Below are positions 1 through 64,000 of a stretch of 64,000 nt of DNA, one piece after another. A program made the translations under genes and the position numbers. The notes under the pieces were generated by a model. The model was not told the origin of the DNA, ran no database searches, and saw nothing but the letters and a program-made list of their open reading frames with translations. Origin of the DNA: an uncultured Chitinophaga sp. (lineage in GTDB: Bacteria > Bacteroidota > Bacteroidia > Bacteroidales > GCA-2748055). The stretch's first letter is position 1. Every line of letters begins with the position of its first letter. The stretch covers positions 5,564 through 69,563 of the forward strand of contig CAYGFI010000005.1 in the NCBI GenBank assembly GCA_964349045.1, read 5' to 3'.

Positions 1-2002
1 TATCGAGTAATCCGCTCAACATGGTCTCCCCCGGGTCGAGCAGACCGAAGAAATCGTCCGAGACATAAGAAGATGTCGGGCTCAGGCTGTTTTCTGACTG
101 GTATGTAAGGATATAATTATCATCGCTTCCCATAATATTTTTATTATCATAGGTTCCATCACCAAAAAGAAGGAGGTACCGGGGGAGGAGAAGGCTATCG
201 GTTCCTGCCCGGGTATACAGCATTTTCATGAAATTACGGTATGCTCCAATATCCGGGGCTCCTGCAGAAAACTCATTATAAATCATGTCAGATGTTACTA
301 CAAGGACATCAAGCCCGCTTTTTTCGCGCCGGTGCCCTGCCAGTCGCTCAGCCTGATCCAGAAAACCGGGGTGTGTTATGATTACCAGATCCGGCTGTTG
401 CGGGCCATGCAGATTCTGATTCGGAAGATTTCCCAAATCACTTCCCTTTATTACCGGGGCAGGAAAGTTTCCCTTCTCATTAAATGCAATAAACTCCCTG
501 GTAGAATCCGTAGCGACTTTGAAGATAAGGTCCGTCCCGTTAAGATTTCCCTGGATTTTAAGAATTCCGTTCTGATTACTTACATCCCATAGGATAACAT
601 TCGTATTGGCAGAGCTCAGTGTAAACTGTGTAATATATCCGGGTCCGGTAACATTGATATCCCTGAACTCCAGAAAATCAGAATGCATCTGCAGTTTAGC
701 CCGTGCATTAATTATGATATAATCAAGCCATCCTTTCGCGGAACCGTCGGGTTTAATATATTTCAATCGTAGAGAAATATCATCAGATGGAGAACTTATC
801 AGGGATTTTTGCTCTGAGGTAAATCCGTAAATTGATGTGTAATCGCTAAGATTGGCTGCCTGGACAGGAAATGTGGAAATGGTTGCGTTATTATATGTCA
901 TCTGGAATTCAGAGGGTTTAACAGCTTTGGCCATCACCTGTGCTACTATTTCCACAGGCTGATCATATTCAAGTCCGGCTATATTAAAATTGAAAGTCTG
1001 TTGTGTAGTGTTTGCAAAAGGCTCGCCAAACCATTGTTTTCCGCTAAGGAGAACATTTTCGATCTCCTGCTCATGAAATGTCCGGAAATCATAAGAATCT
1101 GAAGACTTATTGGCAACTCCGGCAGGGGCTGTATCATTAAGCGGGAAATCCGGAATGCCCCCGGAAGTTACAAAATACCAGGTAAAATCAGAATAAGGAT
1201 TTTGCATATGCCGGAACATCCCTGAATTGATATCGTAACTCCATTTTACACTTCCTTTGGAATAGAAGAGAATATAATCCCCGGCATTAAAAATCCCGTC
1301 AGCCCCTTTAACCATATGTATCTGCACAGGTTTAAGATCATCCTTCCCACCTTTCCTCGAATCTTCAGGAAGCGCCTCCCCACTCCAGCCAAAGATCCTG
1401 ACATTGGCCGGATCACCAACTGACATGGAGTTGATCTGTTCATAACTAAGTTTATAAATTCCTGATACAGGAACTTTAATTTTATACCAACTGCCTGTTG
1501 AAAGAACAGAGTTTTCAACTGGTAATGATTTTTTAGAACGGATCATACCTTCTGTAACAGCGCCGGAAGATTCCACCCGGATCACAAAACTTTTAAGTCG
1601 TTCCAAACGGCCATTTTCAGGATTTTTCCGAAAAGGGACCAGGTTGATCTGCAGAAAAGGTTTTTTCTGCATATGCTCCAGGGAGTAACTGAAAATCAGG
1701 CTGTCGCTGAAGTTACCCGGAACTGAAGTACCATCAATCAACCCTGGATATGTTTCATATTGCGGATAAACGATGGTCAGACTTACTACCGGGTGTTCCG
1801 GTTTCCATTCAATAAGCTCTGTATAGGAAGGGAAACCTGTTTCTGTGACAGGGCTCACCTCTCCCCGGAATGAAATAAATTCTGAAAAATCAAGGTCTGA
1901 AAGGTCTGCAGCATTATCGAACGGTATGATTCTTTTCATGTGCCACACCTGGGCATGCCCCTGAAACGACAAAAATATAAGGATGATGATTATGAATCTC
2001 AT
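1..2002 (-). CDS. porU: Type IX secretion sortase PorU (C25/gingipain-like peptidase), N-terminal ~667 codons; C-terminus lies beyond the left window edge
   Basis: Absent from the ORF track because it has no stop codon in the window. My own minus-strand translation from the ATG at 2002 reads without stops to position 1. It gives MRFIIIILIFLSFQGHAQ (signal peptide), STGSWYKIKVPVSGIYKLSYEQI, PDLVIITHPGF and YLLLFGDGTYDNK. This motif pattern, and the adjacency to PorP/SprF and gldJ, fit PorU. Confidence 0.7.
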   Translation of the reverse strand, partial: MRFIIIILIFLSFQGHAQVWHMKRIIPFDNAADLSDLDFSEFISFRGEVSPVTETGFPSYTELIEWKPEHPVVSLTIVYPQYETYPGLIDGTSVPGNFSDSLIFSYSLEHMQKKPFLQINLVPFRKNPENGRLERLKSFVIRVESSGAVTEGMIRSKKSLPVENSVLSTGSWYKIKVPVSGIYKLSYEQINSMSVGDPANVRIFGWSGEALPEDSRKGGKDDLKPVQIHMVKGADGIFNAGDYILFYSKGSVKWSYDINSGMFRHMQNPYSDFTWYFVTSGGIPDFPLNDTAPAGVANKSSDSYDFRTFHEQEIENVLLSGKQWFGEPFANTTQQTFNFNIAGLEYDQPVEIVAQVMAKAVKPSEFQMTYNNATISTFPVQAANLSDYTSIYGFTSEQKSLISSPSDDISLRLKYIKPDGSAKGWLDYIIINARAKLQMHSDFLEFRDINVTGPGYITQFTLSSANTNVILWDVSNQNGILKIQGNLNGTDLIFKVATDSTREFIAFNEKGNFPAPVIKGSDLGNLPNQNLHGPQQPDLVIITHPGFLDQAERLAGHRREKSGLDVLVVTSDMIYNEFSAGAPDIGAYRNFMKMLYTRAGTDSLLLPRYLLLFGDGTYDNKNIMGSDDNYILTYQSENSLSPTSSYVSDDFFGLLDPGETMLSGLLD

Positions 2003-2168
2003 TATTTTCTTCTACTTTTAAGTCAATTAGTTTAGGCGTTTATAAAAAAATTACCTTAAAAACGCGTATCAATGTAACATTTCTGTAAGAAAAACGTTTG
2101 CTGAATGAAACGAAATTATTGTTAATTATATTGTTAAAAAAAGAGGCTCAAGATAATCAAATTCTCTG

Positions 2169-3125
2169 ATGCGGAAATTTCAGGTACTCCTTTTAATGGG
2201 TTGTTTTGGATGTATTGCTATAAGCAGCAAGGCACAGGATGTGTTTTATTCTCAGTATTATGCCAACCGCTTATACCTGAATCCTGCATTTGCAGGAATA
2301 GGGAATGAAAAAAGGATCTTTTTAAATTTTCGCAACCAGTACCCCAGGCTGGGAAGTGTATATAACACATACACGGTTTCGTATGATCAGTTTGTAAATA
2401 AATTAAACGGAGGGCTGGGATTTTCACTGAGCAATGATGTTCAGGGATCAGGAGCCATGAGCAAAATGTCTTTTTCGGCGATGTATTCCTACCAGGTCAG
2501 AACCGGAAGATTCCTTTCTTTTTCGGGTGGATTGCAGGCCGGGGGTATAGCAACCATTATAAAAGCGAATGACTTTGAGCTTGAAGATATGAGTGAAAAT
2601 CTTTCAGATGTCACAAAAATCTTCCCTGATTTCGCAACGGGTTTTGCAGCTTTTTACAAAGATTCTTATGGAGGAATTTCAGTATTCCACCTGCTTAAAC
2701 CCTATCAATCTGAAAGCACTCTTGCCGATTCCAGGCTTCCAAGGAAGTTTACATTATTTGCAGGAACTTATATTCCCGTTTACGAAAAAAGATTAGGAAA
2801 AAGAGTTTTACAGTTAAATCCAAACCTGATCTACACACTCCAGAAGAACATGGGGCAATTGGTTTACGGGCTTGAAAGCCTGTATAAAGAGAGTTATGTT
2901 GTGGGAATCTGGCTCCGGCAAAATATAGGTTTAAAATTTTCCGCCCTTATATTATCAGGAGGGCTTTCACTTGATAATATTCGTTTGCGATACAGCTACG
3001 ATTTGCAGTTTTCGCAGCCTTCAGTGCAGATTCCAAGGATGGGTGCAAATGAAATATCTATTATAATTGCATTTGGTGAGAACAAGAAAAATAAATATAA
3101 GACAATAAAATGTCCTAAATTTTAG
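2169..3125 (+). CDS. PorP/SprF-family T9SS outer-membrane protein
   Basis: 318 aa. A signal peptide is followed by QDVFYSQYYANRLYLNPAFAG, the N-terminal signature I associate with the PorP/SprF beta-barrel family. Divergent from porU and directly upstream of gldJ. Confidence 0.65.
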   Translation: MRKFQVLLLMGCFGCIAISSKAQDVFYSQYYANRLYLNPAFAGIGNEKRIFLNFRNQYPRLGSVYNTYTVSYDQFVNKLNGGLGFSLSNDVQGSGAMSKMSFSAMYSYQVRTGRFLSFSGGLQAGGIATIIKANDFELEDMSENLSDVTKIFPDFATGFAAFYKDSYGGISVFHLLKPYQSESTLADSRLPRKFTLFAGTYIPVYEKRLGKRVLQLNPNLIYTLQKNMGQLVYGLESLYKESYVVGIWLRQNIGLKFSALILSGGLSLDNIRLRYSYDLQFSQPSVQIPRMGANEISIIIAFGENKKNKYKTIKCPKF

Positions 3126-3193
3126 TTTTTTTTATGAAATAATATTATTTTTAGTGCAAATTTTGAAATAAAAAGAAAAAAAAGGATAACACT

Positions 3194-4678
3194 ATGAAAA
3201 TCAAGCTGAATCTCCTTTCGGTATTTTTGGTAACAGCCATGGTATTGGCTTCTTGTGGCGGCACTGATCCCGGGTCGACCGGCAATGAATCAACAACTAC
3301 CGGCTGGAAATATAATGACCCCGCCAATGGTGGATTTGCTGTTTCCAAAGCGTCAGAGCAGGTTACCGGTCCGGGTCTCGTATTGATTGAAGGTGGCACA
3401 TTCACCATGGGCAGAGTGCAGGACGACGTAATGTATGAATGGAATGCCGTTCCAAGAAGGGTTACCGTATCATCATTTTATATGGATGAAACAGAGGTCA
3501 GAAATATCGACTACAGGGAATACGTTTACTGGTTAACACGTGTTTTTGGCGACAATAACCGTCAGGTTGTATATAACGCGCTGCCTGATACACTGGTTTG
3601 GAGGGATCCGGTTGCATATAACGAACCCTATGTTGAGTATTATTTCCGGCACCCTGCTTATAACCAATATCCTGTTGTTGGTGTTGACTGGCTGCAATCG
3701 AATGATTACTGCCAATGGCGGACCGACAGGGTTAACGAGAGTGTGATGGTAGATAACGGCTTTATTGAACTGAGTACCGACCAGAAAGACGAAAACAATT
3801 TTAACACCGATGCCTACCTGGCAGGAATTTACCAGCCGGTTATCAGAAATCCTATTGAAAGCCTGAATCCAAACCAGGATTCCCGTATATTATCAATTGA
3901 AGATGGTGTTCTTCTGCCTAAATATCGTCTTCCTTCTGAAGCAGAATGGGAATTTGCAGCCTTTGCCCTTCGCGGAAACACCTCTGAAGAATTGGTATGG
4001 GAACGCAGAGTATACCCGTGGAGCGGACACAACGTAAGAAACGACCAACCTAAAAACCTGGGTGAGATGAGAGCTAACTTTGTAAGAGGTAGCGGAGATA
4101 TGATGGGCCTTGCCGGTAATCTTAACGATGGAGGTTCTATTACTACCCCTGTTAAAGCATTCTGGCCCAATGATTACGGCTTGTATTGTATGGCAGGCAA
4201 CGTTAACGAATGGGTGGCAGATGTATATCGTCCTCTCTCTTTCGAAGATGTCAGTGGTTTTAATCCATACCGCGGTAATCAGTTTGATAAACTTTACAGG
4301 AATGCTGATGGAAATACTGAAATCGACAGCCTTGGAAGACTTCAAAAAGTTCCCATTACTGAAAAAGATGCCGAAGGCCGTTTCAATTACAGGAAATCGG
4401 ATTACCGTAACTACAGGGATGGCGATTTGCAGTCTGCAATGGATGTTCCGGAAAAAGACACCGCAAGTGAAATATACAAGAAAGGCAGCCTGAACATGTA
4501 TGATAAGGAATCCTCACTGATCAATGATAATGTGAGAGTTTACAAAGGGGGATCATGGAAAGACAGGGCTTATTTCCTGAGTCCGGGTACCCGCCGCTTC
4601 CTTCTTGAAACTGAAGCCAGGGACGATATCGGTTTCCGTTGCGCAATGACACGCGTAGGAAGCCCAACCGGATTTTAA
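3194..4678 (+). CDS. gldJ: Gliding motility/T9SS lipoprotein GldJ (FGE-sulfatase-modifying-factor-like fold)
   Basis: 494 aa with lipobox LASCGG. FGE-like fold motifs are present: GGTFTMG, YMDETEVRNIDY, PSEAEWEFAA, GNVNEWV, KGGSW, GFRCA. Adjacency of porU and gldJ is known from Flavobacterium johnsoniae. Confidence 0.7.
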   Translation: MKIKLNLLSVFLVTAMVLASCGGTDPGSTGNESTTTGWKYNDPANGGFAVSKASEQVTGPGLVLIEGGTFTMGRVQDDVMYEWNAVPRRVTVSSFYMDETEVRNIDYREYVYWLTRVFGDNNRQVVYNALPDTLVWRDPVAYNEPYVEYYFRHPAYNQYPVVGVDWLQSNDYCQWRTDRVNESVMVDNGFIELSTDQKDENNFNTDAYLAGIYQPVIRNPIESLNPNQDSRILSIEDGVLLPKYRLPSEAEWEFAAFALRGNTSEELVWERRVYPWSGHNVRNDQPKNLGEMRANFVRGSGDMMGLAGNLNDGGSITTPVKAFWPNDYGLYCMAGNVNEWVADVYRPLSFEDVSGFNPYRGNQFDKLYRNADGNTEIDSLGRLQKVPITEKDAEGRFNYRKSDYRNYRDGDLQSAMDVPEKDTASEIYKKGSLNMYDKESSLINDNVRVYKGGSWKDRAYFLSPGTRRFLLETEARDDIGFRCAMTRVGSPTGF

Positions 4679-4701
4679 TAATGGAACTATACCGTATTAT
4701 A

Positions 4702-4735
4702 AAGGGTGTCTCCAAAAGACACCCTTTTATCTTTT
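4702..4735 (+). terminator. Rho-independent terminator after gldJ
   Basis: Perfect 10-bp stem AAGGGTGTCT / AGACACCCTT with loop CCAAA, followed by TTATCTTTT. Confidence 0.6.
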
Positions 4736-4742
4736 CCTCAAA

Positions 4743-6044
4743 ATGACAATCGAAGATCTATACCACCTTTTTAAAGAATGCCCCGGCATTTCCACCGACT
4801 CCCGTAAACCTGCTCCCGGGTCCATCTTTTTTGCTCTTAAAGGTGAAAACTTCGATGGTAACAAATTTGCCCTTGATGCAGTTCAAAAAGGCTGTTCTTT
4901 TGCTGTAGTTGATGATCCTTCACTTAAAAATCACCCTGAACTGATCTATTTTCAGGATGTCCTCGTTACACTTCAAAATCTTGCAAATTATCACCGTAGT
5001 CAACTGAAAATCCCTGTTATTGGTATTACCGGATCGAATGGGAAAACGACAACCAAAGAACTGACCGCTGCGATATTGAGCCGTAAATATAAGGTATGCG
5101 CCACACAGGGTAACCTTAATAATCATATCGGGGTCCCCCTGACCCTGCTTACTGCAAGTGACCACGATATGGTAATCATTGAGATGGGAGCTAACCATAC
5201 CGGTGAAATAGCAGCCCTGTGCAAAATTGCTAATCCCGGTTTCGGCATCATTACTAATATCGGGAAAGCTCATCTCGGGGGATTTGGATCACCCGAAGAA
5301 GTTATTAAAGCAAAAACAGAACTTTACAATCATCTGGCACAAGTCAGGGGTAAGGTATTCGTAGATTCAGATAATGCACTTTTGCGAAGACTGGTATCAG
5401 AAAAAAATATTGATCCGGTGTTCTATGGAAATGCACCCGGATCTGTCTGCTCAGGTGAGATAAGCGGAAATACTGAATTTTTAGCAGTAAAAGTCCATAT
5501 TTCCGGGTTTAATAATGATCTCTTTATTCAGACTTCACTGGTCGGAAATTATAATCTGAATAATTTGTTAGCCGCTGTATGTATCGGTAAATATTTTGGC
5601 GTTGGTCCGGAAGATATTACTTCAGCCCTTACGGAATATGTTCCGTCCAACAACCGTTCCCAACTGATGGTTACGCAAAATAATAAGATTGTAAATGATG
5701 CCTACAACGCGAATCCAGGCTCCATGGAAAGTTCTATAAGCAACTTTCTTCAAATGAGTGAAGATCTGCCAAAAATGATCATTCTCGGAGATATGCTCGA
5801 ACTGGGAAAGTTCTCCCGTTCAGAACATCAGGCGATTATTGAATTCCTGAAAAGCCGGAACTTTTCCAATGTAATTCTGGTCGGACCAGAGTTCTGCGCG
5901 ATTTCGGAATTATACTCCCTGGCTTGTTTCCATGATGTTGAAGAATTGATTGAACATTTTCGCTCCAATACGGTTAAAGAGCATTCCATCCTCCTTAAAG
6001 GAAGCAGGGGAATAAAACTGGAGAAATTATTGGATGTATTATAA
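4743..6044 (+). CDS. murF: UDP-N-acetylmuramoyl-tripeptide--D-alanyl-D-alanine ligase
   Basis: 433 aa with Mur-ligase P-loop GITGSNGKTTTKE. Domain order and length are typical of MurF. Confidence 0.85.
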   Translation: MTIEDLYHLFKECPGISTDSRKPAPGSIFFALKGENFDGNKFALDAVQKGCSFAVVDDPSLKNHPELIYFQDVLVTLQNLANYHRSQLKIPVIGITGSNGKTTTKELTAAILSRKYKVCATQGNLNNHIGVPLTLLTASDHDMVIIEMGANHTGEIAALCKIANPGFGIITNIGKAHLGGFGSPEEVIKAKTELYNHLAQVRGKVFVDSDNALLRRLVSEKNIDPVFYGNAPGSVCSGEISGNTEFLAVKVHISGFNNDLFIQTSLVGNYNLNNLLAAVCIGKYFGVGPEDITSALTEYVPSNNRSQLMVTQNNKIVNDAYNANPGSMESSISNFLQMSEDLPKMIILGDMLELGKFSRSEHQAIIEFLKSRNFSNVILVGPEFCAISELYSLACFHDVEELIEHFRSNTVKEHSILLKGSRGIKLEKLLDVL

Positions 6045-6087
6045 TCTTCATTCACCGGGTAGATAACCGGGTAAAAATTAAAAGCAA

Positions 6088-6759
6088 ATGGCAAACAAAT
6101 TAATGGATCCGATAGGCAGGTTGATGGGATTACGTTATAAATCGCATCCCTGGCACGGGGTAGACATTGGTCCGGACGCTCCGGAAGTGATAACCTGTTT
6201 CATTGAAATGGTACCCAGGGATACGGTAAAATACGAGGTAGACAAGGTTACGGGTTACCTGAAAATAGACCGTCCCGGTAAATATTCAAACTCGGTTCCT
6301 GCTCTGTATGGATTTATACCTCAGACTTTATCGGGAGATATGGTCGCCAACCTGGCAAGAGAAAAAACCGGTAATAATGAAATTACCGGAGATAACGATC
6401 CGATAGATATCTGTATCCTGACTGAAAAAGAGATCACCCATGGTGACATTCTTGTAAAAGCGCGACCGATAGGCGGTTTTAGAATGATCGATAAAAACCA
6501 GGCAGATGATAAAATTATTGCCGTGCTGAAACATGATGCCATGTATGAATCATTCAACGACGTTTCCGAGGTACCTGAAAAGGTAGTAGAAAGATTAAAA
6601 CATTATTTTCTTACCTATAAGGATCTCCCCGGAAAACCAAGTCAGTGCGAAATAACTCACACCTATGGCAGGGAAGAAGCCCTCGAAGTCATCAATCGCT
6701 CACTGGAAGATTATACAACAAAATTCAAGAATCTGGATAATATTCTTTCGCTGGTTTAA
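6088..6759 (+). CDS. ppa: Inorganic pyrophosphatase (family I)
   Basis: 223 aa with the acidic metal-binding cluster DNDPIDICIL and DDKIIAV. Confidence 0.8.
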   Translation: MANKLMDPIGRLMGLRYKSHPWHGVDIGPDAPEVITCFIEMVPRDTVKYEVDKVTGYLKIDRPGKYSNSVPALYGFIPQTLSGDMVANLAREKTGNNEITGDNDPIDICILTEKEITHGDILVKARPIGGFRMIDKNQADDKIIAVLKHDAMYESFNDVSEVPEKVVERLKHYFLTYKDLPGKPSQCEITHTYGREEALEVINRSLEDYTTKFKNLDNILSLV

Positions 6760-6823
6760 ATGGTCCTGTCAAGGACCTGGTAGCTCTTTGTTACAAAGGA
6801 TCAACAATCCAAAATCCTCATAA

Positions 6824-7861
6824 TCACTGATTAGGATAGATCCAACGCAACGACTGAAACGTATATTTCTTTTTAATAAAGTATTCCTTCACAATACTCC
6901 CCGGAAAAATCTCCCTGTGTTCGTACCTGATGATAAACTGCAATTCAGCTTTTCTGAATTTTTTATAAGCTCTGTAACTTTTATAGAATGAAAGGTGTGC
7001 TCTGAATACAGCAAAAAATTCCCTGAACGAGGCTTTCAGCAGAAAACGAAGAGCCGACACCCAATCAAGGATCAAACGGGCTATTATGATCCTTCCTAAT
7101 AAAACGCCAGGCAGATTTTTATAAAGCAGAAAGAGATTATTTCTGAAATTAAGGAAAGTTTTCCTGGGATTTCCCTGGGGCAAAGTACCTCCCCCGAAAT
7201 GATAAACAAGAGACCGGGGCTCAACCATGATGCGGTAACCGCGATTTTTAAGCCTCCAGCAGAGATCGATTTCTTCCATGTGGGCAAAGAAATGCGGATC
7301 CAATCCCCCCGCGAGTTTATACAAGGGTCCGCGCACCATCAGGCAGGCCCCTGAAGCCCAGAATATATCACGCGGTTTGTTGTACTGACCATAATCTGTT
7401 TCAATACTATCAAAAATCCGTCCCTGGCAGAACGGATAACCATATTTATCGATGAAACCACCTGCCGCTCCTGCATATTCAAAAAGATCCTTACGTTCCG
7501 AGGAGATAATTTTTGGCATGCAGGCAGCCACTAATGGATTTTTATCAAGAAGTCCGATCATCGGATTCAGCCATCCTTCCGTAACTTCAACATCCGAATT
7601 CAAAAGAATTAAATATTCGGCCTCAACCTGCGAAAGCGCACGATTGTATCCTTCAGCAAAGCCATAGTTTTTATCGAGGGAGATAATACTTACTGAAGGA
7701 AATGTGTTCTTCAGGAAAGAAACAGAATCATCGTCTGAACCATTATCTGCTATGATAACTTTAACCCCATCCTGTGCAGAATGCTTTACAACAGAAGGAA
7801 GAAAGCGTTGTAAAAACGATTTCCCGTTCCAGTTTAAAATTACGATGGCTACTTTTAACAT
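6824..7861 (-). CDS. Family 2 glycosyltransferase
   Basis: 345 aa. N-terminal VAIVILNWNG followed by ADNGSDDDS, then LLNSDVEV (DxD-like), with a C-terminal membrane-associated tail. Confidence 0.7.
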   Translation of the reverse strand: MLKVAIVILNWNGKSFLQRFLPSVVKHSAQDGVKVIIADNGSDDDSVSFLKNTFPSVSIISLDKNYGFAEGYNRALSQVEAEYLILLNSDVEVTEGWLNPMIGLLDKNPLVAACMPKIISSERKDLFEYAGAAGGFIDKYGYPFCQGRIFDSIETDYGQYNKPRDIFWASGACLMVRGPLYKLAGGLDPHFFAHMEEIDLCWRLKNRGYRIMVEPRSLVYHFGGGTLPQGNPRKTFLNFRNNLFLLYKNLPGVLLGRIIIARLILDWVSALRFLLKASFREFFAVFRAHLSFYKSYRAYKKFRKAELQFIIRYEHREIFPGSIVKEYFIKKKYTFQSLRWIYPNQ

Positions 7862-7909
7862 GGTATAAAGGTAATAAATGAAACTGCAAAATTATTTGGG
7901 GAAGGAAAT

Positions 7910-8839
7910 CTAAACGCGGGTATTATTCTCAGAGAACCGAAAAATTCCCCGGCTCTCTTCCTTTTCACGCCGCCGGGTAAGCTTCCATCGCCTGTGCGAC
8001 CAAAGCCAGTATTGAGGTTCTTCCCGGATTAACTCTTCGAGCATACCAAAGAATTTTTCCGTAATTTCATGTCCGGGTGATTCCAGGGGATTTTCCTCCA
8101 CAGGGATTAACTCTACACTGTATTTACCTCTTTCTGTTTTTTTAATTTTACCAAACAAAACTACCATATTGAATTGCTTCGCCAGTTTTTCCGGCCCCAG
8201 GTAAACAGCGGTCTGCTGATTCAGGAATGGGATCCAGTATTGTACCTCCTCCCATACGGGCGACTGGTCGACAATGAAAACATTAAAGGTTGGAAGCTTT
8301 TCATTTTTATATTTTATAAGAACTCGCACCACCTCCCTCATACTTACCATCCTGGTTCCGAATTTACCGCGGGTATTGTTTACCAGCTTATCAAATCGCT
8401 TATTATTCAGTGGCTTATACACCCCAATTATTTTATAATTCAGATGAGGCACTATACCCAGGGTCCATTCCCAGTTACAATAATGTGCTCCAACTGCCAC
8501 AACTGATCTGTGAGAATCGCGGTATTTATCTAATATCCCGGGATTTAGCAATTGAATCCTCTGGCCTAGTTGTCCGGGACTCATATGAATCATTTTTACG
8601 CTTTCGACGATCATATCGGCAAAATGCCGGTAAAAAGCTTTTTCAATCGAAAGCCGTTCATTTACAGTTTTTCCGGGAAATGCCAGCCTGATGTTTTCTT
8701 TAACAACTGCAAGTCTGTAACGGATCAGATAATACAATAAATAATATAAGCCATCTGCCATAAAATATAAAACCTTAAATGGCAGTAACGCGATTGAGCG
8801 GAGAATCAGGTATTGAATGTAAAAAGCGATTGCAGACAT
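7910..8839 (-). CDS. Lipid A late acyltransferase-like (LpxL/HtrB family) lysophospholipid acyltransferase
   Basis: 309 aa with an N-terminal transmembrane helix and HYCNWEW, matching the HX4E acyltransferase motif of this family. Confidence 0.65.
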   Translation of the reverse strand: MSAIAFYIQYLILRSIALLPFKVLYFMADGLYYLLYYLIRYRLAVVKENIRLAFPGKTVNERLSIEKAFYRHFADMIVESVKMIHMSPGQLGQRIQLLNPGILDKYRDSHRSVVAVGAHYCNWEWTLGIVPHLNYKIIGVYKPLNNKRFDKLVNNTRGKFGTRMVSMREVVRVLIKYKNEKLPTFNVFIVDQSPVWEEVQYWIPFLNQQTAVYLGPEKLAKQFNMVVLFGKIKKTERGKYSVELIPVEENPLESPGHEITEKFFGMLEELIREEPQYWLWSHRRWKLTRRREKEESRGIFRFSENNTRV

Positions 8840-8848
8840 CTGGGAAGA

Positions 8849-9649
8849 TTAGCGGATCATAATTGTTTTTATATCTTCTAAAAATTCATTAAAAACCAGA
8901 TCGTTTGAAATTACTATTTCTCCCCCGAACAAATAATTATTTCCTCCCCTGAAATCTGAAACCTTCCCTCCTGCCTGCTTAACTATTAGTACCCCGGCAG
9001 CCACATCCCATGGATTCAGACCATATTCGTAGAACGCTTCAAACCTGCCACAGGCAATATAGGCAATATCGGTGGCAGCAGAACCCAGGCGGCGCAGTCC
9101 ATGAGAATTTTCCATGAAAAACCTTACTGTTTCCATGAAGTTTGAGAGATGGGAAAAATCAGTATACGGGAAGCCGGTGGCAATCAGGGAATCATTCACC
9201 TTATCCACTTTGCTGACGTGAATCTCTTTACCGTTCAGGTAGGCTTTACTACCCTTCCATGCATAAAAACACTCATTTAGTCCCATTTCATGCACTACAC
9301 CCAGGATTATCTCTTCGCCTGCCATCAATGCAACGCTTATAGCATATGGAGGCAAACCGTGAATATAATTAGTAGTGCCATCCAGGGGGTCGATGATCCA
9401 ATTGTATTTTTCTCCTCTTTTTGAACTGGTATCTTCTTCAGCGATAAATCCCGATTCAGGAAGCAGATTCGCTAAACCATTAACCAGCATTTCCTCTGCA
9501 GTTTTATCTACATGAGTCACGTAATTGTGCCGGCCTTTAACTTCCACATTCAACTCTATACGTTTATCCAGTTCAATGTTTATAAACGATGCTGTTTTTG
9601 CAACAATAACGCGTACATCCTGGCATAATTTTTCTAAATCCATTGTCAT
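8849..9649 (-). CDS. Inositol monophosphatase family protein
   Basis: 266 aa with IAEE and WIIDPLDGTTNY, the metal-binding signatures of IMPase/SuhB-type phosphatases. Confidence 0.8.
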   Translation of the reverse strand: MTMDLEKLCQDVRVIVAKTASFINIELDKRIELNVEVKGRHNYVTHVDKTAEEMLVNGLANLLPESGFIAEEDTSSKRGEKYNWIIDPLDGTTNYIHGLPPYAISVALMAGEEIILGVVHEMGLNECFYAWKGSKAYLNGKEIHVSKVDKVNDSLIATGFPYTDFSHLSNFMETVRFFMENSHGLRRLGSAATDIAYIACGRFEAFYEYGLNPWDVAAGVLIVKQAGGKVSDFRGGNNYLFGGEIVISNDLVFNEFLEDIKTIMIR

Positions 9650-9654
9650 CGAAA

Positions 9655-11721
9655 CTAATCTTTTACCTTACCGTCACTCATTTTTTTGTAATAATTATAA
9701 AGTTCAACCTGTGATCGTATCGGTCTTTCACCGGCGTGTTTTTTATAATGATTACTTTGTGTTTCATCAATAATCCGGGCTTTCACATTATCCATTAACT
9801 GAATGTCAAGTATATGTTTTAACTCAGCCTGAAGATCTTTATCATATACCGGCGCCGACACTTCAATACGGTTGTCGATGTTACGGGTCATCCAATCGGC
9901 TGAAGAAATGAAATACAGCTCTTCTCCCGCGTTACAGAAAACAAAGATCCGGCTATGCTCCAGGTATTTATCAACAATGCTGATCGCTTCAATGTTTTCG
10001 CTTTGCCCGGGAATTCCGGGAATGATTGAACAGGTACCTCTTACGATCAGCTTAATTTTAACACCTGCATTATTTGCCAGGTATAATTTCCTGACCATGT
10101 CGGTATCTACAATGCTGTTAACTTTCAGAATAATAAATGCAGGCAAACCCTTTTTCGCATTTGAAATTTCCGTGTCAATCAAGGCATTTAACCGTTTTCT
10201 CTGGTAATTCGGAGAAACTATGAGCTCTTTGAAATTATAATTTTTAAAGGTATTATTGAAAAAATCAAAAATTTTCCAGACTTCAGCTGCTATGTATTTA
10301 TCTTTGGTAAGCAGCAACAGATCGGAATAAACATTTGCAGTACCTTCGTGAAAGTTACCGGTTCCAATGGCAGAATAATTTACTGTTCGTCCATGTTCGA
10401 TGCGTGAGATGAGTGTAAGTTTACTATGAACCTTAAGTCCGCGTATACCAAAGGTAACTTTTGCGCCAACCTCTTCAAGTCTCTTTGACCAGAATATATT
10501 GGACTTTTCATCAAACCTTGCCTGAAGTTCAATATTCACACTAACACTCTTTCCGTTAAGAGCGGCATTGATCAGAGCGTTGATCACTGCCGAATCGTTT
10601 GCAACCCGGTACAGGGTAGTTTTGATGGAGGTGACTTTTGGATCCATAGATGCCTCCCTTAACCAGTTAATATAATGATTAAACTTCTGGTAGGGAAAAT
10701 GCAACATCATATCCTTTTCAGTGATTACATCGAAAAGACTCTTTCCGGCATGAATCCTGGGATGATTAAGTGGAGGATGAAAATCGTATTGAAGGTGCTT
10801 TTTGCCCAGGTTAGGAAACTTCATAAAATCCTTGAAGTTATGGTACCGGCCACCCGGTATGAGATTATCATCTTCATGGAGATTAAGTCTTTGAATAAGG
10901 TAATGCAGCAGGTCTTTCGACATCTGTTTATCGTACACGAAACGCACCGGCTGACCTTCGCTGCGTCCCTGCACACTCTGATCAATTTTTTCAAGAAAAC
11001 TTTTCGAGAGATCATTGTCTATATCCAGTTCTGCATCCCTCGTCAACTTTATTGTGTACGCTTCAAAATGGTCAAAATGAAACTGAGAGAAAACGATTTT
11101 CAGACCATACCGGATTACATCATCAAGCAGTATCAGGTATTTCCGGGTCAGGATGGGGAAAAGTAAAAACCTGCCCAGCCTTTCGGTTGGCACTTCAATT
11201 ATAGCGTATTCATTTTCAATTTTCGGATCATGGCTCGTCATCTTTACAGCAAGATAGATGGATCTGTCTTTGAGATTCGGAAACTCCTTAACATTATGCA
11301 ACATAATGGGTGTTAAAACCGGAAGTACCTGTTCAATGAAATAGCGGTGGACAAATTCCTGTTTCTTCCGGGTGAGTTGTTTCTCATCAATAATGATAAT
11401 TCTCTCCTTTTCAAGGTCATTGCGAAGTTCCTGGTAAATGCTTTCAAATTTCTTTTGCTGATGTATTACTATTTGCTGAATCTGGTTGAGAATTTCCTTT
11501 GGCTTTTCCTTGTAGGTTGCACCGGTGCTGGCGGCCACATCGATCATTCTTTTTATGGTTGCAACTCTGACTTTAAAAAATTCATCAAGATTATTCGAGA
11601 ATATTCCCAGGAAACGTATTCTCTCTACCAGAGGCACATTCTGATCAGCAGCTTCCTGTAATACTCTTTCATTAAATGAAAGCCAACTGATCTCTCTGTT
11701 TATAATCTTCTTATTCTTCAT
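9655..11721 (-). CDS. ppk1: Polyphosphate kinase 1
   Basis: 688 aa with N-terminus NREISWLSFNERVLQEA. Two C-terminal PLD-like modules are present (VHSKLTLI, EHSRIFVF). Confidence 0.9.
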   Translation of the reverse strand: MKNKKIINREISWLSFNERVLQEAADQNVPLVERIRFLGIFSNNLDEFFKVRVATIKRMIDVAASTGATYKEKPKEILNQIQQIVIHQQKKFESIYQELRNDLEKERIIIIDEKQLTRKKQEFVHRYFIEQVLPVLTPIMLHNVKEFPNLKDRSIYLAVKMTSHDPKIENEYAIIEVPTERLGRFLLFPILTRKYLILLDDVIRYGLKIVFSQFHFDHFEAYTIKLTRDAELDIDNDLSKSFLEKIDQSVQGRSEGQPVRFVYDKQMSKDLLHYLIQRLNLHEDDNLIPGGRYHNFKDFMKFPNLGKKHLQYDFHPPLNHPRIHAGKSLFDVITEKDMMLHFPYQKFNHYINWLREASMDPKVTSIKTTLYRVANDSAVINALINAALNGKSVSVNIELQARFDEKSNIFWSKRLEEVGAKVTFGIRGLKVHSKLTLISRIEHGRTVNYSAIGTGNFHEGTANVYSDLLLLTKDKYIAAEVWKIFDFFNNTFKNYNFKELIVSPNYQRKRLNALIDTEISNAKKGLPAFIILKVNSIVDTDMVRKLYLANNAGVKIKLIVRGTCSIIPGIPGQSENIEAISIVDKYLEHSRIFVFCNAGEELYFISSADWMTRNIDNRIEVSAPVYDKDLQAELKHILDIQLMDNVKARIIDETQSNHYKKHAGERPIRSQVELYNYYKKMSDGKVKD

Positions 11722-11733
11722 CTGCAGATCATG

Positions 11734-12234
11734 CTAAGAATTATGTGGGGAGTCGAAAAATTCACTGGACAGACATTTTCTGCCAATCCCTTTCCAACTG
11801 TCTGCTTTAAAACGCAGCATTACCAATCCAGCTGTTGGAATATTATCTATATTGAGTCGTGACAGGTAATTTGCCAATTCCGTAAAACCCGGGTTATGCC
11901 CAAAGATCATCAGAGACTTCCGGGAATCATCGGTAGAAGTAATGACTGACATAATTTCCAGGTATTCTGCAAGATAGATATCCTGGTTAATAATAATTTC
12001 ATCAGCAGGAAAATTGAGCACGCGAGAGAAAATGATAGCTGTATGCAATGCACGTGCGGCCGGGCTGCTGATCACAGCATCCGGAAGAATTGCGTTCTTC
12101 AAAACCCGGTTTGCCATTTCATACGCATCTTTAATACCGCGGTCCTTCAGAGGACGGTCGATATCCGATACCGCAGGATAGTCCCAGGTTGATTTACCGT
12201 GACGAACAATAAAAAGTAACTTCTCTTCTGCCAT
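11734..12234 (-). CDS. SixA-type histidine phosphatase family protein
   Basis: 166 aa with the RHGKS catalytic motif near the N-terminus and a second His in GHNPG. Confidence 0.7.
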   Translation of the reverse strand: MAEEKLLFIVRHGKSTWDYPAVSDIDRPLKDRGIKDAYEMANRVLKNAILPDAVISSPAARALHTAIIFSRVLNFPADEIIINQDIYLAEYLEIMSVITSTDDSRKSLMIFGHNPGFTELANYLSRLNIDNIPTAGLVMLRFKADSWKGIGRKCLSSEFFDSPHNS

Positions 12235-12240
12235 AAACGA

Positions 12241-13578
12241 TTACAATAAATTACTGGCCAGATCAGCAAGATAGCTTCGCTCACCTTTAACCAGGTTAAC
12301 ATGAGCAAAGATATCCTGGCCTCTCATTCTGTCAGCAAGATACGATAATCCGTTTGATTTTGTATCGAGATATGGGGAGTCAATTTGGTGAATATCCCCT
12401 GTAAAAATCATTTTCGTTCCCTCTCCTGCCCTGGTAATGATCGTCTTCACTTCATGAGGAGTCAGATTCTGCGCCTCATCCACGATAAAAAATACACGGG
12501 AAAGACTTCTCCCCCTGATATATGCAAGCGGTGTAATTACCAGTTTCTCTGTCTGAAGCATTTCCTCAATTTTGATAAAATCTTTGCTGGAGGTTGTGAA
12601 TTTTTGTTTAATCACAGAAAGATTATCAAACAAAGGCTGCATGTAGGGTTGCATTTTATCATCAATGGTTCCGGGTAGGAAACCCATGTCGCGGTTTGAA
12701 AGTGGGACAACAGGCCGGGCCAGAAATATCTGTACATACATTTTCCTTTGCTGCAGGGCGGCAGCCAGGGCCAGCAGTGTTTTCCCCGTTCCGGCTTTAC
12801 CCGTCAGCGCAACGAGTTGAACTTCGGGCCGCAGCAGAGCATCGAGGGCAAAGGTCTGCTCGGCATTCCGGGGTTCGATACCATACGTTTTTAATTTTTC
12901 CACCCGGTTTATGGCTTTGTTAAAAGGATCGTAATGAGCAAGCGCGCTGACATTGTCATTTTTAAAAATGAAATACTGGTGTGCAATGACCTCCCTTTTA
13001 ATGCCAAATTCCTTTGATGCGACACCTTCAAACTGCTGGTACAACTTGGAAATAGCATCTTTTGATGCGTCTTCAACCACGTCAATCCCTTTGTAGATAT
13101 CCGCAATGTTCTGAACTTTATCATTTTCATAGTCCTGCGACATAATTCCAAGGGATTTGGCTTTCATCCTCAGGTTAATGTCTTTCGTGATCAATACAAC
13201 CGGCCGGTCCTGGAATTTGGTATAAACAAATTCCGTGATGGCCAGAATGCGATGGTCCGGGGTATTTTCCGGGAACGAGTTACGAAGTTTATCGGAAAAA
13301 GGTTTTCCGGTTTCAATCGAGAGTTTTCCCATCCCTTTTCCAAGAGGTAATCCGCCATTGAAAAGTGTGTCGCCGGAAATTTTATCCAGCTCCCTTGTAA
13401 ATTCACGGGCATGATAATTGATCAGGTCGTTTCCTTTTTTGAACTTATCCAGTTCTTCCAGCACGGTGATCGGGACGATAATATCATTTTCCTCAAATTT
13501 ATAAATACACTTGTAATCATGGAGAAGTACGTTGGTGTCAAGAATAAAGATCTTTTTTGCTTTTTTTGCTTTCTTCAT
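12241..13578 (-). CDS. PhoH-like ATPase with N-terminal PIN domain
   Basis: 445 aa with a PIN-like start FILDTNVLLHD. Walker A is GKAGTGKT, followed by FFIVDEAQN (Walker B-like) and the PhoH C-terminal region. Confidence 0.8.
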   Translation of the reverse strand: MKKAKKAKKIFILDTNVLLHDYKCIYKFEENDIIVPITVLEELDKFKKGNDLINYHAREFTRELDKISGDTLFNGGLPLGKGMGKLSIETGKPFSDKLRNSFPENTPDHRILAITEFVYTKFQDRPVVLITKDINLRMKAKSLGIMSQDYENDKVQNIADIYKGIDVVEDASKDAISKLYQQFEGVASKEFGIKREVIAHQYFIFKNDNVSALAHYDPFNKAINRVEKLKTYGIEPRNAEQTFALDALLRPEVQLVALTGKAGTGKTLLALAAALQQRKMYVQIFLARPVVPLSNRDMGFLPGTIDDKMQPYMQPLFDNLSVIKQKFTTSSKDFIKIEEMLQTEKLVITPLAYIRGRSLSRVFFIVDEAQNLTPHEVKTIITRAGEGTKMIFTGDIHQIDSPYLDTKSNGLSYLADRMRGQDIFAHVNLVKGERSYLADLASNLL

Positions 13579-13681
13579 GTATCCGTTTTTTAACTATTTT
13601 TGACAAGGCTAAAATAATCAAATTCCAATCCCTGCTACCGTTGATAACCTGTTCATAACTGCAATTATTTAAATAAAGCTC

Positions 13682-14200
13682 ATGAATTTACTTGATGTAA
13701 TTAAAAAAAGAAGAAGCATAAGAAGCTTTACCGCACAAAAAATTGAAAAAGAAAAAACCGAAGCTCTTCTGCAGGCAGCCATGTATGCGCCTTCTGCTGT
13801 AAACAAACAGCCATGGCATTTTATCGTGATCGATGACCGCCTTATTATGAATGAGATCATGAAAATACATCCTCATTCTAAAATGCTTACAACAGCCAAT
13901 CAATGTATCCTGGTTTGTGGGGATTTAAAACAGCAGCACGATACCGGATATTGGATTACCGATTGCGCCGCGGCAACAGAGAATATACTGCTTGCAGCCA
14001 CCGCATTGGGACTCGGGTCCTGCTGGGTTGGAATTTATCCCCGGGAAGCGAGGATGAACGCGATGAGGGAGATTTTCGACCTTCCAGCCCATGTGGAAGC
14101 CTTTGCCCTCGTGGCTCTTGGTTATCCTGCAGAGGAGAAAAAAACTCCGGAACGATTCCAGCCTGACAAAATTTATTTAAACCAATGGGGAAAGAGTTAA
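13682..14200 (+). CDS. Nitroreductase family protein
   Basis: 172 aa with N-terminal RRSIRSF, PSAVNKQPW, and a size typical of small FMN nitroreductases. Confidence 0.7.
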   Translation: MNLLDVIKKRRSIRSFTAQKIEKEKTEALLQAAMYAPSAVNKQPWHFIVIDDRLIMNEIMKIHPHSKMLTTANQCILVCGDLKQQHDTGYWITDCAAATENILLAATALGLGSCWVGIYPREARMNAMREIFDLPAHVEAFALVALGYPAEEKKTPERFQPDKIYLNQWGKS

Positions 14201-14240
14201 ACGCAGATCCCGCTGTGACTGCGCTTATATAATAAATACC

Positions 14241-15551
14241 ATGAACTATATCCAAACCGTAGACTACCTTTTCTCCCACCTGCCTCTTTTCCATAGAACA
14301 GGACCCGCTGCCTACAAAGCTAATCTCGATAATACACATGCCCTGGATGAGTTTTTTGGCCATCCTCACCACTCCTTTAAAACGGTTCACGTGGCCGGAA
14401 CCAATGGCAAAGGTTCGGTTTCGCATATGCTTGCGGCAATTTTGCAGACGGCAGGATATAAAACAGGATTATTCACCAGCCCCCACCTTGTTGATTTCCG
14501 TGAAAGAATGCGTGTAAATGGCATCATGATCACAGAGGACTATGTTTGCCGTTTCGTGGAAGAAAACTTCGGTCTGATTGAAAAAATCAAACCCTCTTTT
14601 TTCGAACTGACAACCCTCATGGCTTTTTGTTATTTTGCCGATTCAAACGTTGATATCGCTGTAATTGAAACAGGAATGGGTGGCAGGCTTGATTCATCCA
14701 ATATCATTACCCCGATTGTTTCGGTAATTACCAATATTGGTCTTGACCATACTCAGTTCCTCGGCAATTCGCTTGAATTGATTGCCGCTGAGAAGGCCGG
14801 AATTATTAAAAAAAATGTTCCCGTGGTTATTGGAGAATGGCAAAAGGAAACTGCAGGGGTTTTTAAAACTTTCGCGGAAAATATGCATGCCGGTCTTTTT
14901 TATGCTTCGGAAAAGTACACCGTACAGTCAACATTTCAGAATCTGAACCGCAAACAGATCATGATGGTCCGTAGTGGAGAAAATCTTATTTACGATGCGC
15001 TTGCTGTGGATCTTCTGGGGTTTTATCAGAAAAAAAATGTTGCAAGCGTACTTCAGACGGTCGATTGCCTGAAAGAGGCCGCTATTTATATTTCGAGGGA
15101 GGCGATTTACGAAGGATTTCAGGATGTTACTCCGATAACCGGATTACGGGGACGATGGGAAACTATCGGCCACAATCCCCTGACCATTTGCGATGTAGGG
15201 CACAATGCCGGTGGAATATATGAAGTAGTTGAGCAGATCTGTCACACACCTTACCAAAGACTACATTTTGTTTTTGGTATGGTTAGTGATAAGGATCCAA
15301 AAAGTGTACTTTCACTATTGCCTAAAGAGGCAATATATTATTTTACAAAAGCAGATATCCCAAGAGCGCTTGATCCGGGAATTCTCCTGCAAACCTCAAA
15401 ATCATTTGGACTAACAGGCGAATCCTTTCCTGACACAATTACAGCCTGTGAAGTCGCCCGGTCATCAGCAAACAGGGAAGACCTAGTTTTTATAGCAGGT
15501 AGTACTTTTGTCGTTGCGGAAGTATTAAAGCGCTTTCCTAGAGGGTTCTAA
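14241..15551 (+). CDS. folC: Bifunctional folylpolyglutamate synthase / dihydrofolate synthase
   Basis: 436 aa with P-loop HVAGTNGKGS, ITNIGLDH, and a Mur-ligase-type architecture. Confidence 0.85.
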   Translation: MNYIQTVDYLFSHLPLFHRTGPAAYKANLDNTHALDEFFGHPHHSFKTVHVAGTNGKGSVSHMLAAILQTAGYKTGLFTSPHLVDFRERMRVNGIMITEDYVCRFVEENFGLIEKIKPSFFELTTLMAFCYFADSNVDIAVIETGMGGRLDSSNIITPIVSVITNIGLDHTQFLGNSLELIAAEKAGIIKKNVPVVIGEWQKETAGVFKTFAENMHAGLFYASEKYTVQSTFQNLNRKQIMMVRSGENLIYDALAVDLLGFYQKKNVASVLQTVDCLKEAAIYISREAIYEGFQDVTPITGLRGRWETIGHNPLTICDVGHNAGGIYEVVEQICHTPYQRLHFVFGMVSDKDPKSVLSLLPKEAIYYFTKADIPRALDPGILLQTSKSFGLTGESFPDTITACEVARSSANREDLVFIAGSTFVVAEVLKRFPRGF

Positions 15552-15591
15552 GTAAACAGGTGGAAATCTCTCTTTTAAATAAATCCTGATT

Positions 15592-15828
15592 TTGTCAGAT
15601 GGATATGGCGCTTTTATTATATATTTGACAGATACACCTGACAATAGTAATAAACTTTTTCAATTTTCGGTACCAGGAATAAACTCCGTTGACACCACCT
15701 TCCAACGGTATTTATGGAATAGAATTAACTGGAACAATCGACTGATTTCTATAACCGGAGCAAGGGGTGTGGGTAAAACAACCATGCTATTAAGATCAAT
15801 CTTTTTACTACTTTTGCCGTTGATTTAG
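15592..15828 (+). pseudogene. Truncated AAA-family ATPase gene remnant (N-terminal ~78 codons only)
   Basis: The ORF begins at TTG, contains Walker A ITGARGVGKTTML and stops 13 codons later. Intact ATPases with this type of N-terminus are several hundred aa long. It lies directly upstream of the tRNA-associated tandem repeat. Confidence 0.4.
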
Positions 15829-15920
15829 GTTTTTAGGTTATATTAAAATTTAAAAAATATCACAAGTTTCATTTTTATCCAAACCAACCTGATAGGCTAA
15901 TAGTCTAAAAGCCTGTCAAA

Positions 15921-16126
15921 GGAGAGATGCCGGAGAGGTCGATTAACCATCGCTGAAGCTACGGTTAATGAAAATGAGGCAGTCTCAAAAACTAATGTAG
16001 TGTTCTTAAATTAATAGCGTTCAGGAGAGATGCCGGAGTGGTCGATTAACCATCGCTGAAGCTACGGTCAATGAAATTGAGGCAGTCTCAAAAACTGATG
16101 TAGTGTTCTTAAATTAATAGCGTTCA
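15921..16126 (+). repeat. Two tandem 103-bp units, each starting with the first ~22 nt of the downstream tRNA-Ser and containing a degenerate anticodon-arm-like segment
   Basis: Unit 1 is 15921-16023 and unit 2 is 16024-16126; they differ at 4 positions. Both begin GGAGAGATGCCGGAG(A/T)GGTCGA, as the tRNA does at 16127. Both contain GGCAGTCTCAAAAACT, compared with GGCAGTCTCGAAAACT in the tRNA. No T-arm or acceptor 3' strand is present. Confidence 0.85.
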
Positions 16127-16214
16127 GGAGAGATGCCGGAGTGGTCGAACGGGGCAGTCTCGAAAACTGTTGTCCCGCTTCGCGGGACCGGGGGTTCGAA
16201 TCCCTTTCTCTCCG
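16127..16214 (+). tRNA. tRNA-Ser (anticodon CGA)
   Basis: Hand-folded. The acceptor stem is GGAGAGA/TCTCTCC with discriminator G. The anticodon stem is GCAGT/ACTGT with loop CTCGAAA. The long variable arm is GTCCCGC-TTC-GCGGGAC, and a T-loop TTCGAAT is present. CCA is not encoded. Confidence 0.85.
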
Positions 16215-16245
16215 CCTTCGGCGGACACAGTCCGCAATCAAAAAG

Positions 16246-16270
16246 CCCGGGTGCGCAGCACCGGGTTTTT
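16246..16270 (+). terminator. Rho-independent terminator after tRNA-Ser
   Basis: The stem CCCGGGTGC / GCACCGGG has 8 bp with one bulge and a 3-nt loop, followed by TTTTT. It is preceded by a second small hairpin, GCGGAC-ACA-GTCCGC, at 16221-16235. Confidence 0.6.
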
Positions 16271-16443
16271 ATATTTAAAGACCGTTGAAAGCGAAGCTTT
16301 CATAAGAGATTTAAATGTAAAAACCCAATGCGACCGGAGGGAGCACGGGCTTTTTGATTGAAGCCTCCCCTATCAGTCGATCACGATCCGCCATAGGCTG
16401 AGAGTAATCCCTCTTTTATCATTCAAATACTACTGTAAAGAAC

Positions 16444-16460
16444 TTGCGTTTACGTAAACA
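16444..16460. promoter_or_regulatory. Candidate LacI-family operator (autoregulatory), partial version of the 20-bp palindrome found at 27344 and 32383
   Basis: TTGCGTTTACGTAAACA sits ~143 bp upstream of the LacI-family gene. Its left half is identical to that of the two full sites. The core GTTTACGTAAAC is a perfect 12-bp palindrome. Confidence 0.4.
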
Positions 16461-16602
16461 TGCTGGAAATAAATTGTTTCTTATATCTTTGTATAAATAC
16501 AAAGAATATGAAACCCAAATGTGCTTCGAACATAAAAACTTATTAATGTAATTCCCTGATATTTGGGTTCCATCAGGCCATTAAAAAATAAACTATATTC
16601 TG

Positions 16603-17655
16603 ATGAAAAAGAATACTCCCGATGGAGTAAAGAAAATAGCCCTCCTGGCAGGAGTTTCCATAGGGACGGTTGATCGGGTTCTGCACAACCGGGGAAGGGT
16701 ATCCTTAGCCACCCAGCAAAAGGTTAATGAAATCATAAAGCAGATAAATTATAAACCGAATATTCTGGCGCGTTCGCTGGCTACCAGCAAAAAAAGAACC
16801 GTAGCAATACTTATCCCGGAACCAAAGGAAGATGCATATTGGGAGCAAGTTTATGATGGGGCAATGGATTCTTTAGCAAAATGTGAACAGTTTAGTATTT
16901 TAATAAAGATGTATTTTTTTAATAACAGGAATTCCTTTGATGCCGCTGCCGGGGAAATATTGAAAAGCCGTCCCGACGGATTAATTATGGCGCCAATCTT
17001 TCTTGAAGAAGGGATGTCGCTTTTCAATGAATGCAATTCAGCTTCCATCCCGGTGATTATGTTCAACACCAGCATACCCTTCACCCAACCTTTGAGTTTT
17101 ATTGGCACTGATTCCTTTCAAAGTGGCATGGCAGCTGCAGAGTTGCTCAATCTGACAGCTTCGGATAAGGGCATATTTGCCATATTGCATTTTGATGAAG
17201 AATTAAAAAATGCCCCGCACATGCTGGAGAAAGAACGGGGATTTCTTACCTATTTGAAAAAGGAATGCAAAGGCAGGGAATATATTTCCGTGACAATGAA
17301 TAATCAACGACAATATTATTACAGTCAGATACAGAGAATGTTTGAGCAAAACCAGATTTCCGGTATTTTCGTTAGTACCTCCAAAGCTCACCGGATTGGA
17401 TCATACCTGCAAAAAGAGAATATTAAGGGAGTACGCCTTGTGGGATATGATCTTGTCCCAAAAAACATTGATCTTATGAAAGCAGGAATTATCGACTTTC
17501 TTATCAATCAGAATCCTAAACGACAGGTACAACAAAGTATAAATTCCGTTCGGAATTATCTTCTATACAAGGAAAATATAGATCAAAAAAAGTTATTCCC
17601 AATAGAAATAATCATAAAAAGTAACCTTTCAACCTACCTGGATCCGGAAATTTAA
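16603..17655 (+). CDS. LacI family transcriptional regulator
   Basis: 350 aa. The N-terminal HTH is IALLAGVSIGTVDRVLHNRGRVS...YKPNILARSLA, followed by a periplasmic-binding-protein-like sugar-binding core. Confidence 0.85.
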   Translation: MKKNTPDGVKKIALLAGVSIGTVDRVLHNRGRVSLATQQKVNEIIKQINYKPNILARSLATSKKRTVAILIPEPKEDAYWEQVYDGAMDSLAKCEQFSILIKMYFFNNRNSFDAAAGEILKSRPDGLIMAPIFLEEGMSLFNECNSASIPVIMFNTSIPFTQPLSFIGTDSFQSGMAAAELLNLTASDKGIFAILHFDEELKNAPHMLEKERGFLTYLKKECKGREYISVTMNNQRQYYYSQIQRMFEQNQISGIFVSTSKAHRIGSYLQKENIKGVRLVGYDLVPKNIDLMKAGIIDFLINQNPKRQVQQSINSVRNYLLYKENIDQKKLFPIEIIIKSNLSTYLDPEI

Positions 17656-17721
17656 CAGGAAGTTATTCGGTTCTGAAAAAAACAAAATATTGTGTCAGTC
17701 ACGTACAATTCTTGTGGCTCA

Positions 17722-19773
17722 TCACCTTGAAATTTGAATGACCTGTGTCCGAAGGGCAGGAATTGTAAGAAACAATTGGTTGTCATCGGATTTTACAGCT
17801 TGATTACTCACCATTTCAACAACTGAATATTTTCCTGAAATTTTAAGTTCAGCAAGGTCAAGTGTAATAATGCACTTTACATCTTCATTTTCATTGTTTC
17901 TGACGGTAAAAAAGAGTTCTGATGTTTCTCCAAAACGTTCAATTCGTATTGTCTCCAAATTACATCTGGCACCGGTAACCGGCTCCCATCCCGCTCCGGC
18001 AATCTGCTTAATGACAGGTATGTACTTTTTAAAAAACGGACGTCCATTTTCAATTTTAGTCTTGTCTTCCCAATAAGGATCGTTCGAGGCATCCACACTG
18101 AAAAATGAGGGGAAGAAACCATAAGCCAGCAGTTTTTCGAAATATAATTCATATCCTTTGTAAGGAGATTCTGTAAATGCCTTATCATTTAAACCTTCAT
18201 TCAATAGAAATACTATCGGTTTCTGAAAAGAAATAGCCCTTTTAAAATCTAGTGCCTCAGAATTATGGGCATCTGTTGAGTACCAGCTCAATTCGGCTCC
18301 AAACAAATCCAGGTTAGCCGCGGCAAATGGATTCCATCCATGCCCGTTACCCATGGCCAGTTTTCCCTGGGAGTGCATCTCATCAGCAATTTTCTTCATA
18401 AACTCAAATTCAGAGCTAAAATTCCAGATTGCAGGTTTCAATGCATCTGCGGAAAAAGTAAGAGGATAATCAGTATGCTTATAGTGTTCATCGCGGTAGT
18501 TCAAATCATGGTGCCAGTTCCATTCCATTGAATCAAAATAAATTCCATCTGCATTCATTTTCATCGCGGGCCGGATTTCAGTCTGTAAAACATACTGATA
18601 CCGGTTATATCCTGAAAGATCCGGATCACAGTTTGTAGTAATGCTTACGGCCCATCCCGAACTGAACCATGGAGTTTCGAGTCTCCGCATCTGCCATCGT
18701 CCGTTCTTATCATCGGTTGCACTGTTACGAATGTACTCCCTGTGGTTATTGGGTATCATCTTATCTGATATAAGAGTATCGTAAGGTATTTGTTTGGTGA
18801 GGATAGGTAATTGAATATCCCAGGGTTCAGTATATTGAAAACTCAGTACACCTGTTCCTTTATCGGATAAAATATTAGGCGTTTTTACACCATCCTTTAT
18901 ATCAAAACTATTCCAGGAAGTTTCGTGAAAGGCGAATCCAAAATCCTCCCATTCAGAAATAGAACGGAGTGATGTAAAAGGGAGCCAGGTTCCTTCATTT
19001 ACCACTCTCTTTTTAAAAGGTTCAGGATAAATGGTATAATAATGTTTGAGAGCTGCTCTCATTCCCCAATTTCCATTAAACGTAAACTGGCACAACTTAA
19101 AAAAAGCCCGGTTTGGGAATTTTTCGGTCAGGGGACTTGTTGCAATATCAAATTCCGCGAATAATCCCTTTTCAATTGCAGCGCCCAGGCGATAAACTAT
19201 TGGGAGCGTCAGATCAATTCCGATTCCTTTTCCCTCATTATCAATACCTACAGCACAAAGCGGGTAAAATGACATAGTTCCCATCCCAACAGCATCTCCA
19301 TATCCACCATCGTATAAACTTTCGCCATTGAATGATCCATCCGGAGGCAAAACAGTAGCAATTGGAACAGTGTCATAATAACTCTTACCAGGCTTCATTT
19401 CTTCCGATTTTTCCAATCCACGGAACCACTTCCAGTTATTTCCCTTCATTGGGAAAATTATTCGAAGAGTTATACATGAACTACCCGGATCGAGGTATTC
19501 CAATTCTCCATTTACTTCAAAAAAATTTCCCCTGTCAATTTCGTGAATCACAACCTGGTAAAGATTATTTCGATACTGTGTTATCCTGGCATTCGGGCTA
19601 ATCTTTACATCGAATATTTCAAGATTTGTAGGCTGATTGTCAGGCTTATCCGGTTGCATGTACTCAACCTGAATGGGATTATTATAAACATGGTTTTCAG
19701 CAAATGTTGTGAAGCAACTTAAGAAAATTCCAAAGAACAATACGCTGGTTTTAAATACTTTGCAATTAAACAT
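17722..19773 (-). CDS. Secreted protein of unknown function (candidate novel glycan-active enzyme)
   Basis: 683 aa with a signal peptide (FFGIFLSCFTTFA). I recognise no family signature. It is the last gene of the SusC/SusD string. Confidence 0.5.
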   Translation of the reverse strand: MFNCKVFKTSVLFFGIFLSCFTTFAENHVYNNPIQVEYMQPDKPDNQPTNLEIFDVKISPNARITQYRNNLYQVVIHEIDRGNFFEVNGELEYLDPGSSCITLRIIFPMKGNNWKWFRGLEKSEEMKPGKSYYDTVPIATVLPPDGSFNGESLYDGGYGDAVGMGTMSFYPLCAVGIDNEGKGIGIDLTLPIVYRLGAAIEKGLFAEFDIATSPLTEKFPNRAFFKLCQFTFNGNWGMRAALKHYYTIYPEPFKKRVVNEGTWLPFTSLRSISEWEDFGFAFHETSWNSFDIKDGVKTPNILSDKGTGVLSFQYTEPWDIQLPILTKQIPYDTLISDKMIPNNHREYIRNSATDDKNGRWQMRRLETPWFSSGWAVSITTNCDPDLSGYNRYQYVLQTEIRPAMKMNADGIYFDSMEWNWHHDLNYRDEHYKHTDYPLTFSADALKPAIWNFSSEFEFMKKIADEMHSQGKLAMGNGHGWNPFAAANLDLFGAELSWYSTDAHNSEALDFKRAISFQKPIVFLLNEGLNDKAFTESPYKGYELYFEKLLAYGFFPSFFSVDASNDPYWEDKTKIENGRPFFKKYIPVIKQIAGAGWEPVTGARCNLETIRIERFGETSELFFTVRNNENEDVKCIITLDLAELKISGKYSVVEMVSNQAVKSDDNQLFLTIPALRTQVIQISR

Positions 19774-19928
19774 AATAGTATCTTTTTAACAATTTAGTTT
19801 AATAATAATTCATTGCATGATTAGAATGCAAACCATGTCTGCATTATCAACAATATAACAACCACTTGTTCATGTTCTAAGGATAAAGATGCTTTCAATG
19901 AAGCTCCCGGATACATGAGGTAAAACTA

Positions 19929-19958
19929 AGTGTCTTCTCCTTGCCAGGAGAAGGCACT
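19929..19958 (-). terminator. Candidate terminator hairpin downstream of the PKD lipoprotein gene
   Basis: 12-bp stem AGTGTCTTCTCC / GGAGAAGGCACT with one mismatch and loop TTGCCA. On the minus strand it is followed by a weak T-rich run (TAGTTTTA). Confidence 0.4.
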
Positions 19959-20007
19959 CAATTAGTTTACAGGCAGTCTTTTATCAGAATGATGTCGTAC
20001 GAAGTAT

Positions 20008-20862
20008 TTACAGTGGAAATTGGATAAATTGGGAATCACCAGCCTGATTAACGGGTATAGATCCGATCTGACTCCAGCCGCCATCACTTTCCACAATCGC
20101 AAAATTCACTAACTTGTTAAGGGTTCCAAGCCCATCTCTCTTTATTGCAAACTCAATTGCTTTATTTCCATCGTTATTATTAAATTCTGAGAAATTAATA
20201 ACATCCCCAAAAGTGAAAACCGGATTCCAACTCCAGTCATTACCGGGGCCAACATGTGCATAAACATCACCCCAACCATAAGCTACGGAACCTTCACACA
20301 GGAAATCTGCCCCTGAACCGGCCGGATACATCCAGCTTTTTAATCCTGTTTCCGGATTATTATCGGAATCAAGGTATAAGTCAATAACCGCAAGGTTAAA
20401 ATCGGAAGTCCCTTCCAGGTAGAAATTCAGGTAACCGGCTGAAGCAAATGTCTTAATAGCGAGAAGTGTGCCTCCCGTGCCTGCTTCATTTTCGTGGGTA
20501 TATTCCACATATGCCCAGTCTGTGAAATCACCATCAATTTTAATATTCGGTCCTATTATTAAAACTGTATCTGTAAAAGTGCTTGTAACGTCCTGGTTCA
20601 TGGCGTTCAAGGTAACAAGAAATTGCCCTTTCTTCGGGAACACATGAAGCGGATTAGCCATTGTAGAACCTTCACTTTCGTCTCCAAAGTCCCATTCATA
20701 ACTGGTTGCGTTGGTTGAAAAGTTAGTGAAATTCACCTTAAATCCATCAGCGATATAGCTGAATACTGCTTTAGTGGTATCGGAAGTATCGTCCTTTTCA
20801 CATGAAAGAACAATAAATAGCGATAAAACTGTACCCAATAAAATCCATTTAATTTTTTTCAT
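20008..20862 (-). CDS. PKD-domain surface lipoprotein (SusE/F-position glycan-binding candidate)
   Basis: 284 aa with lipobox VLSCEKDD. A PKD signature is present (FTNFSTNATSYEWDFGDES...VTLNA). The C-terminal domain begins IKIDGDFTDW. Confidence 0.6.
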   Translation of the reverse strand: MKKIKWILLGTVLSLFIVLSCEKDDTSDTTKAVFSYIADGFKVNFTNFSTNATSYEWDFGDESEGSTMANPLHVFPKKGQFLVTLNAMNQDVTSTFTDTVLIIGPNIKIDGDFTDWAYVEYTHENEAGTGGTLLAIKTFASAGYLNFYLEGTSDFNLAVIDLYLDSDNNPETGLKSWMYPAGSGADFLCEGSVAYGWGDVYAHVGPGNDWSWNPVFTFGDVINFSEFNNNDGNKAIEFAIKRDGLGTLNKLVNFAIVESDGGWSQIGSIPVNQAGDSQFIQFPL

Positions 20863-20914
20863 ATCGTTCAGTGTTTTAATCGTTAGTTATTAAGTTAATA
20901 AACCCATGTTTAAG

Positions 20915-22282
20915 TTACTTTGCAGCAATTTTTAGCTGGTGTTTTAAATTATTCAATCCGCTTGTCTGGTCCCAGGTATCGGTATTTGCCAGTCGGATCA
21001 TGTATTCAATTCTGTTTTTCAGGGATTCCGATTGATCAGTAATCTCGAGATACAGATCATAATCGCCCTGAGGAATTCCTGTTAATTTTAAAAGTTTATT
21101 TATTGTAAGTAATCCATTCGGTTTACAGTCGCGTATATCGACAGGCAATTCAATCCTGTAATTAGTACCTGATGTAGTGTTTTTAAATACCAGGTTAGTG
21201 ATTTTATAGTTATAAAGTGGCGCATAACCCTTGTTAGTCAGGGAGAATTCAAATATATAATCCAATCCTTCTGTTACTTGCTTAGGAAATTTGGCATTCA
21301 CCAGAACCAACCTGTACCCAAGATTTCGCTGGAACTCATTAAAGCATCCTGCATTTCTCCATACATTAAGTACCGGTTGATACCAATCGAGGTTGAGATA
21401 AGTCCACTTTAAGAGCTTCATTTCGTTCTGGCCTGTAATGCATCCCGGGTATTCTCCTACCGGAGGGCAGGTTTCACCACCTGTAGGAACAAAAAGAGCC
21501 TCCTGACTAATGTAGTATTTATCTGCCTCGATATTGGAATAAGTTCCATAATCAGTACCTCCGGCAAGGAAGCAATCATTATGATGTCCAATTCTGGCAC
21601 TGTAATCGCCGGTATACGCTATGGAAGCATCTAAAGGAGCTATTGACTCAACAATCTGCTGTTTTGCTCCCGGTGTGCGAACCTGAACCATTATTTCGAC
21701 AGGTAAAACACTGAGAAGTTTGTAAAGAAATTCTCTTTCGTTTTCTATGGTTGCGAGACCGTTGCTCGAGCTGTGCCATTCGCCCCAGGCGCCAATGAAT
21801 CCGGCCTGCATAAACGCAATTACATCCTTGTTTTGTTCGAAAACAGGTTGAAGCTGATCGAGATGTTGTTTAATAACAGCCAAAGAAGCGTCTGTACCGC
21901 TCATATCATCGGTATATCCAAAGCGTAAAATACATTTCATGCCGGCTTCACGAAGTATATTCATGTCGGTTATTATCAGCTGGAGTTGATTTTCGCTGAT
22001 AGCTTGTTCTTTAAAATTTTCAAGGTAATAGAACCTGTGCACCAAAGTAATATTAAAATCTTTTTGAGATTTAAGCCATACCAGGTTCAGGTTATTTCCT
22101 TCGGAATGGACTTCCGCAAAATGCATAAAACCCCTTTCCGGATTCGGAAAGATATCCAGAGACTGCTCATATTGAATGGTGCTAATATTCTTATTTGCAT
22201 CCTCTCCATCTGGTTTATTACAACCAGTAATAAAAGAAAACAATATGCACACAAGGAATAAATAAAACAGATATTTCACCAT
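20915..22282 (-). CDS. DUF4874/DUF4832-type putative glycoside hydrolase lipoprotein
   Basis: 455 aa with lipobox ITGCNK. The motifs NPERGFMHF, GFIGAWGEWHSS and HHNDCF are those I associate with the DUF4874 plus DUF4832 TIM-barrel-like family. Confidence 0.5.
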   Translation of the reverse strand: MVKYLFYLFLVCILFSFITGCNKPDGEDANKNISTIQYEQSLDIFPNPERGFMHFAEVHSEGNNLNLVWLKSQKDFNITLVHRFYYLENFKEQAISENQLQLIITDMNILREAGMKCILRFGYTDDMSGTDASLAVIKQHLDQLQPVFEQNKDVIAFMQAGFIGAWGEWHSSSNGLATIENEREFLYKLLSVLPVEIMVQVRTPGAKQQIVESIAPLDASIAYTGDYSARIGHHNDCFLAGGTDYGTYSNIEADKYYISQEALFVPTGGETCPPVGEYPGCITGQNEMKLLKWTYLNLDWYQPVLNVWRNAGCFNEFQRNLGYRLVLVNAKFPKQVTEGLDYIFEFSLTNKGYAPLYNYKITNLVFKNTTSGTNYRIELPVDIRDCKPNGLLTINKLLKLTGIPQGDYDLYLEITDQSESLKNRIEYMIRLANTDTWDQTSGLNNLKHQLKIAAK

Positions 22283-22406
22283 TATAAGGTATTAGTTTTT
22301 GAAGGCGCTCCTGAATTTATTACGATTAACCTGTATTAAATTTTAAATATTTACCGGGTCATTAATAAGATTTCCTGGCAGAATGTTTATCTATCTTTCA
22401 GTTTAA

Positions 22407-22447
22407 GGAAGCAGGAAGAAAACACGAAATGTTAAAATCCTGCTTCC
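22407..22447 (-). other. Intra-operon stem-loop just downstream of susD-like gene
   Basis: Perfect 10-bp inverted repeat GGAAGCAGGA / TCCTGCTTCC separated by 21 nt. No clear U-tract follows. Confidence 0.35.
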
Positions 22448-22455
22448 TCACACAA

Positions 22456-23925
22456 TTAGTTATAACCTGGATTTTGCAGGAACAATCCCTTTCCTTCACT
22501 TATGTTCTGTAAGGAGAATGGAAATACTAATTTATAATCGTTGGCATAGGTCGACAATGTTTGTTCTATACAACGCGACACCAGCTTTCCATGTCTTATA
22601 AGATCAGCACGATATTGTCCGTTTTCGCACCAGTATTCATGACTTCGTTCAATAAGGATCAAATCATTAAAAGCATCAGGATCGCTATAATCCGCCAGCA
22701 ATTTATCTTCCAGGCCTGCCCTCCTGCGAATAACATTAACCAGTTCCATTGCTTCAGCATCAGGTCCTGTCAGGTTATTGATAGCTTCGGCTTTTGACAA
22801 CAAAACATCCGCATATCTGTATTGAATAATGTCGACTGTAGATAAACCTGTAGTTCTGGCATCATCCTGATTCATTTTTAAGGGAATCGGGCCCAGGTCA
22901 ATATTTGTACCCGGATTGCTTCTGTTATAAACAATTCCATCTGAACCTGTATATTCGGCTATTAACATGGTTTTTCTTAAATCAGCAGGTTCAAATGAAT
23001 CATAAAAGTACCAGGTGCTCTGAACAGTTGACCAGCCTCCCCAGGTAGCAGGATAGTTCGAAGGCAGCACCATGAGTTGCCATTGATTTTCGCTGGTTCC
23101 ATCATAGTCGCACGGAATTGCCCAGATAACTTCTTTACTGCTTCTTGCACCATTAAGTCCCCACATACCCACATAGTCGTCTTCAATCTCGTAGTAACCC
23201 ATTTGAATGATTTCATCGCAGAGGGTTTTGACTTTACCCCATTTTTTCTCGTGCAGATTTAATCGTACCTGAACCATTTTCGCAAGTCCTTTACTAAACC
23301 TGCCGTACTCAACTGCATCAGGGGCAGGCAGATCAATTGCAGCAGCGATGAGATCGTTTTCAATAAACGCCACCATTTCTTCATTCGTTAGTCTCGCCAG
23401 AGGCTTTTCTTCCATGGGTTTTTTCAACACTTCAATAGGAGCAATCACGATAGGCCCATATAGGTCGAATAAGTCATAAGCAAGAAGTCCGCGGGCACAA
23501 CGAACCTCAGCAATAGCGTTCTTTTTGAGTTCATCGCTTACCTTTGATTCGTTAATCAGATCGATAGTAAGCGTCATACGACTAATCTTATTGTAAAACC
23601 TATCATAGAAATACGTAACCCCTGTATTGGTAGGATAAAAATTAAGCAGATGTGCATCCAGTTGAACACCGTATTTCCCTGAAAGGATCTCAGTGGTAGC
23701 GTCACAAACAAACATAAGTCCTCTTTCGGAAGTTGAATTAATACCATCCCACCATGCTCCCCTTAACGGGTAATAGCAGGCGTTAACCATTGCCTGTATA
23801 TCGGCTTCCGATTGAGGGAATATACTTGGATTAATTTCCGAATAATCAATAGGTTCCAGATCCTTAGTACACCCACCCAGGATGAGGGCTGATGCTATAC
23901 AAATCATTATTTTTTTCATTTTCAT
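22456..23925 (-). CDS. SusD/RagB family nutrient-binding outer-membrane lipoprotein
   Basis: 489 aa with lipobox LGGCTKD. TPR-like SusD features are present and it lies immediately downstream of a SusC-type gene. Confidence 0.85.
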   Translation of the reverse strand: MKMKKIMICIASALILGGCTKDLEPIDYSEINPSIFPQSEADIQAMVNACYYPLRGAWWDGINSTSERGLMFVCDATTEILSGKYGVQLDAHLLNFYPTNTGVTYFYDRFYNKISRMTLTIDLINESKVSDELKKNAIAEVRCARGLLAYDLFDLYGPIVIAPIEVLKKPMEEKPLARLTNEEMVAFIENDLIAAAIDLPAPDAVEYGRFSKGLAKMVQVRLNLHEKKWGKVKTLCDEIIQMGYYEIEDDYVGMWGLNGARSSKEVIWAIPCDYDGTSENQWQLMVLPSNYPATWGGWSTVQSTWYFYDSFEPADLRKTMLIAEYTGSDGIVYNRSNPGTNIDLGPIPLKMNQDDARTTGLSTVDIIQYRYADVLLSKAEAINNLTGPDAEAMELVNVIRRRAGLEDKLLADYSDPDAFNDLILIERSHEYWCENGQYRADLIRHGKLVSRCIEQTLSTYANDYKLVFPFSLQNISEGKGLFLQNPGYN

Positions 23926-23948
23926 ATCTTTTCTTTTTAACAGGTTTA

Positions 23949-26900
23949 TTAGAATGTGATATTCAATCCCATTGTATAGGTTTTAACATTGGGATAGGCG
24001 GCAGTATAAGAATCCGTTTCAGGATCAACTCCTGTATAAGGAGTAAGCACGAAAAGGTTCTGTGCACCTATGTGAATATTGGCTTCCTGTAAAATTCCAC
24101 CAAACCATTTATGTGGAAGGTTATATCCGAGGGAGACATTTTGCAGCCTGACAAACCATGCGTCTTGCAGAAAGAAATCTCCTCCACCGTAGGGTGACCA
24201 TCCATAGTACGAACTAGGATGAGTAGTTGAAGGGTTCGTAGGAGTCCAACGGTCTTTTACGGTTTTAAGTGCATTATAACCATAAGTATAAATTCCTTCA
24301 GCGCTGACACCATAAACTGCATAATTGGGATCAGCCAGTTTACGACCAAACATTCCGTTTATGTCGATATTTAAACTAAAGTTCTTATAGGTGAATATAT
24401 TGGTAAAGCCTACAATTAAGCTGGGATCGGATGTTCCCAGTAATTTTGTATCGGCATCATCAATAATTCCATCTGGTTTTCCCATCCTTAAAAAAAGGCC
24501 GTTTTCATCAACCACCGGGTTTCCAAGGTTATCGCGCTCGTACCCATCAATGTCTGCGATTTTAATAGATCCCGGTTTAAGTTCCGGCTGGGAAGGAATA
24601 ACTTCTCCGGTTTGCATTATGCCATCGGATACCCTGGAATACATAGCCCGGATCGGATCGTCAATACTTTGATATACAGCAGGTTTCCAGTCATCAGCTC
24701 TCTTCAGCCAATTATCTTTAAACCTTGAGAAAGTGGCCAGTGTTTTCCATTGAAAATTATCCTGTTTCACATTGTGTGTGATGACAGTAAATTCAAAACC
24801 CTGACTCTGTGTTTCACCAACGTTTGCCATAACTCCATTTATTTCATGATAGGAATTAATTGGCTTCCAGGCAAGCAGATCCGAAATCACCCTTTGGTAA
24901 ATTTCCAATGAACCATTAATCCTATCCTTAAATAAACTATAATCAATTCCAAAATTGGCTTCTGTGGTAGTTTCCCATTTCAGATCAGGATTCTCCAACC
25001 TCGACAGGGAAACACCGATATTTTTCACTTCATCGCCTGAGAGATATGCCGGATAAGCGCTATAGGCAGCAAAAGCATTGCTTCCGATTGATGCATTACC
25101 GGTTTCTCCATAGCTCAACCTGAGCTTTAACTGGGACACCACACTTTTCATTTCTGTGAAAAACGATTCCTCGGCAATATTCCAGCCAACTGCTACTGAT
25201 GGGAATGTTCCCCACTTATTATTTCTTGCAAAAACACTGGCGCCATCTGTACGAATTGTAAAGGTGAAAAGGTATCTGTCATTAAAAATGTAATTTAACC
25301 GTCCGAAATAGGATGCGATCAGATTCTCCTGACCTGAGGATGATACACTTTTTGTACCGCTTCCGGAGTTTAAATTATTCCAGAGGAAAGCATCCGAAAT
25401 AAAACCTGTATTACCACTGCTGCTAAAACCATCAACAAATTTTTCTTTCGAAACCCCTGCTAATAGATTAAAGCTGTGTCCGCTACTAAAAACCTTTGAA
25501 TAATTGGTTGTTCCTTCTATCAGATAATCATTTTTATCAATTTCCGAAATAGAAGCTTTACCATTTTCAAGTGCGCCATGTAAAGTAGTTTTGGGAAGGT
25601 ATGTCCACCTGTTGGTGAGGCCCCTGTCCATGCCTGCTTTAAGTTTTATTACCAGGCCTTTTACGGGTGTGAAATCCATAAATGTATTTACCATTGTTCT
25701 TTCAACTCTTCCTAAATCAGTGATTGTAAGCAAGGAATAAGGATTTGGCTGAAGTGATAATTGTGGATTTAACGGATAATTCCCGTCATCATCAATAGCC
25801 CTGATGTGAGGTCCTTGCTGTATAGCCGCCCTTATGATTCCTGAGTTTTCATACTGGTCGCCACCCAGTGAGCTATTGGTGTTATCAATACGGCTGGCTG
25901 AAAAATTGAACCCTAGTTTTAAATACTTATTTAAATCCTGATCAATATTTCCCCTGACAGTATACCTGTCGAATCCCGAATTTTTAATTACACCCTGATG
26001 ATTGTAATAGTTTCCGGACAAGAGGAATCTTGTAGCCTTGTTTCCTCCGGCAACTGAAATATTATGTTGTTGGATTGTCCCGTCGCGGGTTACCAGTTCT
26101 AACCAATCTGTTCCTCTTCCAACGTTATTAATAGCATTTTGGGTATAAAGCTTATAAAAATCGCCTCCTACCGGGTTAGCTTTAGCTTCATCGAGGGTTC
26201 TTGATCCCCAGGGAGTAACATTGTTACTAAAAAGCCATTGTTCCCATGCAGCTTCATTACGAACCTGCATCCACTCATTAAGAGGGAGGACATCAAATTG
26301 ATCATTATACCTTTGAAGTGCATATGATGTTGAGTATTGTACAATTGGTTTACCTTCCATTCCTCTTTTTGTTGTAATCAGGATAACCCCATGAGCAGCC
26401 CTTGATCCATAGATTGATGTAGCGCTTGCATCTTTCAGCACTTCTACAGACTCAATGTCATTTGGATTGAATGAACCCAGGATACTTTGTGTCCCTGCCT
26501 GATACCTGCCACCACTAGCGGGCTGCAGCAATTCAGTAATTGGAAAACCATCAACAACTATCAGTGGTGCGTTACTTGCATTTATCGAACCTGCTCCTCT
26601 CACAAGAATATCAATACCACCTCCTGGTTGCGCACTGTTTTCCCTAATCATAAGCCCGGCTGCCTTTCCTTTAAGCAAATGTCCAATGTCGGAGTTGGAT
26701 GACAGATTGATATCGGCTGTTTTTACTGATGAAATAGCCCCTGTTAAATCTCTCTTTTTCATTTTCCCATATCCGACAACTACCAATTCAGATAATGATT
26801 GTATATCAGAAATAAGAATTACATCAACAACTGAGGAATTTCCAATGGTTACTTCCTGAGGAACATAACCAATGAAAGAAATAACCAGAATCAGAGCATC

Positions 26901-27167
26901 ATCAGGTACTGTTAATTTGTAATTGCCGTTAACATCAGTTATTGTTCCGATTGTAGTACCTTTAACTGTAACATTTGCTCCTGTTAAAGGGTCGCCGTTT
27001 TCATCCGTAATTTTCCCGGTGATAGTCCTTTCAATATAAGATTTATTCCTTTCATTATTTTTCTTTTCTCCCGATACTGTCGCGGCATAACTGCGCGTAC
27101 TGAGAAAAATTGCACAAACCAAAACAAGGATAATGGCTTTATGCATGGTTTTTAGTAGTTTCATCAT
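23949..27167 (-). CDS. SusC/RagA family TonB-dependent outer-membrane transporter
   Basis: 1072 aa with a CarboxypepD_reg-like N-domain (ITGKITDENGDPLTGANVTVKG) and a TonB box/plug region (SELVVVGYG). The C-terminus ends in ...GLNITF. Confidence 0.9.
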   Translation of the reverse strand: MMKLLKTMHKAIILVLVCAIFLSTRSYAATVSGEKKNNERNKSYIERTITGKITDENGDPLTGANVTVKGTTIGTITDVNGNYKLTVPDDALILVISFIGYVPQEVTIGNSSVVDVILISDIQSLSELVVVGYGKMKKRDLTGAISSVKTADINLSSNSDIGHLLKGKAAGLMIRENSAQPGGGIDILVRGAGSINASNAPLIVVDGFPITELLQPASGGRYQAGTQSILGSFNPNDIESVEVLKDASATSIYGSRAAHGVILITTKRGMEGKPIVQYSTSYALQRYNDQFDVLPLNEWMQVRNEAAWEQWLFSNNVTPWGSRTLDEAKANPVGGDFYKLYTQNAINNVGRGTDWLELVTRDGTIQQHNISVAGGNKATRFLLSGNYYNHQGVIKNSGFDRYTVRGNIDQDLNKYLKLGFNFSASRIDNTNSSLGGDQYENSGIIRAAIQQGPHIRAIDDDGNYPLNPQLSLQPNPYSLLTITDLGRVERTMVNTFMDFTPVKGLVIKLKAGMDRGLTNRWTYLPKTTLHGALENGKASISEIDKNDYLIEGTTNYSKVFSSGHSFNLLAGVSKEKFVDGFSSSGNTGFISDAFLWNNLNSGSGTKSVSSSGQENLIASYFGRLNYIFNDRYLFTFTIRTDGASVFARNNKWGTFPSVAVGWNIAEESFFTEMKSVVSQLKLRLSYGETGNASIGSNAFAAYSAYPAYLSGDEVKNIGVSLSRLENPDLKWETTTEANFGIDYSLFKDRINGSLEIYQRVISDLLAWKPINSYHEINGVMANVGETQSQGFEFTVITHNVKQDNFQWKTLATFSRFKDNWLKRADDWKPAVYQSIDDPIRAMYSRVSDGIMQTGEVIPSQPELKPGSIKIADIDGYERDNLGNPVVDENGLFLRMGKPDGIIDDADTKLLGTSDPSLIVGFTNIFTYKNFSLNIDINGMFGRKLADPNYAVYGVSAEGIYTYGYNALKTVKDRWTPTNPSTTHPSSYYGWSPYGGGDFFLQDAWFVRLQNVSLGYNLPHKWFGGILQEANIHIGAQNLFVLTPYTGVDPETDSYTAAYPNVKTYTMGLNITF

Positions 27168-27343
27168 AGGTAGTAGTTTAGGATAATTAATTTAAAACTT
27201 ATTTTTATCAAAAATGACAGATTAAGCTAATAAATATTTTACCAGGATTTTACAAAATGAAAAAAATAAATGAACCTTTTGTTTCTATATTTTTTAAATT
27301 CTACAGTTGTATTGTCGAATGGAAGGCAATGGATAAATTCAAA

Positions 27344-27363
27344 TTGCGTTTACGTTAACGCAA
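27344..27363. promoter_or_regulatory. Candidate LacI-family operator upstream of the SusC/SusD operon
   Basis: TTGCGTTTACGTTAACGCAA is a 20-bp palindrome with 9 of 10 half-site matches and a central CG. It lies 177 bp upstream of the SusC start. The same 25 nt (TTGCGTTTACGTTAACGCAAATATA) recur at 32383. Confidence 0.55.
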
Positions 27364-27442
27364 ATATAGCTGAAATAATCTATTTTCCAAATATTCTCAA
27401 TGCTTTTTTCATTCGTATATAATTTATTTTAATGGTCTGGCT

Positions 27443-27473
27443 GCCTGTCAAGCTTCAGCGGGAGAACCCCCAT
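27443..27473. repeat. Short GC-rich intergenic repeat element, copy 1
   Basis: GCCTGTCAAGCTTCAGCGGGAGAACCCCCAT resembles 29636-29666. It is followed by the 10-bp direct repeats TGTTTTCATT (27485-27494 and 27523-27532), which flank the perfect hairpin TCCCGA-TAAA-TCGGGA (27500-27515). Confidence 0.5.
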
Positions 27474-27653
27474 GTTGCTGATTTTGTTTTCATTGTGTTT
27501 CCCGATAAATCGGGACAAGTTGTGTTTTCATTACATGGTGATTTCATCGTCCAAGTATTTAATTTTTCAATATTTAAAAAGGAAGCTTGGTGTTACTTCC
27601 TTGTACCCCTAAGTCCACTATCGACTCCGAAAAAGCAATCCATTTCTGTCTGC

Positions 27654-28658
27654 TCAAATGTACCATAGATTTAGATATTCAAGGACAATTTCTTTCATTT
27701 TCATAAAAATAATATCCTGTCTGTAAACGGTAGTATAGTGACTAAGGGAGGGACTTCCTGTTCTATTGACATGTTCACCAATAAGACCGTCAGAAAACAT
27801 TCTCAAAGCTTTTTCAGCTCCTGTAATTTTTACTGTATTTTTAATCATCTCTTCCAAAAGAAATGGTGTGCTGTCTCTTTCAAGAGATGTCCAGATATTA
27901 ACTTTTGCGATACCATCCCTGAAAAGATTAATTATCTGATCATTTCCAACTGAAGATGTACCATGTAAAACCAACTTTGGACCCGTTTTTCCACTTATCT
28001 TCCTGGCCAGTTCATCGTGATATTTTAAATCTGCCTGGCTTGCTCTATGCTCAGTTCCAAGATTGGCTACAATAAAATCTGCCCGGGTTTCAGTCAGGTA
28101 TTTTAAGGCAAGCGCCGGAGTGGTAAGCTGACTTTTATCATCTCCTGTGGCATCCACAATTTCATCACATGCACCTTCAATAACTATCTTATCTCCATTC
28201 CTTTCAACAAATGCTGCTGTTTTGGCGATATTCTCTTCGAATGGCAGTGCAGATGCATCATACATAATCATTGAAAAACGGTTCATATCCCATTGAAGCA
28301 AAGGCTCATCCAGGTCCCACTGGGTGTGATCAAGATGAATCATTACCTTTAATCTTTCAAATGGTGAACCCTTAGCTGTCAGGACTTCTATATCTGCAAG
28401 GAAAAGCTTTAACCCGATGTCCCAGAGTTTTGTATGAGTATAGTTAACCGATTGACTGCGATGACTGTATTGGTTTGTAATAGCAATGGTAATTGGAATA
28501 TCAGGTTGATTGATTTTTTTACTATACTCCAGGGTAGCTGCCAAAATGGCTTCAGTTGTAGTAAGGTTTTCAGTTCCAAATGCAGGAATTACCCATCTTC
28601 TCCGGGCCGCATCTGAATAGATCTCCAATACATGATTTCTTTCAAGAATCAGTGGCAT
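27654..28658 (-). CDS. Class II (metal-dependent) ketose-bisphosphate aldolase family protein
   Basis: 334 aa with VIPAFGTENLTTTEA, HLDH, MYDAS, LGTEHR and LVLHGTS, the colinear signatures of the class II FBA/tagatose-bisphosphate aldolase family. No signal peptide. Confidence 0.65.
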   Translation of the reverse strand: MPLILERNHVLEIYSDAARRRWVIPAFGTENLTTTEAILAATLEYSKKINQPDIPITIAITNQYSHRSQSVNYTHTKLWDIGLKLFLADIEVLTAKGSPFERLKVMIHLDHTQWDLDEPLLQWDMNRFSMIMYDASALPFEENIAKTAAFVERNGDKIVIEGACDEIVDATGDDKSQLTTPALALKYLTETRADFIVANLGTEHRASQADLKYHDELARKISGKTGPKLVLHGTSSVGNDQIINLFRDGIAKVNIWTSLERDSTPFLLEEMIKNTVKITGAEKALRMFSDGLIGEHVNRTGSPSLSHYTTVYRQDIIFMKMKEIVLEYLNLWYI

Positions 28659-28718
28659 ATTATTTTTCTTTTTTTTTGTTTAATCTGATTAATGTTTAAT
28701 AACCGGTAAGTTAAATAA

Positions 28719-29588
28719 TCACAATGTTTCCTGTACTATTTTCCATTTACATTCCCAACTGAATACTTTGTCAGGTTCAACACTTAGGTAGACGCCGTCA
28801 TTATATGTGGACTCAAGGTTTGAATTGGTTCCGGGAACCGGTTCAAATGCGCATTCGCATCTTTCAAGCCCTTGCTCAGCAGGATATCCGGAATTATTCC
28901 ACCAGACCCCAAGTGTAGGAAATACCTTATGATCAAAACTCATCTTAAGTTTCAGTTTATTTTGATAACTCAGGATAATGAAACCATCATTCAGCTCACT
29001 CAGAAACAGCATTTGGAAATTTCCGGGTTTGATCTTCAACAGCTGATCATTTAGATCTGATGAATTAACAATCGATGTGAGTTTTAAATTCTCTCTTTCA
29101 AAAACAGTTTTAAATCCAGGAACATCAACCTTTGTAATATCACCCAAGGGCATTAATGGATGAATTACATGAATAAAGTCCAATGATTTTCCGGTCTTAT
29201 TTTCGATATCAAATTTCCAGTTAACTGAAGATTTTAAAAATTCAAGTGTCCTGGTAAATCTTACATTTGGCTCATCGCATTCTGTCGAACAGATGAGTCT
29301 ATGACCTTCCACCTTTACATCCCATTTCAGCCAGCATAATTGACCATGGTCGCGGATAAAAAAGTTTTCAACCGGATGTTTGCAGGCTGAAACCGAAGGA
29401 AAACAATCATCGTATCCATATACCGGTCTCGTTTCGTACTCTCCATAATCCTTAACGGGAGCCTTAAAAGCAAGTGGTTTGGTTGTCAGCAAATCAAATC
29501 CCGCGTACCTTAACACAGATATTCTGGCTCCATCATCGGGTATGCATTCAATCTGCCAGTCTTCGAAATTTATATTTATTGTTTTCAT
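28719..29588 (-). CDS. Aldose 1-epimerase (galactose mutarotase-like) family protein
   Basis: 289 aa with GARISVL, YGYDDCFP, DHGQLCW and FEPVPG, which resemble the mutarotase-like fold motifs. No signal peptide. Confidence 0.45.
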   Translation of the reverse strand: MKTININFEDWQIECIPDDGARISVLRYAGFDLLTTKPLAFKAPVKDYGEYETRPVYGYDDCFPSVSACKHPVENFFIRDHGQLCWLKWDVKVEGHRLICSTECDEPNVRFTRTLEFLKSSVNWKFDIENKTGKSLDFIHVIHPLMPLGDITKVDVPGFKTVFERENLKLTSIVNSSDLNDQLLKIKPGNFQMLFLSELNDGFIILSYQNKLKLKMSFDHKVFPTLGVWWNNSGYPAEQGLERCECAFEPVPGTNSNLESTYNDGVYLSVEPDKVFSWECKWKIVQETL

Positions 29589-29635
29589 GAGAAAATATTT
29601 GAGCTATGTTATTGTATATTAAGTTGTTTCTCATA

Positions 29636-29666
29636 GCCTGTCCCGCTTGAGCGGGAGAACCCTCAT
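29636..29666. repeat. Short GC-rich intergenic repeat element, copy 2
   Basis: GCCTGTCCCGCTTGAGCGGGAGAACCCTCAT includes the perfect hairpin TCCCGC-TTGA-GCGGGA (29641-29656). AACCCTCAT (29658-29666) pairs with ATGAGGGTT (29700-29708). Confidence 0.5.
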
Positions 29667-29711
29667 ATATTTTCATGTCCTTGTTGTGTACATCAGTGCA
29701 TGAGGGTTTCA

Positions 29712-31091
29712 TTACAATGCAATTGCTTTAATACCCGTAAGCTCACAAAACGCCTTTAATTCCTCGTAAAGGTGTTTTCCATAGCCCAGGCAAGCATATT
29801 CATTGTTCCATGATTGCAACAATTCGTCAATATTACAATGTGCCTTTACAAAACCATGTGGCCAGAATGGAATCCCGCATTCATTTTTCCGTTTTTCAAT
29901 ATCTGCAGCAGGTGGTTCGAAAATGCTGCAACGTGTGATTACCATCTCAAACTGACCATTATTTCTTCCCAGTCGTGCAAGGACTCCCTCACCAACCTTA
30001 CAGACCAATTTTATTGACAAACCACCTGCTTCACCTTCAGTAGGAATACCATGTTCTGCAAACCCGGCAGGACCCAGTTTGCCTGCCAGAGATGGCGGAC
30101 ATGCACCATCACCAATAATTTTAATTTCATTATTGGATTTGTCAATATGTTGTAAATCGCCATAATAAACAGGCTGAGTGCTTAAATCTGTAAGGCATTT
30201 AACTGTCATGGCTGTATTAAAGTCGCCCAGGGTTGATGTCCCCAATCCGGATTCCAATATCATGCTTTGTGCAAAACATGTTGCACTATAATCATCACCT
30301 AAGCCAGGAAATGATTGGATTGTATAGAAATCCCATTCGTTTTTCTTTACCAGTTTTTCTATTGCCAGGTATATACGAATTGATTTGTCAGACGTGTCAT
30401 TATCAGGAATTGGTTCAACAAAATACTTTTGCATTTTACCTTTAGCCTGGCCTATTTCCTCTTTAGTAATGGCATTGGCAGTTTTTAATAACTCAGTTGT
30501 GTCCCTTGAGTCTATATCAATTCCAAATACTTTCATCCATTGCGAGGGATCAGCCACCCCGCATGTCTGACCCATACCTCTTCCTCCAAATGTACCTATT
30601 GTGGTCATATTCAATGAATTTTTCATTGCGCTGGCTCTGCAATAAGATACAATTTTCTCTATTTCGAGTGGATCAGTAAAACTTCCATAAACAAACCGGT
30701 GCTTAACACCGATTTCTTTCATAGCGCCCTGCAGAACCAATCCGCCCACGGGTCTCCAACCCTGGCTACCCGGATTTGTCCAGAGAACAATCCCTTTCCC
30801 AGACATGGCAAAATCCCTGATTGCTCCTATCATATTTGCCGCCCATACCCAGGTACCTGAAAATAATACTACAGCATCAATATCATCCTGTTTCTTAAAT
30901 TTATCAAAACAGATCCTGGCTTCCTGTTTGGTGGCTACCACGATATCATGCTGTTCAACTTCTATACCGGCACTGACAAGAGCCAGCTTTGAATTATTAA
31001 CAAGATTGTTGTCAATAAATGGTGTTCCCATTGGATCTTTTAAACCATCCTTATGTACACCGTAAACTATAAAACCTACTTTAGTCTTCAT
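29712..31091 (-). CDS. L-fucose/L-arabinose isomerase family protein
   Basis: 459 aa and cytoplasmic. The overall length and the N-terminal Rossmann-like KVGFIVYG...DAVVLF pattern resemble the sugar isomerase family. The assignment rests on recollection of that family pattern only. Confidence 0.45.
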   Translation of the reverse strand: MKTKVGFIVYGVHKDGLKDPMGTPFIDNNLVNNSKLALVSAGIEVEQHDIVVATKQEARICFDKFKKQDDIDAVVLFSGTWVWAANMIGAIRDFAMSGKGIVLWTNPGSQGWRPVGGLVLQGAMKEIGVKHRFVYGSFTDPLEIEKIVSYCRASAMKNSLNMTTIGTFGGRGMGQTCGVADPSQWMKVFGIDIDSRDTTELLKTANAITKEEIGQAKGKMQKYFVEPIPDNDTSDKSIRIYLAIEKLVKKNEWDFYTIQSFPGLGDDYSATCFAQSMILESGLGTSTLGDFNTAMTVKCLTDLSTQPVYYGDLQHIDKSNNEIKIIGDGACPPSLAGKLGPAGFAEHGIPTEGEAGGLSIKLVCKVGEGVLARLGRNNGQFEMVITRCSIFEPPAADIEKRKNECGIPFWPHGFVKAHCNIDELLQSWNNEYACLGYGKHLYEELKAFCELTGIKAIAL

Positions 31092-31104
31092 TATTTTATT
31101 ATTT

Positions 31105-32196
31105 TTAATATGGAGGTAATTTATCCTTTAGAGTTATTTCCAGTGATGGAATTATTTTTAATATATTTTTATAATAGATTTTTTTAAGTACCTCCCCCGG
31201 CAATCCAATTCCGCATATTGGCCAACGTGCCCTTTGAAAAGTCCCGTCATAATCGGGTGCATAAAAGGATTCATCAAAAGTTTCAAGAAACCTGAAATAG
31301 CAGCGGTACATGTCAATTGAACTATCAATATTTGCCGGCATGTCGGTTCCAAAAATTATCCTGTCCTGGTGTTTTATGAATAATTCCCTCGTGGAATAAG
31401 GCTGTCTTCCCAGTTCATCCATCCTTGCCGAAAAGTCGATATAAACATTAGGATTTTCATCAAGGAGGGTTGAAACATATTGAATATTTTCAGGATAATT
31501 TGCGACATGCGGTAAGATAAATGTCGTTTCAGGATGACGCTTAATAAGATTATTCCTTCTGGTGAGGAGTTCAATTTTCCGGGGAAATTTTTTGTCATGA
31601 AAATTCCATGAAGGATATTTTAACAAGGAATCATAATGTTCGTTTTCCAAAGTCATAGGTTCGAAGAATCCGGAAGGATCAGCCTGATGCATCAAAACAG
31701 GAATCTTTAACCTTCCTGCCTCATTCCAGATCGGGGCAAGCCTGATATCATCAATATTAATAAGTTCACCTTTAGAATCCCGGAATAATAGTCCAAGTTC
31801 TTTTAATATTTTTAAACCTTTTGCCCCTGAATTAACATGTTCATTAAGTACTTCAATACTATTTTTAACAAACAGTTCCGGGTTGTCAAAAAGTGGTTCT
31901 TTCACCGGACGACCAAAATCGGCCATGGTAAACCCGTAGAATCGTCCGGGATATTTATTATAGCAGTTGTTAAAGAAATCGGAGATATTTCCAGGTTTTA
32001 TAGTATAACCTCCGTCTGAGAACTCCAGTTTAACATTACAGGTAAGGTCACAATAGGAAATAACTCCGACTTCATCCATGGTGCGAATTACTTTTTCCAC
32101 CTGCCAATCCCCCCAGAGATGATTATGTGCATCTATTACAGGAAAAGCCGCTTTTTGAGGGATGTGATCTTCTTTTATAAGAAATGTCTTTCCCAT
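31105..32196 (-). CDS. Amidohydrolase-2 family metal-dependent hydrolase
   Basis: 363 aa with the HxH metal motif VIDAHNHLW and a distal FGTDMP Asp motif. No signal peptide. Confidence 0.6.
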   Translation of the reverse strand: MGKTFLIKEDHIPQKAAFPVIDAHNHLWGDWQVEKVIRTMDEVGVISYCDLTCNVKLEFSDGGYTIKPGNISDFFNNCYNKYPGRFYGFTMADFGRPVKEPLFDNPELFVKNSIEVLNEHVNSGAKGLKILKELGLLFRDSKGELINIDDIRLAPIWNEAGRLKIPVLMHQADPSGFFEPMTLENEHYDSLLKYPSWNFHDKKFPRKIELLTRRNNLIKRHPETTFILPHVANYPENIQYVSTLLDENPNVYIDFSARMDELGRQPYSTRELFIKHQDRIIFGTDMPANIDSSIDMYRCYFRFLETFDESFYAPDYDGTFQRARWPICGIGLPGEVLKKIYYKNILKIIPSLEITLKDKLPPY

Positions 32197-32382
32197 TATT
32201 ATATTTTAAAAGATTTGAAATGCTTAAAAGCCATAGCGATTCATAATAATGAACAATCCTTCCCCAAATATAATGGTTTCAAACATTACGCTATTTGATT
32301 TTATTATTTATCGCATATTTAAAAGTAGCATTTCCTTCTTTGAAAACTCAACCGGTCAAATTGAAATTAAGCAGAAGGTTTT

Positions 32383-32402
32383 TTGCGTTTACGTTAACGC
32401 AA
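32383..32402. promoter_or_regulatory. Candidate LacI-family operator in the divergent promoter region between the amidohydrolase operon and GH26
   Basis: TTGCGTTTACGTTAACGCAA is identical to the site at 27344-27363. It lies 187 bp from the minus-strand start (32196) and about 200 bp from the plus-strand start (32598). Confidence 0.55.
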
Positions 32403-32597
32403 ATATACAGGAATTTTTTAATCTGCGATATCTCGGCGATAATTATTTTTATATTTGAATGGTAATTCATTATTTTATAACATACGTAAATTAATTTTTA
32501 TATACAGGTATTCTATTATTTACAATCACATGCAAATATTAGTTGATTCGGATCTGGTATAATCCTTTGATTATAGAAACAAACAAATAATTCAGCC

Positions 32598-33707
32598 ATG
32601 CAAACTAAAATGCAAACGGGAATTACGATTCTCATTATGATTCTTGCCTGTTCCTGTTCGGGTAAAACGGAAATTCAACTTGTCGACTCCAACGCAACAG
32701 CCTCAACAAAAGAAATGTATCAAAGAATTGTTAGTTCGACAAAACAGGGCATTCTTGTTGGGCATCAGGATGCCACTGCCTATGGGGTCGGCTGGAAATT
32801 TGAAGAAGGGAAAACTACAAGTGATATTGAAATGGTATGTGGAGATTATCCTGCCCTATATGGCTGGGATATCGGGCATATTGAAAACGACAGTGAGCAT
32901 AATCTCGATACGGTGAATTTTAAACTGATGAGGCAATTAATAACAGATGCACACGAGCGGGGTGGTATTTCAACCATAAGCTGGCATGCTGACAATCCGG
33001 TTACAGGTGAAAGTGCGTGGAGCGAAAAAGAAACGGTAAAATTCATTCTGGGTGACGAAAAAAACAAGGCGAAGTTTATTGAATGGCTTGATAAAGTTTC
33101 CGTTTTTCTTAATTCACTTAAAGACAAAAAAGGTGAACCTATTCCCGTCATCTTCCGGCCCTGGCATGAATGGACCGGAGGCTGGTTCTGGTGGGGAACT
33201 CCTCATTCGACCCCTGAAGAATTTATTGAATTATGGAAACTTACAGTGGAGACTCTGCGCGATAAAAACGGTGTCCATAATGTACTATATGCCTTTACCT
33301 CAGGCTCTATAAAAAATAAGGAGGAATTTATGGCTAAATATCCGGGAAGTGATTATGTTGATATCATTGGATTTGACACCTACATGTATAAGGGCAATAT
33401 AGAAGGATACTCAAAAAACATGCAGGAAAACCTGCTTTTGTTTCGGGAAATGGCGCAATCTGAAAATAAACTTTTTGCCGTAACTGAAACGGGTTTTGAA
33501 GGAATTCCAAGTGAAAGCTGGTACTCGGAAGTTGTATTCCCTTTGATCAGGGAAAGCGGGATTTCCTGGATCTTATTCTGGCGAAACGCGAACACAAAAC
33601 ATCATTACGCGCCCTATCCCGGGCATATCAGCGCGGAGGATTTTAAGACTTTCTATGATTTTCCGGAAACTTTGTTTGAGAATGATTTTACGGAAATTTC
33701 AAAATAG
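32598..33707 (+). CDS. Glycoside hydrolase family 26 (beta-mannanase-like) lipoprotein
   Basis: 369 aa with lipobox LACSCSG. FRPWHEWTGGWFWWG is the GH26 acid/base region and FAVTETGFEG the nucleophile region. Confidence 0.8.
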   Translation: MQTKMQTGITILIMILACSCSGKTEIQLVDSNATASTKEMYQRIVSSTKQGILVGHQDATAYGVGWKFEEGKTTSDIEMVCGDYPALYGWDIGHIENDSEHNLDTVNFKLMRQLITDAHERGGISTISWHADNPVTGESAWSEKETVKFILGDEKNKAKFIEWLDKVSVFLNSLKDKKGEPIPVIFRPWHEWTGGWFWWGTPHSTPEEFIELWKLTVETLRDKNGVHNVLYAFTSGSIKNKEEFMAKYPGSDYVDIIGFDTYMYKGNIEGYSKNMQENLLLFREMAQSENKLFAVTETGFEGIPSESWYSEVVFPLIRESGISWILFWRNANTKHHYAPYPGHISAEDFKTFYDFPETLFENDFTEISK

Positions 33708-33845
33708 CAAGGTTTCGCGCAAAATCGTACACGACACAATGTAAAATATAATCCATACCTTCTAATAACTTTATGTTTCCTGCGTCTTTGCGTGAAAAAG
33801 AACCGAAATATACCGAGATACTATCCTGAAAAAACGAGATTGAAA

Positions 33846-35066
33846 ATGTCAACCAATATGAATCGTATAAAAAATAAGATACTCTTACTTAAACCACAGT
33901 TCCTTGAAATCCTGGAGCAAAATATTCTGAAATACTGGTTCACCAGGACACCTGACAATGAAAACGGGGGTTTTTATGGACATCTGAATTCTGAAAATGA
34001 AGTTGTAAAAGATGCCAATAAGGGAGTTATTCTGAACACACGAATACTCTGGTCTTTCTCGGCTGGATATAGTTTTCTCAGATCAAGTGAATATAAACTC
34101 ATGGCTGAAAGAGCATATTCATATATTTCAGAATTTTTCCTCGATAAAAAGTTTGGGGGTGCTTACTGGGAACTCGATTTTAAAGGAAGGCCTGTAAACA
34201 CAAGAAAGCAGGTTTATGCCCAGGCATTTGCCATTTATTCATTTGTGGAATATTACAAAATCGCGAAAGACCAGGATATTCTCAACAAGGCTATCGAAAT
34301 CTATTCACTTATTGAAAAACACAGCCTGGACAAGACCCTCAACGGGTATATTGATGCTTTTGGAGAGGACTGGTCAGAAATCGAGGACCTCAGGCTGAGT
34401 GAAAAGGACCTGAATGCCCCAAAGACCATGAATACTCATTTACATATTCTTGAAGCATATACAAATCTTTACAGGGTTTGGAAAGATGATAACCTTAGAT
34501 TGTCATTGCAGAATCTGATCACCCTTTTTATCGACAAATTTATCGATGAAAGAGGCCACCTGGTTTTATTTTTCGACAATGAATGGAACAAGATAGATGA
34601 TTATTGTTCGTATGGACATGATATTGAATTTTCATGGCTTCTTACAGAAGCTGCTCAGGTACTCGGCAATCCAGGTCTGATTTCAACCACCCGTAAAACG
34701 GCAGTGAGAATAACCGAACTTACCCAATTAGAGGGTATGAAAAAAGGTGGAGGGGTGATGTATGAGTATAATTATAAAAATAATGAATCGGATACGGATA
34801 AGCACTGGTGGGTTCAGGCAGAAGCGCTTGTAGGCTTTTTTAATGCTTACCAGATCAGTGGAAATGAAAAATATCTCGGTTCAGTTCTTCAACTCTGGGA
34901 ATTTATTGACACAACCCTTGTTGATCACGAGAATGGTGAGTGGTTCTGGAAAGTTGATGAGAACGGGAAAGTTTATCCGGGTATGGAAAAGGCGGGATTC
35001 TGGAAATGTCCTTACCATAATTCAAGAGCTATGTTAGAGTTGCTTGAAAGAACAGGATTTTCCTGA
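33846..35066 (+). CDS. N-acylglucosamine 2-epimerase (AGE) superfamily protein (cellobiose/mannobiose 2-epimerase or mannose isomerase-like)
   Basis: The ORF track starts at GTG 33792; I prefer ATG 33846 (MSTNMNRIK...). It has (alpha/alpha)6-barrel family features: ILKYWF...DNENGGFYG, HLHILEAY, GHDIEFSWLL, KCPYHNSRA. Confidence 0.7.
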   Translation: MSTNMNRIKNKILLLKPQFLEILEQNILKYWFTRTPDNENGGFYGHLNSENEVVKDANKGVILNTRILWSFSAGYSFLRSSEYKLMAERAYSYISEFFLDKKFGGAYWELDFKGRPVNTRKQVYAQAFAIYSFVEYYKIAKDQDILNKAIEIYSLIEKHSLDKTLNGYIDAFGEDWSEIEDLRLSEKDLNAPKTMNTHLHILEAYTNLYRVWKDDNLRLSLQNLITLFIDKFIDERGHLVLFFDNEWNKIDDYCSYGHDIEFSWLLTEAAQVLGNPGLISTTRKTAVRITELTQLEGMKKGGGVMYEYNYKNNESDTDKHWWVQAEALVGFFNAYQISGNEKYLGSVLQLWEFIDTTLVDHENGEWFWKVDENGKVYPGMEKAGFWKCPYHNSRAMLELLERTGFS

Positions 35067-35122
35067 AATCCGAAATTATCCTGATAGTGATAGAATAGGG
35101 AAGATAAAAATCCCGCGATACT

Positions 35123-37051
35123 CTATTCAAAGTATTTAATGTACCAGTTATCCGGGTTTAGCAGGTGAATATAGATCTGATCGTATTTGCCATCGTGATA
35201 TTTCGATGCAACTTTTTTTGCCAGGAATGAAGGATCTTTTCTTCTATTTGCAACACGCATGAGGTCGTAGAATCGCTCTCCTTCAAAGGCAAGTTCCCTG
35301 GCCCGTTCATTCATGATCTCCTCTTCGATGAAGGCCTGTTTGGCTGCAAAATTTCCTGTAAGGTCTTTATAACCAAGAATCTTATTCGTAAAAGGATCAT
35401 GGATATATTGGATATTATTTGCCTTTATCGCATCGTACTGTCTTCCAAGTCCCACTCTTCCCCTAACTCCCATTTGAGGCCTTGTGACGCTTGAACTGTA
35501 ATTGCTGCCATTATTTACTATATTCAATGCATTATTGGGACGGGCACTAATCAGACCGTTTTGTTCGAATGCCCAATAAGTATACAATTCGGCTAAATAT
35601 AAATGAATAGAAGCAGCACGATATACTATAAAGTTAGCATCCCATGCATATCGACCCTCCAGACCATCTTTACCAACGGAGTATTTGAAGACAATTGTAT
35701 CAACTCCATCCATAACTGCATTCGCATTTCTATTATCACCATCGGCTTTAAGAAAAAGCATTCTAATATAATCCTCAGGAGGCAGGACATCTCCGTTTTT
35801 AATGTAGAGATAGGAAGTACCAAACCCCCTGGCGAAATCACTGGGGATTCCGGCAAATATCATTTCGGATTCGGAAGGTTTTACAAAATCTTCGCTTATT
35901 ATTTGATTCCGCCAGATAGTCTCCCAATTCGTAATTGCCCATGCAGTTGGCTTTAGCATATACTTTTGCATTGTAAAGGGTTCAAAAAATGACTGCAATT
36001 CATTTTGTTGAAAGTTTGCCTTATTAAACCAAATTGTATAAATATGTTCGCGATTGTCGATACCTGTGAAAATATTCCTCCAGTTGTTATTGTAAAGGCC
36101 ACCACTAAAAGCATCATCAAGCTGGTACCTTAAGTTTTCAGTTGGATTATAAATAATCTGACTGAAATGGTTTTGAGCATTTACAAAGTCCCCTTGTTCC
36201 AGGTACATAATACCAAGCAGTGCGTGCATGGCATAGGGATTCCAGGTAGTTACCTCCCAGGTAACATCATTATTATTGAAAGCGTGGTTAACGCCGACAG
36301 CTTTGACCTCCTTTTCAAGTTGATTGGTAAAATAATCAATTACCAGATACTGATCAAAATACTTTTTTTCCAGAGATATTATTCTGTGCTCAGGAGTCCA
36401 TGATGAGTCTTTGGTATATGATGTCAGTATGCCATTATGATAGGCCAGATTATTATACCCATCAGGACCGAAAACAATATAAGTACTATCGATATAAGGT
36501 CCGGATGAATTGATATAACTCTCAACCTTTTCTATAGTATTTAATGATTCATGGATAAATGGCACTTTACCATAAATTCGCACAGCATTAAAATAAGCCC
36601 AGGCTCTCATACAAAGTGCCTCACCGTAAAGCTTGTCATAGTTTGAAGGTGCAATGCTTTTGTCAAGAACTTCAGGATGTTTGGTTTGGAGTACCCGTAT
36701 AAAATTATTACAGGCTGCAATTAGTTTAAAGAAATTGGTAGGTGAGGCATATTTGTTGGTTTTGGAAACATTAAAATTGTAGATTTCCACAAGGTCAGCA
36801 TCTGCATTTGGCGTTATAGTCAGAAGATCACCGCGAAGCTCTCCCAGGACAAGGATTTGTTCAACCAACTGTTGCTGAAGTCCATAAAGACCCATTTCCA
36901 CAGAACGATATTCATACCAGTCTTTAAATAGCTTATCTTCTGTGATATTTATTTCCTGCACGGGATTCAGGAAATCCTCACAAGAAGATAGCAGTATAAT
37001 TGCACTCAGAAGGGGAATCACTAATTGAAAATATTTTCTTTTACGGCTCAT
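35123..37051 (-). CDS. SusD/RagB family lipoprotein
   Basis: The ORF track extends to 37177 and overlaps the SusC stop. The internal ATG at 37051 gives MSRKRKYFQLVIPLLSAIILLSSCEDF, a lipoprotein signal, so that start is preferred. Confidence 0.8.
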   Translation of the reverse strand: MSRKRKYFQLVIPLLSAIILLSSCEDFLNPVQEINITEDKLFKDWYEYRSVEMGLYGLQQQLVEQILVLGELRGDLLTITPNADADLVEIYNFNVSKTNKYASPTNFFKLIAACNNFIRVLQTKHPEVLDKSIAPSNYDKLYGEALCMRAWAYFNAVRIYGKVPFIHESLNTIEKVESYINSSGPYIDSTYIVFGPDGYNNLAYHNGILTSYTKDSSWTPEHRIISLEKKYFDQYLVIDYFTNQLEKEVKAVGVNHAFNNNDVTWEVTTWNPYAMHALLGIMYLEQGDFVNAQNHFSQIIYNPTENLRYQLDDAFSGGLYNNNWRNIFTGIDNREHIYTIWFNKANFQQNELQSFFEPFTMQKYMLKPTAWAITNWETIWRNQIISEDFVKPSESEMIFAGIPSDFARGFGTSYLYIKNGDVLPPEDYIRMLFLKADGDNRNANAVMDGVDTIVFKYSVGKDGLEGRYAWDANFIVYRAASIHLYLAELYTYWAFEQNGLISARPNNALNIVNNGSNYSSSVTRPQMGVRGRVGLGRQYDAIKANNIQYIHDPFTNKILGYKDLTGNFAAKQAFIEEEIMNERARELAFEGERFYDLMRVANRRKDPSFLAKKVASKYHDGKYDQIYIHLLNPDNWYIKYFE

Positions 37052-37070
37052 ATCTTTTATTATGAAAATG

Positions 37071-40000
37071 TTATAAACCAATTTTAATACCCGCGATAAA
37101 TTGGCGGGGCTGAGGAGATTGTCCATAGTCAACCCCCTGGTGGATTTGGGAGAAGGAATAACCGAATTCAGGATCATACCCGAGGTATCTGGAACTGGTA
37201 AAGATATTATTCACTGAAACATAGAATTCCGCGTTCCTGAAAGCCAGAAATTGCTCTGGAATAGTATAGCTTAAAGTTATATTTTTCACCCTAAGATAAG
37301 AACCATCCTCAATCCAGCGGGTCGAAAAAGCAGAGTTCCCTACTGGGTCTCCCCACAATGCCCGAGGCACATCAGTTTTCTGACCTTCATACTGCCAGCG
37401 ATTTAAGACAGCAATACTTTGATTCTCAAGTCCGGTCATTTGCTCATTCAAATAACGGATGTAATTAAAAACCTCGTTACCGGAAATAAATTGAAGAATT
37501 GTACTAAACCTGAATCTCTTAAAAGTAAAGGCATTGGTAAGTCCTCCAAAAAAATCAGGCATGGACGAACCAATTGTTGTTTTGTCAAAACTGTTAATGA
37601 CGCCGTCAGGAGTACCGTTTGGGCCTGAACGGTCTTCATAAATTGCATCTCCTGCCTTGTAACGGATATATTTGTCATTAACAAGATTGGCTGCATTTGC
37701 TTCGGCATTTGTTGAATATACACCTTTAAATACAAATCCGTAAAAGCTGTTTGCAGGTGCTCCGATTTTATTAATGATATCAGCACCTTGTATCTTTGTA
37801 ACAAGACTTCCTCCTTTTATCTCGGTAACTTTATTGCTAAAGGTTGAGAGATTGGCCTGAATATCCCATTTAAAGGATTGCATATCTACCATCCGAATAA
37901 AAGTGCTAAATTCCCAGCCTTTGTTTTCCATTTCACCGGAATTTTCATTTCGAAGGTTATACCCCAGATAGGCTTCTACAGGACTAAAAATTAACATGTT
38001 TTCAGTTTTCGACTGGAAAACATCAAAGCTAAAGTTTACCCGGTTACCAAGCAGTGCAAAATCAACACCTGTGTTAATCTGTTTAACTGTTTCGTAGGTG
38101 AGTTTTTCATTAGGCAGCAAGGCAGGATAAAGGCCAACAGTTGTGCGGAATTTTACAGCCTGGTAATAATTCGTTGCGCTCGATTCACCGATATCATCAT
38201 TCCCGGTCTTTCCCATTGACACCCTCACTTTCAAATCTTCAAGCCAGGAAACATTTTTCAGAAATTTCTCACCTGAAATTCTCCAGGCAAGCCCGCCGGA
38301 ATAGAAAAATCCAAATGGGGAACTGCTGATCAAAAACGTGTTTGCTGCATTGTCACCAACTCTCGATGATCCGTCCAGGGAAACACTTCCTGTAAAAAGG
38401 TACCTGTCTTTGAAAGAATACAAAAAGTACTCGTAATATGACATCCAGTTCCATATCCTGTTATCTCCTCCAATTTCACGCAGGTTATCTTTTCCATCAC
38501 TTATTGTTGTATATTGATCATTTGGGTGCGCATTTTTAGTTAAACCCCAATCAAGCTGAAACTGGTTTGCCTGAATATTAACACCGGTACTTGATGAGAT
38601 CTTGTGGTCTTTCCCGAAAGACTTTCTGAAGCTGAGATAGGTATTATTATAAAATGTACGAAGGTCATTATTCGTGGATTTAGATACATTTATCGCTTCC
38701 ATATTGTAATAGTGTTCCATACCATGATTAGGCATGAAAATTTGTTCCTTTAATACATTATAAGAAAGGCTGAACTTACTAACAGCAATAAGGCTTTTAT
38801 TTATCCTGGATTCAAAATCAAGAGATGAAATAAAATTGTAATTGCCGTTTCTCGCCTTAAAATTATTTATTGTCGCCAGTGGGTTACTCACTCCTATATC
38901 GTCTACCTCTGCCAGTATTTTTAATAAATTGCCATCAATATCGTATTGGAAAGGATTAAGCAGCGGGGATTTGGCGAGACTACTATGAATGGGACTCGTT
39001 TCTTTAATTGTTGCAGCCTCCTTTAAAGATGAGAGGCTGTAATTAAGTGAAACACCTGCATTCATTTTTAACCAGGTAAAAATATTAAGCCTGCTTACAA
39101 AGCGGAGGTTATATCCCTTGTAATCGGTGTTTTTAATTATACCCTTACTATCAAGATATCCAAAGGAAAGCCCATAACGCGCAATTTCATCTCCTCCTTT
39201 AACCTTGATATTCACATTCGAAAAGTAGGAGTTGTCAAATATCTGTCGCTGCCAGTTTGTATTGTGTTGATAATCAATATAATTATCATCCTCAGGAGTT
39301 AGGAATAAACTGGGGTATTCTTTCTGTAAAGTCTCTTCAAATTTACCTGAAGAATACAGAACTTCACTCATAAGGGTTCTATGCTGTTCTCCGCTCATTT
39401 GCGGAATAAGATTCGCAGGCTTCAGGGAATATCCGCTCCGAAGATCGAAATCTATGGTGGTTTGAGTCACACTTGGGTCAAGTGTTTCAATAAGGATAAG
39501 ACCGTTTGATGCTTTCGAACCATAAGCAGCTGTAATACTCGGATCTTTGATTACCGTAGTTGTGGAAATATCAAGTGGGTTTATACCCAGCAAAGGGTTA
39601 TAGGCAAATCCGGAAAGATTAGAATTGAAAATCCCATGATTAATAAGAGGGATTCCGTCCACGATATATAATGGCTGGTTGGAAGAATTAATTGAATTAA
39701 TCCCGCGTATAGTTGTAATAGCGCCGCTGGAAGGCATTCCAGACCTATTCACAACATCCATACCCGATACTCTGCCCTGCATATACTGATCAACTGTAAT
39801 TGCATTGGAATGTCGTATATCCTGAGTGTTTAAACTCGTGAATGCGGTAATGATGTTCCTTCTGGGAATAAGCTGGGAAAGGATATTAACGGGGTCATCA
39901 CCAGATACAACGTCACCGGAAGTAAGGTATATTTTCAATTCTGTACGATTATTGAGGTAAATACGCTTCATTTTATAATGATCCACAGGTGAAATGATGA

Positions 40001-40397
40001 TCCAGTCACTACCGGAGCCGGATGCCAGTTCAAACTCACCCGTTTCATTTGTCTCAACCGGTATTTCACTGCTGCCTTCAATACTGATGGATACATTGGC
40101 AAGAGGGATATTGGAATCGGATAATATTATTCCTTTAATGGATTTAATTTCCTGACCCTTAGAAGGCTGAATACTTGCAAGCTGTAAAAATGATGCAATA
40201 AGCAGGATTTGCACCGGAAGAGTTGCCGATAGAAAATGAATCTTCCGGCCCCTGGATTGTTGCTTTCTTTCAAACAAATCAATAACAAAAGAAGAAAGCA
40301 CTTGAGGGTATAACCTGACTTTTCTATAAATTCCCAACATTTTCAGCGAATTTTTAAAGTGATAATAAAAACTTATTATGTCGAAAGGGCTTTTCAT
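37071..40397 (-). CDS. SusC/RagA family TonB-dependent transporter
   Basis: 1108-aa ORF with a CarboxypepD_reg-like domain (IKGIILSDSNIPLANVSISIEG), a plug (TTIRGINSINSSNQPLYIVDGIP) and a terminal ...GIKIGL. The true start is uncertain because the signal-like segment KIHFLSATLPVQILLIASFLQLA begins about 60 aa into the ORF. Confidence 0.8.
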   Translation of the reverse strand: MKSPFDIISFYYHFKNSLKMLGIYRKVRLYPQVLSSFVIDLFERKQQSRGRKIHFLSATLPVQILLIASFLQLASIQPSKGQEIKSIKGIILSDSNIPLANVSISIEGSSEIPVETNETGEFELASGSGSDWIIISPVDHYKMKRIYLNNRTELKIYLTSGDVVSGDDPVNILSQLIPRRNIITAFTSLNTQDIRHSNAITVDQYMQGRVSGMDVVNRSGMPSSGAITTIRGINSINSSNQPLYIVDGIPLINHGIFNSNLSGFAYNPLLGINPLDISTTTVIKDPSITAAYGSKASNGLILIETLDPSVTQTTIDFDLRSGYSLKPANLIPQMSGEQHRTLMSEVLYSSGKFEETLQKEYPSLFLTPEDDNYIDYQHNTNWQRQIFDNSYFSNVNIKVKGGDEIARYGLSFGYLDSKGIIKNTDYKGYNLRFVSRLNIFTWLKMNAGVSLNYSLSSLKEAATIKETSPIHSSLAKSPLLNPFQYDIDGNLLKILAEVDDIGVSNPLATINNFKARNGNYNFISSLDFESRINKSLIAVSKFSLSYNVLKEQIFMPNHGMEHYYNMEAINVSKSTNNDLRTFYNNTYLSFRKSFGKDHKISSSTGVNIQANQFQLDWGLTKNAHPNDQYTTISDGKDNLREIGGDNRIWNWMSYYEYFLYSFKDRYLFTGSVSLDGSSRVGDNAANTFLISSSPFGFFYSGGLAWRISGEKFLKNVSWLEDLKVRVSMGKTGNDDIGESSATNYYQAVKFRTTVGLYPALLPNEKLTYETVKQINTGVDFALLGNRVNFSFDVFQSKTENMLIFSPVEAYLGYNLRNENSGEMENKGWEFSTFIRMVDMQSFKWDIQANLSTFSNKVTEIKGGSLVTKIQGADIINKIGAPANSFYGFVFKGVYSTNAEANAANLVNDKYIRYKAGDAIYEDRSGPNGTPDGVINSFDKTTIGSSMPDFFGGLTNAFTFKRFRFSTILQFISGNEVFNYIRYLNEQMTGLENQSIAVLNRWQYEGQKTDVPRALWGDPVGNSAFSTRWIEDGSYLRVKNITLSYTIPEQFLAFRNAEFYVSVNNIFTSSRYLGYDPEFGYSFSQIHQGVDYGQSPQPRQFIAGIKIGL

Positions 40398-40430
40398 TCC
40401 TGGTTAATGTTTATTCAAAGTAAATTGATT

Positions 40431-41963
40431 TTATTGAGGAATAAATTCAATATAGTCCAGTGATAGTCCGTTATTAAGAACTTTACCCGGCCCAATATAT
40501 TCGAACTTAATTCTGGTTTCACCATATTGAGTTAAGTTTTCAACATAGCAGTCGATTATATTAAAGCCGTTTTTTGTGGCAAACCTCTTTCCGGTGACAC
40601 TTGTATAAACGTTTTTCATTAAAACATAATAATAATAGTCAAAATTCTTAACCTTCACATTATTAACATAAATGTTATATATACCTCCCCGATTGGTATT
40701 GGTGCCCATTACCATCAGGTATTTTCTGGGGAAGATGTTATCAATATTAAACTCAACTGTATATATACCCGAATAGCCTTTATCAAAGTTTACGGTTAAT
40801 ACAGTGTCATTGGAAGCAACCGGCACCAGTTCCTTCAACGGTGCGTAAGAAGCATTACTTATAATGCTTACATTTCCTAACCAAGCATACCGGTTAACAC
40901 CAATTTCTTTCAGGAGATCTTCACCCTCAAACCTCATCTTTGTGGCAAACAGTGTATCGGGAACAATAAAGTTGGCATAATTATATGCATAGCCGTTGCT
41001 GCAAATCGCCTTGTCAGCAACTTCGTATTTGATTATGATACTGTCGCCAAGTATGTTTTTCATCTTTATTGTATCCCTCGATGTTTTAATAGTAAATTCA
41101 ACAGGTTCAACCATATTTTCAAATACACCATATTTAAGCAGATATGGCATTAAAACCTTTTTTTGCCAGACGATGGAAATATCCCTGTAATCAGTAAAAT
41201 TTCCACCCAGAGAACCAGCCATGACTGTAAGCGCATTATTATAATCCTCTTCTCTTGGGAACACCAGGGTTGCTGTCTTGAATCGAGACTCTTTACTTAC
41301 AGGAAAAAATTCCTCCTCAAACTTGTTGTATTTTATCGAAACAGTATCGTAAATAGTATTCCCATCCTCATCAAAATACAATGGCCTGCTTAATTCTTTA
41401 TCAATGATTATTGAATCCTGGCTATCAATGTAGCTTTTCAAAACCGGATTAGTAGCTGAAATGTATTCGTAAAGATTGGGTTTAGGAATTGCCACCTGAT
41501 TCATTTTGAAGTATTTTCCATTAAGGTAGAGGGGACTTTCAAAATCCAGCACAATATCGTCAAATCTGGCAGGACTAACAGAATTATCAAAAAGAGCAAA
41601 TTTCTTATTAAAAGTCTCAATTTTTCGTTTTCCCTTAACATTTCCCGACTGGATAAAAAAGTTTGAAATATGGTATGCAATATACCCGGCAGTGATGCTG
41701 TCCGAGGATGGAAGCTGATTAAATGCATAGTTAGTCGGAGCAAAAACTGAATAGGTATTACTTTTAAGAAAAAGGGTATCGTATTTATATTTCTTAATAT
41801 ATTGTACGAGAATGGATAAATCCTTATCATTCTGTAAGGAATCCCAAACATTTGCATTAATAGATGTAACAGTCGTATTATAATGATCTTCCCATTCATT
41901 ATTAGTACAACCGAAAAGTACACTCAGTAATACAATTACTGCTATTCCGATTTTACGTTTCAT
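40431..41963 (-). CDS. Lipoprotein with two FAS1 (fasciclin) domains and a C-terminal CBM-like beta-sandwich region
   Basis: Start taken at the internal ATG 41963 (MKRKIGIAVIVLLSVLFGCTNNEW). FAS1 marks are YSVFAPTNYAFNQL and SNGYAYNYANFIVP. The C-terminal region runs from MRFEGEDLL to GLSLDYIEFIPQ. Confidence 0.6.
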   Translation of the reverse strand: MKRKIGIAVIVLLSVLFGCTNNEWEDHYNTTVTSINANVWDSLQNDKDLSILVQYIKKYKYDTLFLKSNTYSVFAPTNYAFNQLPSSDSITAGYIAYHISNFFIQSGNVKGKRKIETFNKKFALFDNSVSPARFDDIVLDFESPLYLNGKYFKMNQVAIPKPNLYEYISATNPVLKSYIDSQDSIIIDKELSRPLYFDEDGNTIYDTVSIKYNKFEEEFFPVSKESRFKTATLVFPREEDYNNALTVMAGSLGGNFTDYRDISIVWQKKVLMPYLLKYGVFENMVEPVEFTIKTSRDTIKMKNILGDSIIIKYEVADKAICSNGYAYNYANFIVPDTLFATKMRFEGEDLLKEIGVNRYAWLGNVSIISNASYAPLKELVPVASNDTVLTVNFDKGYSGIYTVEFNIDNIFPRKYLMVMGTNTNRGGIYNIYVNNVKVKNFDYYYYVLMKNVYTSVTGKRFATKNGFNIIDCYVENLTQYGETRIKFEYIGPGKVLNNGLSLDYIEFIPQ

Positions 41964-41974
41964 TCTGCTAATAT

Positions 41975-43621
41975 TTATATAGGTTCGAATCGAACATAAT
42001 CCCACCAAAACAGGCCCGGTATCAGCGATTTAATCTGGATTGTGTGCTCTGCATACTTTACAAAATTAATAGGGCCCAATTTAACCTCCCTGATAGACCA
42101 GTCCGCACTACCGCCGGTAGACAAGTCTACCAGTCCTCCCATCTTTTTACCATCAATACTTACTTCCACGATAGCATTTAGAGCGTTGAAGATATTAGCA
42201 CTTAACCAGACAGTATATAATCCCTGCACAATTTTTGGAACAGTATAGGTAATAGTAAAGTCACCATTAATAAGTAAATAATCGCCATAAACCCCTGAAC
42301 CGTAAAAATCAGGGTCACTTACAAAGAAAAGATCAGCACCTGAATATTTCACATTAAATAAGGACAAAGAATCCTCAATTAAAAACTCATTGTAGGGTTC
42401 TGTCCTGAATTTATTAAAAAGGGGTTCTTCATAAAATGAAAAATACATATTAGCCCTGGACGGTTGTTTCTGTTCTAAGATCTGATCAATAAAATGAATA
42501 ACTCCGCTTTGAGTAAGAACATTACTCTCATCATAATAAAAACCGATATAATTAATAATAGTAGTATCAAGGCCGTTAATTATCGTATCAAAATTTTGTT
42601 TTCCCTTATTGATTGCTATATCGAGTCCTTTTCCGTCTATCAGGAGCGGAATTTCAGAATAGGTTGTGTAATTAGTGATCACATCCCCAAAATCATCAAG
42701 AAATCGGGTATCTGTAAGTATATGGTATCTCAAGTATCCATTTAAGGGGTTGGTTATATTCGTGAAATCCGAATTTCCTGGACTGATCAGGTTTGCCAGG
42801 TCTTCAAATGAATATATATTCATCCTGTTATAGACAGAGTCCGGTTCAATCAATATGGTGAATGCACGGGCCACTGTATTCTCATCCTTTGTGTTCAGAT
42901 CAAGGGTTGTTTTAAGACCGGCTGCATCAATTGCCTCTTTGAAAATTGAAAACTCCGGATGTTGTTCAATCCAGTCGTAAGTAGTGTAAACTATTGGTAT
43001 CAGGGTGCTGCTTATAACATTGATATATCCGTTTGATAATTCAATATCCTGCAATACCACCGGAGCTTGATTATTGATTTTATAGTAGGAAGTATCAGGT
43101 TCGATTACAAAACTAACCGTCAGCCTGTCGCCTGAAAGAGTATATTCCGGTAATGCACCAAAAGGAAAATCATCAGTACTGATGCTCATATCCACGATGT
43201 GGTACCTGCCCAGGATATAAACATAGGCTGTGTCGGCAAGCAAATCCTCGAGTGAAGTGAATTTTCCGCTCTCCTGGATAAATTTATCAATAGCGGCATT
43301 ATCGGGAAGAAATAAAGTATAACCGGTGTTGTTTGGATTATATGCGCTCAGCATTTTGGAAGCCTTCCCTGTTTCCAGAATTCTCAGAAAACTGGAATAC
43401 TTTTCCTTGTTAAGAACTATATAATCATAAATAGTTAATTTGTCCTGGTCCTCAAAATTTGCAACTACTGGTTCTTTATCACAGGAAAATAGACTTAAAA
43501 TAATTATTAAAGCAACAAGTGTTTCAAAAATCAAATTAAGGAGGGATCTCAAATTTAATCCGGCACAACAGCGATCTGTCATACTCTTTTTGTTGAACTG
43601 TATTTTTTCGAATTCTATCAT
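41975..43621 (-). CDS. Lipoprotein with two FAS1 (fasciclin) domains and a C-terminal CBM-like region
   Basis: Start taken at ATG 43621 (MIEFEKIQ...LSLFSCDKEP), just after the SusD stop. FAS1 marks are YTLFLPDNAAIDKF, NGYINVISSTLIP and SGVIHFIDQIL. The C-terminus ends LFWWDYVRFEPI. Confidence 0.6.
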   Translation of the reverse strand: MIEFEKIQFNKKSMTDRCCAGLNLRSLLNLIFETLVALIIILSLFSCDKEPVVANFEDQDKLTIYDYIVLNKEKYSSFLRILETGKASKMLSAYNPNNTGYTLFLPDNAAIDKFIQESGKFTSLEDLLADTAYVYILGRYHIVDMSISTDDFPFGALPEYTLSGDRLTVSFVIEPDTSYYKINNQAPVVLQDIELSNGYINVISSTLIPIVYTTYDWIEQHPEFSIFKEAIDAAGLKTTLDLNTKDENTVARAFTILIEPDSVYNRMNIYSFEDLANLISPGNSDFTNITNPLNGYLRYHILTDTRFLDDFGDVITNYTTYSEIPLLIDGKGLDIAINKGKQNFDTIINGLDTTIINYIGFYYDESNVLTQSGVIHFIDQILEQKQPSRANMYFSFYEEPLFNKFRTEPYNEFLIEDSLSLFNVKYSGADLFFVSDPDFYGSGVYGDYLLINGDFTITYTVPKIVQGLYTVWLSANIFNALNAIVEVSIDGKKMGGLVDLSTGGSADWSIREVKLGPINFVKYAEHTIQIKSLIPGLFWWDYVRFEPI

Positions 43622-43634
43622 ATTTTTACAAATC

Positions 43635-45155
43635 CTAAAAGTTATAATAGGGATTTTGAACAAGGGCTTTATTGCGCTCAAGTTCCGTGTCATAAATAGG
43701 CATGTACCAGCCAAGCGGATTATTTAGCTTGGTAGCCAGGACCCTTTTCTGTGTTGAAGGAACATTTAAAACAATAATTTCAATTAATTTACTTTTACGT
43801 TTATAATCATTTCTCCGCCCCATCCTGAGAAGATCGAACCATCGTTTACCTTCAAATGCCAATTCCCGTGCGCGTTCATCTAGTATAGCATCTTCAAATG
43901 TACTTGCAGAATTTGGCAGATCCAATAATTGAACATTAGCTCTTTCGCGGATATCATTAAGAATTGCAAGGGCTTCCGGGAATCTGTTAATTTGGGATAA
44001 TGCTTCAGCTTTCATTAAATAGACATCTGCTAAACGATAAATGATCCAGTTTGCGCTGCTTGCCTCTATTCCTGACCTTACTGATTTTCCGTCAGGCCTC
44101 TGTCCAACATACTTCCAGATAATATAATTATTCTCGCCAATTTTGGCAATAGATTTATCCTCTCCGCGGTTGGGCTCCCGTTTTGAGGCTTGCTGAGTAA
44201 ACTCATTTGCAAAAATTTCAAGAGCCCGTTGACTGGGATCATAATTATTACTGTATTGCTGAGTCATTCCATAAATGTGGTTCCTTTGATTTAAAGCATC
44301 ATCAAAAAAGAATTCGAAAATTGTCTCCTTGCTTACCGGGTCCGTTTGCGGATAGTAATTTTCAAACCAGTCCGAACCCTCCAGGAGATGATGTTTGTTC
44401 AAAGCTATTAAGTTGTTAACCTGGGATATACATGCCTCGTAATCAGAAGGATCTGAAGAACCCGAGGCTTTCCAAAGGTAGATATCAGCCAGAAGAGCAT
44501 AAATTGCAGCTTTTGTAGCACGGCTTTTAACTTCCCTTAATGTTGGATATCCATCAATAGTTGCCCAGTTGATGGATTGTTTCAGATCAATTATCATTTG
44601 ATCCAGCACATCATCACCATCAGTTTTTGAAAGGTATAATTCAGCATCGTCGGTTGATGTTGGCATAAGTACAAGGGGTACATCTCTGAAAACTCTCACC
44701 AGGTAAAAATAGGCAAGGCTGCGGAGAAAATAGGCTTCCGATAAATAACCTTTGAGCTGGTAATCAGAGAAGGTGTTATCTATTTCTTTAACCTGCGGGG
44801 CAAAACTTATTACCTCATTGCAGAAATTAATAATCTTATAAAAACCAGTCCAGTTACAAAGGCCATTTTCAGGGTAAATATTACTTTCCATGACCTTTTT
44901 TTCATCCCCCGATGTATTAAAGTCTGATTTTACCAGGTCACCGCGTATTTCCCCATAAATAAAAAATAAGTTATCCATTTGCCCAAATGAGGTATACGCT
45001 CCCATTAATACAGCCTGAACATCTTCCTTGGTCTTCCAGAATTCTTCCCTGATGAGCCCCTGAGGTGGAATGAGAGCCATCCAGTCTTCGCATGCAAACT
45101 GAACACTTAGTAGGGTTAATATAAGAATTAGCTTCGCTTTTGTTTTCATCATCAT
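43635..45155 (-). CDS. SusD/RagB family lipoprotein
   Basis: 506 aa with signal LLSVQFACEDW. It has the SusD-like C-terminal region (ERARELAFEGKRWFDLLR) and lies downstream of a SusC gene. Confidence 0.85.
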   Translation of the reverse strand: MMMKTKAKLILILTLLSVQFACEDWMALIPPQGLIREEFWKTKEDVQAVLMGAYTSFGQMDNLFFIYGEIRGDLVKSDFNTSGDEKKVMESNIYPENGLCNWTGFYKIINFCNEVISFAPQVKEIDNTFSDYQLKGYLSEAYFLRSLAYFYLVRVFRDVPLVLMPTSTDDAELYLSKTDGDDVLDQMIIDLKQSINWATIDGYPTLREVKSRATKAAIYALLADIYLWKASGSSDPSDYEACISQVNNLIALNKHHLLEGSDWFENYYPQTDPVSKETIFEFFFDDALNQRNHIYGMTQQYSNNYDPSQRALEIFANEFTQQASKREPNRGEDKSIAKIGENNYIIWKYVGQRPDGKSVRSGIEASSANWIIYRLADVYLMKAEALSQINRFPEALAILNDIRERANVQLLDLPNSASTFEDAILDERARELAFEGKRWFDLLRMGRRNDYKRKSKLIEIIVLNVPSTQKRVLATKLNNPLGWYMPIYDTELERNKALVQNPYYNF

Positions 45156-45271
45156 TTAATATATTTTTTAGCAGCCAGATGGAACAATTATTTTATAAAT
45201 TTCTTTCATAAAGTCGGTGTTCGAATAACATGTGGGTTTCATTTTTGCCATTCCTTAAAAGTTCACATTAA

Positions 45272-48200
45272 TTAAAATCCGATTGATGCTGTAAATGTTA
45301 CCATCCTTGACGGGGGAGTTCTGGCATTATCAACCCCGATCCAGAACGGGTCGGTAGCATCCTGGCTAACTTCCGGGTCCTGTCCTGAATAATTGGTAAA
45401 AGTCATCAGTTTACGTCCGCTTAATGCCAGAGTTAATGACCTAAGGTTCAGTTTATTGCATATCGACTGAGGGAGCCTGTATCCGATCATTACATTAAGC
45501 AGTCTCAGGTAATCTCCTTTCTCAACATACCGGTCAGACCCGAGATTGTTAGCCGGATTATACAAATATGCCCGCGGTAGCATAGCTTTTTCATCCTGCC
45601 CCTGGACTCTCCATCTTCGCAATACAGCTTTACTCTGATTATTCTTGTCATTCATTCCTTCAGTCGATATGGCTACTCCATTAATAATATCAAAACCGAG
45701 GCGATAATGAAAACCGCATGAAACCTCCCAGCTTTTATATTTAGCCGAGGTTCCGTAACCGCCAATAAAATCCGGATTGGAGTCCCCAATATAGACCACG
45801 TCATTCAGATCGATTTTGCCATCGTGATTTATATCCTGATACCTGGCATCACCACCTTTGAATTTATAAGTACCGAGGTAAGTCATGGGAATAGGTGAAC
45901 CATTGTTATCATAAAGAATGTTTCCATCAGCATCACGTGCCATGGCATCTGCATCGGTCGGATAAACACCTAAATACCTGAATCCGAAGAAGGAACCCAT
46001 GGCTTGTCCTTGTTCAACCCTTCGGGGATATTCACCGTTGCCAATGGATGTAGATTTTTCTACATTAAAATTATCAGGAAGCCTGGTAAATGTGTTGATG
46101 TTTTGCGAAGAGTTGAAATAAACGGACCACCTGAAATCCTTTTTGCGGATAAGTTTAATGTCAAACATCAATTCCCAACCCCTGTTTTCCAGTTCACCTC
46201 CATTAAGTAACAGGAGTTTGTCGAAGCCTGATGAACCTGGAATTGGGTAATCCTTAAATAGAAGGTTTGATGTAGTCTTTTTATAAAGATCACCTTCCAA
46301 ATACATACGGTCCTTAAACAAATTAAATTCTATGCCAAGGTCAGTAGAACTAATGCTTTCCCATTTGAGGTTATTCAACTGGATTTGAGTAGGGACAACG
46401 GCTGTCAGGTTCATATAACTACTGGGATAAGGAGAACCATAAGTGGCAAATCGTGCATAAGGTGAACCAGGTTGACGTCCGGCGGTTCCCCAACTGGCAC
46501 GCAGCATACTTTCACCCAGAAAGCTAAGACTTTTAAAAAAGTTTTCATCCGAAAACCTCCACCCAACTGCAACTCCCTTGAAAACACCCCAACGGTTATT
46601 TGCTCCAAATGACGAACTTGCATCTGCCCTTGCAATAGTTTGAAGCATATAGCGATCCTTAAATTTATAGTTTAAATTCATAAGGGCACCTAATTCCCTC
46701 GTTTCCTGGGAACCTGTACCGATCCATCCAATCTGAGGATTAACGGAAGGATCCTGGATATCCGTACTCGGTGACTTAAGACTCTGGACGTACTGGTATT
46801 CCCAACCACTCTGAATGGTAACCCAGGTAAGAGCGCCTGAAAATATATGGTCTTTAGATTTAAAAGGTGAATCAAAAGCAAGCTGTGTTTCGGTATTGAT
46901 GGCAGAAGAGAGACCGTTGTTTTCATCTGCCCTGTTGATCTCCCATTCCAGCCAATCAAGTCCGATTGCATTGTATGGCAGGAAAGAATTTGCCTTATTT
47001 CCTGTATATTGGAACGATACAGTTTCCCTGAAAGTAATCTTATCCAGGATTTTGTAACGCAGAATAAATGTGTTATTCAGGGAATTACTGAGAACATCAT
47101 TTTTTCCAAGATTAGCAACAGCAACAGGATTAAAATAATTAAATCCACTACCCTGGTAACTGTTAATCGGGTTGAAATATTCACCGGTAAGTTTTCCATC
47201 GGCATCATGCTCCCAGATGCTCATATTGGGAGCTTTGATATAGGCCATTTCACGAATGTTCATACCCTGTGGCCTGCTATATACTATATAATTACCATCG
47301 GTTCTATTATTGGTGTAATTAAACTGTACAGAAAATAAAAGATTCCTCGAAAGAAAATAGTCGAGGTTAACGCGTGTTGAAAATCGTTTTGAACTGGTAT
47401 TTATGGTAGTACCCCCTTCATCTACATAACTTAATGATGTGAAATACCTTGTTTTCTGCCCCCCTCCTGAGATATTAAAATAATGGTCATTAGTTACAGA
47501 ATTCTGGGTTATTGCGCCTATCCAGTCAGTATTAGCGGAGTAGTTGTAAAAATCAACATAATCTTTATCATAGGCAATTTCTGAGGGAACTTTAAAGACC
47601 CCGTAGTTATTATGCCATTCTTCAAGCTGAAGCATAATATACTCATCGCCATTCAACATTGGGATTGGCGGGGGCTGATAATTAATACTGGTTTTATAGG
47701 AGTAATCGAATTGCACTTTTCCAAGGCGTCCTTTAAATGTTTCAATAATCAATACCCCGTCTGCTCCCTTTGACCCGTAAACGGCAGTAGAGGCTGCATC
47801 CTTTAGTACTTCAATCGATTTAATGTCCTGTAAAGCAATATTGACAAGGTTGCCGATATCCTCCGCATCAGCTGAACTCAGATCAAAACTGCCAGGTACG
47901 GAAAATTGAGGAATACCGTCAACGACGATCAGTGGTTTGTTATTTCCCATGGAGCTAATTCCACGGATAACAATCTGTGCCCCGGATCCGGGATCACCGG
48001 AAGCGCTGATGATATCAAGTCCGCTGACCTTTCCCTGCAAGGCATCAGAAGCGGAAGATACGCCCATCTCTTTCATATCCAGCAAATCAACCTTAACAGA
48101 TGATGAAGCATTATCCCGCTCATCGATATTGGTAAGGCTGTGACTTGATTTCGCCTTGACAGCAATAACGACTTCCTCCAATTCGAAATTGGTTTCAGCT

Positions 48201-48502
48201 AAATCAATACTCATAGGTTGTGTCGGATCAGGTATCACCTCCTTAGTTTCATAACCGATAAGGCTGATTTTAAGGATGTTATTAATATTTTTCATTTCAA
48301 GAATGAAGTCTCCGTTCACATTACAAATAGTCCCGTTTATAATACGGTCCTCTTTATCATACTCAATAATGTTTGCACCAATAATACCAAGCTTGTTATT
48401 ATCGATAACCCTTCCCCTGATTATGACCTTTTGCTGTGCTATGGCTGTTACAAAACCAAATATTGCAATTATAAGCAGGATAGTTTTTTTGAATTCTTTC
48501 AT
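45272..48502 (-). CDS. SusC/RagA family TonB-dependent transporter
   Basis: Start taken at the internal ATG 48502 (MKEFKKTILLIIAIFGFVTAIAQQ), which avoids overlap with the upstream gene. Plug region is VIRGISSMGNNKPLIVVDGIP and the terminal residues are ...FTASIGF. Confidence 0.85.
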   Translation of the reverse strand: MKEFKKTILLIIAIFGFVTAIAQQKVIIRGRVIDNNKLGIIGANIIEYDKEDRIINGTICNVNGDFILEMKNINNILKISLIGYETKEVIPDPTQPMSIDLAETNFELEEVVIAVKAKSSHSLTNIDERDNASSSVKVDLLDMKEMGVSSASDALQGKVSGLDIISASGDPGSGAQIVIRGISSMGNNKPLIVVDGIPQFSVPGSFDLSSADAEDIGNLVNIALQDIKSIEVLKDAASTAVYGSKGADGVLIIETFKGRLGKVQFDYSYKTSINYQPPPIPMLNGDEYIMLQLEEWHNNYGVFKVPSEIAYDKDYVDFYNYSANTDWIGAITQNSVTNDHYFNISGGGQKTRYFTSLSYVDEGGTTINTSSKRFSTRVNLDYFLSRNLLFSVQFNYTNNRTDGNYIVYSRPQGMNIREMAYIKAPNMSIWEHDADGKLTGEYFNPINSYQGSGFNYFNPVAVANLGKNDVLSNSLNNTFILRYKILDKITFRETVSFQYTGNKANSFLPYNAIGLDWLEWEINRADENNGLSSAINTETQLAFDSPFKSKDHIFSGALTWVTIQSGWEYQYVQSLKSPSTDIQDPSVNPQIGWIGTGSQETRELGALMNLNYKFKDRYMLQTIARADASSSFGANNRWGVFKGVAVGWRFSDENFFKSLSFLGESMLRASWGTAGRQPGSPYARFATYGSPYPSSYMNLTAVVPTQIQLNNLKWESISSTDLGIEFNLFKDRMYLEGDLYKKTTSNLLFKDYPIPGSSGFDKLLLLNGGELENRGWELMFDIKLIRKKDFRWSVYFNSSQNINTFTRLPDNFNVEKSTSIGNGEYPRRVEQGQAMGSFFGFRYLGVYPTDADAMARDADGNILYDNNGSPIPMTYLGTYKFKGGDARYQDINHDGKIDLNDVVYIGDSNPDFIGGYGTSAKYKSWEVSCGFHYRLGFDIINGVAISTEGMNDKNNQSKAVLRRWRVQGQDEKAMLPRAYLYNPANNLGSDRYVEKGDYLRLLNVMIGYRLPQSICNKLNLRSLTLALSGRKLMTFTNYSGQDPEVSQDATDPFWIGVDNARTPPSRMVTFTASIGF

Positions 48503-48545
48503 TTCGTTCACAAATCTTAGTTTAATAATCAATTTATCGAACAAA

Positions 48546-50867
48546 CTATTGAGTATCCGATTCATTTACCAAAAGGACCTTGTCAATCTGGTGAATAACA
48601 GCGTTGGAAATGACATTGGGGAATACTTCCAGTCCCCCTACCCCCTCTGAAGTAACAAGTTTCCTTACCGTAATAATATTGGTATTGGGTGATTCAGGAA
48701 TAGCTATGTAATCTGAACCTGACAGACCCGGGATATTTATTTCATCAACACCGGGATTTATATATACCTTGGTGAAGATAGTTGTAAAGGGTGTGGATTT
48801 TTCATCAATCCTGGTAGTCTCATAATATTTTGCAGGCTTATTTCCGTCAGTAAAAATCATGTCTCCCTGTATAAAATGGAAAAGAAGAAATTGCTTAAGA
48901 TCCGGAACACTCATTGTATCTACCTGATATTCAGTTAAAGCTGCCACACTTGGTATAAATACGGTATAAAATTCATTGTCGGAAATGAATTTATAAGTGT
49001 AAAGTTTGTCGTTTGTCAAACCAGCTTTTTTAAGCAGATTGTGAAAATAAGGAAAGGAAGTTGAAATTTTCTGAAATAAATCAACAGATGCAAAATTGAA
49101 CCAGTTTGAAATATTATAGGTAATCCCGTTATCAGCATTTGTGCTTATTTGTTTGGGAAAAACATTTACTTGCTCTTCTCCGCTGTAACCTATAGTTGAA
49201 GGAGCCGTTCCGCTTACCTCACCTGTTTCGTTGTTAAAAATTAAAAAATTCCCGGCAAGATTTCGGATAAACTCTTTTTTCGCGATTCCATTTGGAATTT
49301 CTACACCTATATGATTAAGAATCAACCTACGTAGCTCATTTGTCGATAACGAAATTTCCTGAAACTGGTCCCCCGATGTCTGAAAAAGCGAAAACCGGTC
49401 ATTAATCGGATTATATATAAGGGAGGAATCAAACCGCAGGTTTAAATCCGATTCCGCATAAAGTAAATAATTATTAGATTCTTTTTTTAGTGCAGGCAAT
49501 AAGCCTGTTTTTTCAATGGCATACATAGCAATTGAATAACCCCGCTGAAGGTAAATAGGCCCGGTAATGCTCTTAAATGCCCGGGGAACTATCATTTTAT
49601 TTACGCCAATGAAACTGCAATTGCTTCCAAATTCCTTATGAATTATGGTCGAAGGATCAACATATATTATATCTTTCTCACCATTATAAAATCCTTTATA
49701 GAAATCAGAAGGATAAATTGCATTGTAAGACATTTGCGTATTTGCCATCATTCTTTTTATATGAAGAGGAGTCTCTTTTAATGACCCCCAATTATCGGGA
49801 CCGGCAATATATTCACTGATGAATGCATCAAATGCATCATTGGTAGGAGCTATCAACCCATGATGATAGCGGATAGAAACATTACCCGGTAATCCGACTG
49901 TCCCCAATGGAGCTTTTGTTTGCTCATTCGTAATGTTAAATGCCAGTTTTGGAAAGCTTATGTCAAAAAGGGAATCTACCGTATATCCAAGGTCTGCTCC
50001 TGGTTGTGCGATAGTTCTTTCCCGGTTATAAAGGAATTCCGGAAATATATCAACCAGGTCAAGGAACTTACTGTAAGAAATGTCATCATTCTTTGTGCTG
50101 AGAATCTGGTAAGCGTTTTTAAGTGGTTCAATCACCCTGTCAATTACATGGATAAACCCGTTTTCAGCAAAAATGTCACCGGTAATTATTTTCCCACTGA
50201 CAAAGTAAATATCATTCGGACTATCAAAAGGCCTTTCAAAATAGAAAGTAAAATCATTCGAGCTAAGATCGAAAATGTTAAAGTACTCATTGTAAAAAAC
50301 CGGTGCATATTTTCTGGAATCAGTTGCCTGTCGTCTGTACCAGTCAGTGAGAAGTGTGTCAACAATAGCAATCACCTTGTTTTCATTGACCTTAACCCCA
50401 TATTTCGGGTCCTTATCACGCAACAAAGTTTCCCTTTTAAAACCTTTGGGCTTGTCGTTATTTATGTCAGTTGAATCGATCCATCCATGCACATCCAGGG
50501 ATCTGAGCTGGAGTTTACTCCAGGGATTCTGCACAATATGAAATTTAACAATACGGTTTAATTCGTCAGGTGGAATATCTGTAACAGAGTTATATCCGGG
50601 ATGAGACTGCAAATATAGTGTAAAGGCATCATTGTCCGGGGCAAATACAGTATAACTCCCTGAAGTATTAATAATAGTGTCATAACCGGTTATTTCCAGG
50701 CACCGGGCAAACTGAGAAAGTTCAGGACGAGACTTAATCTGGATAAACAACTTTCCTGCGAGCCAGTCAGGACGGGCATATTTGTCAGAAAGTTCAAGGT
50801 CTTCTTTGCAACTGATAATGCTTGCAAACAACAATGCAAGAAACAATAATTTTTTGATTCGAATCAT
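48546..50867 (-). CDS. Multi-FAS1 (about four fasciclin domains) lipoprotein, first gene of the string
   Basis: 773 aa with lipobox ASIISCKED. Repeated FAS1 marks are YTVFAPDNDAFTLY, LIAPTNDAFDAF, YTVFIPSVAAL and NAVIHQIDKVLL. Confidence 0.65.
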   Translation of the reverse strand: MIRIKKLLFLALLFASIISCKEDLELSDKYARPDWLAGKLFIQIKSRPELSQFARCLEITGYDTIINTSGSYTVFAPDNDAFTLYLQSHPGYNSVTDIPPDELNRIVKFHIVQNPWSKLQLRSLDVHGWIDSTDINNDKPKGFKRETLLRDKDPKYGVKVNENKVIAIVDTLLTDWYRRQATDSRKYAPVFYNEYFNIFDLSSNDFTFYFERPFDSPNDIYFVSGKIITGDIFAENGFIHVIDRVIEPLKNAYQILSTKNDDISYSKFLDLVDIFPEFLYNRERTIAQPGADLGYTVDSLFDISFPKLAFNITNEQTKAPLGTVGLPGNVSIRYHHGLIAPTNDAFDAFISEYIAGPDNWGSLKETPLHIKRMMANTQMSYNAIYPSDFYKGFYNGEKDIIYVDPSTIIHKEFGSNCSFIGVNKMIVPRAFKSITGPIYLQRGYSIAMYAIEKTGLLPALKKESNNYLLYAESDLNLRFDSSLIYNPINDRFSLFQTSGDQFQEISLSTNELRRLILNHIGVEIPNGIAKKEFIRNLAGNFLIFNNETGEVSGTAPSTIGYSGEEQVNVFPKQISTNADNGITYNISNWFNFASVDLFQKISTSFPYFHNLLKKAGLTNDKLYTYKFISDNEFYTVFIPSVAALTEYQVDTMSVPDLKQFLLFHFIQGDMIFTDGNKPAKYYETTRIDEKSTPFTTIFTKVYINPGVDEINIPGLSGSDYIAIPESPNTNIITVRKLVTSEGVGGLEVFPNVISNAVIHQIDKVLLVNESDTQ

Positions 50868-51300
50868 TTTATTCGTTTCTAATAGTAGTTTGAGGTACGT
50901 TAAAAACAGAGCTTGTGGAGTTGTTTCAAAAGTACTAAATTTTGTTTAAATCCAAATCGATTGAAATATATAAATCTGCTTACCTATTAATTACTTTTTT
51001 AAATATTTAAGATATTTTAAAGTAGGACAAGTTATTATTTCATCACCAACAAAAAGTTCCTGTACTATTATATTCTTGTGTCATCAATATAGTAATGAAT
51101 AGCCAAAATAAGGAAACAATTAAATATGATAGTCCGAGCAGATTACCCAGATCATACATTATTTTAACATTTTTTTAACAACATTTATTTATTTCCATTT
51201 TGCTTTAAAAGGAATTCTTTGAGTAGTTAAAAATAAACTGTATTTATTTATTGTGAAATGAACAAAATGGACTATAATTTGCACAAAATGGATAAAGTAA
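50868..51300 (-). repeat. Left arm of a mirror-image paralogous upstream region (upstream of the fasciclin/SusCD string)
   Basis: The reverse complement is colinear with 52451-52910. The best block is 51123-51171 against 52599-52647, 49 nt with 3 mismatches. Confidence 0.8.
51256..51293 (-). promoter_or_regulatory. Candidate AraC-family operator: two direct repeats with 21-bp phasing
   Basis: The minus strand reads ATCCATTTTGTGCAAATTATAGTCCATTTTGTTCATTT. The unit TCCATTTTGT occurs at 51292-51283 and again at 51271-51262. Confidence 0.45.
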
Positions 51301-51541
51301 AGTGTGTTGGTCAGGAGATTCAAAATGCCAATTGAACGAAGCCAGGATCTCTCATTGCGGGAATACAAAATATATCAATAGTTAAGTCAAACTCACTGAT
51401 ATTGAAAACAATGTACGTAAAACATATTGAAATATTTCCTGGAAACCTAACACATCATTTTAACCTTTCCGGAAAAATATTAGCATTTTGCAATTTACCC
51501 TTTCAAAAACCTATCTTTGAGAATAATTACCCGATAAATCC

Positions 51542-52444
51542 ATGGAAGATTTCTTCAAATACCTTACTCCCGGTGAAGAAGATATTGGTTGGGGACTTTA
51601 CCTGAATGTTGTAGGTAAAACCATTATTCCGCCAGGACTGATTTATCCCAGTATCGATCACCCCAGCGGTTATTTTTTCACTTGGGACAAGGGACGGGTT
51701 CTTCATGAATACCAGATCGTATATATTTCAGAAGGCGATGGGATCTTTGAAGATGAAACCGGCGAATTCCCTATTAAAGCAGGATCGCTACTAATTCTGC
51801 AGCCTGGAAGATGGCATCGGTATAAACCGGACCCGGGTAAAGGATGGACAGAAAGTTATGTTGGATTTAATGGTCTTTCGGCAAATTTAATGTTTACCAA
51901 TCCTCAACTTACTCTTATAAAACCCGTTGTCCATATTGGTAACCGTGAGGAATTCATTGACACGTATTATAAAATATTCAGATTTGCACAAGCTGAAAAG
52001 CCTGGATTCCAACAGATTACTGCAGGTATGGTAATGAAACTCCTGGGATATCTTATTTCAATTGAAAAAAGACTTGATTTCTCGGAGAAAAGAATCGAGA
52101 AAATCATAGAAAAAGCATGTTTTCTCATAAGAGAAAATATTGAAAAGGAAATTGATTTTAAACAGTATGCAGATGAGAACTGTGTAGCATATTCCTATTT
52201 CAGAAGAATGTTTAAAATGTATACCGGATTACCCCCGGCTAAATATCATCTTGACCTTAAGATCATCAGGAGCCGTGAATTATTGCTTTCAACTGATAAA
52301 ATAATCAAGGAAATCTGCAATGAAGTTGGATTTGAATCAACTTATTATTTCAGCAGACTATTTAAAAAAAAAACAGGTATTTCTCCTTCCCTCTTCAGAA
52401 CTTCGGCCAATAATCAAAAAGGGCAGAAAAAAATTATTCGGTGA
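51542..52444 (+). CDS. AraC family transcriptional regulator (N-terminal cupin-like sensor, C-terminal double HTH)
   Basis: 300 aa. The C-terminus (YFRRMFKMYTGLPPAKYHLDLKI...ICNEVGFESTYYFSRLFKKKTGISPSLFR) is the AraC/XylS HTH signature. Confidence 0.85.
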   Translation: MEDFFKYLTPGEEDIGWGLYLNVVGKTIIPPGLIYPSIDHPSGYFFTWDKGRVLHEYQIVYISEGDGIFEDETGEFPIKAGSLLILQPGRWHRYKPDPGKGWTESYVGFNGLSANLMFTNPQLTLIKPVVHIGNREEFIDTYYKIFRFAQAEKPGFQQITAGMVMKLLGYLISIEKRLDFSEKRIEKIIEKACFLIRENIEKEIDFKQYADENCVAYSYFRRMFKMYTGLPPAKYHLDLKIIRSRELLLSTDKIIKEICNEVGFESTYYFSRLFKKKTGISPSLFRTSANNQKGQKKIIR

Positions 52445-52450
52445 TTTCCG

Positions 52451-52910
52451 TTATTTAGTCATTTTGTGCAAACTTTGGTTCACTTTGTTCATTTAACTTG
52501 ACCTTAACGTATCCTAATTTTACCTGTTCTAAGGATTACGTTAAGATGTAAATGAAAATAAATATATAAAAATCATTATCTGTATATATTCCCATAATAA
52601 TGTTAAAATAGTGTATGATCTGGGTAATCTGCTCGAACAATCATATTAAAATGTTTGTTTATTTTGGATAATCATTTAATATGTAATGGCATAAAAGAAT
52701 AAATACATTTTCACTTTTTGTTTGGTATGTAATAATTTCATATCCTTGCTTAAAATTTCTTTGATAATTGTAATTAATTGATTTGCAGTTTAAAATATAT
52801 TTATTAGGTGAACTAATAATTTCATAGCATGTTTTTTTATTTGGATTTTGTTTTTAGCTGTTTTAATATTGTTTATCCTTAAATATTTTACTAATCCTAA
52901 ACTGATAATT
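52451..52910 (+). repeat. Right arm of the mirror-image paralogous upstream region (upstream of the LTD/T9SS protein gene)
   Basis: Colinear with the reverse complement of 50868-51300. It also contains an arm-specific hairpin, CTTAACGTATCCT ... AGGATTACGTTAAG, at about 52503-52546. Confidence 0.8.
52458..52495 (+). promoter_or_regulatory. Candidate AraC-family operator: two direct repeats with 21-bp phasing
   Basis: GTCATTTTGT lies at 52458-52467 and TTCACTTTGT at 52479-52488, followed by TCATTT. The sequence is homologous to 51256-51293. Confidence 0.45.
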
Positions 52911-55900
52911 ATGAAGACAAAACTACTATTGATTGTTCTTCTTATGGTTGCCGGGATTCTGAATGCCCAGGATACCATAAGAACTCTTGTGATTACGGAG
53001 TACAGGGGTGATGATTCACGTCAAAACTTCGTTGAAATCAGCAATGTTGGTACAACAACATTAAACCTTGCTAATTTTCAGATTGGAACCGTTTCTCCCT
53101 GGAGTACTCCGATAGAAAGAGGCAATCTGCGAAAAGCATGGAATTTAATAGGGAATACACCCTGGCCATTTACAGTAGTGCTTCGGTTGCCGGAAAAAAA
53201 TCTTGCTCCCGGTAAATCTTTTACTATCGGTCCATTGTACGACTGGAACCCTGAAGCATTTAACAGGGGAGACCCAAGAGGCATCCGGGTCATGAACAAA
53301 AAGGAATGGTGGACCCTTGCAGACATTCAGGCCCATTTTCCTGAAAACCCGAAGCAGCCAGACCCTACAGATAGTGCAAATATCTGGCACCGTCTGATTG
53401 ATCAGTGGGGCGGCGCTTATGGTATATACCTCGCACAGTATCTTTCACCAACCGACTCTGTTGTAATTGATTTGGTGAATGTTTATGAATGGGATGCCGA
53501 TGGCACAAGAGATGAGAGTCCTCATGATGTGGCAGGTGTTACCCATGCTACAAGAACTGCTACACTTATTCGCAAGTTCAGCGTGAAGAAAGGGAATCTT
53601 GATTTTCTGAAAGCAGCCGGACTTGATTATACCGACTCCGAATGGATACCCATTCCCCATCTTACCGGCGGCTGGGAACCTCATCGGTCCTTGTTCTGGA
53701 CTGCTGGTAACCATGGAGATTATAATTTGGACGAAGCAACACTTACCTCAAATACTGTTGATATAAACTGGACCAACCATGTTCTTACGGTTCCCTGGGG
53801 TGTAAGGAGAGACGATTCACTTATGTACCAGTTTAACCGTAAACCCGGTTTAGCTTGGCATTTTGATTATGCCCCGTCATCTGTCGATTCTGCATTCTAT
53901 TCTCTCAGAACCGGTGATGCCATGACTATTTATGCCTGTGGAAATGATGTGGATATTATTAAATTTGATATTGTTGTTTCTCCTCCTACAGCTGGTGAAA
54001 ACAGGGTTGTACCTAAAAAGATGGGAAATTTACATGGATATTTCTCCCTTGGTCCACCCAGCTGGGTAGTAACTGATAAGGTTCCCGGCATGGATACCAT
54101 TCAGGAGATTCCCTTTGGAATCCGGTCGGATACCCTGCTCAAATATCTCGAAAAAGCTCCCGAAGCAAACTGGGAATTCGAATGGGTTGACGGTAATGTC
54201 AGGACAGATCTACAGACCGGTGATATCCTGAAAGTTACAGCCAAGAATGCAAGCGTAAAGAGATACTATATTAAGCCAAATAAAATCCAGAAAAGCCATA
54301 ATGCTAACCTGGCCTCTATCACCTGGCCTGATATTCCTGAATTCTATAAAGGTCTCTATGGGTGGGTTGGTGATACTATTCCAACTTTCGCGACCAGCAA
54401 AACCGAATACATTCTCCAGGTTCCCCTCGATGTAACTGGTATACCTGCTTTGGTTGGGAAAACACAGAATATCAATGCACAACTTGAGGTTGACAGGGCT
54501 AAAAATTTAACCGGATCTAATGCAGACAAAACGGTTACATTTACAGTTACGGCCCAGGATGATACCACTATAATGGTATACAAGGTTCAGCTCGAAAAAG
54601 AAAAAGACCTATCCAATATTCAACCCTGGGTGGGAAAACCATTTATTTCACAATTTGTCTGGATGAATGATTTCCGCAATACTTTTCTTGAAGTAGTAAA
54701 TCCGGGAACCGAACCTCTTGATTTAAGTAATTATATGATCGTTTCCGGGTATGCTGCCAATCCGGCTGACGCCATCAGACAAGCCGCAGGAACCGGTGAT
54801 TTTGCCGAAAGGTATAGAAAATATATCCCAGGCTATAAATGGGTACCGGAAGCTGATTGGGCAACAAAACCAGGCATCGCTCAACCGGATGTAAATATTG
54901 ATCCGATTGTTCAGGCTGGAGATGTCTTTGTTTTGGCTCAAATTTACTGGGATAGTCCGGATGGAAGCGCTCCTACTTTCATAAAGCCTCAGGTTGATCT
55001 TGATTTAGCGAATAACCCATGGGATGAACCATTAGCACAGTGGTCATCTCTTGAAATGTGGTTTGGAAAAGTCTATTTATTCGAAATCCTGAACGATTCT
55101 GTTAAAACAGGAAAAAAACCTGCAACAGATCCGAATGATTTTGAACTTCTTGACTGCTTTGCCGATAATGCCGGACAATGGAATGTTGGAGGTATTCCTG
55201 CAGGTCAAACCTTTGGTTATACCAGAAAGCCGGAAGTTTATCTAGGCAATCCTGTTATTGGAGGCTCATTTGGTACAACAGAAGAGAATAGTGAATGGGT
55301 AATGCTTAATGAAGCCCGGCTGCAGGCAAAAGGTTACCCCTGGCCAAACTGGAGAGCCTATACCTGTGAAGGTATTGGTTCTCACTTCATGAAGGCTTAT
55401 ACCGGCTATATGTCCATTGTTGGATCAAATGCCTACAAAGTTTCTGAAGGTTACACCAATGCAGAGACCATCAGAGGGATCGTAACCGGAACCACTGTAT
55501 CAGATTTTCTTGCTGCTTTATCAAAAGTAGATGAAGGTCAAACCCTGACAGTAAAAAGAGCTGGTGTTGCTGTTCTATCAACTTCTGCACTTGTAAATGG
55601 AGATGTTCTTGAAGTGGTTTCCGCTGACGCAGTTAATACAACCAAATACACTCTTGAAGTTACTGCCGGTGGTTTACCCGATAACGCGGTTCTTACTTCA
55701 ACTCAATATACAATTGCAATTACGGGTGCAACCGGAACAATATCAGGTTTTGATTATAGTGTACCCTTAAGGACAATTGTTGAAAATGTTGTAGTTCCTG
55801 ATGGTGCAACATTCAATGTTATAGACGGAAACAATGCATACGTGCCCCTTATGATCCTGAATTATGATACCATTTTGGTGGCTGTCCGGGTAAATTCCAA

Positions 55901-56735
55901 TACATATTTTGAAGTAATAGCTGAAAACGGAACTACCAAGATTGTTTACCAGCTGATACCAAACATGATGAACAGCGGTGCATTTGTAACCTCCAATGTT
56001 TTTACTGTAAACCATTCGGCTTCACTCATATCTGATGTTCCTGATGGTGCCGGAGTATATGGTTTTATGAAGTATATTATACCTGCTCCAGGTGCAACAG
56101 TTAAACTGATTGATAAACTTGGTTATGAAAGGACCATGGGTAATATCTATGTAGACGACCGGATTTTAGTTACTTCTGAAGATGGTCTGACAACCAAGAT
56201 ATATTATCTGAAGGTTTTACGTGAAATATCCAATTACCTTGCATATGTATTATCCGATATCTATGCTGTTGATCAGATAGGGTATACAATTACAGGTGAT
56301 TTCAGTGTTGCAACCACTGTAAGCAGCTTCCTCGCAAACCTTATCCCCGCTGAAGGAGCTACAATGAAGGTAACAAACGCTGCTGGTGTTCAACAAACCG
56401 GCAACATGGCGGTTGGTAATTTACTTGTTGTTTCTGCAGGTGATGGTATTACCACGGTAACCTATTCACTTGAAGTTGGAACAAGTGTACGCAATATCAA
56501 CGCTGGTTCAATAAATGTTTATCCAAACCCGAGTAACGGAATGATCTATGTCTCCGGCCTCGAAACAGGACACAGGGTAGCCGTTACCAATATGCTGGGT
56601 CAGAGATTGATTGACAGGGAAGTTAAACAGAACATCGAAATGTTCAACCTGGAAGGTCAGTCTGGCGGAGTTTATTTCATAACTGTTAATAACGGAAACC
56701 AGGTTGTAGGTCGCTACAAACTGATTCTGCAATAA
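52911..56735 (+). CDS. Large T9SS-secreted protein with two lamin-tail-domain-like modules, a cadherin-like beta-sandwich and repeated ~75-aa modules; C-terminal T9SS sorting domain
   Basis: Start taken at ATG 52911 (MKTKLLLIVLLMVAGILNAQ). LTD-like segments are LVITEYRGDDSRQNFVEISNVGTTTLNLANFQI and NTFLEVVNPGTEPLDLSNYMIV. The CTD is INVYPNPSNGMIYV...GGVYFITVNN...YKLILQ. Confidence 0.6.
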   Translation: MKTKLLLIVLLMVAGILNAQDTIRTLVITEYRGDDSRQNFVEISNVGTTTLNLANFQIGTVSPWSTPIERGNLRKAWNLIGNTPWPFTVVLRLPEKNLAPGKSFTIGPLYDWNPEAFNRGDPRGIRVMNKKEWWTLADIQAHFPENPKQPDPTDSANIWHRLIDQWGGAYGIYLAQYLSPTDSVVIDLVNVYEWDADGTRDESPHDVAGVTHATRTATLIRKFSVKKGNLDFLKAAGLDYTDSEWIPIPHLTGGWEPHRSLFWTAGNHGDYNLDEATLTSNTVDINWTNHVLTVPWGVRRDDSLMYQFNRKPGLAWHFDYAPSSVDSAFYSLRTGDAMTIYACGNDVDIIKFDIVVSPPTAGENRVVPKKMGNLHGYFSLGPPSWVVTDKVPGMDTIQEIPFGIRSDTLLKYLEKAPEANWEFEWVDGNVRTDLQTGDILKVTAKNASVKRYYIKPNKIQKSHNANLASITWPDIPEFYKGLYGWVGDTIPTFATSKTEYILQVPLDVTGIPALVGKTQNINAQLEVDRAKNLTGSNADKTVTFTVTAQDDTTIMVYKVQLEKEKDLSNIQPWVGKPFISQFVWMNDFRNTFLEVVNPGTEPLDLSNYMIVSGYAANPADAIRQAAGTGDFAERYRKYIPGYKWVPEADWATKPGIAQPDVNIDPIVQAGDVFVLAQIYWDSPDGSAPTFIKPQVDLDLANNPWDEPLAQWSSLEMWFGKVYLFEILNDSVKTGKKPATDPNDFELLDCFADNAGQWNVGGIPAGQTFGYTRKPEVYLGNPVIGGSFGTTEENSEWVMLNEARLQAKGYPWPNWRAYTCEGIGSHFMKAYTGYMSIVGSNAYKVSEGYTNAETIRGIVTGTTVSDFLAALSKVDEGQTLTVKRAGVAVLSTSALVNGDVLEVVSADAVNTTKYTLEVTAGGLPDNAVLTSTQYTIAITGATGTISGFDYSVPLRTIVENVVVPDGATFNVIDGNNAYVPLMILNYDTILVAVRVNSNTYFEVIAENGTTKIVYQLIPNMMNSGAFVTSNVFTVNHSASLISDVPDGAGVYGFMKYIIPAPGATVKLIDKLGYERTMGNIYVDDRILVTSEDGLTTKIYYLKVLREISNYLAYVLSDIYAVDQIGYTITGDFSVATTVSSFLANLIPAEGATMKVTNAAGVQQTGNMAVGNLLVVSAGDGITTVTYSLEVGTSVRNINAGSINVYPNPSNGMIYVSGLETGHRVAVTNMLGQRLIDREVKQNIEMFNLEGQSGGVYFITVNNGNQVVGRYKLILQ

Positions 56736-56752
56736 CATTTTTCTAAACTAAA

Positions 56753-56792
56753 AAAGAGGCTGTCTCTGCATGGAGACGGCCTCTTTCTTTTT
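56753..56792 (+). terminator. Rho-independent terminator after the LTD/T9SS protein gene
   Basis: Stem AAGAGGCTGTCTC / GAGACGGCCTCTT with one mismatch and loop TGCATG, followed by TCTTTTT. Confidence 0.6.
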
Positions 56793-56898
56793 GAATGCTT
56801 TGCAGATTTTGTTTTTACAATTCACCTGCACATCAATACCTACCCGAAAATATATCCCTGCAGGAATTGGTAAATAAAAATTTAAAACAGATATAAAA

Positions 56899-59001
56899 AT
56901 GGGATCGGTCATTTCACGAACATTTCGATTTTCTCTTTTATTCCTGATCCTGGTCAGTGCCATTCTTATGGTAACCTCAGGTCAGAATATGCCTGTCCAA
57001 AAAACAGAAGGAGAAATAATTCTGACACAAAACTCTCCATTGGTTGGCGCCATTCGATGGGATGGATGGGTTGGAAACAAAGGATCCTGGCAAATAGGTC
57101 CAATAGTGGAACGCACACTGGGGCCTTCTAAATTTCACTACAGGGCGCCCTTTTTTAGCATTGTAACCGGCAAGGACTCCATTTCAATTGACGGCACAAC
57201 CCAGGAAATCATGGATAAGGAGATTGTCTTTGCAACGGAGGCAGGTATTGATTACTGGGCATACTGCTGGTATCCCGATGGATGTGGATTGGAATTAGCC
57301 CGAAAATTGCACCAGACCAGTATACTTGCCAACGATGTAAAGTGGTGTGTAATTTTAGGAACCTTCGAGGTAAATGTATTAAATAATTATGGTGCCTCTC
57401 TGGTTAATGATTTTGCCCGTGAAAACTATCAGAAGGTATTAGGTGGCCGCCCATTAATTTACCTGTATAGCAGCGATTTAACCAGGGCAGGCCTGGATAA
57501 GTTAAGAGCAATGACTATTGCAAAAAATTTAAAAACACCTTATGTTGTAGTAATGGCATGGGATGCAGCTTCAGCGGCAGACTATTGTCAGGTCATCGGT
57601 GCCGATGCAATAAGCAGCTATGCTGCCCTGGGAAATAATAATCGTCCTTTTACTGAAGTAATTCCCCCCCAAAGTAAGGCAAATTGGGAAAAATTTGCTG
57701 CAAAAAAAGAAGTTGTTCCCTGGGTTTGCACAGGATGGAATGCTAAACCCCGTATGGAAAGCGAAAATCCATGGAGTTCTTACTATTCGGATGCAACAAA
57801 CTGCCAGGATGCGACCGCAAATGATATAAAAGATTTTTTGCTATCAGCAATTGATTGGACAGTTTCTCACAGGAGTAAGGTTGTTGCAAATACCCTGATC
57901 ATGTATGCCTGGAATGAACACGATGAAGGCTATGGTGCAATTTGTCCTACACTTGGAACAGACGGGATGCCAGATACCGAAAGACTCGATTCGGTTAGAG
58001 TGGCACTTCAGGGAAGAATGAAAGATACCATCATAATCAGGTCGTTTCAACTGAATGTTGTGGTAAAAGATGTTGAATTGAATAGTCCAATAAGTGATGC
58101 AAGGGTAATGATTAATAAGGATACCGTGATTTCTGATCAGGAAGGAATCTCTTATTACAACAGTGTACCTGAAAATTTTGTTTTGAGTATTGAAAATGAC
58201 AAATATCTGCCTGTTACCAGAAGATCTATCTCTGTAAATAGTGATACAACTCTCATCTTTTATCTTATTCAACGCGGTTTTAATGTATCCCTCACCCTGA
58301 TGGATAATAAAACTCATGAACCATTCTGGGGTGCCCGTGTAACTGTTGATTCAAATACTCAGGTAACAGATGGATCCGGCCAGGTATTATTTTCTCTGAG
58401 GAGTGGCACCTATGAGTATACCATAAATAAAATTTCCTATCAGGTTGAAACCGGAAATATCTCTATTACTTCAGATACCAGTATAATCTTCTACCTGACT
58501 CAAACCCATGCTGAGGCCAAATTCCGGTTGTATGACGGCCTGACGCCCCTGAATAACGCAATCATAAAGGTAAATAGTGATTCTCTTTTGACAAACGCTA
58601 TTGGAATAGCGCTGTTTAAACTACTCCCGCTGAATTATTTATATTCGTATTCTATCATAAAAGAAGGTTATAATAGTAATTATGGAGAGTTTTTTCTGAG
58701 TAAAGATACATTGATTGACATTTCTGCGGAAAGAAATAACCTGGGTTCTGAACTTTTATTAAACCCACACAATATGAAATTATGGCCCAATCCGGCGTCC
58801 GGATTCCTTCACTGCTCCTTTCCTACAAGGTTTTTAAACAGTACTTTCATAATTACTGATATGGCTGGAAATGAAATTTATTCAGTTGTATTGAATGAGA
58901 CAGAATTTAGTTTAAGTCTGAGGGATTTCCATTCGGGCACGTATTTCCTTCGGGTAATCTCAGATTATAATTATACAGGTATTCTTATTATCAGTAAATG
59001 A
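56899..59001 (+). CDS. T9SS-secreted putative glycoside hydrolase: GH99-like-superfamily catalytic domain, three CarboxypepD_reg-like repeats and a T9SS C-terminal sorting domain
   Basis: 700 aa. Residues ~45-370 are a close paralog of the 62132-63211 product. Three ~75-aa repeats each end in ...SDT.LIFYL. The CTD is LWPNPASGFLHC...SGTYFLRVIS. Confidence 0.55.
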   Translation: MGSVISRTFRFSLLFLILVSAILMVTSGQNMPVQKTEGEIILTQNSPLVGAIRWDGWVGNKGSWQIGPIVERTLGPSKFHYRAPFFSIVTGKDSISIDGTTQEIMDKEIVFATEAGIDYWAYCWYPDGCGLELARKLHQTSILANDVKWCVILGTFEVNVLNNYGASLVNDFARENYQKVLGGRPLIYLYSSDLTRAGLDKLRAMTIAKNLKTPYVVVMAWDAASAADYCQVIGADAISSYAALGNNNRPFTEVIPPQSKANWEKFAAKKEVVPWVCTGWNAKPRMESENPWSSYYSDATNCQDATANDIKDFLLSAIDWTVSHRSKVVANTLIMYAWNEHDEGYGAICPTLGTDGMPDTERLDSVRVALQGRMKDTIIIRSFQLNVVVKDVELNSPISDARVMINKDTVISDQEGISYYNSVPENFVLSIENDKYLPVTRRSISVNSDTTLIFYLIQRGFNVSLTLMDNKTHEPFWGARVTVDSNTQVTDGSGQVLFSLRSGTYEYTINKISYQVETGNISITSDTSIIFYLTQTHAEAKFRLYDGLTPLNNAIIKVNSDSLLTNAIGIALFKLLPLNYLYSYSIIKEGYNSNYGEFFLSKDTLIDISAERNNLGSELLLNPHNMKLWPNPASGFLHCSFPTRFLNSTFIITDMAGNEIYSVVLNETEFSLSLRDFHSGTYFLRVISDYNYTGILIISK

Positions 59002-59238
59002 TAAGTTTCCAAATTAACTGGAATGATTGATCAAAAATTTTTGTTCGACGAAAATTAGACATAATACCAAAGCTCTATCATTTTTATTATAGGAATTACC
59101 TTATTCCAGAGAAAGAAAAGCCCTCAAACCCGGGGTAGTGCTTGTCACGCCTTGCGGGAGGTTGGGGAGGGGAATTAAGAATAATTTCTATAAAAAAGTC
59201 GCTCTTGAGGTACAAAAACAATTAAATTAATCCAAATT

Positions 59239-59270
59239 GTTCATTTAGTGTAAACTAAAGTTCATTTTGT
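59239..59270 (+). promoter_or_regulatory. Candidate AraC-family operator upstream of the sulfatase gene
   Basis: GTTCATTTAGT lies at 59239-59249 and GTTCATTTTGT at 59260-59270. The spacing is 21 bp and the site is ~150 bp upstream of ATG 59416. The unit is the same as in the two arms flanking the AraC gene. Confidence 0.4.
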
Positions 59271-59415
59271 CTATTTTACAATGAATTAAATTACCATAAA
59301 TTTACTTTTGCCAGGGATAAATTTCAATTTGAGAAGTTCATGACTTACATTTCTTTTAGCAAAAGGATCAACCATAAAACTCAGAATAGCCCAAATTTCA
59401 CCAATCCTAAATCTG

Positions 59416-60816
59416 ATGATGATTAAATCTTGCTTAAATCTAAATCGAAGTACATCAGCTTTAATCCTGTTCTCAGGGCTTTCATTATCAGGATGCGTCA
59501 AAGAGGATCCGTTAAAACCCAATTTTTTGATCATCCTTACAGATGATTTAACCTACCGTGCCCTGGGCTATAATAATGAACTGGTAAAAACACCTAATCT
59601 TGATAAGCTTGCCCGCCAGGGTATCATTTTTGACCGCGCTTATATTTCCACACCAGTATGTGCTGCAAGCAGGGCAAGTATGTTAACCGGACTTTATCCG
59701 CAGACAAATGGCACTGTGGCCTTAGATACAAAGTCATTTATCAAAAATATTGTTCAGGAAAAAAGGTTCAAAACATTACCCCAGGTTCTGAATGAAGCTG
59801 GTTATAAAAGTTATTTTAGCGGGAAGTCTCATTTAGGAGATCCCAAAGATTACGGATTTCATTTCGGAAAAGAAACTCCTGATTATGATGATAAAACAGC
59901 ATTTGAGGATGTATACGGATTTATCGATTCACCAGAATTCGGACAAAAACCATTTTTACTATGGCTTGCTGTAAGGCAACCCCATGTGCCACTTAAGCCG
60001 GAAGAGAAATGGCTTAAACTTTATTCAGAAACAAATTTCCCCATAGAAAAGAATTTTTTGAAGGAACCTCCTTCAGAAAGTTTTTATAACCAGGGCCTTC
60101 CTGGTGAAAATTTCTACCGGGATTCTGATTACACTGATAATTATAAAAATTTACCGGCCGGCCCTCCACGACCTGTTGAAGTCATCCGTGAATTTACCAA
60201 AGCGTACTACGCTACAATAAGTCATCTCGACTTTCAGATTGGTGAATTAATTGATCAGCTTCAATCCAAAAACCTGTTCGAAAATACAGTATTGATTTTT
60301 TTATCCGATAATGGGTATTTTTTAGGGAACCATGGTCTAGGCAACAAATTAACCATGCACGAAGAGTCAGTCCGTGTTCCGATGTTTATTTATTGGGATA
60401 AACTCCCTAAAACCAATATTCACTCGGATGCACTTGTCTCGAGCGTGGATGTATTTCCTACCATTCTTGACCTGGCTGGAATAGATATACCTGATTATCT
60501 TCAGGGGATTTCATTAAAGCCCTTGCTTGCAAATCCCTCGATGCAACTGAATGAATATGTTGCCAGTGAAAGTGTTGGAGTAGGAGGAGAATTGGGTTTA
60601 GGGCACAGAATGATCGTGAAGGATAAATGGAAATATATTCTGTCGGATACGGGAGACGAGGCACTTTTTTATTTAGAGGATGATCTTTATGAAATTGACA
60701 ACCTGATAGATGACATACAACACCAGGGGGAGGTCTTTAAATTAAAAGCTTTTTTGATAGATTGGAAAAACAAAACCGGAGACAATAAAGATATTCCTGT
60801 CGGAATGCCCAAATAA
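59416..60816 (+). CDS. Sulfatase (formylglycine-dependent, Cys-type) lipoprotein
   Basis: 466 aa with lipobox LSLSGCVKED. It has LIILTDDL and the active-site signature PVCAASRASMLTG (C-x-A-x-R variant). Confidence 0.8.
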   Translation: MMIKSCLNLNRSTSALILFSGLSLSGCVKEDPLKPNFLIILTDDLTYRALGYNNELVKTPNLDKLARQGIIFDRAYISTPVCAASRASMLTGLYPQTNGTVALDTKSFIKNIVQEKRFKTLPQVLNEAGYKSYFSGKSHLGDPKDYGFHFGKETPDYDDKTAFEDVYGFIDSPEFGQKPFLLWLAVRQPHVPLKPEEKWLKLYSETNFPIEKNFLKEPPSESFYNQGLPGENFYRDSDYTDNYKNLPAGPPRPVEVIREFTKAYYATISHLDFQIGELIDQLQSKNLFENTVLIFLSDNGYFLGNHGLGNKLTMHEESVRVPMFIYWDKLPKTNIHSDALVSSVDVFPTILDLAGIDIPDYLQGISLKPLLANPSMQLNEYVASESVGVGGELGLGHRMIVKDKWKYILSDTGDEALFYLEDDLYEIDNLIDDIQHQGEVFKLKAFLIDWKNKTGDNKDIPVGMPK

Positions 60817-60884
60817 CAAAAAAGCGTACAATATATTTCAATATTATTGTATGCTTTAATATTTTTACATTAAATACTTACATT

Positions 60885-62114
60885 ATGAAATCGCAACTAT
60901 TGACTTTCGCATTTTTAACCCTTCTTGTATCCTGCAAACCTGGCAAAAAAGTCAATCAGGAGCCGGATAAAATCACTGTTGCCTCTTACTATTTTCCCAA
61001 CTACCATATCAGGGGGGGCGACCATCTCCCTATCAGCAAACAAGCAGTTCTTGATAATAAGTCAGAGTGGGAATTAGTAAAAAATGCAAAGCCACGCTTT
61101 GAGGGCCATCAGCAGCCAAAAGTTCCGGCATGGGGTTACACCGATGAAAAAGATCCTGCTGTAATGGCAATGAAAATTGAAGCTGCTTCCGAATATGGAG
61201 TCGATGTTTTTATTTTTGACTGGTACAACTACAACGGCCAGCCATTTTTAAACCAGTGTCTTGACGAGGGATTCCTGAAAGCTGAAAATACAGACAAGTT
61301 GAAGTTTGCCCTGATGTGGGCCAACCATGACTGGAAAGATCTTTTCCCCTGTAATGAAGGCAACCTTGGTGAACTGCCGGTAATGTATGAAGGAATGGTT
61401 GCAGCTGATGCTTTTGATAAGCTTGGAAATGAAATTATCCGCGACTATTTTACAAAACCAAACTACTGGTTAATTGATGGTAAACCCTATTTTTCCATTT
61501 ATGACGTAACAGAATTTATTGAAGGATTTGGAAGTATGGAGGCTGCAAAAGAAGCAATGGAAAACATGAACGAAAAAGCTATTGCAGCAGGGCTTAAGGG
61601 GATTCACTGGAACCTTGTTGCCTGGGGCAATCCAATATTACCCGGACAAAAAGTACCTTCAAGTATTCCGGAGCTCATTACAAAACTCGGTTTTAATTCT
61701 GCTACTTCTTATGTATGGATTCATCATGTTCAGTTACCTGAGGTGCAAAACGATTATAATACTGCACGGGAAAAATATTTTACCCATTGGGATAAAGCAA
61801 AAGAAGAATATGGAGTACCCTACTTCCCGAATGTTTCCATGGGATGGGATTCTTCTCCCCGTACAAACCAGGAAATGGGATGGAAACATACATCGGGATA
61901 TCCTTACACAGGGATACTGGTAAATAATACACCTGAAAACTTCAAAGAAGCACTACAACTGACAAAAGCCAGATTGCTTTCAGACCCTGATGGTCCGCGC
62001 ATATTTAACATCAACTGCTGGAATGAATGGACCGAGGGAAGCTACCTTGAACCAGATACTATTAACGGTATGGCATATTTAGAATCTATTAAGGAAGTAT
62101 TTAAAAGCAATTGA
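60885..62114 (+). CDS. GH99-like domain (WbsX-family) protein, lipoprotein
   Basis: 409 aa with lipobox LLVSCKPG. Family marks are VASYYFPNYH...SEWELVKNAKPRFEGHQQPKVP...GVDVFIFDWYNY...INCWNEWTEGSYLEPD. Confidence 0.6.
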   Translation: MKSQLLTFAFLTLLVSCKPGKKVNQEPDKITVASYYFPNYHIRGGDHLPISKQAVLDNKSEWELVKNAKPRFEGHQQPKVPAWGYTDEKDPAVMAMKIEAASEYGVDVFIFDWYNYNGQPFLNQCLDEGFLKAENTDKLKFALMWANHDWKDLFPCNEGNLGELPVMYEGMVAADAFDKLGNEIIRDYFTKPNYWLIDGKPYFSIYDVTEFIEGFGSMEAAKEAMENMNEKAIAAGLKGIHWNLVAWGNPILPGQKVPSSIPELITKLGFNSATSYVWIHHVQLPEVQNDYNTAREKYFTHWDKAKEEYGVPYFPNVSMGWDSSPRTNQEMGWKHTSGYPYTGILVNNTPENFKEALQLTKARLLSDPDGPRIFNINCWNEWTEGSYLEPDTINGMAYLESIKEVFKSN

Positions 62115-62131
62115 TTATTAATCAGATCAAT

Positions 62132-63211
62132 ATGGAAAATATTAAAGACAAAATCCTCTTGCTGTTTGCTTTTACTGTCTTGTCATATGGCACAGGATGC
62201 AACCATGCAACAAAGGAACCTGAAAAAATTATTGTTGGTGCAATTCGCTGGGATGGCTGGGTTGGGGAAAAAGGTTCATGGCAGATTGGCCCGATTCTGG
62301 AACGAACAATGGGACCGGAGAGATTTCATTACAGGGCGCCATTTTTCAGTAAAGTTCTTGGAAAAGATTCCATTTCAATAGATGGAACCAGCCAGGAAAT
62401 TATGGATATGGAAATTGCCTACGCAAAAGATGCCGGGATTGATTACTGGGCCTATTGTTATTATCCCGATGGTTGTGGACTTGAACTTGCCAGGAAACTT
62501 CACCAGACAAGTAACTATTCAAATGATATAAACTGGTGTGCCATTTTAGGGGCTTCAATCGCTGCTGATTCAACCATGGATTATAGTAAAAGTCTGGTAT
62601 CTGATTTCGCAAAGGAGAACTATCAGAAAGTGTCAGATGGGCGACCCTTGATTTATTTACTTCATGGAAGTAACATAAGCAGGGCTGAAATCGACCAGCT
62701 GCGGACAATGTGTATTGAAAGCAATCTGAAAAATCCTTACGTTGTGGCAATGGAATGGAGTGCTGATCTCGCTTCAGAATATTGTGATAAATTAGGAGCC
62801 GATGCCATCAGTTGTTATGCCACGCTGGGAAAAGACACCAGACCTTTCGCAGAAATAATTCCACCCCAAAGTTTAATACTCTGGGAATCCTATGCAACAA
62901 AAAAGGCAGTGGTTCCATGGGTTAGCACCGGTTGGAATGCAAAACCCCGGATGGATAGTCCAAACCCATGGACTAAATATTATGCTGATTCAACAAATTG
63001 CCAGGACGCGACTCCTGAAGATATCAGGAACTTTCTGCATACAGCAATAAAATGGACCCAATCGAACCGAAATGCTACCGTTGCAAACACTATTCTCATG
63101 TATGCCTGGAATGAACATGATGAAGGCTACGGGGCTATTTGTCCGACACTTGGGAAAGATGGAAAGCCAAACACCGAAAGACTTAATGCGGTTAAGGACG
63201 CACTGAAATAA
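62132..63211 (+). CDS. Lipoprotein paralog of the 56899 catalytic domain (distant GH99-like superfamily, putative glycoside hydrolase)
   Basis: The ORF track starts at TTG 62111, overlapping the upstream stop; ATG 62132 gives MENIKDKILLLFAFTVLSYGTGCNH, a lipoprotein signal. By eye about two-thirds of residues are identical to the 56899 protein over ~330 aa (IRWDGWVG.KGSWQIGP, GIDYWAYC.YPDGCGLELARKLHQTS, MYAWNEHDEGYGAICPTLG). Confidence 0.55.
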   Translation: MENIKDKILLLFAFTVLSYGTGCNHATKEPEKIIVGAIRWDGWVGEKGSWQIGPILERTMGPERFHYRAPFFSKVLGKDSISIDGTSQEIMDMEIAYAKDAGIDYWAYCYYPDGCGLELARKLHQTSNYSNDINWCAILGASIAADSTMDYSKSLVSDFAKENYQKVSDGRPLIYLLHGSNISRAEIDQLRTMCIESNLKNPYVVAMEWSADLASEYCDKLGADAISCYATLGKDTRPFAEIIPPQSLILWESYATKKAVVPWVSTGWNAKPRMDSPNPWTKYYADSTNCQDATPEDIRNFLHTAIKWTQSNRNATVANTILMYAWNEHDEGYGAICPTLGKDGKPNTERLNAVKDALK

Positions 63212-63300
63212 TAAACCGTTTCTGCAATCACTGATTCGGCCTGAACTATTTCAAGAGGTCCCTACTTCTGCCCTGAAACTGAAAATATGAAAAACAGGTA

Positions 63301-64000
63301 ATGAAAAAGACTTACTTCCATGCAGCATTAAGCTTGTTTTCGCTGTTTATTGCAATCCTATTTCTTTGTTCATGTACATTTTCCAATAGTGAAACTCTCC
63401 CTGTTCAGAGCAGGTTTACATCTGCTCCTGACCTGAAAAGCCTGGCAGAAAGCTTTATTTCACCCCCGGACCATACCCGCGCCTGGGTATATTGGTATGT
63501 GATGGATGGCAATCTTACCTGCGAAGGGATTAAAGCTGACCTGGAAGCCATGAAACGCGCAGGAATTGGCGGAGCCATCCTACTCGAGGTGGACCAGAAT
63601 GTTCCCCAGGGTAAAACTTTGATGATGAGTCAGGAGTGGGTAGATCACTTTAAGTTTATCCACGAGGAAGCAATTCGTCTTGGGATAGAAATAACACTGA
63701 ATTCGGGTCCGGGTTGGACAGGCAGTGGAGGTCCCTGGGTGAAACCTGCAGATGCCATGCACTTCATAGTAGCAGATACCATCTCAATAAAGGGCGGGGG
63801 GTTTGTAAAAGTGCAACTGCCACAGGCCAAACCACTGGAGCCTTACTTTTCGTGGGTTTACAAAATAACACCCGGGATGGACTCCGTCAGAAAAAACTAC
63901 TATACGGATCTGTTTACCCTGGCGTATCCAAAACCTGAAAATGGTTTATCTAGAATTCCAAATATTGCCAGCAAAGCGATGTATACACCCGATGGTTATA
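63301..64000 (+). CDS. Secreted glycoside hydrolase, N-terminal part (GH106-like/rhamnosidase-type N-terminus); continues past the right edge
   Basis: Not in the ORF track because it has no stop in the window. My translation from ATG 63301 gives MKKTYFHAALSLFSLFIAILFLCSC...FISPPDHTRAWVYWYVMDGNLTCEGIKADLEAMKRAGIGGAILLEV...SGPGWTGSGGPWVKP. I recall this pattern from Bacteroidota glycosyl hydrolases of that type. Confidence 0.45.
   Translation, partial: MKKTYFHAALSLFSLFIAILFLCSCTFSNSETLPVQSRFTSAPDLKSLAESFISPPDHTRAWVYWYVMDGNLTCEGIKADLEAMKRAGIGGAILLEVDQNVPQGKTLMMSQEWVDHFKFIHEEAIRLGIEITLNSGPGWTGSGGPWVKPADAMHFIVADTISIKGGGFVKVQLPQAKPLEPYFSWVYKITPGMDSVRKNYYTDLFTLAYPKPENGLSRIPNIASKAMYTPDGY

What the first reader, a model, noticed from the sequence alone, without database searches (positions are those of the whole stretch)
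50868..52910. AraC regulator gene flanked by ~430-bp mirror-image paralogous upstream regions of two divergent operons
Two stretches give colinear, clearly related sequences.

- **Left arm:** the minus strand from 51300 down to the start codon of the fasciclin/SusCD string (50867).
- **Right arm:** the plus strand from 52451 to the start codon of the LTD/T9SS protein gene (52911).
- **Best block:** 51123-51171 (reverse complement) against 52599-52647, 49 nt with 3 mismatches. Consensus: AATGTTAAAATARTGTATGATCTGGGTAATCTGCTCGRACWATCATATT.
- **Further shared blocks, in the same order:** CATTTTGTGCAAA and TTTGTTCATTT; AAATG.AAATAAATA; TTATTTTGG.TA.TCATT; ACTTTTTGTT; CTTAAAAT.TCT; GTAATTAAT; GCAG.TTTA.A.ATATTT; TTTGGATTT.
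- **Distance to the ATG:** similar on both sides (433 vs 460 nt).

AT-rich intergenic DNA is not expected to retain this by chance. The pattern implies that one promoter-plus-long-leader cassette was duplicated in inverted orientation around the regulator gene, so both operons are probably co-controlled. The near-perfect 49-mer sits ~265-310 nt upstream of the start codons. That position fits a transcribed leader element or a second regulator site better than a core promoter.
Basis: partly seen in the sequence, partly recalled or inferred. Interest (0 to 1): 0.7.

Follow-up and report, generated by a model that had tools for sequence, protein, structure and literature searches.

The report
Mirror-image AraC-controlled promoter-leader cassettes
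Two inverted ~340-bp copies of one regulatory cassette (an AraC-type binding site, a promoter and a long leader with a 30-nt ultra-conserved block) flank a sugar-regulator gene and face two outward-pointing glycan-utilisation operons, so both are very probably switched on together. The layout is ordinary in kind, but the conserved block has no known function.

Summary
The 49-mer occurs only twice in 64 kb.

**AraC-type operator.** The inner end of each arm carries a direct repeat, CATTTTGTGCAAA-N8-CAYTTTGTTCATTT, with 21-bp periodicity.
- A Bacteroidetes −7 box (TAnnTTTA) follows exactly 27 nt later.
- A third copy precedes the sulfatase gene at 59242.
- The same operator-to-box geometry holds in 10 of 10 operators from five related metagenome or genome loci.

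The arms are therefore duplicated AraC-dependent promoter and leader cassettes forming a three-promoter regulon.

**The 49-mer module.** The 49-mer belongs to a 78-nt module: Block A (30 nt), a variable 21 nt, then Block B (TGTTT..TTAWTTTGG).
- It is present in both arms of a second species (L092).
- Orthologous right arms share 29 of 30 Block A bases, while the neighbouring leader is only 32-40% identical.
- The module is non-coding, shows no conserved RNA structure, matches no Rfam family and is not a dispersed repeat.
- It is absent from other close relatives.

Its function is unresolved. A DNA-level site for the AraC regulator or for a second factor is most likely.

**Verdict.** This is a new member of a known kind that holds an uncharacterised conserved cis-element. 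Interest is moderate to low.

The parts
50964..51300 (-). Left arm: a paralogous cassette (operator, distal promoter and leader) pointing at the fasciclin/SusCD operon.
   Evidence: It is colinear with the right arm at 70% identity, z≈40 against shuffles.
52451..52802 (+). Right arm: a paralogous cassette pointing at the LTD/T9SS gene. It starts 7 nt after the AraC stop codon.
51542..52444 (+). AraC-family regulator gene, with an N-terminal cupin/AraC_binding domain and a C-terminal double HTH.
   Evidence: Pfam gives PF02311, PF12833 and PF00165. The protein aligns nearly full length to the E. coli AraC NCBIfam model (95 bits, below that model's cut-off of 208).
51256..51290 (-). Left operator: the direct repeat CATTTTGTGCAAA-N8-CATTTTGTTCATTT with a 21-bp period.
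   Evidence: (D14).
52460..52494 (+). Right operator: CATTTTGTGCAAA-N8-CACTTTGTTCATTT.
   Evidence: It is conserved in L082, L092 and L093.
59242..59276 (+). Third operator copy, upstream of the sulfatase gene (ATG at 59416). A −7 box, TAAATTTA, lies at 59297-59304.
51228..51235 (-). Distal promoter −7 box TATTTTTA, 27 nt after the proximal half-site.
52515..52522 (+). Distal promoter −7 box TAATTTTA, 27 nt after the proximal half-site.
51142..51171 (-). Block A, left copy: AATGTTAAAATAATGTATGATCTGGGTAAT.
   Evidence: In the four copies, 28 of 30 columns are invariant.
52599..52628 (+). Block A, right copy. These are the first 30 nt of the 49-mer (52599-52647).
   Evidence: It matches the orthologous right arm of L092 at 29 of 30 bases.
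51103..51121 (-). Block B, left copy: AATTGTTTCCTTATTTTGG, which resembles a −7 box. The TTATTTTGG core starts 58 nt after the TGTTAAAATA core of Block A.
52650..52667 (+). Block B, right copy: AATGTTTGTTTATTTTGG.
50927..50956 (-). Gene-proximal promoter candidate for the fasciclin operon: TTTG, 18 nt, TACTTTTG. The box lies 67 nt before the ATG.
   Evidence: The orthologous box is conserved in L082, L092 and L095.
52840..52871 (+). Gene-proximal promoter candidate for the LTD gene: TTTG, 20 nt, TAATATTG.
   Evidence: It is conserved in the right arms of L082, L092 and L093.
51487..51519 (+). The AraC gene's own promoter candidate: TTTG, 21 nt, TATCTTTG, 30 nt before the ATG.
   Evidence: The TATCTTTR box is conserved upstream of AraC homologues.
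51452..51464 (-). Third copy of the Block A 13-mer GTTAAAATRRTGT, in the spacer between the left operator and the AraC promoter.
   Evidence: The window has three exact matches, all in this locus.

Best explanation
The two arms are paralogous copies of one AraC-dependent regulatory cassette, placed in inverted orientation on either side of the regulator gene.

**How each cassette works**
- It starts with an operator made of two ~14-bp half-sites in direct repeat, 21 bp apart.
- A dimer of the adjacent AraC-like protein (cupin sensor domain plus double HTH) binds there when its sugar ligand is present (inferred).
- The proximal half-site ends about 20 nt upstream of a Bacteroidetes −7 box. This gives an activator-dependent promoter with no good −33 element.
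- Transcription from that distal promoter runs through a ~350-380-nt leader into the fasciclin/SusCD operon on the left and the LTD/T9SS genes on the right.
- A third operator and promoter drive the sulfatase gene, so the locus is a three-promoter regulon.
- Conserved gene-proximal promoters probably give regulator-independent basal expression.

**The 49-mer.** It is the core of a separately selected 78-nt module inside the leader: Block A, 21 variable nt, then Block B, in a fixed 58-nt register. I read it as a DNA-level cis-element acting on both operons. An auxiliary site for the same AraC-type regulator (araO2-like) is most likely, and a site for a second trans-acting factor is next. A structured RNA, a gene or a mobile repeat fits worse.

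**Shown:** paralogy, the operator and box geometry, cross-species conservation, the absence of coding or RNA-structure signals, and no further copy in the 64-kb window, the fetched loci or the public collections scanned.

**Inferred:** binding by the AraC protein, promoter activity, and the role of the module.
For: **Paralogy**
- establish the similarity of the arms and the excess conservation of the 49-mer.

**Operator**
- The 35-bp direct repeat occurs three times in the window and not at all in shuffles.
- The seven best half-site matrix hits in the 64-kb window are these sites, scoring 13.9-22.3. The 99th percentile of the null distribution (best hit per shuffled intergenic region) is 13.3.
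- The same operator sits next to the AraC orthologue in L082 (both sides), L092 (both sides), L093, L095 and L096.
- TAnnTTT[AG] follows at 27 nt in nine operators and at 26 nt in one, although the intervening bases are not conserved. The chance density is 0.003 per position.

**Agreement with published knowledge**
- AraC-family regulators of Bacteroides, and the AraC-type DNA-binding domains of hybrid two-component systems, are predicted to use direct repeats with ~21-bp periodicity (PMC3870299; PMC3878776).
- The primary sigma factor of Bacteroidetes uses TAnnTTTG at −7 and TTTG at −33 (PMC7366714).
- The regulator has full AraC architecture.

**The module**
- Orthologous right arms of the window and L092 are 89% identical in the operator, 97% in Block A and 78% in Block B. 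They are only 32-40% identical in the flanking leader.
- The Block A to Block B register is 58 nt in all four copies. Distances to the operator (100-388 nt) and to the ATG (152-310 nt) vary.
- GTTAAAATRRTGT also occurs in the spacer upstream of the AraC promoter, a position that neither predicted flanking promoter would transcribe.
- A near-identical GTTAAATAATGTA is the distal half of the conserved site next to AraC homologues in at least seven other loci. There a −7 box follows 44 nt later, against 43-44 nt to the −7-like box of Block B in the window.
Against: - No transcription start, binding or expression data exist. Everything about activity is inferred from sequence.
- A leader of ~350 nt is far longer than typical Bacteroides 5' UTRs, whose median is 32 nt. 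Conserved gene-proximal promoters exist, so the operator could act on those instead.
- The matrix built from this clade's operator half-sites does not score Block A on either strand.
- The resemblance of Block A to the relatives' distal half-site is not significant window-wide: 1 hit at up to 1 edit against 0.56 expected.
- The spacing between operator and Block A is not helically phased across copies (100, 120, 120 and 388 nt). This argues against a strict looping geometry.
- 28 of 30 invariant positions is more uniform than a usual transcription-factor site.
- The module is missing in L082, the L095 left arm and the L093 right arm, although operator and promoters are kept there. It is therefore dispensable for basic control.
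- Only two species carry it, so the conservation statistics rest on four copies, which may partly homogenise each other.
Confidence: 0.7

Rival explanations
1. The module works at the RNA level. It would be an unstructured or weakly structured leader segment that is bound by a small RNA or an RNA-binding protein, or that acts as an attenuator, so that both operon mRNAs are co-regulated after initiation.
For: - The module lies downstream of the predicted distal promoters and has the same orientation relative to the downstream gene in all four copies.
- Its position relative to promoter and ATG is flexible, as expected for an RNA element.
- Near-uniform conservation over 30 nt suits base pairing.
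- The left copy folds into a hairpin of −11.2 kcal/mol with z = −3.3.
Against: - No Rfam family scores better than E≈4.
- The right copy folds no better than shuffles, z = −0.65.
- The outer stem TATGAT/ATCATA is lost in both L092 copies.
- RNAalifold gives −1.85 kcal/mol with no compensatory pair.
- No terminator-like site lies in either arm.
- A third copy of the 13-mer core lies in a spacer that neither predicted flanking promoter would transcribe.
Confidence: 0.2
2. The module is an ops-like recruitment or pause site in the transcribed DNA for a specialised NusG paralogue. It would secure read-through of the two long surface-protein operons.
For: - It sits in the leader of long operons: about 15.7 kb on the left, and 6 kb or more on the right.
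- It is orientation-fixed, position-flexible and about 40-80 bp long.
- It is conserved without any coding or RNA-covariation signal.
- Bacteroides opsX elements are ~40-bp multipartite leader DNA elements (PMC11685472).
Against: - No NusG/UpxY-like gene is present in the 64-kb window.
- Block A lacks the GCG..AGC non-template hairpin of ops and opsX.
- Known cases are capsule or LPS operons, not PULs.
- The module is absent in close relatives that have the same operons.
Confidence: 0.08
3. Block A is the DNA target of an RNA-guided dCas12f-sigmaE transcription system encoded elsewhere in the genome, possibly with an overlapping hth-associated ncRNA.
For: - Published targets lie in large intergenic regions upstream of susCD operons, flank an hth gene and overlap a conserved ncRNA. 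They start transcription 45-48 bp downstream of a 5'-G target-adjacent motif (PMC13472631).
- A G at Block A position 4 would put that start at the beginning of Block B (reckoned by hand from the alignment).
- Conservation over a contiguous block fits base pairing.
Against: - No dCas12f, sigmaE or guide-like sequence is in the window.
- The described systems come from Flavobacteriia, Cytophagia and Sphingobacteriia. Bacteroidales is not mentioned in the paper.
- The hth here is a 300-aa AraC-type sugar regulator with its own operator.
- No conserved RNA structure is present.
- Published guides are 14-16 nt, whereas 30 nt are conserved here.
Confidence: 0.04
4. The 49-mer has no function of its own. 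Its near-identity would reflect a recent gene-conversion tract between two old inverted repeats.
For: - The two window copies are more alike (88% over 78 nt) than any cross-species pair (76-82%). This suggests some concerted evolution.
- Species-specific substitutions are shared by both arms.
Against: - Block A is 29 of 30 identical between orthologous arms of two species whose AraC proteins are only 78% identical. The neighbouring leader there is 32-40% identical.
- Conversion within a genome cannot explain conservation between genomes.
- Arm-specific variants (A/G at position 13, G/A at position 38) are shared across species.
Confidence: 0.04
5. The arms are the inverted repeats of an invertible segment (inverton) or of a mobile cassette that carries the regulator gene.
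For: - Inverted repeats flank a 1.4-kb segment.
- One relative, L094, has the fasciclin and LTD genes directly divergent with no AraC gene between them.
Against: - No recombinase or transposase is in the window.
- The arms are only 70% identical.
- Inversion would swap equivalent promoters, with no phenotypic switch.
- No target-site duplication is visible at the outer ends (reading).
- Synteny is conserved across species.
- No further copy turned up in 185,579 species-representative genomes (23-mer, exact matches only) or in viral contigs (28-mer). The five metagenome matches to the 20-mer are chance hits in G+C-rich DNA.
Confidence: 0.03
6. The 49-mer encodes the start of a small hydrophobic peptide: a leader peptide, or a type I toxin-like ORF. 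A 38-aa gene is called there in the public contig.
For: - Gene callers report a 38-aa ORF at 51046-51159(-).
- Its product has a predicted transmembrane stretch.
- The left copy of the window and the right copy of L092 share MY[DY]LGNL[LI][GE]LSYLIV, with some synonymous differences.
Against: - Two of the four copies carry in-frame stops at codons 12-13.
- Variable sites are spread 9/8/10 over codon positions, so there is no third-position excess.
- The right-arm copies start with GTG.
- The peptide has no homologue other than itself among 1.84 billion representative proteins.
Confidence: 0.03

Closest known systems
E. coli AraC system (araI1-I2 direct repeat overlapping the −35, distal araO2 half-site, regulator gene next to its targets)
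   Same: - The regulator has the same two-domain build, aligning over nearly its full length to the AraC model.
- The two half-sites are in direct repeat with a 21-bp period and abut the promoter.
- The regulator gene is adjacent to the controlled promoters.
- A possible extra, separated half-site-like element (Block A) lies 100-120 nt from the operator.
   Different: - The promoter is of the Bacteroidetes type (−7 TAnnTTTG).
- Three target promoters sit in one PUL, two of them as inverted paralogous cassettes.
- The extra element lies downstream of the start site, is not helically phased across copies and does not score with the operator matrix.
- Looping is untested.
Predicted AraC-family regulons of Bacteroides (RhaR/BT3768) and the AraC-type DNA-binding domains of hybrid two-component systems that control PULs
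   Same: Both use direct-repeat motifs with ~21-bp periodicity upstream of PUL or catabolic operons, with the regulator encoded in the locus (PMC3870299, PMC3878776).
   Different: - The half-site sequence differs.
- The regulator is a cytoplasmic cupin-type AraC protein, not a hybrid two-component system.
- The whole promoter and leader, not just the site, is duplicated.
- A second conserved module is present.
Operator-promoter next to AraC homologues of 73-78% identity (L002-L007, L048, L079, L088, L091)
   Same: - The site is bipartite, with a CAAAATG/CATTTTG core.
- The 7-mer core of the proximal half-site ends 27 nt before a TAnnTTTG box.
- The site lies between the regulator gene and a divergent target gene.
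- The distal half, GTTAAATAATGTA, resembles Block A.
   Different: - The half-sites are 19 bp apart rather than 21 bp.
- The target genes differ (rhamnosidase, GH43, isomerase-like).
- There is no inverted repeat around the regulator in 78 loci.
- There is no Block A/B module.
RfaH ops and Bacteroides UpxY opsX leader elements
   Same: These are conserved DNA elements in long leaders of long surface-structure operons. They are orientation-dependent and position-flexible, and opsX is about 40 bp long.
   Different: No NusG paralogue is nearby, no GCG..AGC hairpin is present, and the operon class differs.
dCas12f-sigmaE RNA-guided transcription targets upstream of susCD operons
   Same: [quoted passage not shown]
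   Different: No effector or guide is seen, the taxonomic class differs, the hth is an AraC-type protein with its own operator, and no structured ncRNA is present.

Membership tests
AraC/XylS-family activator-dependent promoter (operator plus promoter) | A regulator with an AraC-type double HTH DNA-binding domain is encoded at the locus. | tested here: met
   PF12833 and PF00165, plus the PF02311 cupin domain. NCBIfam AraC model matched over residues 47-293.
AraC/XylS-family activator-dependent promoter (operator plus promoter) | The binding site consists of two asymmetric half-sites in direct repeat about two helical turns apart. | tested here: met
   The period is 21 bp in all 10 operators examined.
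AraC/XylS-family activator-dependent promoter (operator plus promoter) | The promoter-proximal half-site abuts or overlaps the −35/−33 region of the target promoter. | tested here: met
   TAnnTTT[AG] lies 26-27 nt after the proximal half-site core in 10 of 10 operators. The promoter assignment itself is inferred from consensus.
AraC/XylS-family activator-dependent promoter (operator plus promoter) | The site co-occurs with orthologues of the regulator and recurs at several targets. | tested here: met
   Three sites in the window. The site is present in L082, L092, L093, L095 and L096. It is absent in L094, which lacks the regulator.
AraC/XylS-family activator-dependent promoter (operator plus promoter) | The protein binds the site and activates transcription in response to its ligand. 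| not testable with these tools
   Needs EMSA or footprinting, reporter assays and identification of the ligand.
Bacteroidetes primary-sigma promoter | TAnnTTTG at −7, with TTTG about 19-21 nt upstream. | tested here: inconclusive
   - The distal boxes are TAnnTTTA with no −33 element.
- The proximal candidates and the AraC promoter carry both elements.
- No transcription start data are available.
Structured cis-regulatory RNA (riboswitch, leader or attenuator) | A match to a described family, or a conserved secondary structure with covariation. | tested here: not met
   Rfam gives nothing better than E≈4. RNAalifold gives −1.85 kcal/mol with 0 compensatory pairs. No terminator is found.
Inverton (phase-variable invertible segment) | Inverted repeats plus a site-specific recombinase, with both orientations observed. 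| tested here: inconclusive
   Inverted repeats are present. No recombinase is in the 64 kb. Orientation variants cannot be tested without reads.
Dispersed repeat or MITE | Many copies in the genome, unrelated to the neighbouring genes. | tested here: not met
   - The window holds only two copies.
- 746 kb of related loci hold only four copies, at the same two positions in two species.
- An exact 23-mer gave no hit in 185,579 species-representative genomes, and a 28-mer gave none in viral contigs.
- The five metagenome hits to the 20-mer are chance hits.
- The rest of the source genome was not available.
Small protein or type I toxin gene | An intact ORF in all copies, a codon-position substitution bias, and homologues. 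| tested here: not met
dCas12f-sigmaE RNA-guided transcription target | A guide RNA in the same genome with a seed match next to a 5'-G motif, and an effector locus present. | not testable with these tools
   The genome beyond the contig is not available. Nothing of the kind is in the window.
ops/opsX NusG-paralogue recruitment site | A polymerase pause with a non-template-strand hairpin, and a cognate NusG paralogue. | not tested
   - No NusG paralogue is in the window.
- The GCG..AGC motif is absent by inspection.
- Pausing cannot be tested with these tools.

The most novel reading that the evidence does not exclude
The Block A/Block B module is a previously undescribed class of cis-element in Bacteroidales PUL leaders. 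It would be read base by base by a trans-acting nucleic-acid-guided or multi-protein machine, for example a dCas12f-sigmaE-type RNA-guided initiation complex or a PUL-specific NusG-paralogue recruitment site. It would be layered on top of ordinary AraC control, giving two operons a private second input.
Probability: 0.1. Interest if true: 0.65.

Novelty: new member of a known kind. Interest (0 to 1): 0.35.

Why it matters
- **A concrete regulon to test.** The analysis gives a testable regulon for an uncultured Bacteroidales PUL: a fasciclin/SusCD operon, LTD/T9SS surface proteins and a sulfatase, all under one AraC-type sugar sensor. It names a defined 35-bp operator and predicted start sites.
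- **How PUL regulons can grow.** A whole promoter and leader cassette was copied, rather than a binding site evolving anew.
- **A clean candidate for a new regulatory input.** The 30-nt Block A is the most conserved non-coding sequence of the locus, at 97% between species whose flanking leader is saturated. It matches no known RNA family, gene or repeat.
- **If the module proves to be only an auxiliary AraC site,** the locus is a tidy textbook-like example and nothing more.

Tried and rejected
**Exact-word scans for the 49-mer core**
- The 23-mer gave no hit in 185,579 species-representative genomes.
- The 20-mer gave five hits in JGI metagenomes, all chance hits in G+C-rich DNA.
- A 28-mer gave no hit in viral contigs.

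**Inverted repeats around AraC homologues**
- None was found in 78 genome loci; scores were 19-34, the same as controls.
- Those loci are not syntenic.

**Small-ORF reading**
- Rejected.

**RNA readings**
- Rfam, single-sequence folding and RNAalifold gave nothing conserved.

**Auxiliary half-site tests**
- The clade half-site matrix does not hit Block A.
- The relatives' distal half-site pattern is not enriched window-wide.

**Other tests**
- Helical phasing of operator to Block A is not conserved.
- A sequence profile of the module found only its own four training copies in 746 kb.
- No recombinase, transposase, sigma factor, Cas12f-like or NusG-like gene is in the window.

**DNA that could not be fetched**
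- The two most wanted relatives were unavailable: the P0003 contig (same synteny, intergenic lengths 654 and 461 nt) and the P0247 contig.

**Unresolved**
- The orientation of the CAWWWTG core relative to the promoter, between this clade and the more distant AraC homologues, stays ambiguous because the core is nearly self-complementary.


Full report

Yes. The region was read directly. The repeat finder lists a colinear series of inverted-repeat blocks between 50966-51296 and 52454-52798. The longest is 94 nt at 83% (51094-51187 against 52583-52676).

A local alignment of rc(50868-51320) with 52445-52910 scores 163. Five hundred dinucleotide-preserving shuffles give 26.8 ± 3.4, with a maximum of 47 (z ≈ 40). 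The wrong orientation scores 26.

It has no other copy in the window at up to 3 mismatches. Within the aligned 335 columns (70% identity), a 46/49 window is itself unexpected, with permutation p = 0.0007.

The alignable arms run 51300→50964 (minus strand) and 52451→52802 (plus strand). The last ~100 nt before each start codon are not paralogous to each other.

**2. Genes around it**

Pfam gives the following:
- a fasciclin protein, 48546-50867(-);
- SusC, 45272-48565(-);
- SusD, 43635-45155(-);
- a 300-aa AraC-family protein with a cupin ligand domain and a double HTH, 51542-52444(+);
- a 1274-aa LTD protein with a T9SS sorting tail, 52911-56735(+);
- a second T9SS cargo protein, 56899-59001(+);
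- a sulfatase, 59416-60816(+).

Two more fasciclin proteins and a second SusC/SusD pair follow on the minus strand. GH26, an epimerase, WbsX-like proteins, an FGE-sulfatase and a LacI-regulated second SusCD pair lie elsewhere in the window.

The regulator aligns over residues 47-293 to NCBI's E. coli AraC model, at 95 bits, which is below that equivalog's cut-off. No recombinase, transposase, sigma factor or NusG-like gene is present. The window comes from an ENA metagenome contig.

**3. The inner ends of the arms are an AraC-type operator with a promoter**

Each arm begins with CATTTTGTGCAAA-N8-CAYTTTGTTCATTT, two half-sites 21 bp apart. A scan for this architecture finds exactly three sites in the window and none in shuffled sequence.

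The third site, at 59242-59276, lies upstream of the sulfatase gene. It was also picked up by blastn of the arms.

A weight matrix built from the half-sites places the seven best hits of the whole 64 kb in these three sites.

Exactly 27 nt after the proximal half-site core, each site has TAnnTTTA (51228-51235, 52515-52522, 59297-59304). This matches the Bacteroidetes −7 element TAnnTTTG (PMC7366714).

The geometry holds in 10 of 10 operators from the window and five related loci: 27 nt in nine, 26 nt in one. The intervening bases are not conserved, and the box occurs at only 0.003 per position in this DNA.

Published comparative genomics predicts direct repeats of about 21-bp periodicity for two groups:
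- AraC-family regulators in Bacteroides (PMC3870299);
- the AraC-type domains of hybrid two-component systems (PMC3878776).

I therefore read the inner ~75 nt of each arm as operator plus activator-dependent promoter, and the locus as a three-promoter regulon of the adjacent regulator. Binding and activity are inferred, not shown.

**4. Other promoter-like elements**

| Element | Composition | Coordinates | Conservation |
|---|---|---|---|
| AraC gene's own promoter | TTTG-21-TATCTTTG | 51487-51519 | −7 box conserved among homologues |
| Gene-proximal, fasciclin side | TTTG-18-TACTTTTG | 50927-50956 | orthologous arms of L082, L092, L095 |
| Gene-proximal, LTD side | TTTG-20-TAATATTG | 52840-52871 | orthologous arms of L082, L092, L093 |

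Bacteroides 5' UTRs have a median of 32 nt. The ~350-380-nt leaders implied by the distal promoters would therefore be unusually long. This is a caveat.

**5. Relatives**

AraC homologues of 73-78% identity in 80 genome loci and several metagenome contigs sit in other contexts (rhamnosidase, GH43, GH106, isomerase-like genes). They have no flanking inverted repeat.

They do carry a conserved bipartite site followed by a perfect TAnnTTTG, pointing at the divergent gene. The 7-mer core of the proximal half-site ends 27 nt before the box, as in this clade's operators.

Only a small clade shares the fasciclin-AraC-LTD synteny:

| Locus | AraC identity | What the intergenic regions hold |
|---|---|---|
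| L082 | 87% | Both operators. Left intergenic region only 268 nt. Right leader has no recognisable 49-mer. |
| L095 | 80% | Same short left arm as L082. |
| L093 | 69% | Right operator, and only TGTTAAAATA of the module. |
| L096 | 79% | Breaks off inside an L092-like left arm. |
| L094 | no AraC gene | Fasciclin and LTD genes directly divergent, no operator. |
| L092 | 78% | Both operators and a clear homologue of the 49-mer in both arms. |
| P0003 contig | 84% | Same gene order, intergenic lengths 654 and 461 nt. No DNA could be fetched. |

**6. Anatomy and conservation of the 49-mer module**

The four copies align without gaps over 78 nt:
- Block A, AATGTTAAAATARTGTATKATCTGGGTAAT, is invariant at 28 of 30 columns.
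- The next 21 nt are invariant at 8 of 21 columns.
- Block B, AWTGTTTNNTTAWTTTGG, is invariant at 14 of 18 columns.

The distance from the TGTTAAAATA core of Block A to the TTAWTTTGG core of Block B is 58 nt in all four copies. The distance from the operator (100, 120, 120 and 388 nt) and the distance to the ATG (152-310 nt) both vary.

Identity between the orthologous right arms of the window and L092:

| Segment | Identity |
|---|---|
| Operator | 89% |
| Spacer | 40% |
| −7 box | 88% |
| The 78 nt up to Block A | 36% |
| Block A | 97% |
| Middle 21 nt | 62% |
| Block B | 78% |
| The next 60 nt | 32% |

Block A is thus the most conserved non-coding piece of the locus. That cannot be explained by gene conversion within one genome.

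The evolutionary signals are mixed:
- Arm-specific variants (A/G at position 13, G/A at position 38) are shared between species.
- Species-specific variants are shared between arms.
- The identity matrix shows no clean orthology.

I infer that the duplication predates the split of these two lineages, that partial homogenisation followed, and that the module was lost in L082, L095 and L093. A profile of the module finds only these four copies in 746 kb of related loci.

**7. What the module is not**

- **Not coding.** The 38-aa ORF called in the public contig is interrupted at codons 12-13 in two of four copies. Variable sites fall 9/8/10 over the three codon positions. The peptide has no relative among 1.84 billion representative proteins.
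- **Not a known or structured RNA.** Rfam gives nothing better than E≈4. The left-copy hairpin (−11.2 kcal/mol) is not matched in the right copy (z = −0.65), and its outer stem is lost in L092. RNAalifold gives −1.85 kcal/mol with no compensatory change. No terminator lies in either arm.
- **Not a dispersed repeat or phage or mobile sequence,** as far as exact-word scans of the public collections and the sequence in hand can tell.
- **Not obviously an inverton.** No recombinase is present, the arms are only 70% identical, and inversion would exchange equivalent promoters.

**8. What the module most likely is**

The fixed 58-nt register with a variable middle is what protein-DNA or promoter-like architectures look like. 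Three further observations point the same way:
- The 13-mer GTTAAAATRRTGT of Block A has a third exact copy at 51452-51464(-). That position lies in the spacer upstream of the AraC promoter, which neither predicted flanking promoter would transcribe.
- A near-identical GTTAAATAATGTA forms the distal half of the site next to AraC homologues in at least seven other loci.
- In those loci a −7 box follows 44 nt later, against 43-44 nt from Block A to the −7-like box of Block B.

This favours an auxiliary site for the same AraC-type regulator. It would work like araO2, or be a second AraC-responsive promoter.

The support is weak for four reasons:
- The clade's half-site matrix does not score Block A.
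- The resemblance to the relatives' half-site is not significant window-wide.
- The spacing from operator to Block A is not helically phased.
- 28 of 30 invariant positions is more uniform than a typical transcription-factor site.

A site for a second factor therefore remains a serious alternative. Two published Bacteroidetes mechanisms share the outward features: conserved DNA in a long leader or large intergenic region, fixed orientation and flexible position.
- ops/opsX recruitment sites for NusG paralogues (PMC11685472).
- dCas12f-sigmaE RNA-guided initiation targets upstream of susCD operons next to an hth gene, with a start site 45-48 bp from the target-adjacent motif (PMC13472631).

Neither cognate protein is in the window, and neither reading can be tested without the genome.

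**9. Comparison with the known, and novelty**

The core of the finding is a regulator gene flanked by two outward promoters that share its operator, plus a third operator nearby. This is a standard AraC-type regulon in a Bacteroidetes PUL. The membership features that can be tested in silico are all met.

Two things are less usual. The whole ~340-bp promoter and leader is paralogous, not just the binding site. The leader also holds an uncharacterised 78-nt module under strong selection in two species.

I rate it a new member of a known kind. There is a roughly 10% chance that the module represents a regulatory element of a kind not yet described for PULs.

**10. Verdict**

- The 49-mer is functional but unexplained.
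- Interest is 0.35.

Noticed in passing
window 59242-59304: A third copy of the AraC-type direct-repeat operator with its −7 box lies 112-174 nt upstream of the sulfatase gene. It extends the regulon beyond the two arms and has no 49-mer module.
   Followed up: yes
window 59120-59176; L092 3906-3918(-) and 4083-4095(+); L096 17-29: A G+C-rich palindromic element (GGTTGGGGAGGGG / CCCCTCCCC...) sits in otherwise AT-rich intergenic DNA. In L092 an inverted pair of it forms a ~270-nt insertion between the operator and Block A of the left arm. It looks like a small dispersed repeat or MITE of this bacterial group.
   Followed up: partly
L002-L007, L048, L079, L088, L091 (45-305 nt upstream of the AraC homologue): AraC homologues of 73-78% identity carry a conserved bipartite site (GGTTAAATAATGTAAAG...GTGCAAAATGTGAATTG). 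A perfect TAnnTTTG follows 20 nt downstream and points at a divergent rhamnosidase, GH43 or isomerase-like gene. This is a ready-made operator prediction for that subfamily.
   Followed up: partly
L094 5554-6000: In one relative the fasciclin and LTD orthologues are directly divergent across 447 nt, with no AraC gene and no operator. The regulator with its two cassettes is either an insertion in the window's clade or a loss here.
   Followed up: partly
window 51046-51159 (-): A 38-aa hydrophobic ORF is called in the public contig annotation and starts inside the 49-mer. It is probably spurious: no homologues, stops in paralogous copies and no codon periodicity.
   Followed up: yes
window 52445-52460: No terminator-like structure lies between the AraC stop codon (52444) and the right operator (52460). 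AraC transcripts may therefore read into the right cassette and the LTD gene.
   Followed up: no
window 51487-51519 and 51321-51327, 51196-51202: Seven of the 25 CATTTTG/CAAAATG heptamers of the 64-kb window fall in the ~1.5 kb of intergenic DNA of this locus. These include isolated copies at 51196, 51321 and in the AraC promoter's −33 region (51484). They may be extra half-sites, for example for autoregulation.
   Followed up: partly
window 16603-27167 and 32598-35066: A second PUL-like cluster is present: a LacI-family regulator, SusC/SusD, DUF4832/DUF4874 and a PKD protein. GH26, an N-acylglucosamine-2-epimerase-family gene, an FGE-sulfatase and WbsX-like genes also occur. Together they suggest mannan or sulfated-glycan use.
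   Followed up: no
window 17722-19773 (-) and 28719-29588 (-): Two sizeable ORFs (683 aa and 289 aa) have no Pfam or NCBIfam match.
   Followed up: no

What the first reader, a model, noticed from the sequence alone, without database searches (positions are those of the whole stretch)
51256..59270. Direct repeat GTYCAYTTTGT with exact 21-bp phasing in three upstream regions: candidate operator defining an AraC regulon
Three sites each carry two copies of the same ~11-nt unit, spaced exactly 21 bp (two helical turns).

| Site | Unit 1 | Unit 2 | Location |
|---|---|---|---|
| Left arm (minus strand) | TCCATTTTGTG | TCCATTTTGTT | 51292-51262 |
| Right arm | GTCATTTTGTG | TTCACTTTGTT | 52458-52488 |
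| Upstream of sulfatase | GTTCATTTAGT | GTTCATTTTGT | 59239-59270 |

Tandem direct half-sites spaced about 21 bp are the classic binding geometry of AraC/XylS-family dimers, and an AraC-family gene sits between the first two sites. This would link three units into one regulon: the fasciclin/SusCD string, the LTD/T9SS protein gene, and the sulfatase with the GH99-like genes.
Basis: partly seen in the sequence, partly recalled or inferred. Interest (0 to 1): 0.6.

Follow-up and report, generated by a model that had tools for sequence, protein, structure and literature searches.

The report
AraC operator boxes at three promoters
Three promoters around an AraC-type sugar-regulator gene carry the same two-part binding site at a fixed distance from the promoter elements, which is a well-supported but conventional regulon prediction.

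Summary
Three sites each hold two CAYTTWGT cores exactly 21 bp apart. The three sites are 51256-51294, 52456-52494 and 59238-59276.

- I built a 39-nt matrix only from conserved boxes next to AraC relatives in other genomes. On the 64-kb window it hits exactly these three places (20.1, 16.6 and 15.8 bits). The next hit scores 11.4 bits and lies in coding DNA. Shuffled windows give 0.055 such hits.
- Every box is followed, after exactly 20 nt, by a Bacteroidota -7 promoter motif, TAnnTTT[G/A]. This holds for all 3 window boxes and for 44 of 51 boxes in relatives.
- The proximal half-site therefore abuts a weak -33 element, as at AraC/XylS/RhaS-activated promoters.
- All three boxes recur upstream of orthologous fasciclin, LTD and sulfatase genes in related contigs. 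The half-sites and the -7 motif are conserved there while the spacers have diverged.

- The left and right sites belong to one ~350-bp inverted duplication, so they are not independent.
- The regulator belongs to a Bacteroidota clade whose more distant members control rhamnose genes. A 21-bp direct-repeat motif was already predicted for that kind of regulator.

Verdict: a new member of a known kind. Binding and induction are untested.

The parts
51256..51294 (-). Left box, 39 nt. Read towards the fasciclin gene it is TATCCATTTTGTGCAAATTATAGTCCATTTTGTTCATTT. It holds two half-sites 21 bp apart, and the proximal one ends in ATTT, a weak -33.
   Evidence: (16.6 bits). Orthologous boxes lie upstream of fasciclin orthologs in L062 and L067.
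51228..51235 (-). Putative -7 element TATTTTTA of the leftward promoter, 20 nt after the left box.
35123..50867 (-). Leftward target string: fasciclin (48546-50867), SusC (45272-48565), SusD (43635-45155), fasciclin (41975-43714), unknown (40431-42008), SusC-like (37071-40397), SusD-like (35123-37177). That it is one operon is inferred from gene spacing only.
51542..52444 (+). AraC-family regulator, 300 aa: cupin AraC_binding domain plus two HTH motifs. Proposed binder of the boxes.
51512..51519 (+). TATCTTTG, a perfect -7 consensus 22 nt before the AraC start codon. Likely the regulator's own promoter.
   Evidence: Conserved in L062.
52456..52494 (+). Right box, TAGTCATTTTGTGCAAACTTTGGTTCACTTTGTTCATTT, starting 12 nt after the AraC stop codon.
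   Evidence: (15.8 bits). Conserved in L062.
52515..52522 (+). Putative -7 element TAATTTTA of the rightward promoter.
   Evidence: Identical in L062.
52911..59001 (+). Rightward targets: LTD/T9SS protein (the likely true start is ATG 52911, at the signal peptide MKTKLLL) and a CarboxypepD_reg/T9SS protein (56899-59001).
59238..59276 (+). Sulfatase-upstream box, TGTTCATTTAGTGTAAACTAAAGTTCATTTTGTCTATTT.
   Evidence: (20.1 bits). Conserved upstream of the sulfatase ortholog in L066.
59297..59304 (+). Putative -7 element TAAATTTA of the sulfatase promoter.
   Evidence: Identical in L066.
59416..63211 (+). Third target unit: sulfatase (59416-60816) and two WbsX/GH99-like genes (60885-62114 and 62111-63211).
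50966..51174 (-). Leader block shared with 52596-52798 (74% over 212 nt; 94-nt core at 83%). It is part of the inverted duplication. Its function is unknown.
52596..52798 (+). Right copy of the shared leader block.

Best explanation
The three boxes are operators for the AraC-family regulator encoded at 51542-52444. Each box has two direct-repeat half-sites of about 16-17 nt, 21 bp (two helical turns) apart. Read towards the target gene, the consensus in this clade is TCATTTTGTGCAAA-N5-GTYCAYTTTGTTCATT. The proximal half-site ends in ATTT/ATTG, the -33 element of a Bacteroidota sigma-A promoter. A -7 motif, TAnnTTT(A/G), follows after exactly 20 nt. If the -7 motif spans about -11 to -4, the box occupies about -70 to -32.

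**Proposed mechanism (inferred, not shown).** A regulator dimer binds the two half-sites on one face of the DNA. When its cupin domain holds a sugar effector, it activates these weak-(-33) promoters by contacting RNA polymerase, as class II AraC/XylS/RhaS activators do. This would switch on three outward-facing units together:
- the fasciclin/SusCD string to the left
- the LTD and T9SS protein genes to the right
- the sulfatase plus WbsX/GH99-like genes further right

The effector is probably L-rhamnose or a related sugar released from a rhamnose-containing sulfated glycan. That is a weak inference from the contexts of relatives.

**Shown:** the sequence architecture, its statistical specificity, its co-occurrence with the regulator family, and its conservation at orthologous targets.
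**Inferred:** binding, the direction of regulation (activation), the effector and the operon extents.
For: 1. The regulator has the full AraC architecture. Both recognition helices are more than 90% conserved across the clade: YSYFR.MFK..TG and S..YFSR.FK.K.G.
2. The next best hit scores 11.4 bits and lies in the ppk coding region. In 200 dinucleotide shuffles, 0.055 hits per window reach 15.8 bits.
3. A box lies within 600 bp of the AraC relative in 41 of 54 loci, and in 25 of the 38 loci not used for training. Box density is 0.77 per kb near the gene and 0.019 per kb further away.
4. The -7 motif lies exactly 20 nt after the box in all 3 window sites and in 44 of 51 sites in relatives. Its background frequency is 0.00076 per position.
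5. Phylogenetic footprints: the half-sites and the -7 motif are conserved while the spacers have diverged.
   - Right box: L062, whose AraC is 87% identical.
   - Left box: upstream of fasciclin orthologs in L062 and L067.
   - Sulfatase box: L066, whose sulfatase is 75% identical and whose 12-kb contig carries no AraC gene.
6. In more distant relatives the genes downstream of boxes are RhaT, RhaM, RhaA, a GH106 rhamnosidase and SusC-like genes, which is a coherent sugar regulon.
7. Literature:
   - Bacteroides AraC-type RhaR is a positive regulator (PMC2707267).
   - HTCS regulators, which carry an AraC-type HTH, average 21 bp between tandem sites (PMC3878776).
   - The Bacteroides promoter consensus is -33 TTTG and -7 TAnnTTTG (PMC7366714).
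Against: - There are no binding, transcription-start or expression data.
- The window boxes score only 16-20 bits against 30-50 for most relatives, because CAAT is replaced by AAAT and the inner bases differ.
- The left and right sites share ancestry by duplication, so within the window only two events are independent.
- 13 of 54 relatives show no box within 600 bp at this threshold.
- The left and right promoters would give unusually long leaders of about 355-380 nt, so further control layers may exist.
- The syntenic contig of the 84% relative could not be read because no DNA was available.
- Orthology to the characterised BT3768 RhaR was not tested.
Confidence: 0.8

Rival explanations
1. 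The boxes are real operators but belong to a different regulator: another AraC paralog, an HTCS, or a repressor. The neighbouring AraC gene would then be a bystander, or the AraC protein would repress rather than activate.
For: - HTCS regulators with AraC-type HTH domains also have predicted 21-bp direct repeats (PMC3878776).
- L066 keeps the sulfatase box with no AraC gene on its 12-kb contig.
- The direction of regulation is inferred from geometry only.
Against: - Boxes are 41-fold enriched next to members of this one AraC clade across 54 loci.
- The recognition helices are conserved together with the box core.
- A position of -70 to -32, upstream of and abutting the -33 element, is an activator position, and Bacteroides RhaR is a positive regulator (PMC2707267).
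- No HTCS gene lies among the genes flanking the boxes, 35123-63211.
Confidence: 0.1
2. The similarity is only shared ancestry. One promoter segment was copied three times, and no dedicated regulator site is under selection.
For: - The left and right sites sit in a ~350-bp inverted duplication.
- The 20-nt spacers of the left and sulfatase sites are about 65% alike.
Against: - The sulfatase site shares only the box and the -7 motif with the two arms, not the flanks.
- In orthologous contigs the half-sites and the -7 motif stay fixed while the spacers and flanks diverge.
- A matrix from unrelated genomes finds these sites.
Confidence: 0.05
3. The two units are simply the -33 and -7 elements of ordinary Bacteroidota promoters, or tandem promoters, because TCATTTTG resembles TAnnTTTG.
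For: - TCATTTTG matches 7 of 8 positions of the -7 consensus.
- A lone TTCATTTTGT lies 85 nt upstream of the SusC gene that starts at 27167.
Against: - The TTTG-to-TTTG distance is 21, whereas elements centred at -33 and -7 would be about 26 apart (PMC7366714).
- A separate TAnnTTT[G/A] lies at a fixed +20 from the box.
- The matrix does not hit any of the many other promoters expected in the window.
Confidence: 0.03
4. The inverted repeats that flank the AraC gene are the ends of a mobile element or an invertible DNA switch.
For: Long inverted arms, 72-83% identical, bracket a single gene.
Against: - No recombinase or transposase ORF lies in or beside the segment.
- The arms are diverged, 350 bp long, and carry outward promoters.
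- Inversion would not change which genes those promoters drive.
- In L062 and L067 the left box lies in a short intergenic region of about 270 nt, and in L062 both leaders lack the shared leader block.
Confidence: 0.02

Closest known systems
Bacteroides RhaR (BT3768) rhamnose regulon and its predicted operator (Rodionova et al. 2013, PMC3870299; Ravcheev et al. 2013, PMC3878776; Patel et al., cited in PMC2707267)
   Same: - It is an AraC-family positive regulator in Bacteroidota.
[quoted passage not shown]
- Relatives of the window protein (44-63% identity) have boxes in front of RhaT, RhaM, RhaA and GH106 genes.
   Different: - The window regulator sits in a polysaccharide-utilisation locus with no rhamnose catabolic genes in 64 kb.
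- Its boxes are a sequence variant: AAAT replaces CAAT, and TTTGCACAAAATG replaces TTTGCACTTTTTG.
E. coli AraC at araI1-I2, and XylS (Pm), RhaS and MelR class II activation (my own knowledge)
   Same: - The N-terminal cupin sensor plus C-terminal double HTH matches AraC over nearly its full length (NF007860, E = 2.8e-27).
- There are two direct-repeat half-sites 21 bp apart.
- The proximal half-site abuts or overlaps the -35-equivalent element of a weak promoter.
   Different: - The promoter type differs: Bacteroidota sigma-A, with -33 TTG and -7 TAnnTTTG.
- The score is far below the AraC equivalog cut-off (95 against 208 bits).
- No distal O2-type looping site was looked for or found.
- The half-site sequence is unrelated to araI.
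Predicted operators of Bacteroides hybrid two-component systems (PMC3878776)
   Same: - The DNA-binding domain is an AraC-type HTH.
- Direct repeats average 21 bp between tandem sites, upstream of PUL operons.
   Different: The window regulator is a 300-aa cytoplasmic one-component protein with a cupin sensor. It has no periplasmic sensor, kinase or receiver domain.
CgrA (ZGAL_3159), the AraC-family regulator of the carrageenan regulon in Zobellia galactanivorans (PMC5698469)
   Same: - It is a one-component AraC-family positive regulator of a sulfated-polysaccharide utilisation regulon in Bacteroidota.
- That regulon includes susCD-like genes and sulfatases, and a monosaccharide is the suggested effector.
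   Different: - No sequence relationship was tested.
- None of the passages I read in that paper gives an operator.

Membership tests
AraC/XylS-family activator with a direct-repeat operator | The regulator has a C-terminal double helix-turn-helix of AraC type and an N-terminal ligand-binding/dimerisation domain. | tested here: met
   PF12833 (2.9e-18), PF00165 and PF02311 AraC_binding (4.7e-12). NF007860 AraC covers residues 47-293. PDB AraC DNA-binding domain 2k9s, E = 3e-11.
AraC/XylS-family activator with a direct-repeat operator | Two direct-repeat half-sites lie about 21 bp apart, centre to centre. | tested here: met
   Spacing is exactly 21 in all three window sites and in the family consensus.
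AraC/XylS-family activator with a direct-repeat operator | The promoter-proximal half-site abuts or overlaps the -35-equivalent element. | tested here: met
   The box ends in ATTG/ATTT, and a -7 motif follows after exactly 20 nt in 3 of 3 window sites and 44 of 51 sites in relatives. This rests on sequence only; no transcription start was mapped.
AraC/XylS-family activator with a direct-repeat operator | The operator co-occurs with the regulator across genomes. | tested here: met
   41 of 54 loci have a box within 600 bp of the gene, a 41-fold density enrichment.
AraC/XylS-family activator with a direct-repeat operator | The protein binds the site specifically, and transcription responds to an effector. 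| not testable with these tools
   Needs EMSA or footprinting and expression data.
Bacteroidota RhaR-type rhamnose regulon | The regulator is orthologous to B. thetaiotaomicron BT3768. | not tested
   The BT3768 sequence was not obtainable with the tools. Source names for the homologs say only 'AraC family'.
Bacteroidota RhaR-type rhamnose regulon | Boxes precede rhamnose transport or catabolism genes. | tested here: not met
   Met in relatives at 44-63% identity: RhaT, RhaM, RhaA, GH106. Not met in the window, where the targets are fasciclin/SusCD, LTD/T9SS and sulfatase/WbsX-like genes and no rha genes occur in the 17.7-63.2 kb I annotated.
Bacteroidota RhaR-type rhamnose regulon | [quoted passage not shown] | tested here: met
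   The published description is in PMC3870299.
Hybrid two-component system (HTCS) operator | The regulator carries a periplasmic sensor, a histidine kinase and a receiver domain in addition to the AraC HTH. | tested here: not met
   The protein is 300 aa and has only cupin plus HTH domains.
Invertible promoter or mobile element bounded by inverted repeats | A recombinase or transposase is associated, and the repeats bound a promoter or an element with target-site duplications. | tested here: not met
   ORFs in 50700-53000 show only the AraC gene and non-conserved short ORFs. The neighbouring genes have no recombinase domains. Population-level inversion could not be tested.
Plain sigma-ABfr promoter (-33 TTTG / -7 TAnnTTTG) | The two repeated units stand at the -33/-7 spacing of about 26 nt, centre to centre. 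| tested here: not met
   The units are 21 nt apart, and a distinct -7 motif lies 20 nt beyond the box. The consensus is from PMC7366714.

The most novel reading that the evidence does not exclude
A rhamnose-type (RhaR-like) one-component AraC regulator has been recruited from monosaccharide catabolism to control a whole surface glycan-capture system. That system comprises fasciclin-led SusCD transporters, T9SS-secreted LTD proteins and a sulfatase/GH99-like module for a sulfated rhamnose-containing polysaccharide. The recruitment would have happened by copying one promoter-leader cassette in inverted orientation on both sides of the regulator gene. The shared 212-nt leader block would be a second, RNA-level control element common to the two copies.
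Probability: 0.25. Interest if true: 0.45.

Novelty: new member of a known kind. Interest (0 to 1): 0.3.

Why it matters
The result gives a concrete, testable regulon model for an uncultured Bacteroidales PUL.
- It names the regulator and defines a 39-nt operator.
- It predicts three promoters, each with a transcription start predicted to within a few nucleotides.
- It links genes of unknown role (fasciclin-domain lipoproteins, an LTD/T9SS protein, WbsX/GH99-like enzymes) to a sulfatase in one response.

The family-wide composite (two half-sites, the -33 element, N20, then the -7 motif) could serve as a search model. It could be used to assign regulon members, and possibly a rhamnose-related substrate, across Bacteroidota metagenomes. 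It does not change what is known about how AraC-type regulators work.

Tried and rejected
- **Strict core search in relatives.** The relatives carry a sequence variant, read on the other strand. A matrix solved this.
- **Lag analysis of whole loci.** It was swamped by codon periodicity. Restricted to 160 nt upstream of the AraC relatives, it gave only a weak peak at lag 21.
- **Synteny.** No window gene other than AraC is conserved beside the AraC relatives from the genome collection, so orthologous targets had to be reached through protein look-ups.
- **The syntenic contig of the 84% relative, and two sulfatase contigs.** No DNA was available for them.
- **L063 and L070.** These sulfatase homologs lie mid-operon and have no box.
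- **Rfam on 50-60 kb.** No match.
- **Small ORFs in the duplicated leaders.** They are not conserved between the two copies.
- **RNA structure of the shared leader block.** A hairpin is predicted but has no covariation.
- **Sigma-70 promoter and terminator scan.** Uninformative, at the shuffle level.
- **Supplements of the two regulon papers.** They hold no RhaR site sequences for a direct comparison.
- **My first gapped pattern.** It used the wrong spacer length and found nothing.

Full report
**Observation.**
The three phased pairs exist as described.
- Left, minus strand: cores at 51282-51292 and 51261-51271.
- Right, plus strand: cores at 52458-52468 and 52479-52489.
- Sulfatase upstream, plus strand: cores at 59239-59249 and 59260-59270.

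Each pair has a start-to-start distance of exactly 21. The core CAYTTWGT occurs 13 times on both strands of the 64-kb window. Six of those form the three pairs, and no other two cores lie within 60 nt of each other. With 38 same-strand pairs, about 6e-4 pairs at spacing 21 are expected by chance (my arithmetic). TYCAYTTTGT alone gives 6 matches against 1.53 expected.

**Left and right are not independent.**
The AraC gene (51542-52444) is bracketed by an inverted duplication of about 350 bp, roughly 50966-51296 against 52454-52800. Its blocks are 72-83% complementary (alignment). The two leaders match at 74% over 212 nt. The sulfatase-upstream site shares only the box and a short downstream motif with the two arms, not the flanks. 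Within the window there are therefore two independent occurrences, not three.

**Genes.**
- 51542-52444 encodes a 300-aa AraC-type regulator with a cupin AraC_binding domain and a double HTH. It matches the E. coli AraC model over residues 47-293, below the equivalog cut-off.
- To the left, on the minus strand: fasciclin, SusC, SusD, fasciclin, an unknown gene, SusC-like, SusD-like.
- To the right: an LTD/T9SS protein whose real start is probably ATG 52911, a CarboxypepD_reg/T9SS protein, then a sulfatase and two WbsX/GH99-like genes.
- The window comes from an 88-kb metagenome contig, ENA ERZ27247837.

**Comparative test.**
Scans of the genome and metagenome collections with the regulator returned 60 loci with relatives at 44-78% identity, plus one weak 33% partial match. 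None shares the neighbouring PUL genes.

Their upstream regions, however, hold a conserved 39-nt box with two units 21 bp apart: CAATnCAnAnnnTGnnnnnTnnTTTnCACTnTTTGAnnC. A matrix built only from 16 such boxes was scanned over the window. Three hits reached 12 bits, at 51256 (+, 16.6 bits), 52494 (-, 15.8) and 59276 (-, 20.1). The next best hit scores 11.4 bits and lies inside a coding region, then 5.9. In 200 dinucleotide-preserving shuffles, 0.055 hits per window reach 15.8 bits.

Across 54 loci, 41 have a box within 600 bp of the AraC relative, including 25 of the 38 loci not used for training. Box density is 0.77 per kb near the gene and 0.019 per kb elsewhere.

**Promoter architecture.**
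Exactly 20 nt later comes TAnnTTT[G/A]. This holds for all three window boxes (TATTTTTA, TAATTTTA, TAAATTTA) and for 44 of 51 boxes in non-redundant relatives. The motif's background frequency is 0.00076 per position. TAnnTTTG at -7 and TTTG at about -33 are the Bacteroides sigma-ABfr consensus (PMC7366714).

The proximal half-site therefore contains the -33 element. The box spans roughly -70 to -32 if the -7 motif covers -11 to -4 (inference). This is the position of class II AraC/XylS-type activator sites (my own knowledge). The window promoters have a weakened -33 (TTT) and end their -7 motif in A, as expected of activator-dependent promoters.

The two units cannot themselves be a -33/-7 pair, because they are 21 nt apart rather than about 26.

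**Footprints at orthologous targets.**

| Contig | Relative | What is conserved |
|---|---|---|
| L062 | AraC 87% identical | Right box right after the AraC stop: TAGTCATTTTGTGTAAACAATAGTCCACTTTGTTCATTT, N20, TAATTTTA. The spacers differ from the window. |
| L062 | same contig | A left-type box 20 nt before TAAATTTG, pointing at a fasciclin ortholog. |
| L067 | AraC 80% identical | TACTCATTTTGTGCAAACTATTGTTCATTTTGTTCATTG, N20, TACTTTTG, pointing at a fasciclin ortholog. |
| L066 | sulfatase 75% identical, different neighbours, no AraC on the contig | TGTTCATTTTGTGCAAACTTAAGTCCATTTTGTCTATTT, N20, TAAATTTA upstream of the sulfatase. The spacer has diverged. |

Over these seven sites, the columns conserved in at least six are tT..tCAtTTtGTG.AAac....Gt.CA.tTTGT..ATT, then 20 unconserved columns, then tA..TTt.

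**What kind of regulator.**
In relatives at 44-63% identity, the genes downstream of boxes are RhaT, RhaM, RhaA, a GH106 rhamnosidase and SusC-like genes. At 72-78% they are GH43-like, isomerase-like and SusC-like genes, with a GH106 gene nearby. Both recognition helices are almost invariant across the clade.

This is the rhamnose-regulator type of Bacteroidota. The Bacteroides AraC-type RhaR is a positive regulator (PMC2707267). [quoted passage not shown] HTCS regulators with the same HTH type average 21 bp between tandem sites (PMC3878776). I could not test orthology to BT3768, and I could not compare with the published site sequences.

Homologs of the window sulfatase lie among GH78/GH106 rhamnosidases and WbsX-like genes in L063 and in the P0129 contig. 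This hints weakly that the substrate is a sulfated, rhamnose-containing glycan and that the effector is rhamnose-related.

**Mechanism, committed.**
A dimer of the 51542-52444 protein binds the two half-sites of each box. In the presence of its sugar effector it activates three outward promoters, with predicted starts a few nt beyond 51228 (minus strand), 52522 and 59304. These drive the fasciclin/SusCD string, the LTD/T9SS genes and the sulfatase/WbsX-like genes. The regulator's own gene has a separate consensus -7 motif, TATCTTTG at 51512-51519, conserved in L062.
- Shown: the architecture, its specificity, its co-occurrence with the regulator family, and its conservation.
- Inferred: binding, activation, the effector and the operon extents.

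**Rivals.**
- A different binder, or repression, cannot be excluded without experiments. It is disfavoured by the clade-specific co-occurrence and the upstream position of the boxes.
- Pure paralogy is contradicted by the footprints.
- A plain promoter reading fails on spacing.
- A mobile or invertible element lacks any recombinase.

**Novelty.**
The geometry, the regulator family and even the 21-bp motif class for Bacteroides AraC-type regulators are already published. AraC-family positive control of a sulfated-glycan regulon in Bacteroidota has a precedent in CgrA (PMC5698469). New here are this clade's operator sequence, its fixed N20 link to the -7 motif, and its assignment to this particular PUL. 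That makes it a new member of a known kind, of modest interest.

Noticed in passing
window 50966-51296 and 52454-52800: The whole promoter-plus-leader module is duplicated in inverted orientation on both sides of the AraC gene. The blocks are 72-83% identical, and the two promoters face outwards.
   Followed up: partly
window 50966-51174 and 52596-52798 (core 51094-51187 / 52583-52676): A 212-nt block is shared by the two long leaders. It is absent from the orthologous leaders in L062, where only the last 74-91 nt before the start codons match. It has no Rfam match. A hairpin, GTATGAT...ATCATAT, is predicted without covariation. Its function is unknown.
   Followed up: partly
window 50868-51227 and 52523-52910: The predicted 5' leaders of the fasciclin and LTD genes are unusually long, about 355 and 380 nt. 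The sulfatase leader is about 105 nt.
   Followed up: no
L063 1-21380; the P0129 contig (no DNA); L068 1-2645: Homologs of the window sulfatase (66-76% identical) and WbsX/GH99-like genes cluster with GH78 and GH106 rhamnosidases and further sulfatases. A 78% relative of the AraC gene also sits near a GH106 gene. This suggests a sulfated rhamnose-containing substrate.
   Followed up: partly
L004 about 9920-9975; also L005, L020, L037, L038 upstream of the AraC start: A GC-rich palindromic, REP-like element (GACCACCCCGTCGGGGTGG...CCACCCCGACGGGGTGGTC) is inserted between the box and the regulator's start codon in several relatives.
   Followed up: no
window 59118-59175: A GC-rich stretch (cccggggtagtgcttgtcacgccttgcgggaggttggggagggg) lies in otherwise AT-rich intergenic DNA, between the end of the T9SS gene and the sulfatase box. 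No T-run follows it.
   Followed up: no
window 48546-50867 and 41975-43714: Two fasciclin-domain proteins each precede a SusC/SusD pair in one long minus-strand string. An N-terminus nearly identical to that of the first (MIRIKKLLF...) lies divergent from the AraC relatives in L062 and L067.
   Followed up: partly
window 32598-35066: A GH26 gene and a GlcNAc-2-epimerase-family gene, typical of mannan use, lie next to the left string on the plus strand. No box precedes them. CBM35-GH26-T9SS genes occur in the syntenic P0003 contig and in L066.
   Followed up: no
L007, L009, L010, L015, L030, L041-L044: A subgroup of AraC relatives at about 61-63% identity has no matrix-detectable box within 600 bp. 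It shows a different conserved upstream segment, ...ATCTATTTGTGCTGAATTGATTATATTGTC....
   Followed up: no
window 27252-27261 (-) and 35999-36008 (+): These are single, unpaired copies of TTCATTTTGT. The first lies 85 nt upstream of the SusC gene that starts at 27167 and looks like an ordinary -7-type promoter element rather than an operator.
   Followed up: partly

Follow-up and report, generated by a model that had tools for sequence, protein, structure and literature searches.

Gene and export signals

The window, a stretch of 64,000 nucleotides, carries on its + strand an open reading frame (52911-56735, from the ATG at 52911 to the stop codon at 56735) that encodes a protein of 1,274 aa, the same in length and sequence as database protein P0001. 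A longer form starting from a TTG codon at 52848 finds no support in the alignment with homologs, which starts at M1. An AraC-type regulator gene separates the reading frame from a divergent fasciclin/SusCD string, and the genes downstream encode an unknown 700-aa T9SS protein, a sulfatase, two PF14307 proteins, a GH106 and RhaM. The protein carries an export signal at each end:

52911..52967, + strand: signal peptide, residues 1-19 (read directly from the sequence; predicted cleavage between LNA and QD)
56517..56732, + strand: T9SS type A C-terminal sorting domain (CTD), residues 1203-1274 (matches to PF18962, TIGR04183 and PDB profiles)

The N-terminal Sec signal peptide reads MKTKLLLIVLLMVAGILNA and is followed by QD. 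In an alignment of 106 sequences, A19 was invariant and Q20 nearly so. At the other end, PF18962 matched residues 1203-1271 with 38.2 bits (cut-off 27) and TIGR04183 scored 38.3 bits (cut-off 23), while the PDB sequence profile retrieved the solved CTDs 8glj_D and 8glk_D. A sorting domain was also found in all 38 homologs scanned. The original prediction that the protein is a type A T9SS cargo was thus borne out, with both profiles above their curated cut-offs. Type A cargo is anchored individually, and by analogy the 1,274-aa protein is likely to be cleaved and then fixed to the surface of the cell.

Enlarged lamin-tail modules

Two segments resembling the lamin-tail domain (LTD) had been proposed from the sequence. 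Both were supported, but each proved to be part of an enlarged module of about 265 aa, and the two modules are duplicates of each other:

52968..53756, + strand: N1, enlarged lamin-tail-fold module 1, residues 20-282 (Pfam LTD, Foldseek and homology with N2; model pLDDT 91)
54633..55421, + strand: N2, enlarged lamin-tail-fold module 2, residues 575-837 (Pfam LTD when scanned alone, homology with N1; model pLDDT 92)

When the whole protein was scanned, Pfam LTD (PF00932) reached 33.3 bits, against a gathering cut-off of 34.3, with its match at residues 23-106, within N1. Scanned alone, N1 matched the same profile with an E value of 6.9e-5 and N2 with an E value of 0.039. All 38 homologs matched it as well (E <= 0.01; best 5.6e-11). 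Foldseek aligned the model of the N-terminal half with the Ig domains of lamin A/C or B tails (1ifr, 6ghd_F, 3umn, 7crg_B and 1ufg) with a probability of 1.00 and a target-normalised TM of 0.43-0.58. The position of the Pfam match and the presence of about 50 gap columns suggest that N1 is the part aligned to the lamin tails.

With hhalign, the homology of N1 and N2 extends across 226 columns (probability 96%, E 5.8e-9). Large insertions separate the LTD core motifs, which together occupy about 225 aa, and neither module is a compact LTD of about 110 aa; about 150 aa of insertion per module received no fold assignment. Invariant or near-invariant acidic residues and histidines are numerous in both N1 (E30, E42, D138, D154, D182, D187, D206 and H268) and N2 (E594, D671, D696, D729, D743 and H825). 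Instead of a binding face, they could mark an active site or a site for a metal. The N1-type module was also present in five other architectures that we checked. These were T9SS cargo with adhesion-type domains (Laminin_G_3, LRR, PKD, CUB, SprB and HYDIN-Ig), and none of the five had a catalytic domain next to the module.

Ig-like repeats and cadherin-like domain

The remainder of the protein consists of further beta-sandwiches:

53757..53981, + strand: Ra, divergent Ig-like repeat, residues 283-357 (hhalign to Rb, E 2.1e-6)
54063..54284, + strand: Rb, Ig-like repeat, residues 385-458 (matches R3, 3e-14; R4, 5e-12; R1, 5e-7)
54294..54608, + strand: cadherin-like beta-sandwich, residues 462-566 (PF12733, E 0.061; matches in homologs)
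55422..55670, + strand: R1, Ig-like repeat, residues 838-920 (to R4: BLASTP 1.3e-8, hhalign 2.8e-14)
55686..55970, + strand: R2, Ig-like repeat with an insertion, residues 926-1020 (hhalign: R4, 7e-11; R3, 4e-9)
55986..56225, + strand: R3, Ig-like repeat, residues 1026-1105 (to R4: BLASTP 1.6e-11, hhalign 4e-29)
56247..56486, + strand: R4, Ig-like repeat, residues 1113-1192 (matches R1, R2, R3 and Rb; weak PF12733 match, E 0.071)

At least four repeats of about 75 aa had been predicted. The repeat family is real, but it comprises six copies, and these are Ig-like beta-sandwiches. From single sequences, R1, R3 and R4 matched each other with E values of 1e-7 to 1e-11, and the signal of R2 was weak. 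Family profiles compared with hhalign linked Rb, R1, R2, R3 and R4 (E 3e-5 to 4e-29), except that R1 and R2 were joined only via R3 and R4. A phmmer search with Rb hit residues 293-342, within Ra, a region modelled as beta strands with one helix; a helix is a feature of the modelled repeats. What had been described as a weaker, earlier copy (IQEIPFG...RYYI) is Rb. Rb is the most conserved domain of the protein, with 34% of its columns at least 90% conserved.

The cadherin-like stretch that had been noted between the two LTD-like segments was likewise supported. In this protein the PF12733 match is weak (14.2 bits, below the gathering cut-off of 24.2), but 16 of the 38 homologs matched this profile (E <= 0.01; best 3.3e-5), and the predicted model shows a beta-sandwich at this position. 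The family as a whole probably belongs to PF12733, although the 1,274-aa sequence itself scores below the cut-off. Conservation reaches at least 90% in 30% of the columns of this domain, W472, W485 and F493 among them. The most conserved stretch of all is an aromatic-rich motif in this domain, ITWPDIPE.YKG..GW.GDTIP.F. The domain is also weakly related to R2 and R3 (hhalign, E 1e-4).

Absence of detectable catalytic domains

The two halves of the protein were modelled with high confidence (pLDDT 91.9 and 91.3). All Foldseek matches of these models were to Ig, cadherin or lamin-tail folds, to Ig arrays of S-layers (Sap 6qx4 and SbsC 4uj6) or, weakly, to surface glycan-binding proteins (SGBPs) of polysaccharide utilisation loci (PULs), namely levan utilisome 8aa2_G and MLG SGBP-B 6e57. 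The PDB sequence profile gave no match beyond the CTDs. No catalytic domain was detected by Pfam, NCBIfam, PDB sequence profile or Foldseek against the PDB, nor by Pfam in the 38 homologs, in agreement with the earlier reading that the protein has no catalytic signature. No recognised carbohydrate-binding module (CBM) family was detected in the protein, and Pfam revealed no cohesin-like or dockerin-like domain in it or in the 38 homologs.

A conserved family with several paralogs per genome

We found 224 relatives in species-representative genomes, mainly of Prolixibacteraceae and other Bacteroidales. Their architecture is fixed and their length is 1,270-1,300 aa. The 1,274-aa protein is not a one-off, but belongs to a large, conserved and uncharacterised family. 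Many of the hosts are Bacteroidales from anaerobic sediments and digesters, and two are cultured, Mariniphaga anaerophila DSM 26910 and Tangfeifania diversioriginum DSM 27063. A genome often contains several paralogs, each beside a different set of enzymes, as would fit substrate-specific accessories.

A terminator after the gene and glycanases downstream of it

The gene had been predicted to be the first of an operon and to share regulation with the fasciclin/SusCD string. Its place as first gene of an operon is doubtful because of the following feature:

56753..56796, + strand: intrinsic-terminator-like hairpin with a 15-bp stem and a TGCA loop, followed by a T-run, 18 nt past the stop codon

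Its folding energy was -25.1 kcal/mol (z -4.64). An equivalent hairpin was present 3' of 83 of 84 family genes, the present one included, compared with 68 of 631 (11%) other genes in the same loci. This weakens the operon reading, and the gene looks like a transcription unit of its own.

The genes downstream were counted in 64 loci, taken from species-representative genomes, in which 2 kb or more of sequence followed the family gene. A GH5 gene came directly after the family gene in 28 of them. Among the next four co-directional genes, GH5, GH44 or GH26/CBM35-like genes were found in 41/64 loci, the last label taking in partial matches that may reflect just non-catalytic parts. In about a third of the loci, no labelled glycanase was present within four genes. 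At the loci of other paralogs, downstream genes that had carried no label at first proved to be GH74-like (Sortilin/BNR, 7), GH31, GH20, GH9, GH10 or apiosidase genes. The neighbouring enzymes (GH5-CBM6, GH44 and GH26-CBM35 among them) include multi-modular ones and, where domains were recorded, several glycanases bear T9SS CTDs.

On the upstream side, a fasciclin gene was the immediate neighbour in only 9 of 56 loci, and in 13 of 56 this place was taken by the housekeeping gene secA, which is unrelated. SusC/D were encoded at most 10 kb away in 26/76 loci, and the divergent fasciclin-SusC-SusD-fasciclin arrangement of the window recurred in P0024, P0096 and others. The co-directional downstream glycanase set (GH5/GH44/GH26) is thus a more consistent partner than the fasciclin/SusCD string, and indeed the most consistent one. 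The downstream genes of the window are atypical for the family.

Proposed role

A role in surface substrate capture or as a scaffold, as originally suggested, is compatible with all of these findings. More specifically, we put at about an even chance that the protein is a surface-anchored, non-catalytic accessory of T9SS glycanase systems, serving glycan binding or adhesion. It would be exported by Sec, with the signal peptide probably cleaved before Q20, and then anchored through its CTD. Its body, made only of beta-sandwich modules (two enlarged lamin-tail, one cadherin-like and six small Ig-like), would hold plant-type polysaccharide, polymeric or insoluble, on the outside of the cell, assisting the secreted endo-glycanases of the adjoining genes as well as the nearby SusC/SusD importer. 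Candidates for the binding parts are the enlarged LTD modules together with the strongly conserved centre formed by Rb and the cadherin-like domain, and the four C-terminal Ig-like repeats may act as a stalk next to the anchor. Expression would proceed from the gene's own transcription unit, closed by the strong terminator.

The protein might instead arrange the neighbouring T9SS-secreted glycanases through protein-protein contacts, as in a cellulosome but without cohesin or dockerin. We consider this quite unlikely. Its tight and repeated adjacency to multi-modular T9SS enzymes, its many Ig-like modules, which offer possible docking sites, and its separate, terminator-bounded unit, which would suit a component produced in other amounts than the enzymes, are in its favour. 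Yet the lack of cohesin-like and dockerin-like domains argues against it, the individual anchoring of type A cargo makes a scaffold unneeded, and the enzyme sets vary between paralogs, with no shared partner module identified across them.

Still less likely is a general surface coat or adhesin (S-layer-like, or for gliding or attachment) without a specific role towards glycans, whose proximity to glycanases would be a lineage-specific accident. The Foldseek matches to Sap and SbsC, the monocistronic gene with its strong terminator, typical of abundant structural proteins, and the occurrence of secA upstream would suit such a protein, but the glycanase link persists across genera and across paralogs with distinct enzyme sets, and several paralogs per genome are unexpected for a single coat protein.

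Least likely of all is a new carbohydrate-active enzyme with an active site formed by the LTD insertions: the many invariant or near-invariant Asp, Glu and His of N1 and N2, the unassigned insertions and the location among glycanase genes would suit it, but similarity to catalytic families is nil by sequence or fold, the core is an Ig-like sandwich rather than a known glycosidase or lyase scaffold, the predicted mature N-terminus is Gln and not the His required for an LPMO-type copper site, and the five other architectures with an N1-type module paired it only with adhesion domains.

A glycan-binding or adhesion accessory thus remains our preferred reading. In a bolder form, which we regard as unlikely, the family would be an essential and unrecognised non-catalytic part of T9SS plant-cell-wall degradation in Prolixibacteraceae and related Bacteroidales, acting as a surface capture device or organiser. 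The enlarged lamin-tail modules would then be a new class of CBM, the paralogs would differ in the glycan to which they are adapted (mannan or glucomannan, xyloglucan, cellulose, xylan or sulfated rhamnan), and each would be made in excess of the enzymes from its separate, terminator-bounded gene.

Little is understood of the way in which T9SS-reliant Bacteroidota break down insoluble plant polysaccharides; the models known so far are the lipoprotein-based SusCDEF systems and the unusual Cytophaga system. An enzyme-free family encoded directly before GH5, GH44, GH26, GH74-like, GH9 or GH10 genes is a concrete candidate for a component that is still missing, one that binds or organises. Should glycans be bound by its enlarged LTD or cadherin-like modules, these would represent a new type of CBM, and T9SS-linked glycan-degrading loci that current PUL predictors label 'unknown' could be recognised in genomes by a simple marker. 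The two cultured hosts make this role testable.

Comparison with known systems

Among the closest known systems are the SGBPs of PULs (SusE/SusF-like; Bacteroides ovatus MLG SGBP-B, the levan utilisome protein and C. hutchinsonii CHU_1279, the last of which is needed for cellulose use (PMC12016534)). Like these, the 1,274-aa protein has no detected catalytic domain, consists of tandem beta-sandwiches and is encoded near glycanases and, in some loci, SusC/SusD; its surface location would be a further likeness. SGBPs are, however, lipoproteins encoded just after susD, whereas the present protein has a signal peptidase I-type signal, with no lipobox Cys near the cleavage site, and a T9SS CTD. Its gene is divergent from the SusCD string, beyond the AraC-type regulator gene, and forms a putative unit of its own upstream of the enzyme genes. 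It is also about three times larger than SGBPs and has two enlarged LTD modules. No sequence homology to SGBPs was detected, the link consisting of the weak Foldseek matches.

With the bacterial lamin-tail-domain proteins (PF00932), which are secreted or surface-located, it shares the LTD beta-sandwich fold, as seen with Foldseek, and HMM matches across the family. Typical bacterial LTDs are fused to extracellular nucleases, phosphoesterases or CotH kinases. In contrast, the LTD found here is duplicated, enlarged by insertions from about 110 aa to about 225-265 aa, and not fused to a catalytic domain. PF12733 proteins are related through the central domain and, weakly, R4, with the six repeats as distant relatives, but the scores in this protein are below the curated cut-off, and the repeats, at about 75 aa, are shorter and include a helix.

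Finally, the T9SS multi-modular cellulases and hemicellulases of uncultured Bacteroidota (Ca. Paraporphyromonas polyenzymogenes) use the same secretion route (PMC5831590). In each case there is a T9SS-linked set of GH5, GH26 and other plant-cell-wall glycanases, which are neighbours of the present family and, in that organism, the multi-modular enzymes themselves. Stretches of those enzymes lack annotation and are labelled 'hypothetical', and one such stretch bound Avicel (PMC5831590); neither LTD nor fasciclin is mentioned in that paper. The proteins described there contain GH domains, unlike the 1,274-aa protein.

Reading frame and export signals

The open reading frame at window 52911-56735 (+ strand) comprises 1,274 codons, and its product is the same in sequence and length as the database protein P0001. 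An ORF finder also gave an alternative TTG start at 52848, upstream of the ATG. Because of the match with P0001, and because 106 aligned full-length homologs begin at the Met of ATG 52911, we favoured the latter. The protein begins with a typical signal peptide that ends in LNA before QD, and in the family alignment (106 sequences) A19 is invariant and Q20 nearly so. The C-terminal 72 residues scored 38.2 bits with PF18962 (cut-off 27) and 38.3 bits with TIGR04183 (type A; cut-off 23). Both scores exceed the curated cut-offs, which confirms the original prediction of a T9SS type A cargo protein. The protein has both a Sec signal and, in its C-terminal sorting domain (CTD), a T9SS sorting signal of type A.

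Domain architecture

The protein had been proposed to contain two lamin-tail-like (LTD) segments. When the whole protein was scanned, Pfam LTD gave 33.3 bits across two stretches, 1 bit under the cut-off; with isolated segments, the E values were 6.9e-5 for residues 20-290 (module N1) and 0.039 for residues 566-840 (module N2). LTD was matched by all of the 38 homologs scanned (best E 5.6e-11), and at the family level the assignment, judged from these profile matches, is solid. Profile-profile comparison of the sub-alignments indicated that N1 and N2 are homologous across 226 columns (probability 96%, E 5.8e-9); both proposed segments are supported. The positions that they have in common are the LTD core motifs (ITE...YvEI.N.G...l.LS.F, pG.sFVia, D..viD.vgG, RK..v..GN..F, and SEWi), separated by long insertions.

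AlphaFold2 models were obtained for the two halves of the protein with the 106-sequence alignment as input (residues 20-575, pLDDT 91.3, pTM 0.82; residues 566-1200, pLDDT 91.9, pTM 0.71). With Foldseek against the PDB, the N-half model matched the tail Ig domains of lamin A/C and lamin B with a probability of 1.00 (1ifr, 6ghd_F, 3umn, 7crg_B, and 1ufg; target TM 0.43-0.58). It also matched the DUF4876 protein BT_1938 (4q1z), the remaining matches being cadherin and Ig strings. The C-half model matched only strings of Ig-like domains, including the S-layer arrays of Bacillus anthracis Sap and Geobacillus SbsC and the SGBP (surface glycan-binding protein) of the levan utilisome. These matches refer to the half-models as wholes, the aligned query residues not being given in the output.

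Self-BLAST of the whole protein returned the identity match alone and no repeats, and Pfam gave no significant match with single repeats. The repeats surfaced only when the protein was cut into segments and family profiles were used. Their positions are as follows.

Ig-like repeats of the studied protein
Ra: residues 283-357
Rb: residues 385-458
R1: residues 838-920
R2: residues 926-1020
R3: residues 1026-1105
R4: residues 1113-1192

With family profiles, Rb and R1 to R4 were interlinked at E values of 3e-5 to 4e-29, except for the R1-R2 pair, which was connected via R3 and R4 only; Ra was linked to Rb at 2e-6. There are therefore six copies, where at least four had been predicted. Comparison of single sequences linked R1 to R4 at 1.3e-8 and R3 to R4 at 1.6e-11, and on this sequence evidence we consider the repeats to be real. 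In the half-models, each is predicted to fold into a small sandwich with some six strands and one helix.

The cadherin-like stretch that had been proposed between the two LTD segments (residues 462-566) remained below the threshold in the studied protein itself (E 0.061), while the domain was matched by Pfam in 16 of 38 homologs. Its relationship to the repeats is weak (E 1e-4, profiles). Together with Rb, it is the most conserved part of the protein, columns conserved at 90% or more making up 34% of Rb and 30% of the cadherin-like domain, and the region contains the aromatic-rich motif ITWPDIPE.YKG..GW.GDTIP.F. The body of the protein consists entirely of beta-sandwiches: two duplicated, enlarged LTDs, a cadherin-like domain, and six Ig-like repeats.

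Search for a catalytic function

Pfam and NCBIfam scans, a sequence profile against the PDB, and Foldseek all failed to reveal an enzyme domain, in line with the earlier remark that no catalytic signature was visible; the PDB profile found CTD relatives only. A lytic polysaccharide monooxygenase (LPMO) was dropped as an interpretation because the mature N-terminus is Gln instead of His. A new type of enzyme is a rival explanation; it would use the acidic residues that are invariant in the LTD insertions.

Distribution of the family

A word-indexed search yielded 683 relatives, of which more than 100 are full-length (1,260-1,310 aa, 45-78% identity), all annotated as 'hypothetical' or as 'T9SS type A sorting domain-containing protein'. 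When one genome per species was scanned, 224 relatives were found, and 77 loci were retained. Their hosts are Prolixibacteraceae (Mariniphaga, Draconibacterium, Tangfeifania, and Maribellus) and other Bacteroidales MAGs; the cultured carriers are two strains, Mariniphaga anaerophila DSM 26910 and Tangfeifania diversioriginum DSM 27063. Paralog numbers reach three or four in several genomes, some of the copies lying in tandem. Paralog expansion was observed in loci L029, L043, L051, L069, and L075, and multi-copy genomes include MFD01721.bin.1.367 and Mariniphaga 30dZY2.bin.126.

Among 1.84 billion cluster representatives, the N1 profile found 1,353 proteins at E ≤ 1e-3, the majority with the length of the family and two matched stretches. 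Five longer matches had other architectures. All five are T9SS cargo, with Laminin_G_3, LRR, PKD, CUB, SprB or HYDIN-type Ig domains, and none contains an enzyme domain.

A probable terminator-bounded gene

The main features around the gene are listed below.

Features near the studied gene (window coordinates unless stated)
32598-33707: GH26
33792-35066: GlcNAc 2-epimerase-family protein
35123-50867, - strand: fasciclin - SusC - SusD - fasciclin - fasciclin - SusC - SusD string, upstream of the studied gene
51542-52444, + strand: AraC-type regulator gene, between this string and the studied gene
52445-52910: intergenic gap, 466 bp, from the AraC-type gene to the studied gene
56753-56796: terminator-like hairpin, 18 nt past the stop codon (15-bp stem, 4-nt loop, then CTTTTTG)
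56899-59001, + strand: 700-aa T9SS protein, directly downstream (CarboxypepD_reg domain and CTD)
59416-63211, + strand, and 20391-23821 of L001 (the window's own contig): sulfatase, two PF14307 (WbsX-like) proteins, GH106 (alpha-L-rhamnosidase family), and rhaM, downstream

The hairpin has a folding energy of -25.1 kcal/mol (z -4.64 vs shuffles). We counted as terminators simple hairpins of -9 kcal/mol or lower, followed by at least 5 T in 8 nt and lying at most 110 nt past the stop codon. In the fetched loci, counted without L001 and the duplicate L020, such a hairpin followed 83 of 84 family genes, compared with 68 of the 631 (11%) other genes of the same loci. It was present even when a co-directional GH5 gene started 65-100 nt further on. 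The gap upstream of the gene is rich in AT and of unusual length (466 bp in the window; family median 434 bp over 77 loci). Taken together, the hairpin, the terminator count, and the long upstream gap make the gene look like an independent, terminator-bounded unit ahead of enzyme genes, rather than the opening gene of a simple operon that had been proposed.

The stem sequence (AAGAGCCTG...CAGGCTCTT and compensatory variants) is often conserved across genera whose proteins are only about 45% identical. In the first 82 loci (1.59 Mb; 77 species-representative and 5 metagenome or MAG contigs, including the window's), GAG[CG]CTG-N2-12-CAG[CG]CTC occurred 38 times, each time after a family gene. 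When metagenomes were scanned for the longer AAGAGCCTG-N3-9-CAGGCTCTT, at least 120 loci were found, none beside a family gene among the matches listed. The longer motif is therefore not exclusive to the family; by our own estimate, this number is about what chance would give in a collection of that size. Rfam had no match in window 52400-57000. Upstream of the 77 family genes, a k-mer search found no strong shared motif; the TAnnTTTG promoter motif was not found in the 466-bp gap, and a sigma-70 scan gave background level.

Genomic neighbourhood

Neighbouring genes were labelled by phmmer matches to a small set of reference proteins with Pfam annotation, with a coverage filter, and downstream genes were counted in the 64 species-representative loci that extend 2 kb or more beyond the family gene on that side. 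GH5 was the next gene in 28 of these. Within the next four co-directional genes, we found GH5 in 33/64 loci, GH44 in 12/64, a GH26/CBM35-like protein in 27/64, and at least one of the three in 41/64. Long-contig homolog loci encode GH5+CBM6, GH44, GH5, and GH26+CBM35 downstream, several with CTDs. When 41 unlabelled downstream genes were compared with Pfam, seven were Sortilin/BNR (GH74-like), and GH31, GH20, GH9, GH10, GH5, and apiosidase were also found; CTDs were present in 8 of 42 scanned proteins (these 41 and the window's 700-aa protein). Different paralogs adjoin different enzyme sets (GH74-like, GH31, GH9, GH10, GH20, apiosidase). The stable association of the family is therefore with secreted plant-cell-wall glycanases.

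The window's sulfatase/GH106 set, of which GH106 and rhaM sit past the window end on the same contig, differs from the usual GH5/GH44/GH26 set. Together, the sulfatase, PF14307, GH106, and rhaM genes suggest a sulfated, rhamnose-containing glycan. A sulfatase is the next gene in five loci, so the window's downstream set is a minority variant; sulfatase-first variants resembling it were seen in L016, L023, L044, and L072. The N-terminal ~460 aa of the 700-aa protein had no match in Pfam or among PDB sequences, and its C-terminal part alone recurs beside family genes (L009, L023, L056).

In the 56 loci with enough upstream sequence, the gene immediately upstream varied: 13 loci had secA there, 9 had fasciclin, and 6 had a hybrid two-component regulator. 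SusC/D lay within 10 kb of the family gene in 26/76 loci, and the divergent fasciclin-SusC-SusD-fasciclin layout was seen again in the long contigs of homologs P0024 and P0096.

The three fasciclin-domain proteins of the window (525-773 aa; 40431-43714 and 48546-50867, - strand) flank SusC/SusD in positions usual for surface glycan-binding lipoproteins. The order fasciclin-SusC-SusD-fasciclin-fasciclin is common to many homolog loci; we found almost no literature tying fasciclin domains to polysaccharide utilization loci (PULs). ORFs 41975-43714 and 43635-45155, and 37071-40397 and 35123-37177 (all - strand), overlap by ~80-100 nt with TTG/ATG starts, and the true fasciclin and SusC gene starts probably lie further downstream than mechanical ORF calls. 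Adjoining the studied locus, window 22456-37177 contains two more SusC/SusD pairs, an amidohydrolase, an isomerase-like protein, and a class II aldolase in addition to the GH26 and the epimerase-family protein, and looks like a mannan-type utilisation region.

Proposed function and relation to known systems

The studied protein belongs to a conserved family with no detectable enzyme domain, adjoining glycanase genes and having its own terminator. We propose that it is displayed on the cell surface, where it may bind the polysaccharide or plant-cell-wall particle cut by the neighbouring enzymes; this glycan would be the one imported by the SusC/D-fasciclin unit, and the C-terminal repeats would act as a stalk. 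Besides a new enzyme, the rival explanations are a scaffold organising the enzymes and a general coat or adhesin protein. As a putative glycan-binding protein, it makes a good candidate for an accessory factor, and one that can be tested.

We found no published description of the family in the literature on LTD, T9SS, PULs, glycoside hydrolases, fasciclin/SusD, and Prolixibacteraceae cellulose PULs. All the domain types and the secretion route are already known, and the findings contradict nothing in current understanding. What is new is the fixed architecture, the enlarged and duplicated LTD, the family-wide siting before T9SS glycanase genes, and the near-universal terminator. In function, the closest precedents are the SGBPs that PULs encode as lipoproteins and the Cytophaga hutchinsonii protein CHU_1279, which is non-catalytic, binds cellulose, and is required for growth on this polymer (PMC12016534). 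The studied protein falls outside this class because it has no lipobox, is exported by the T9SS, and is without detectable homology to its members at the sequence level.
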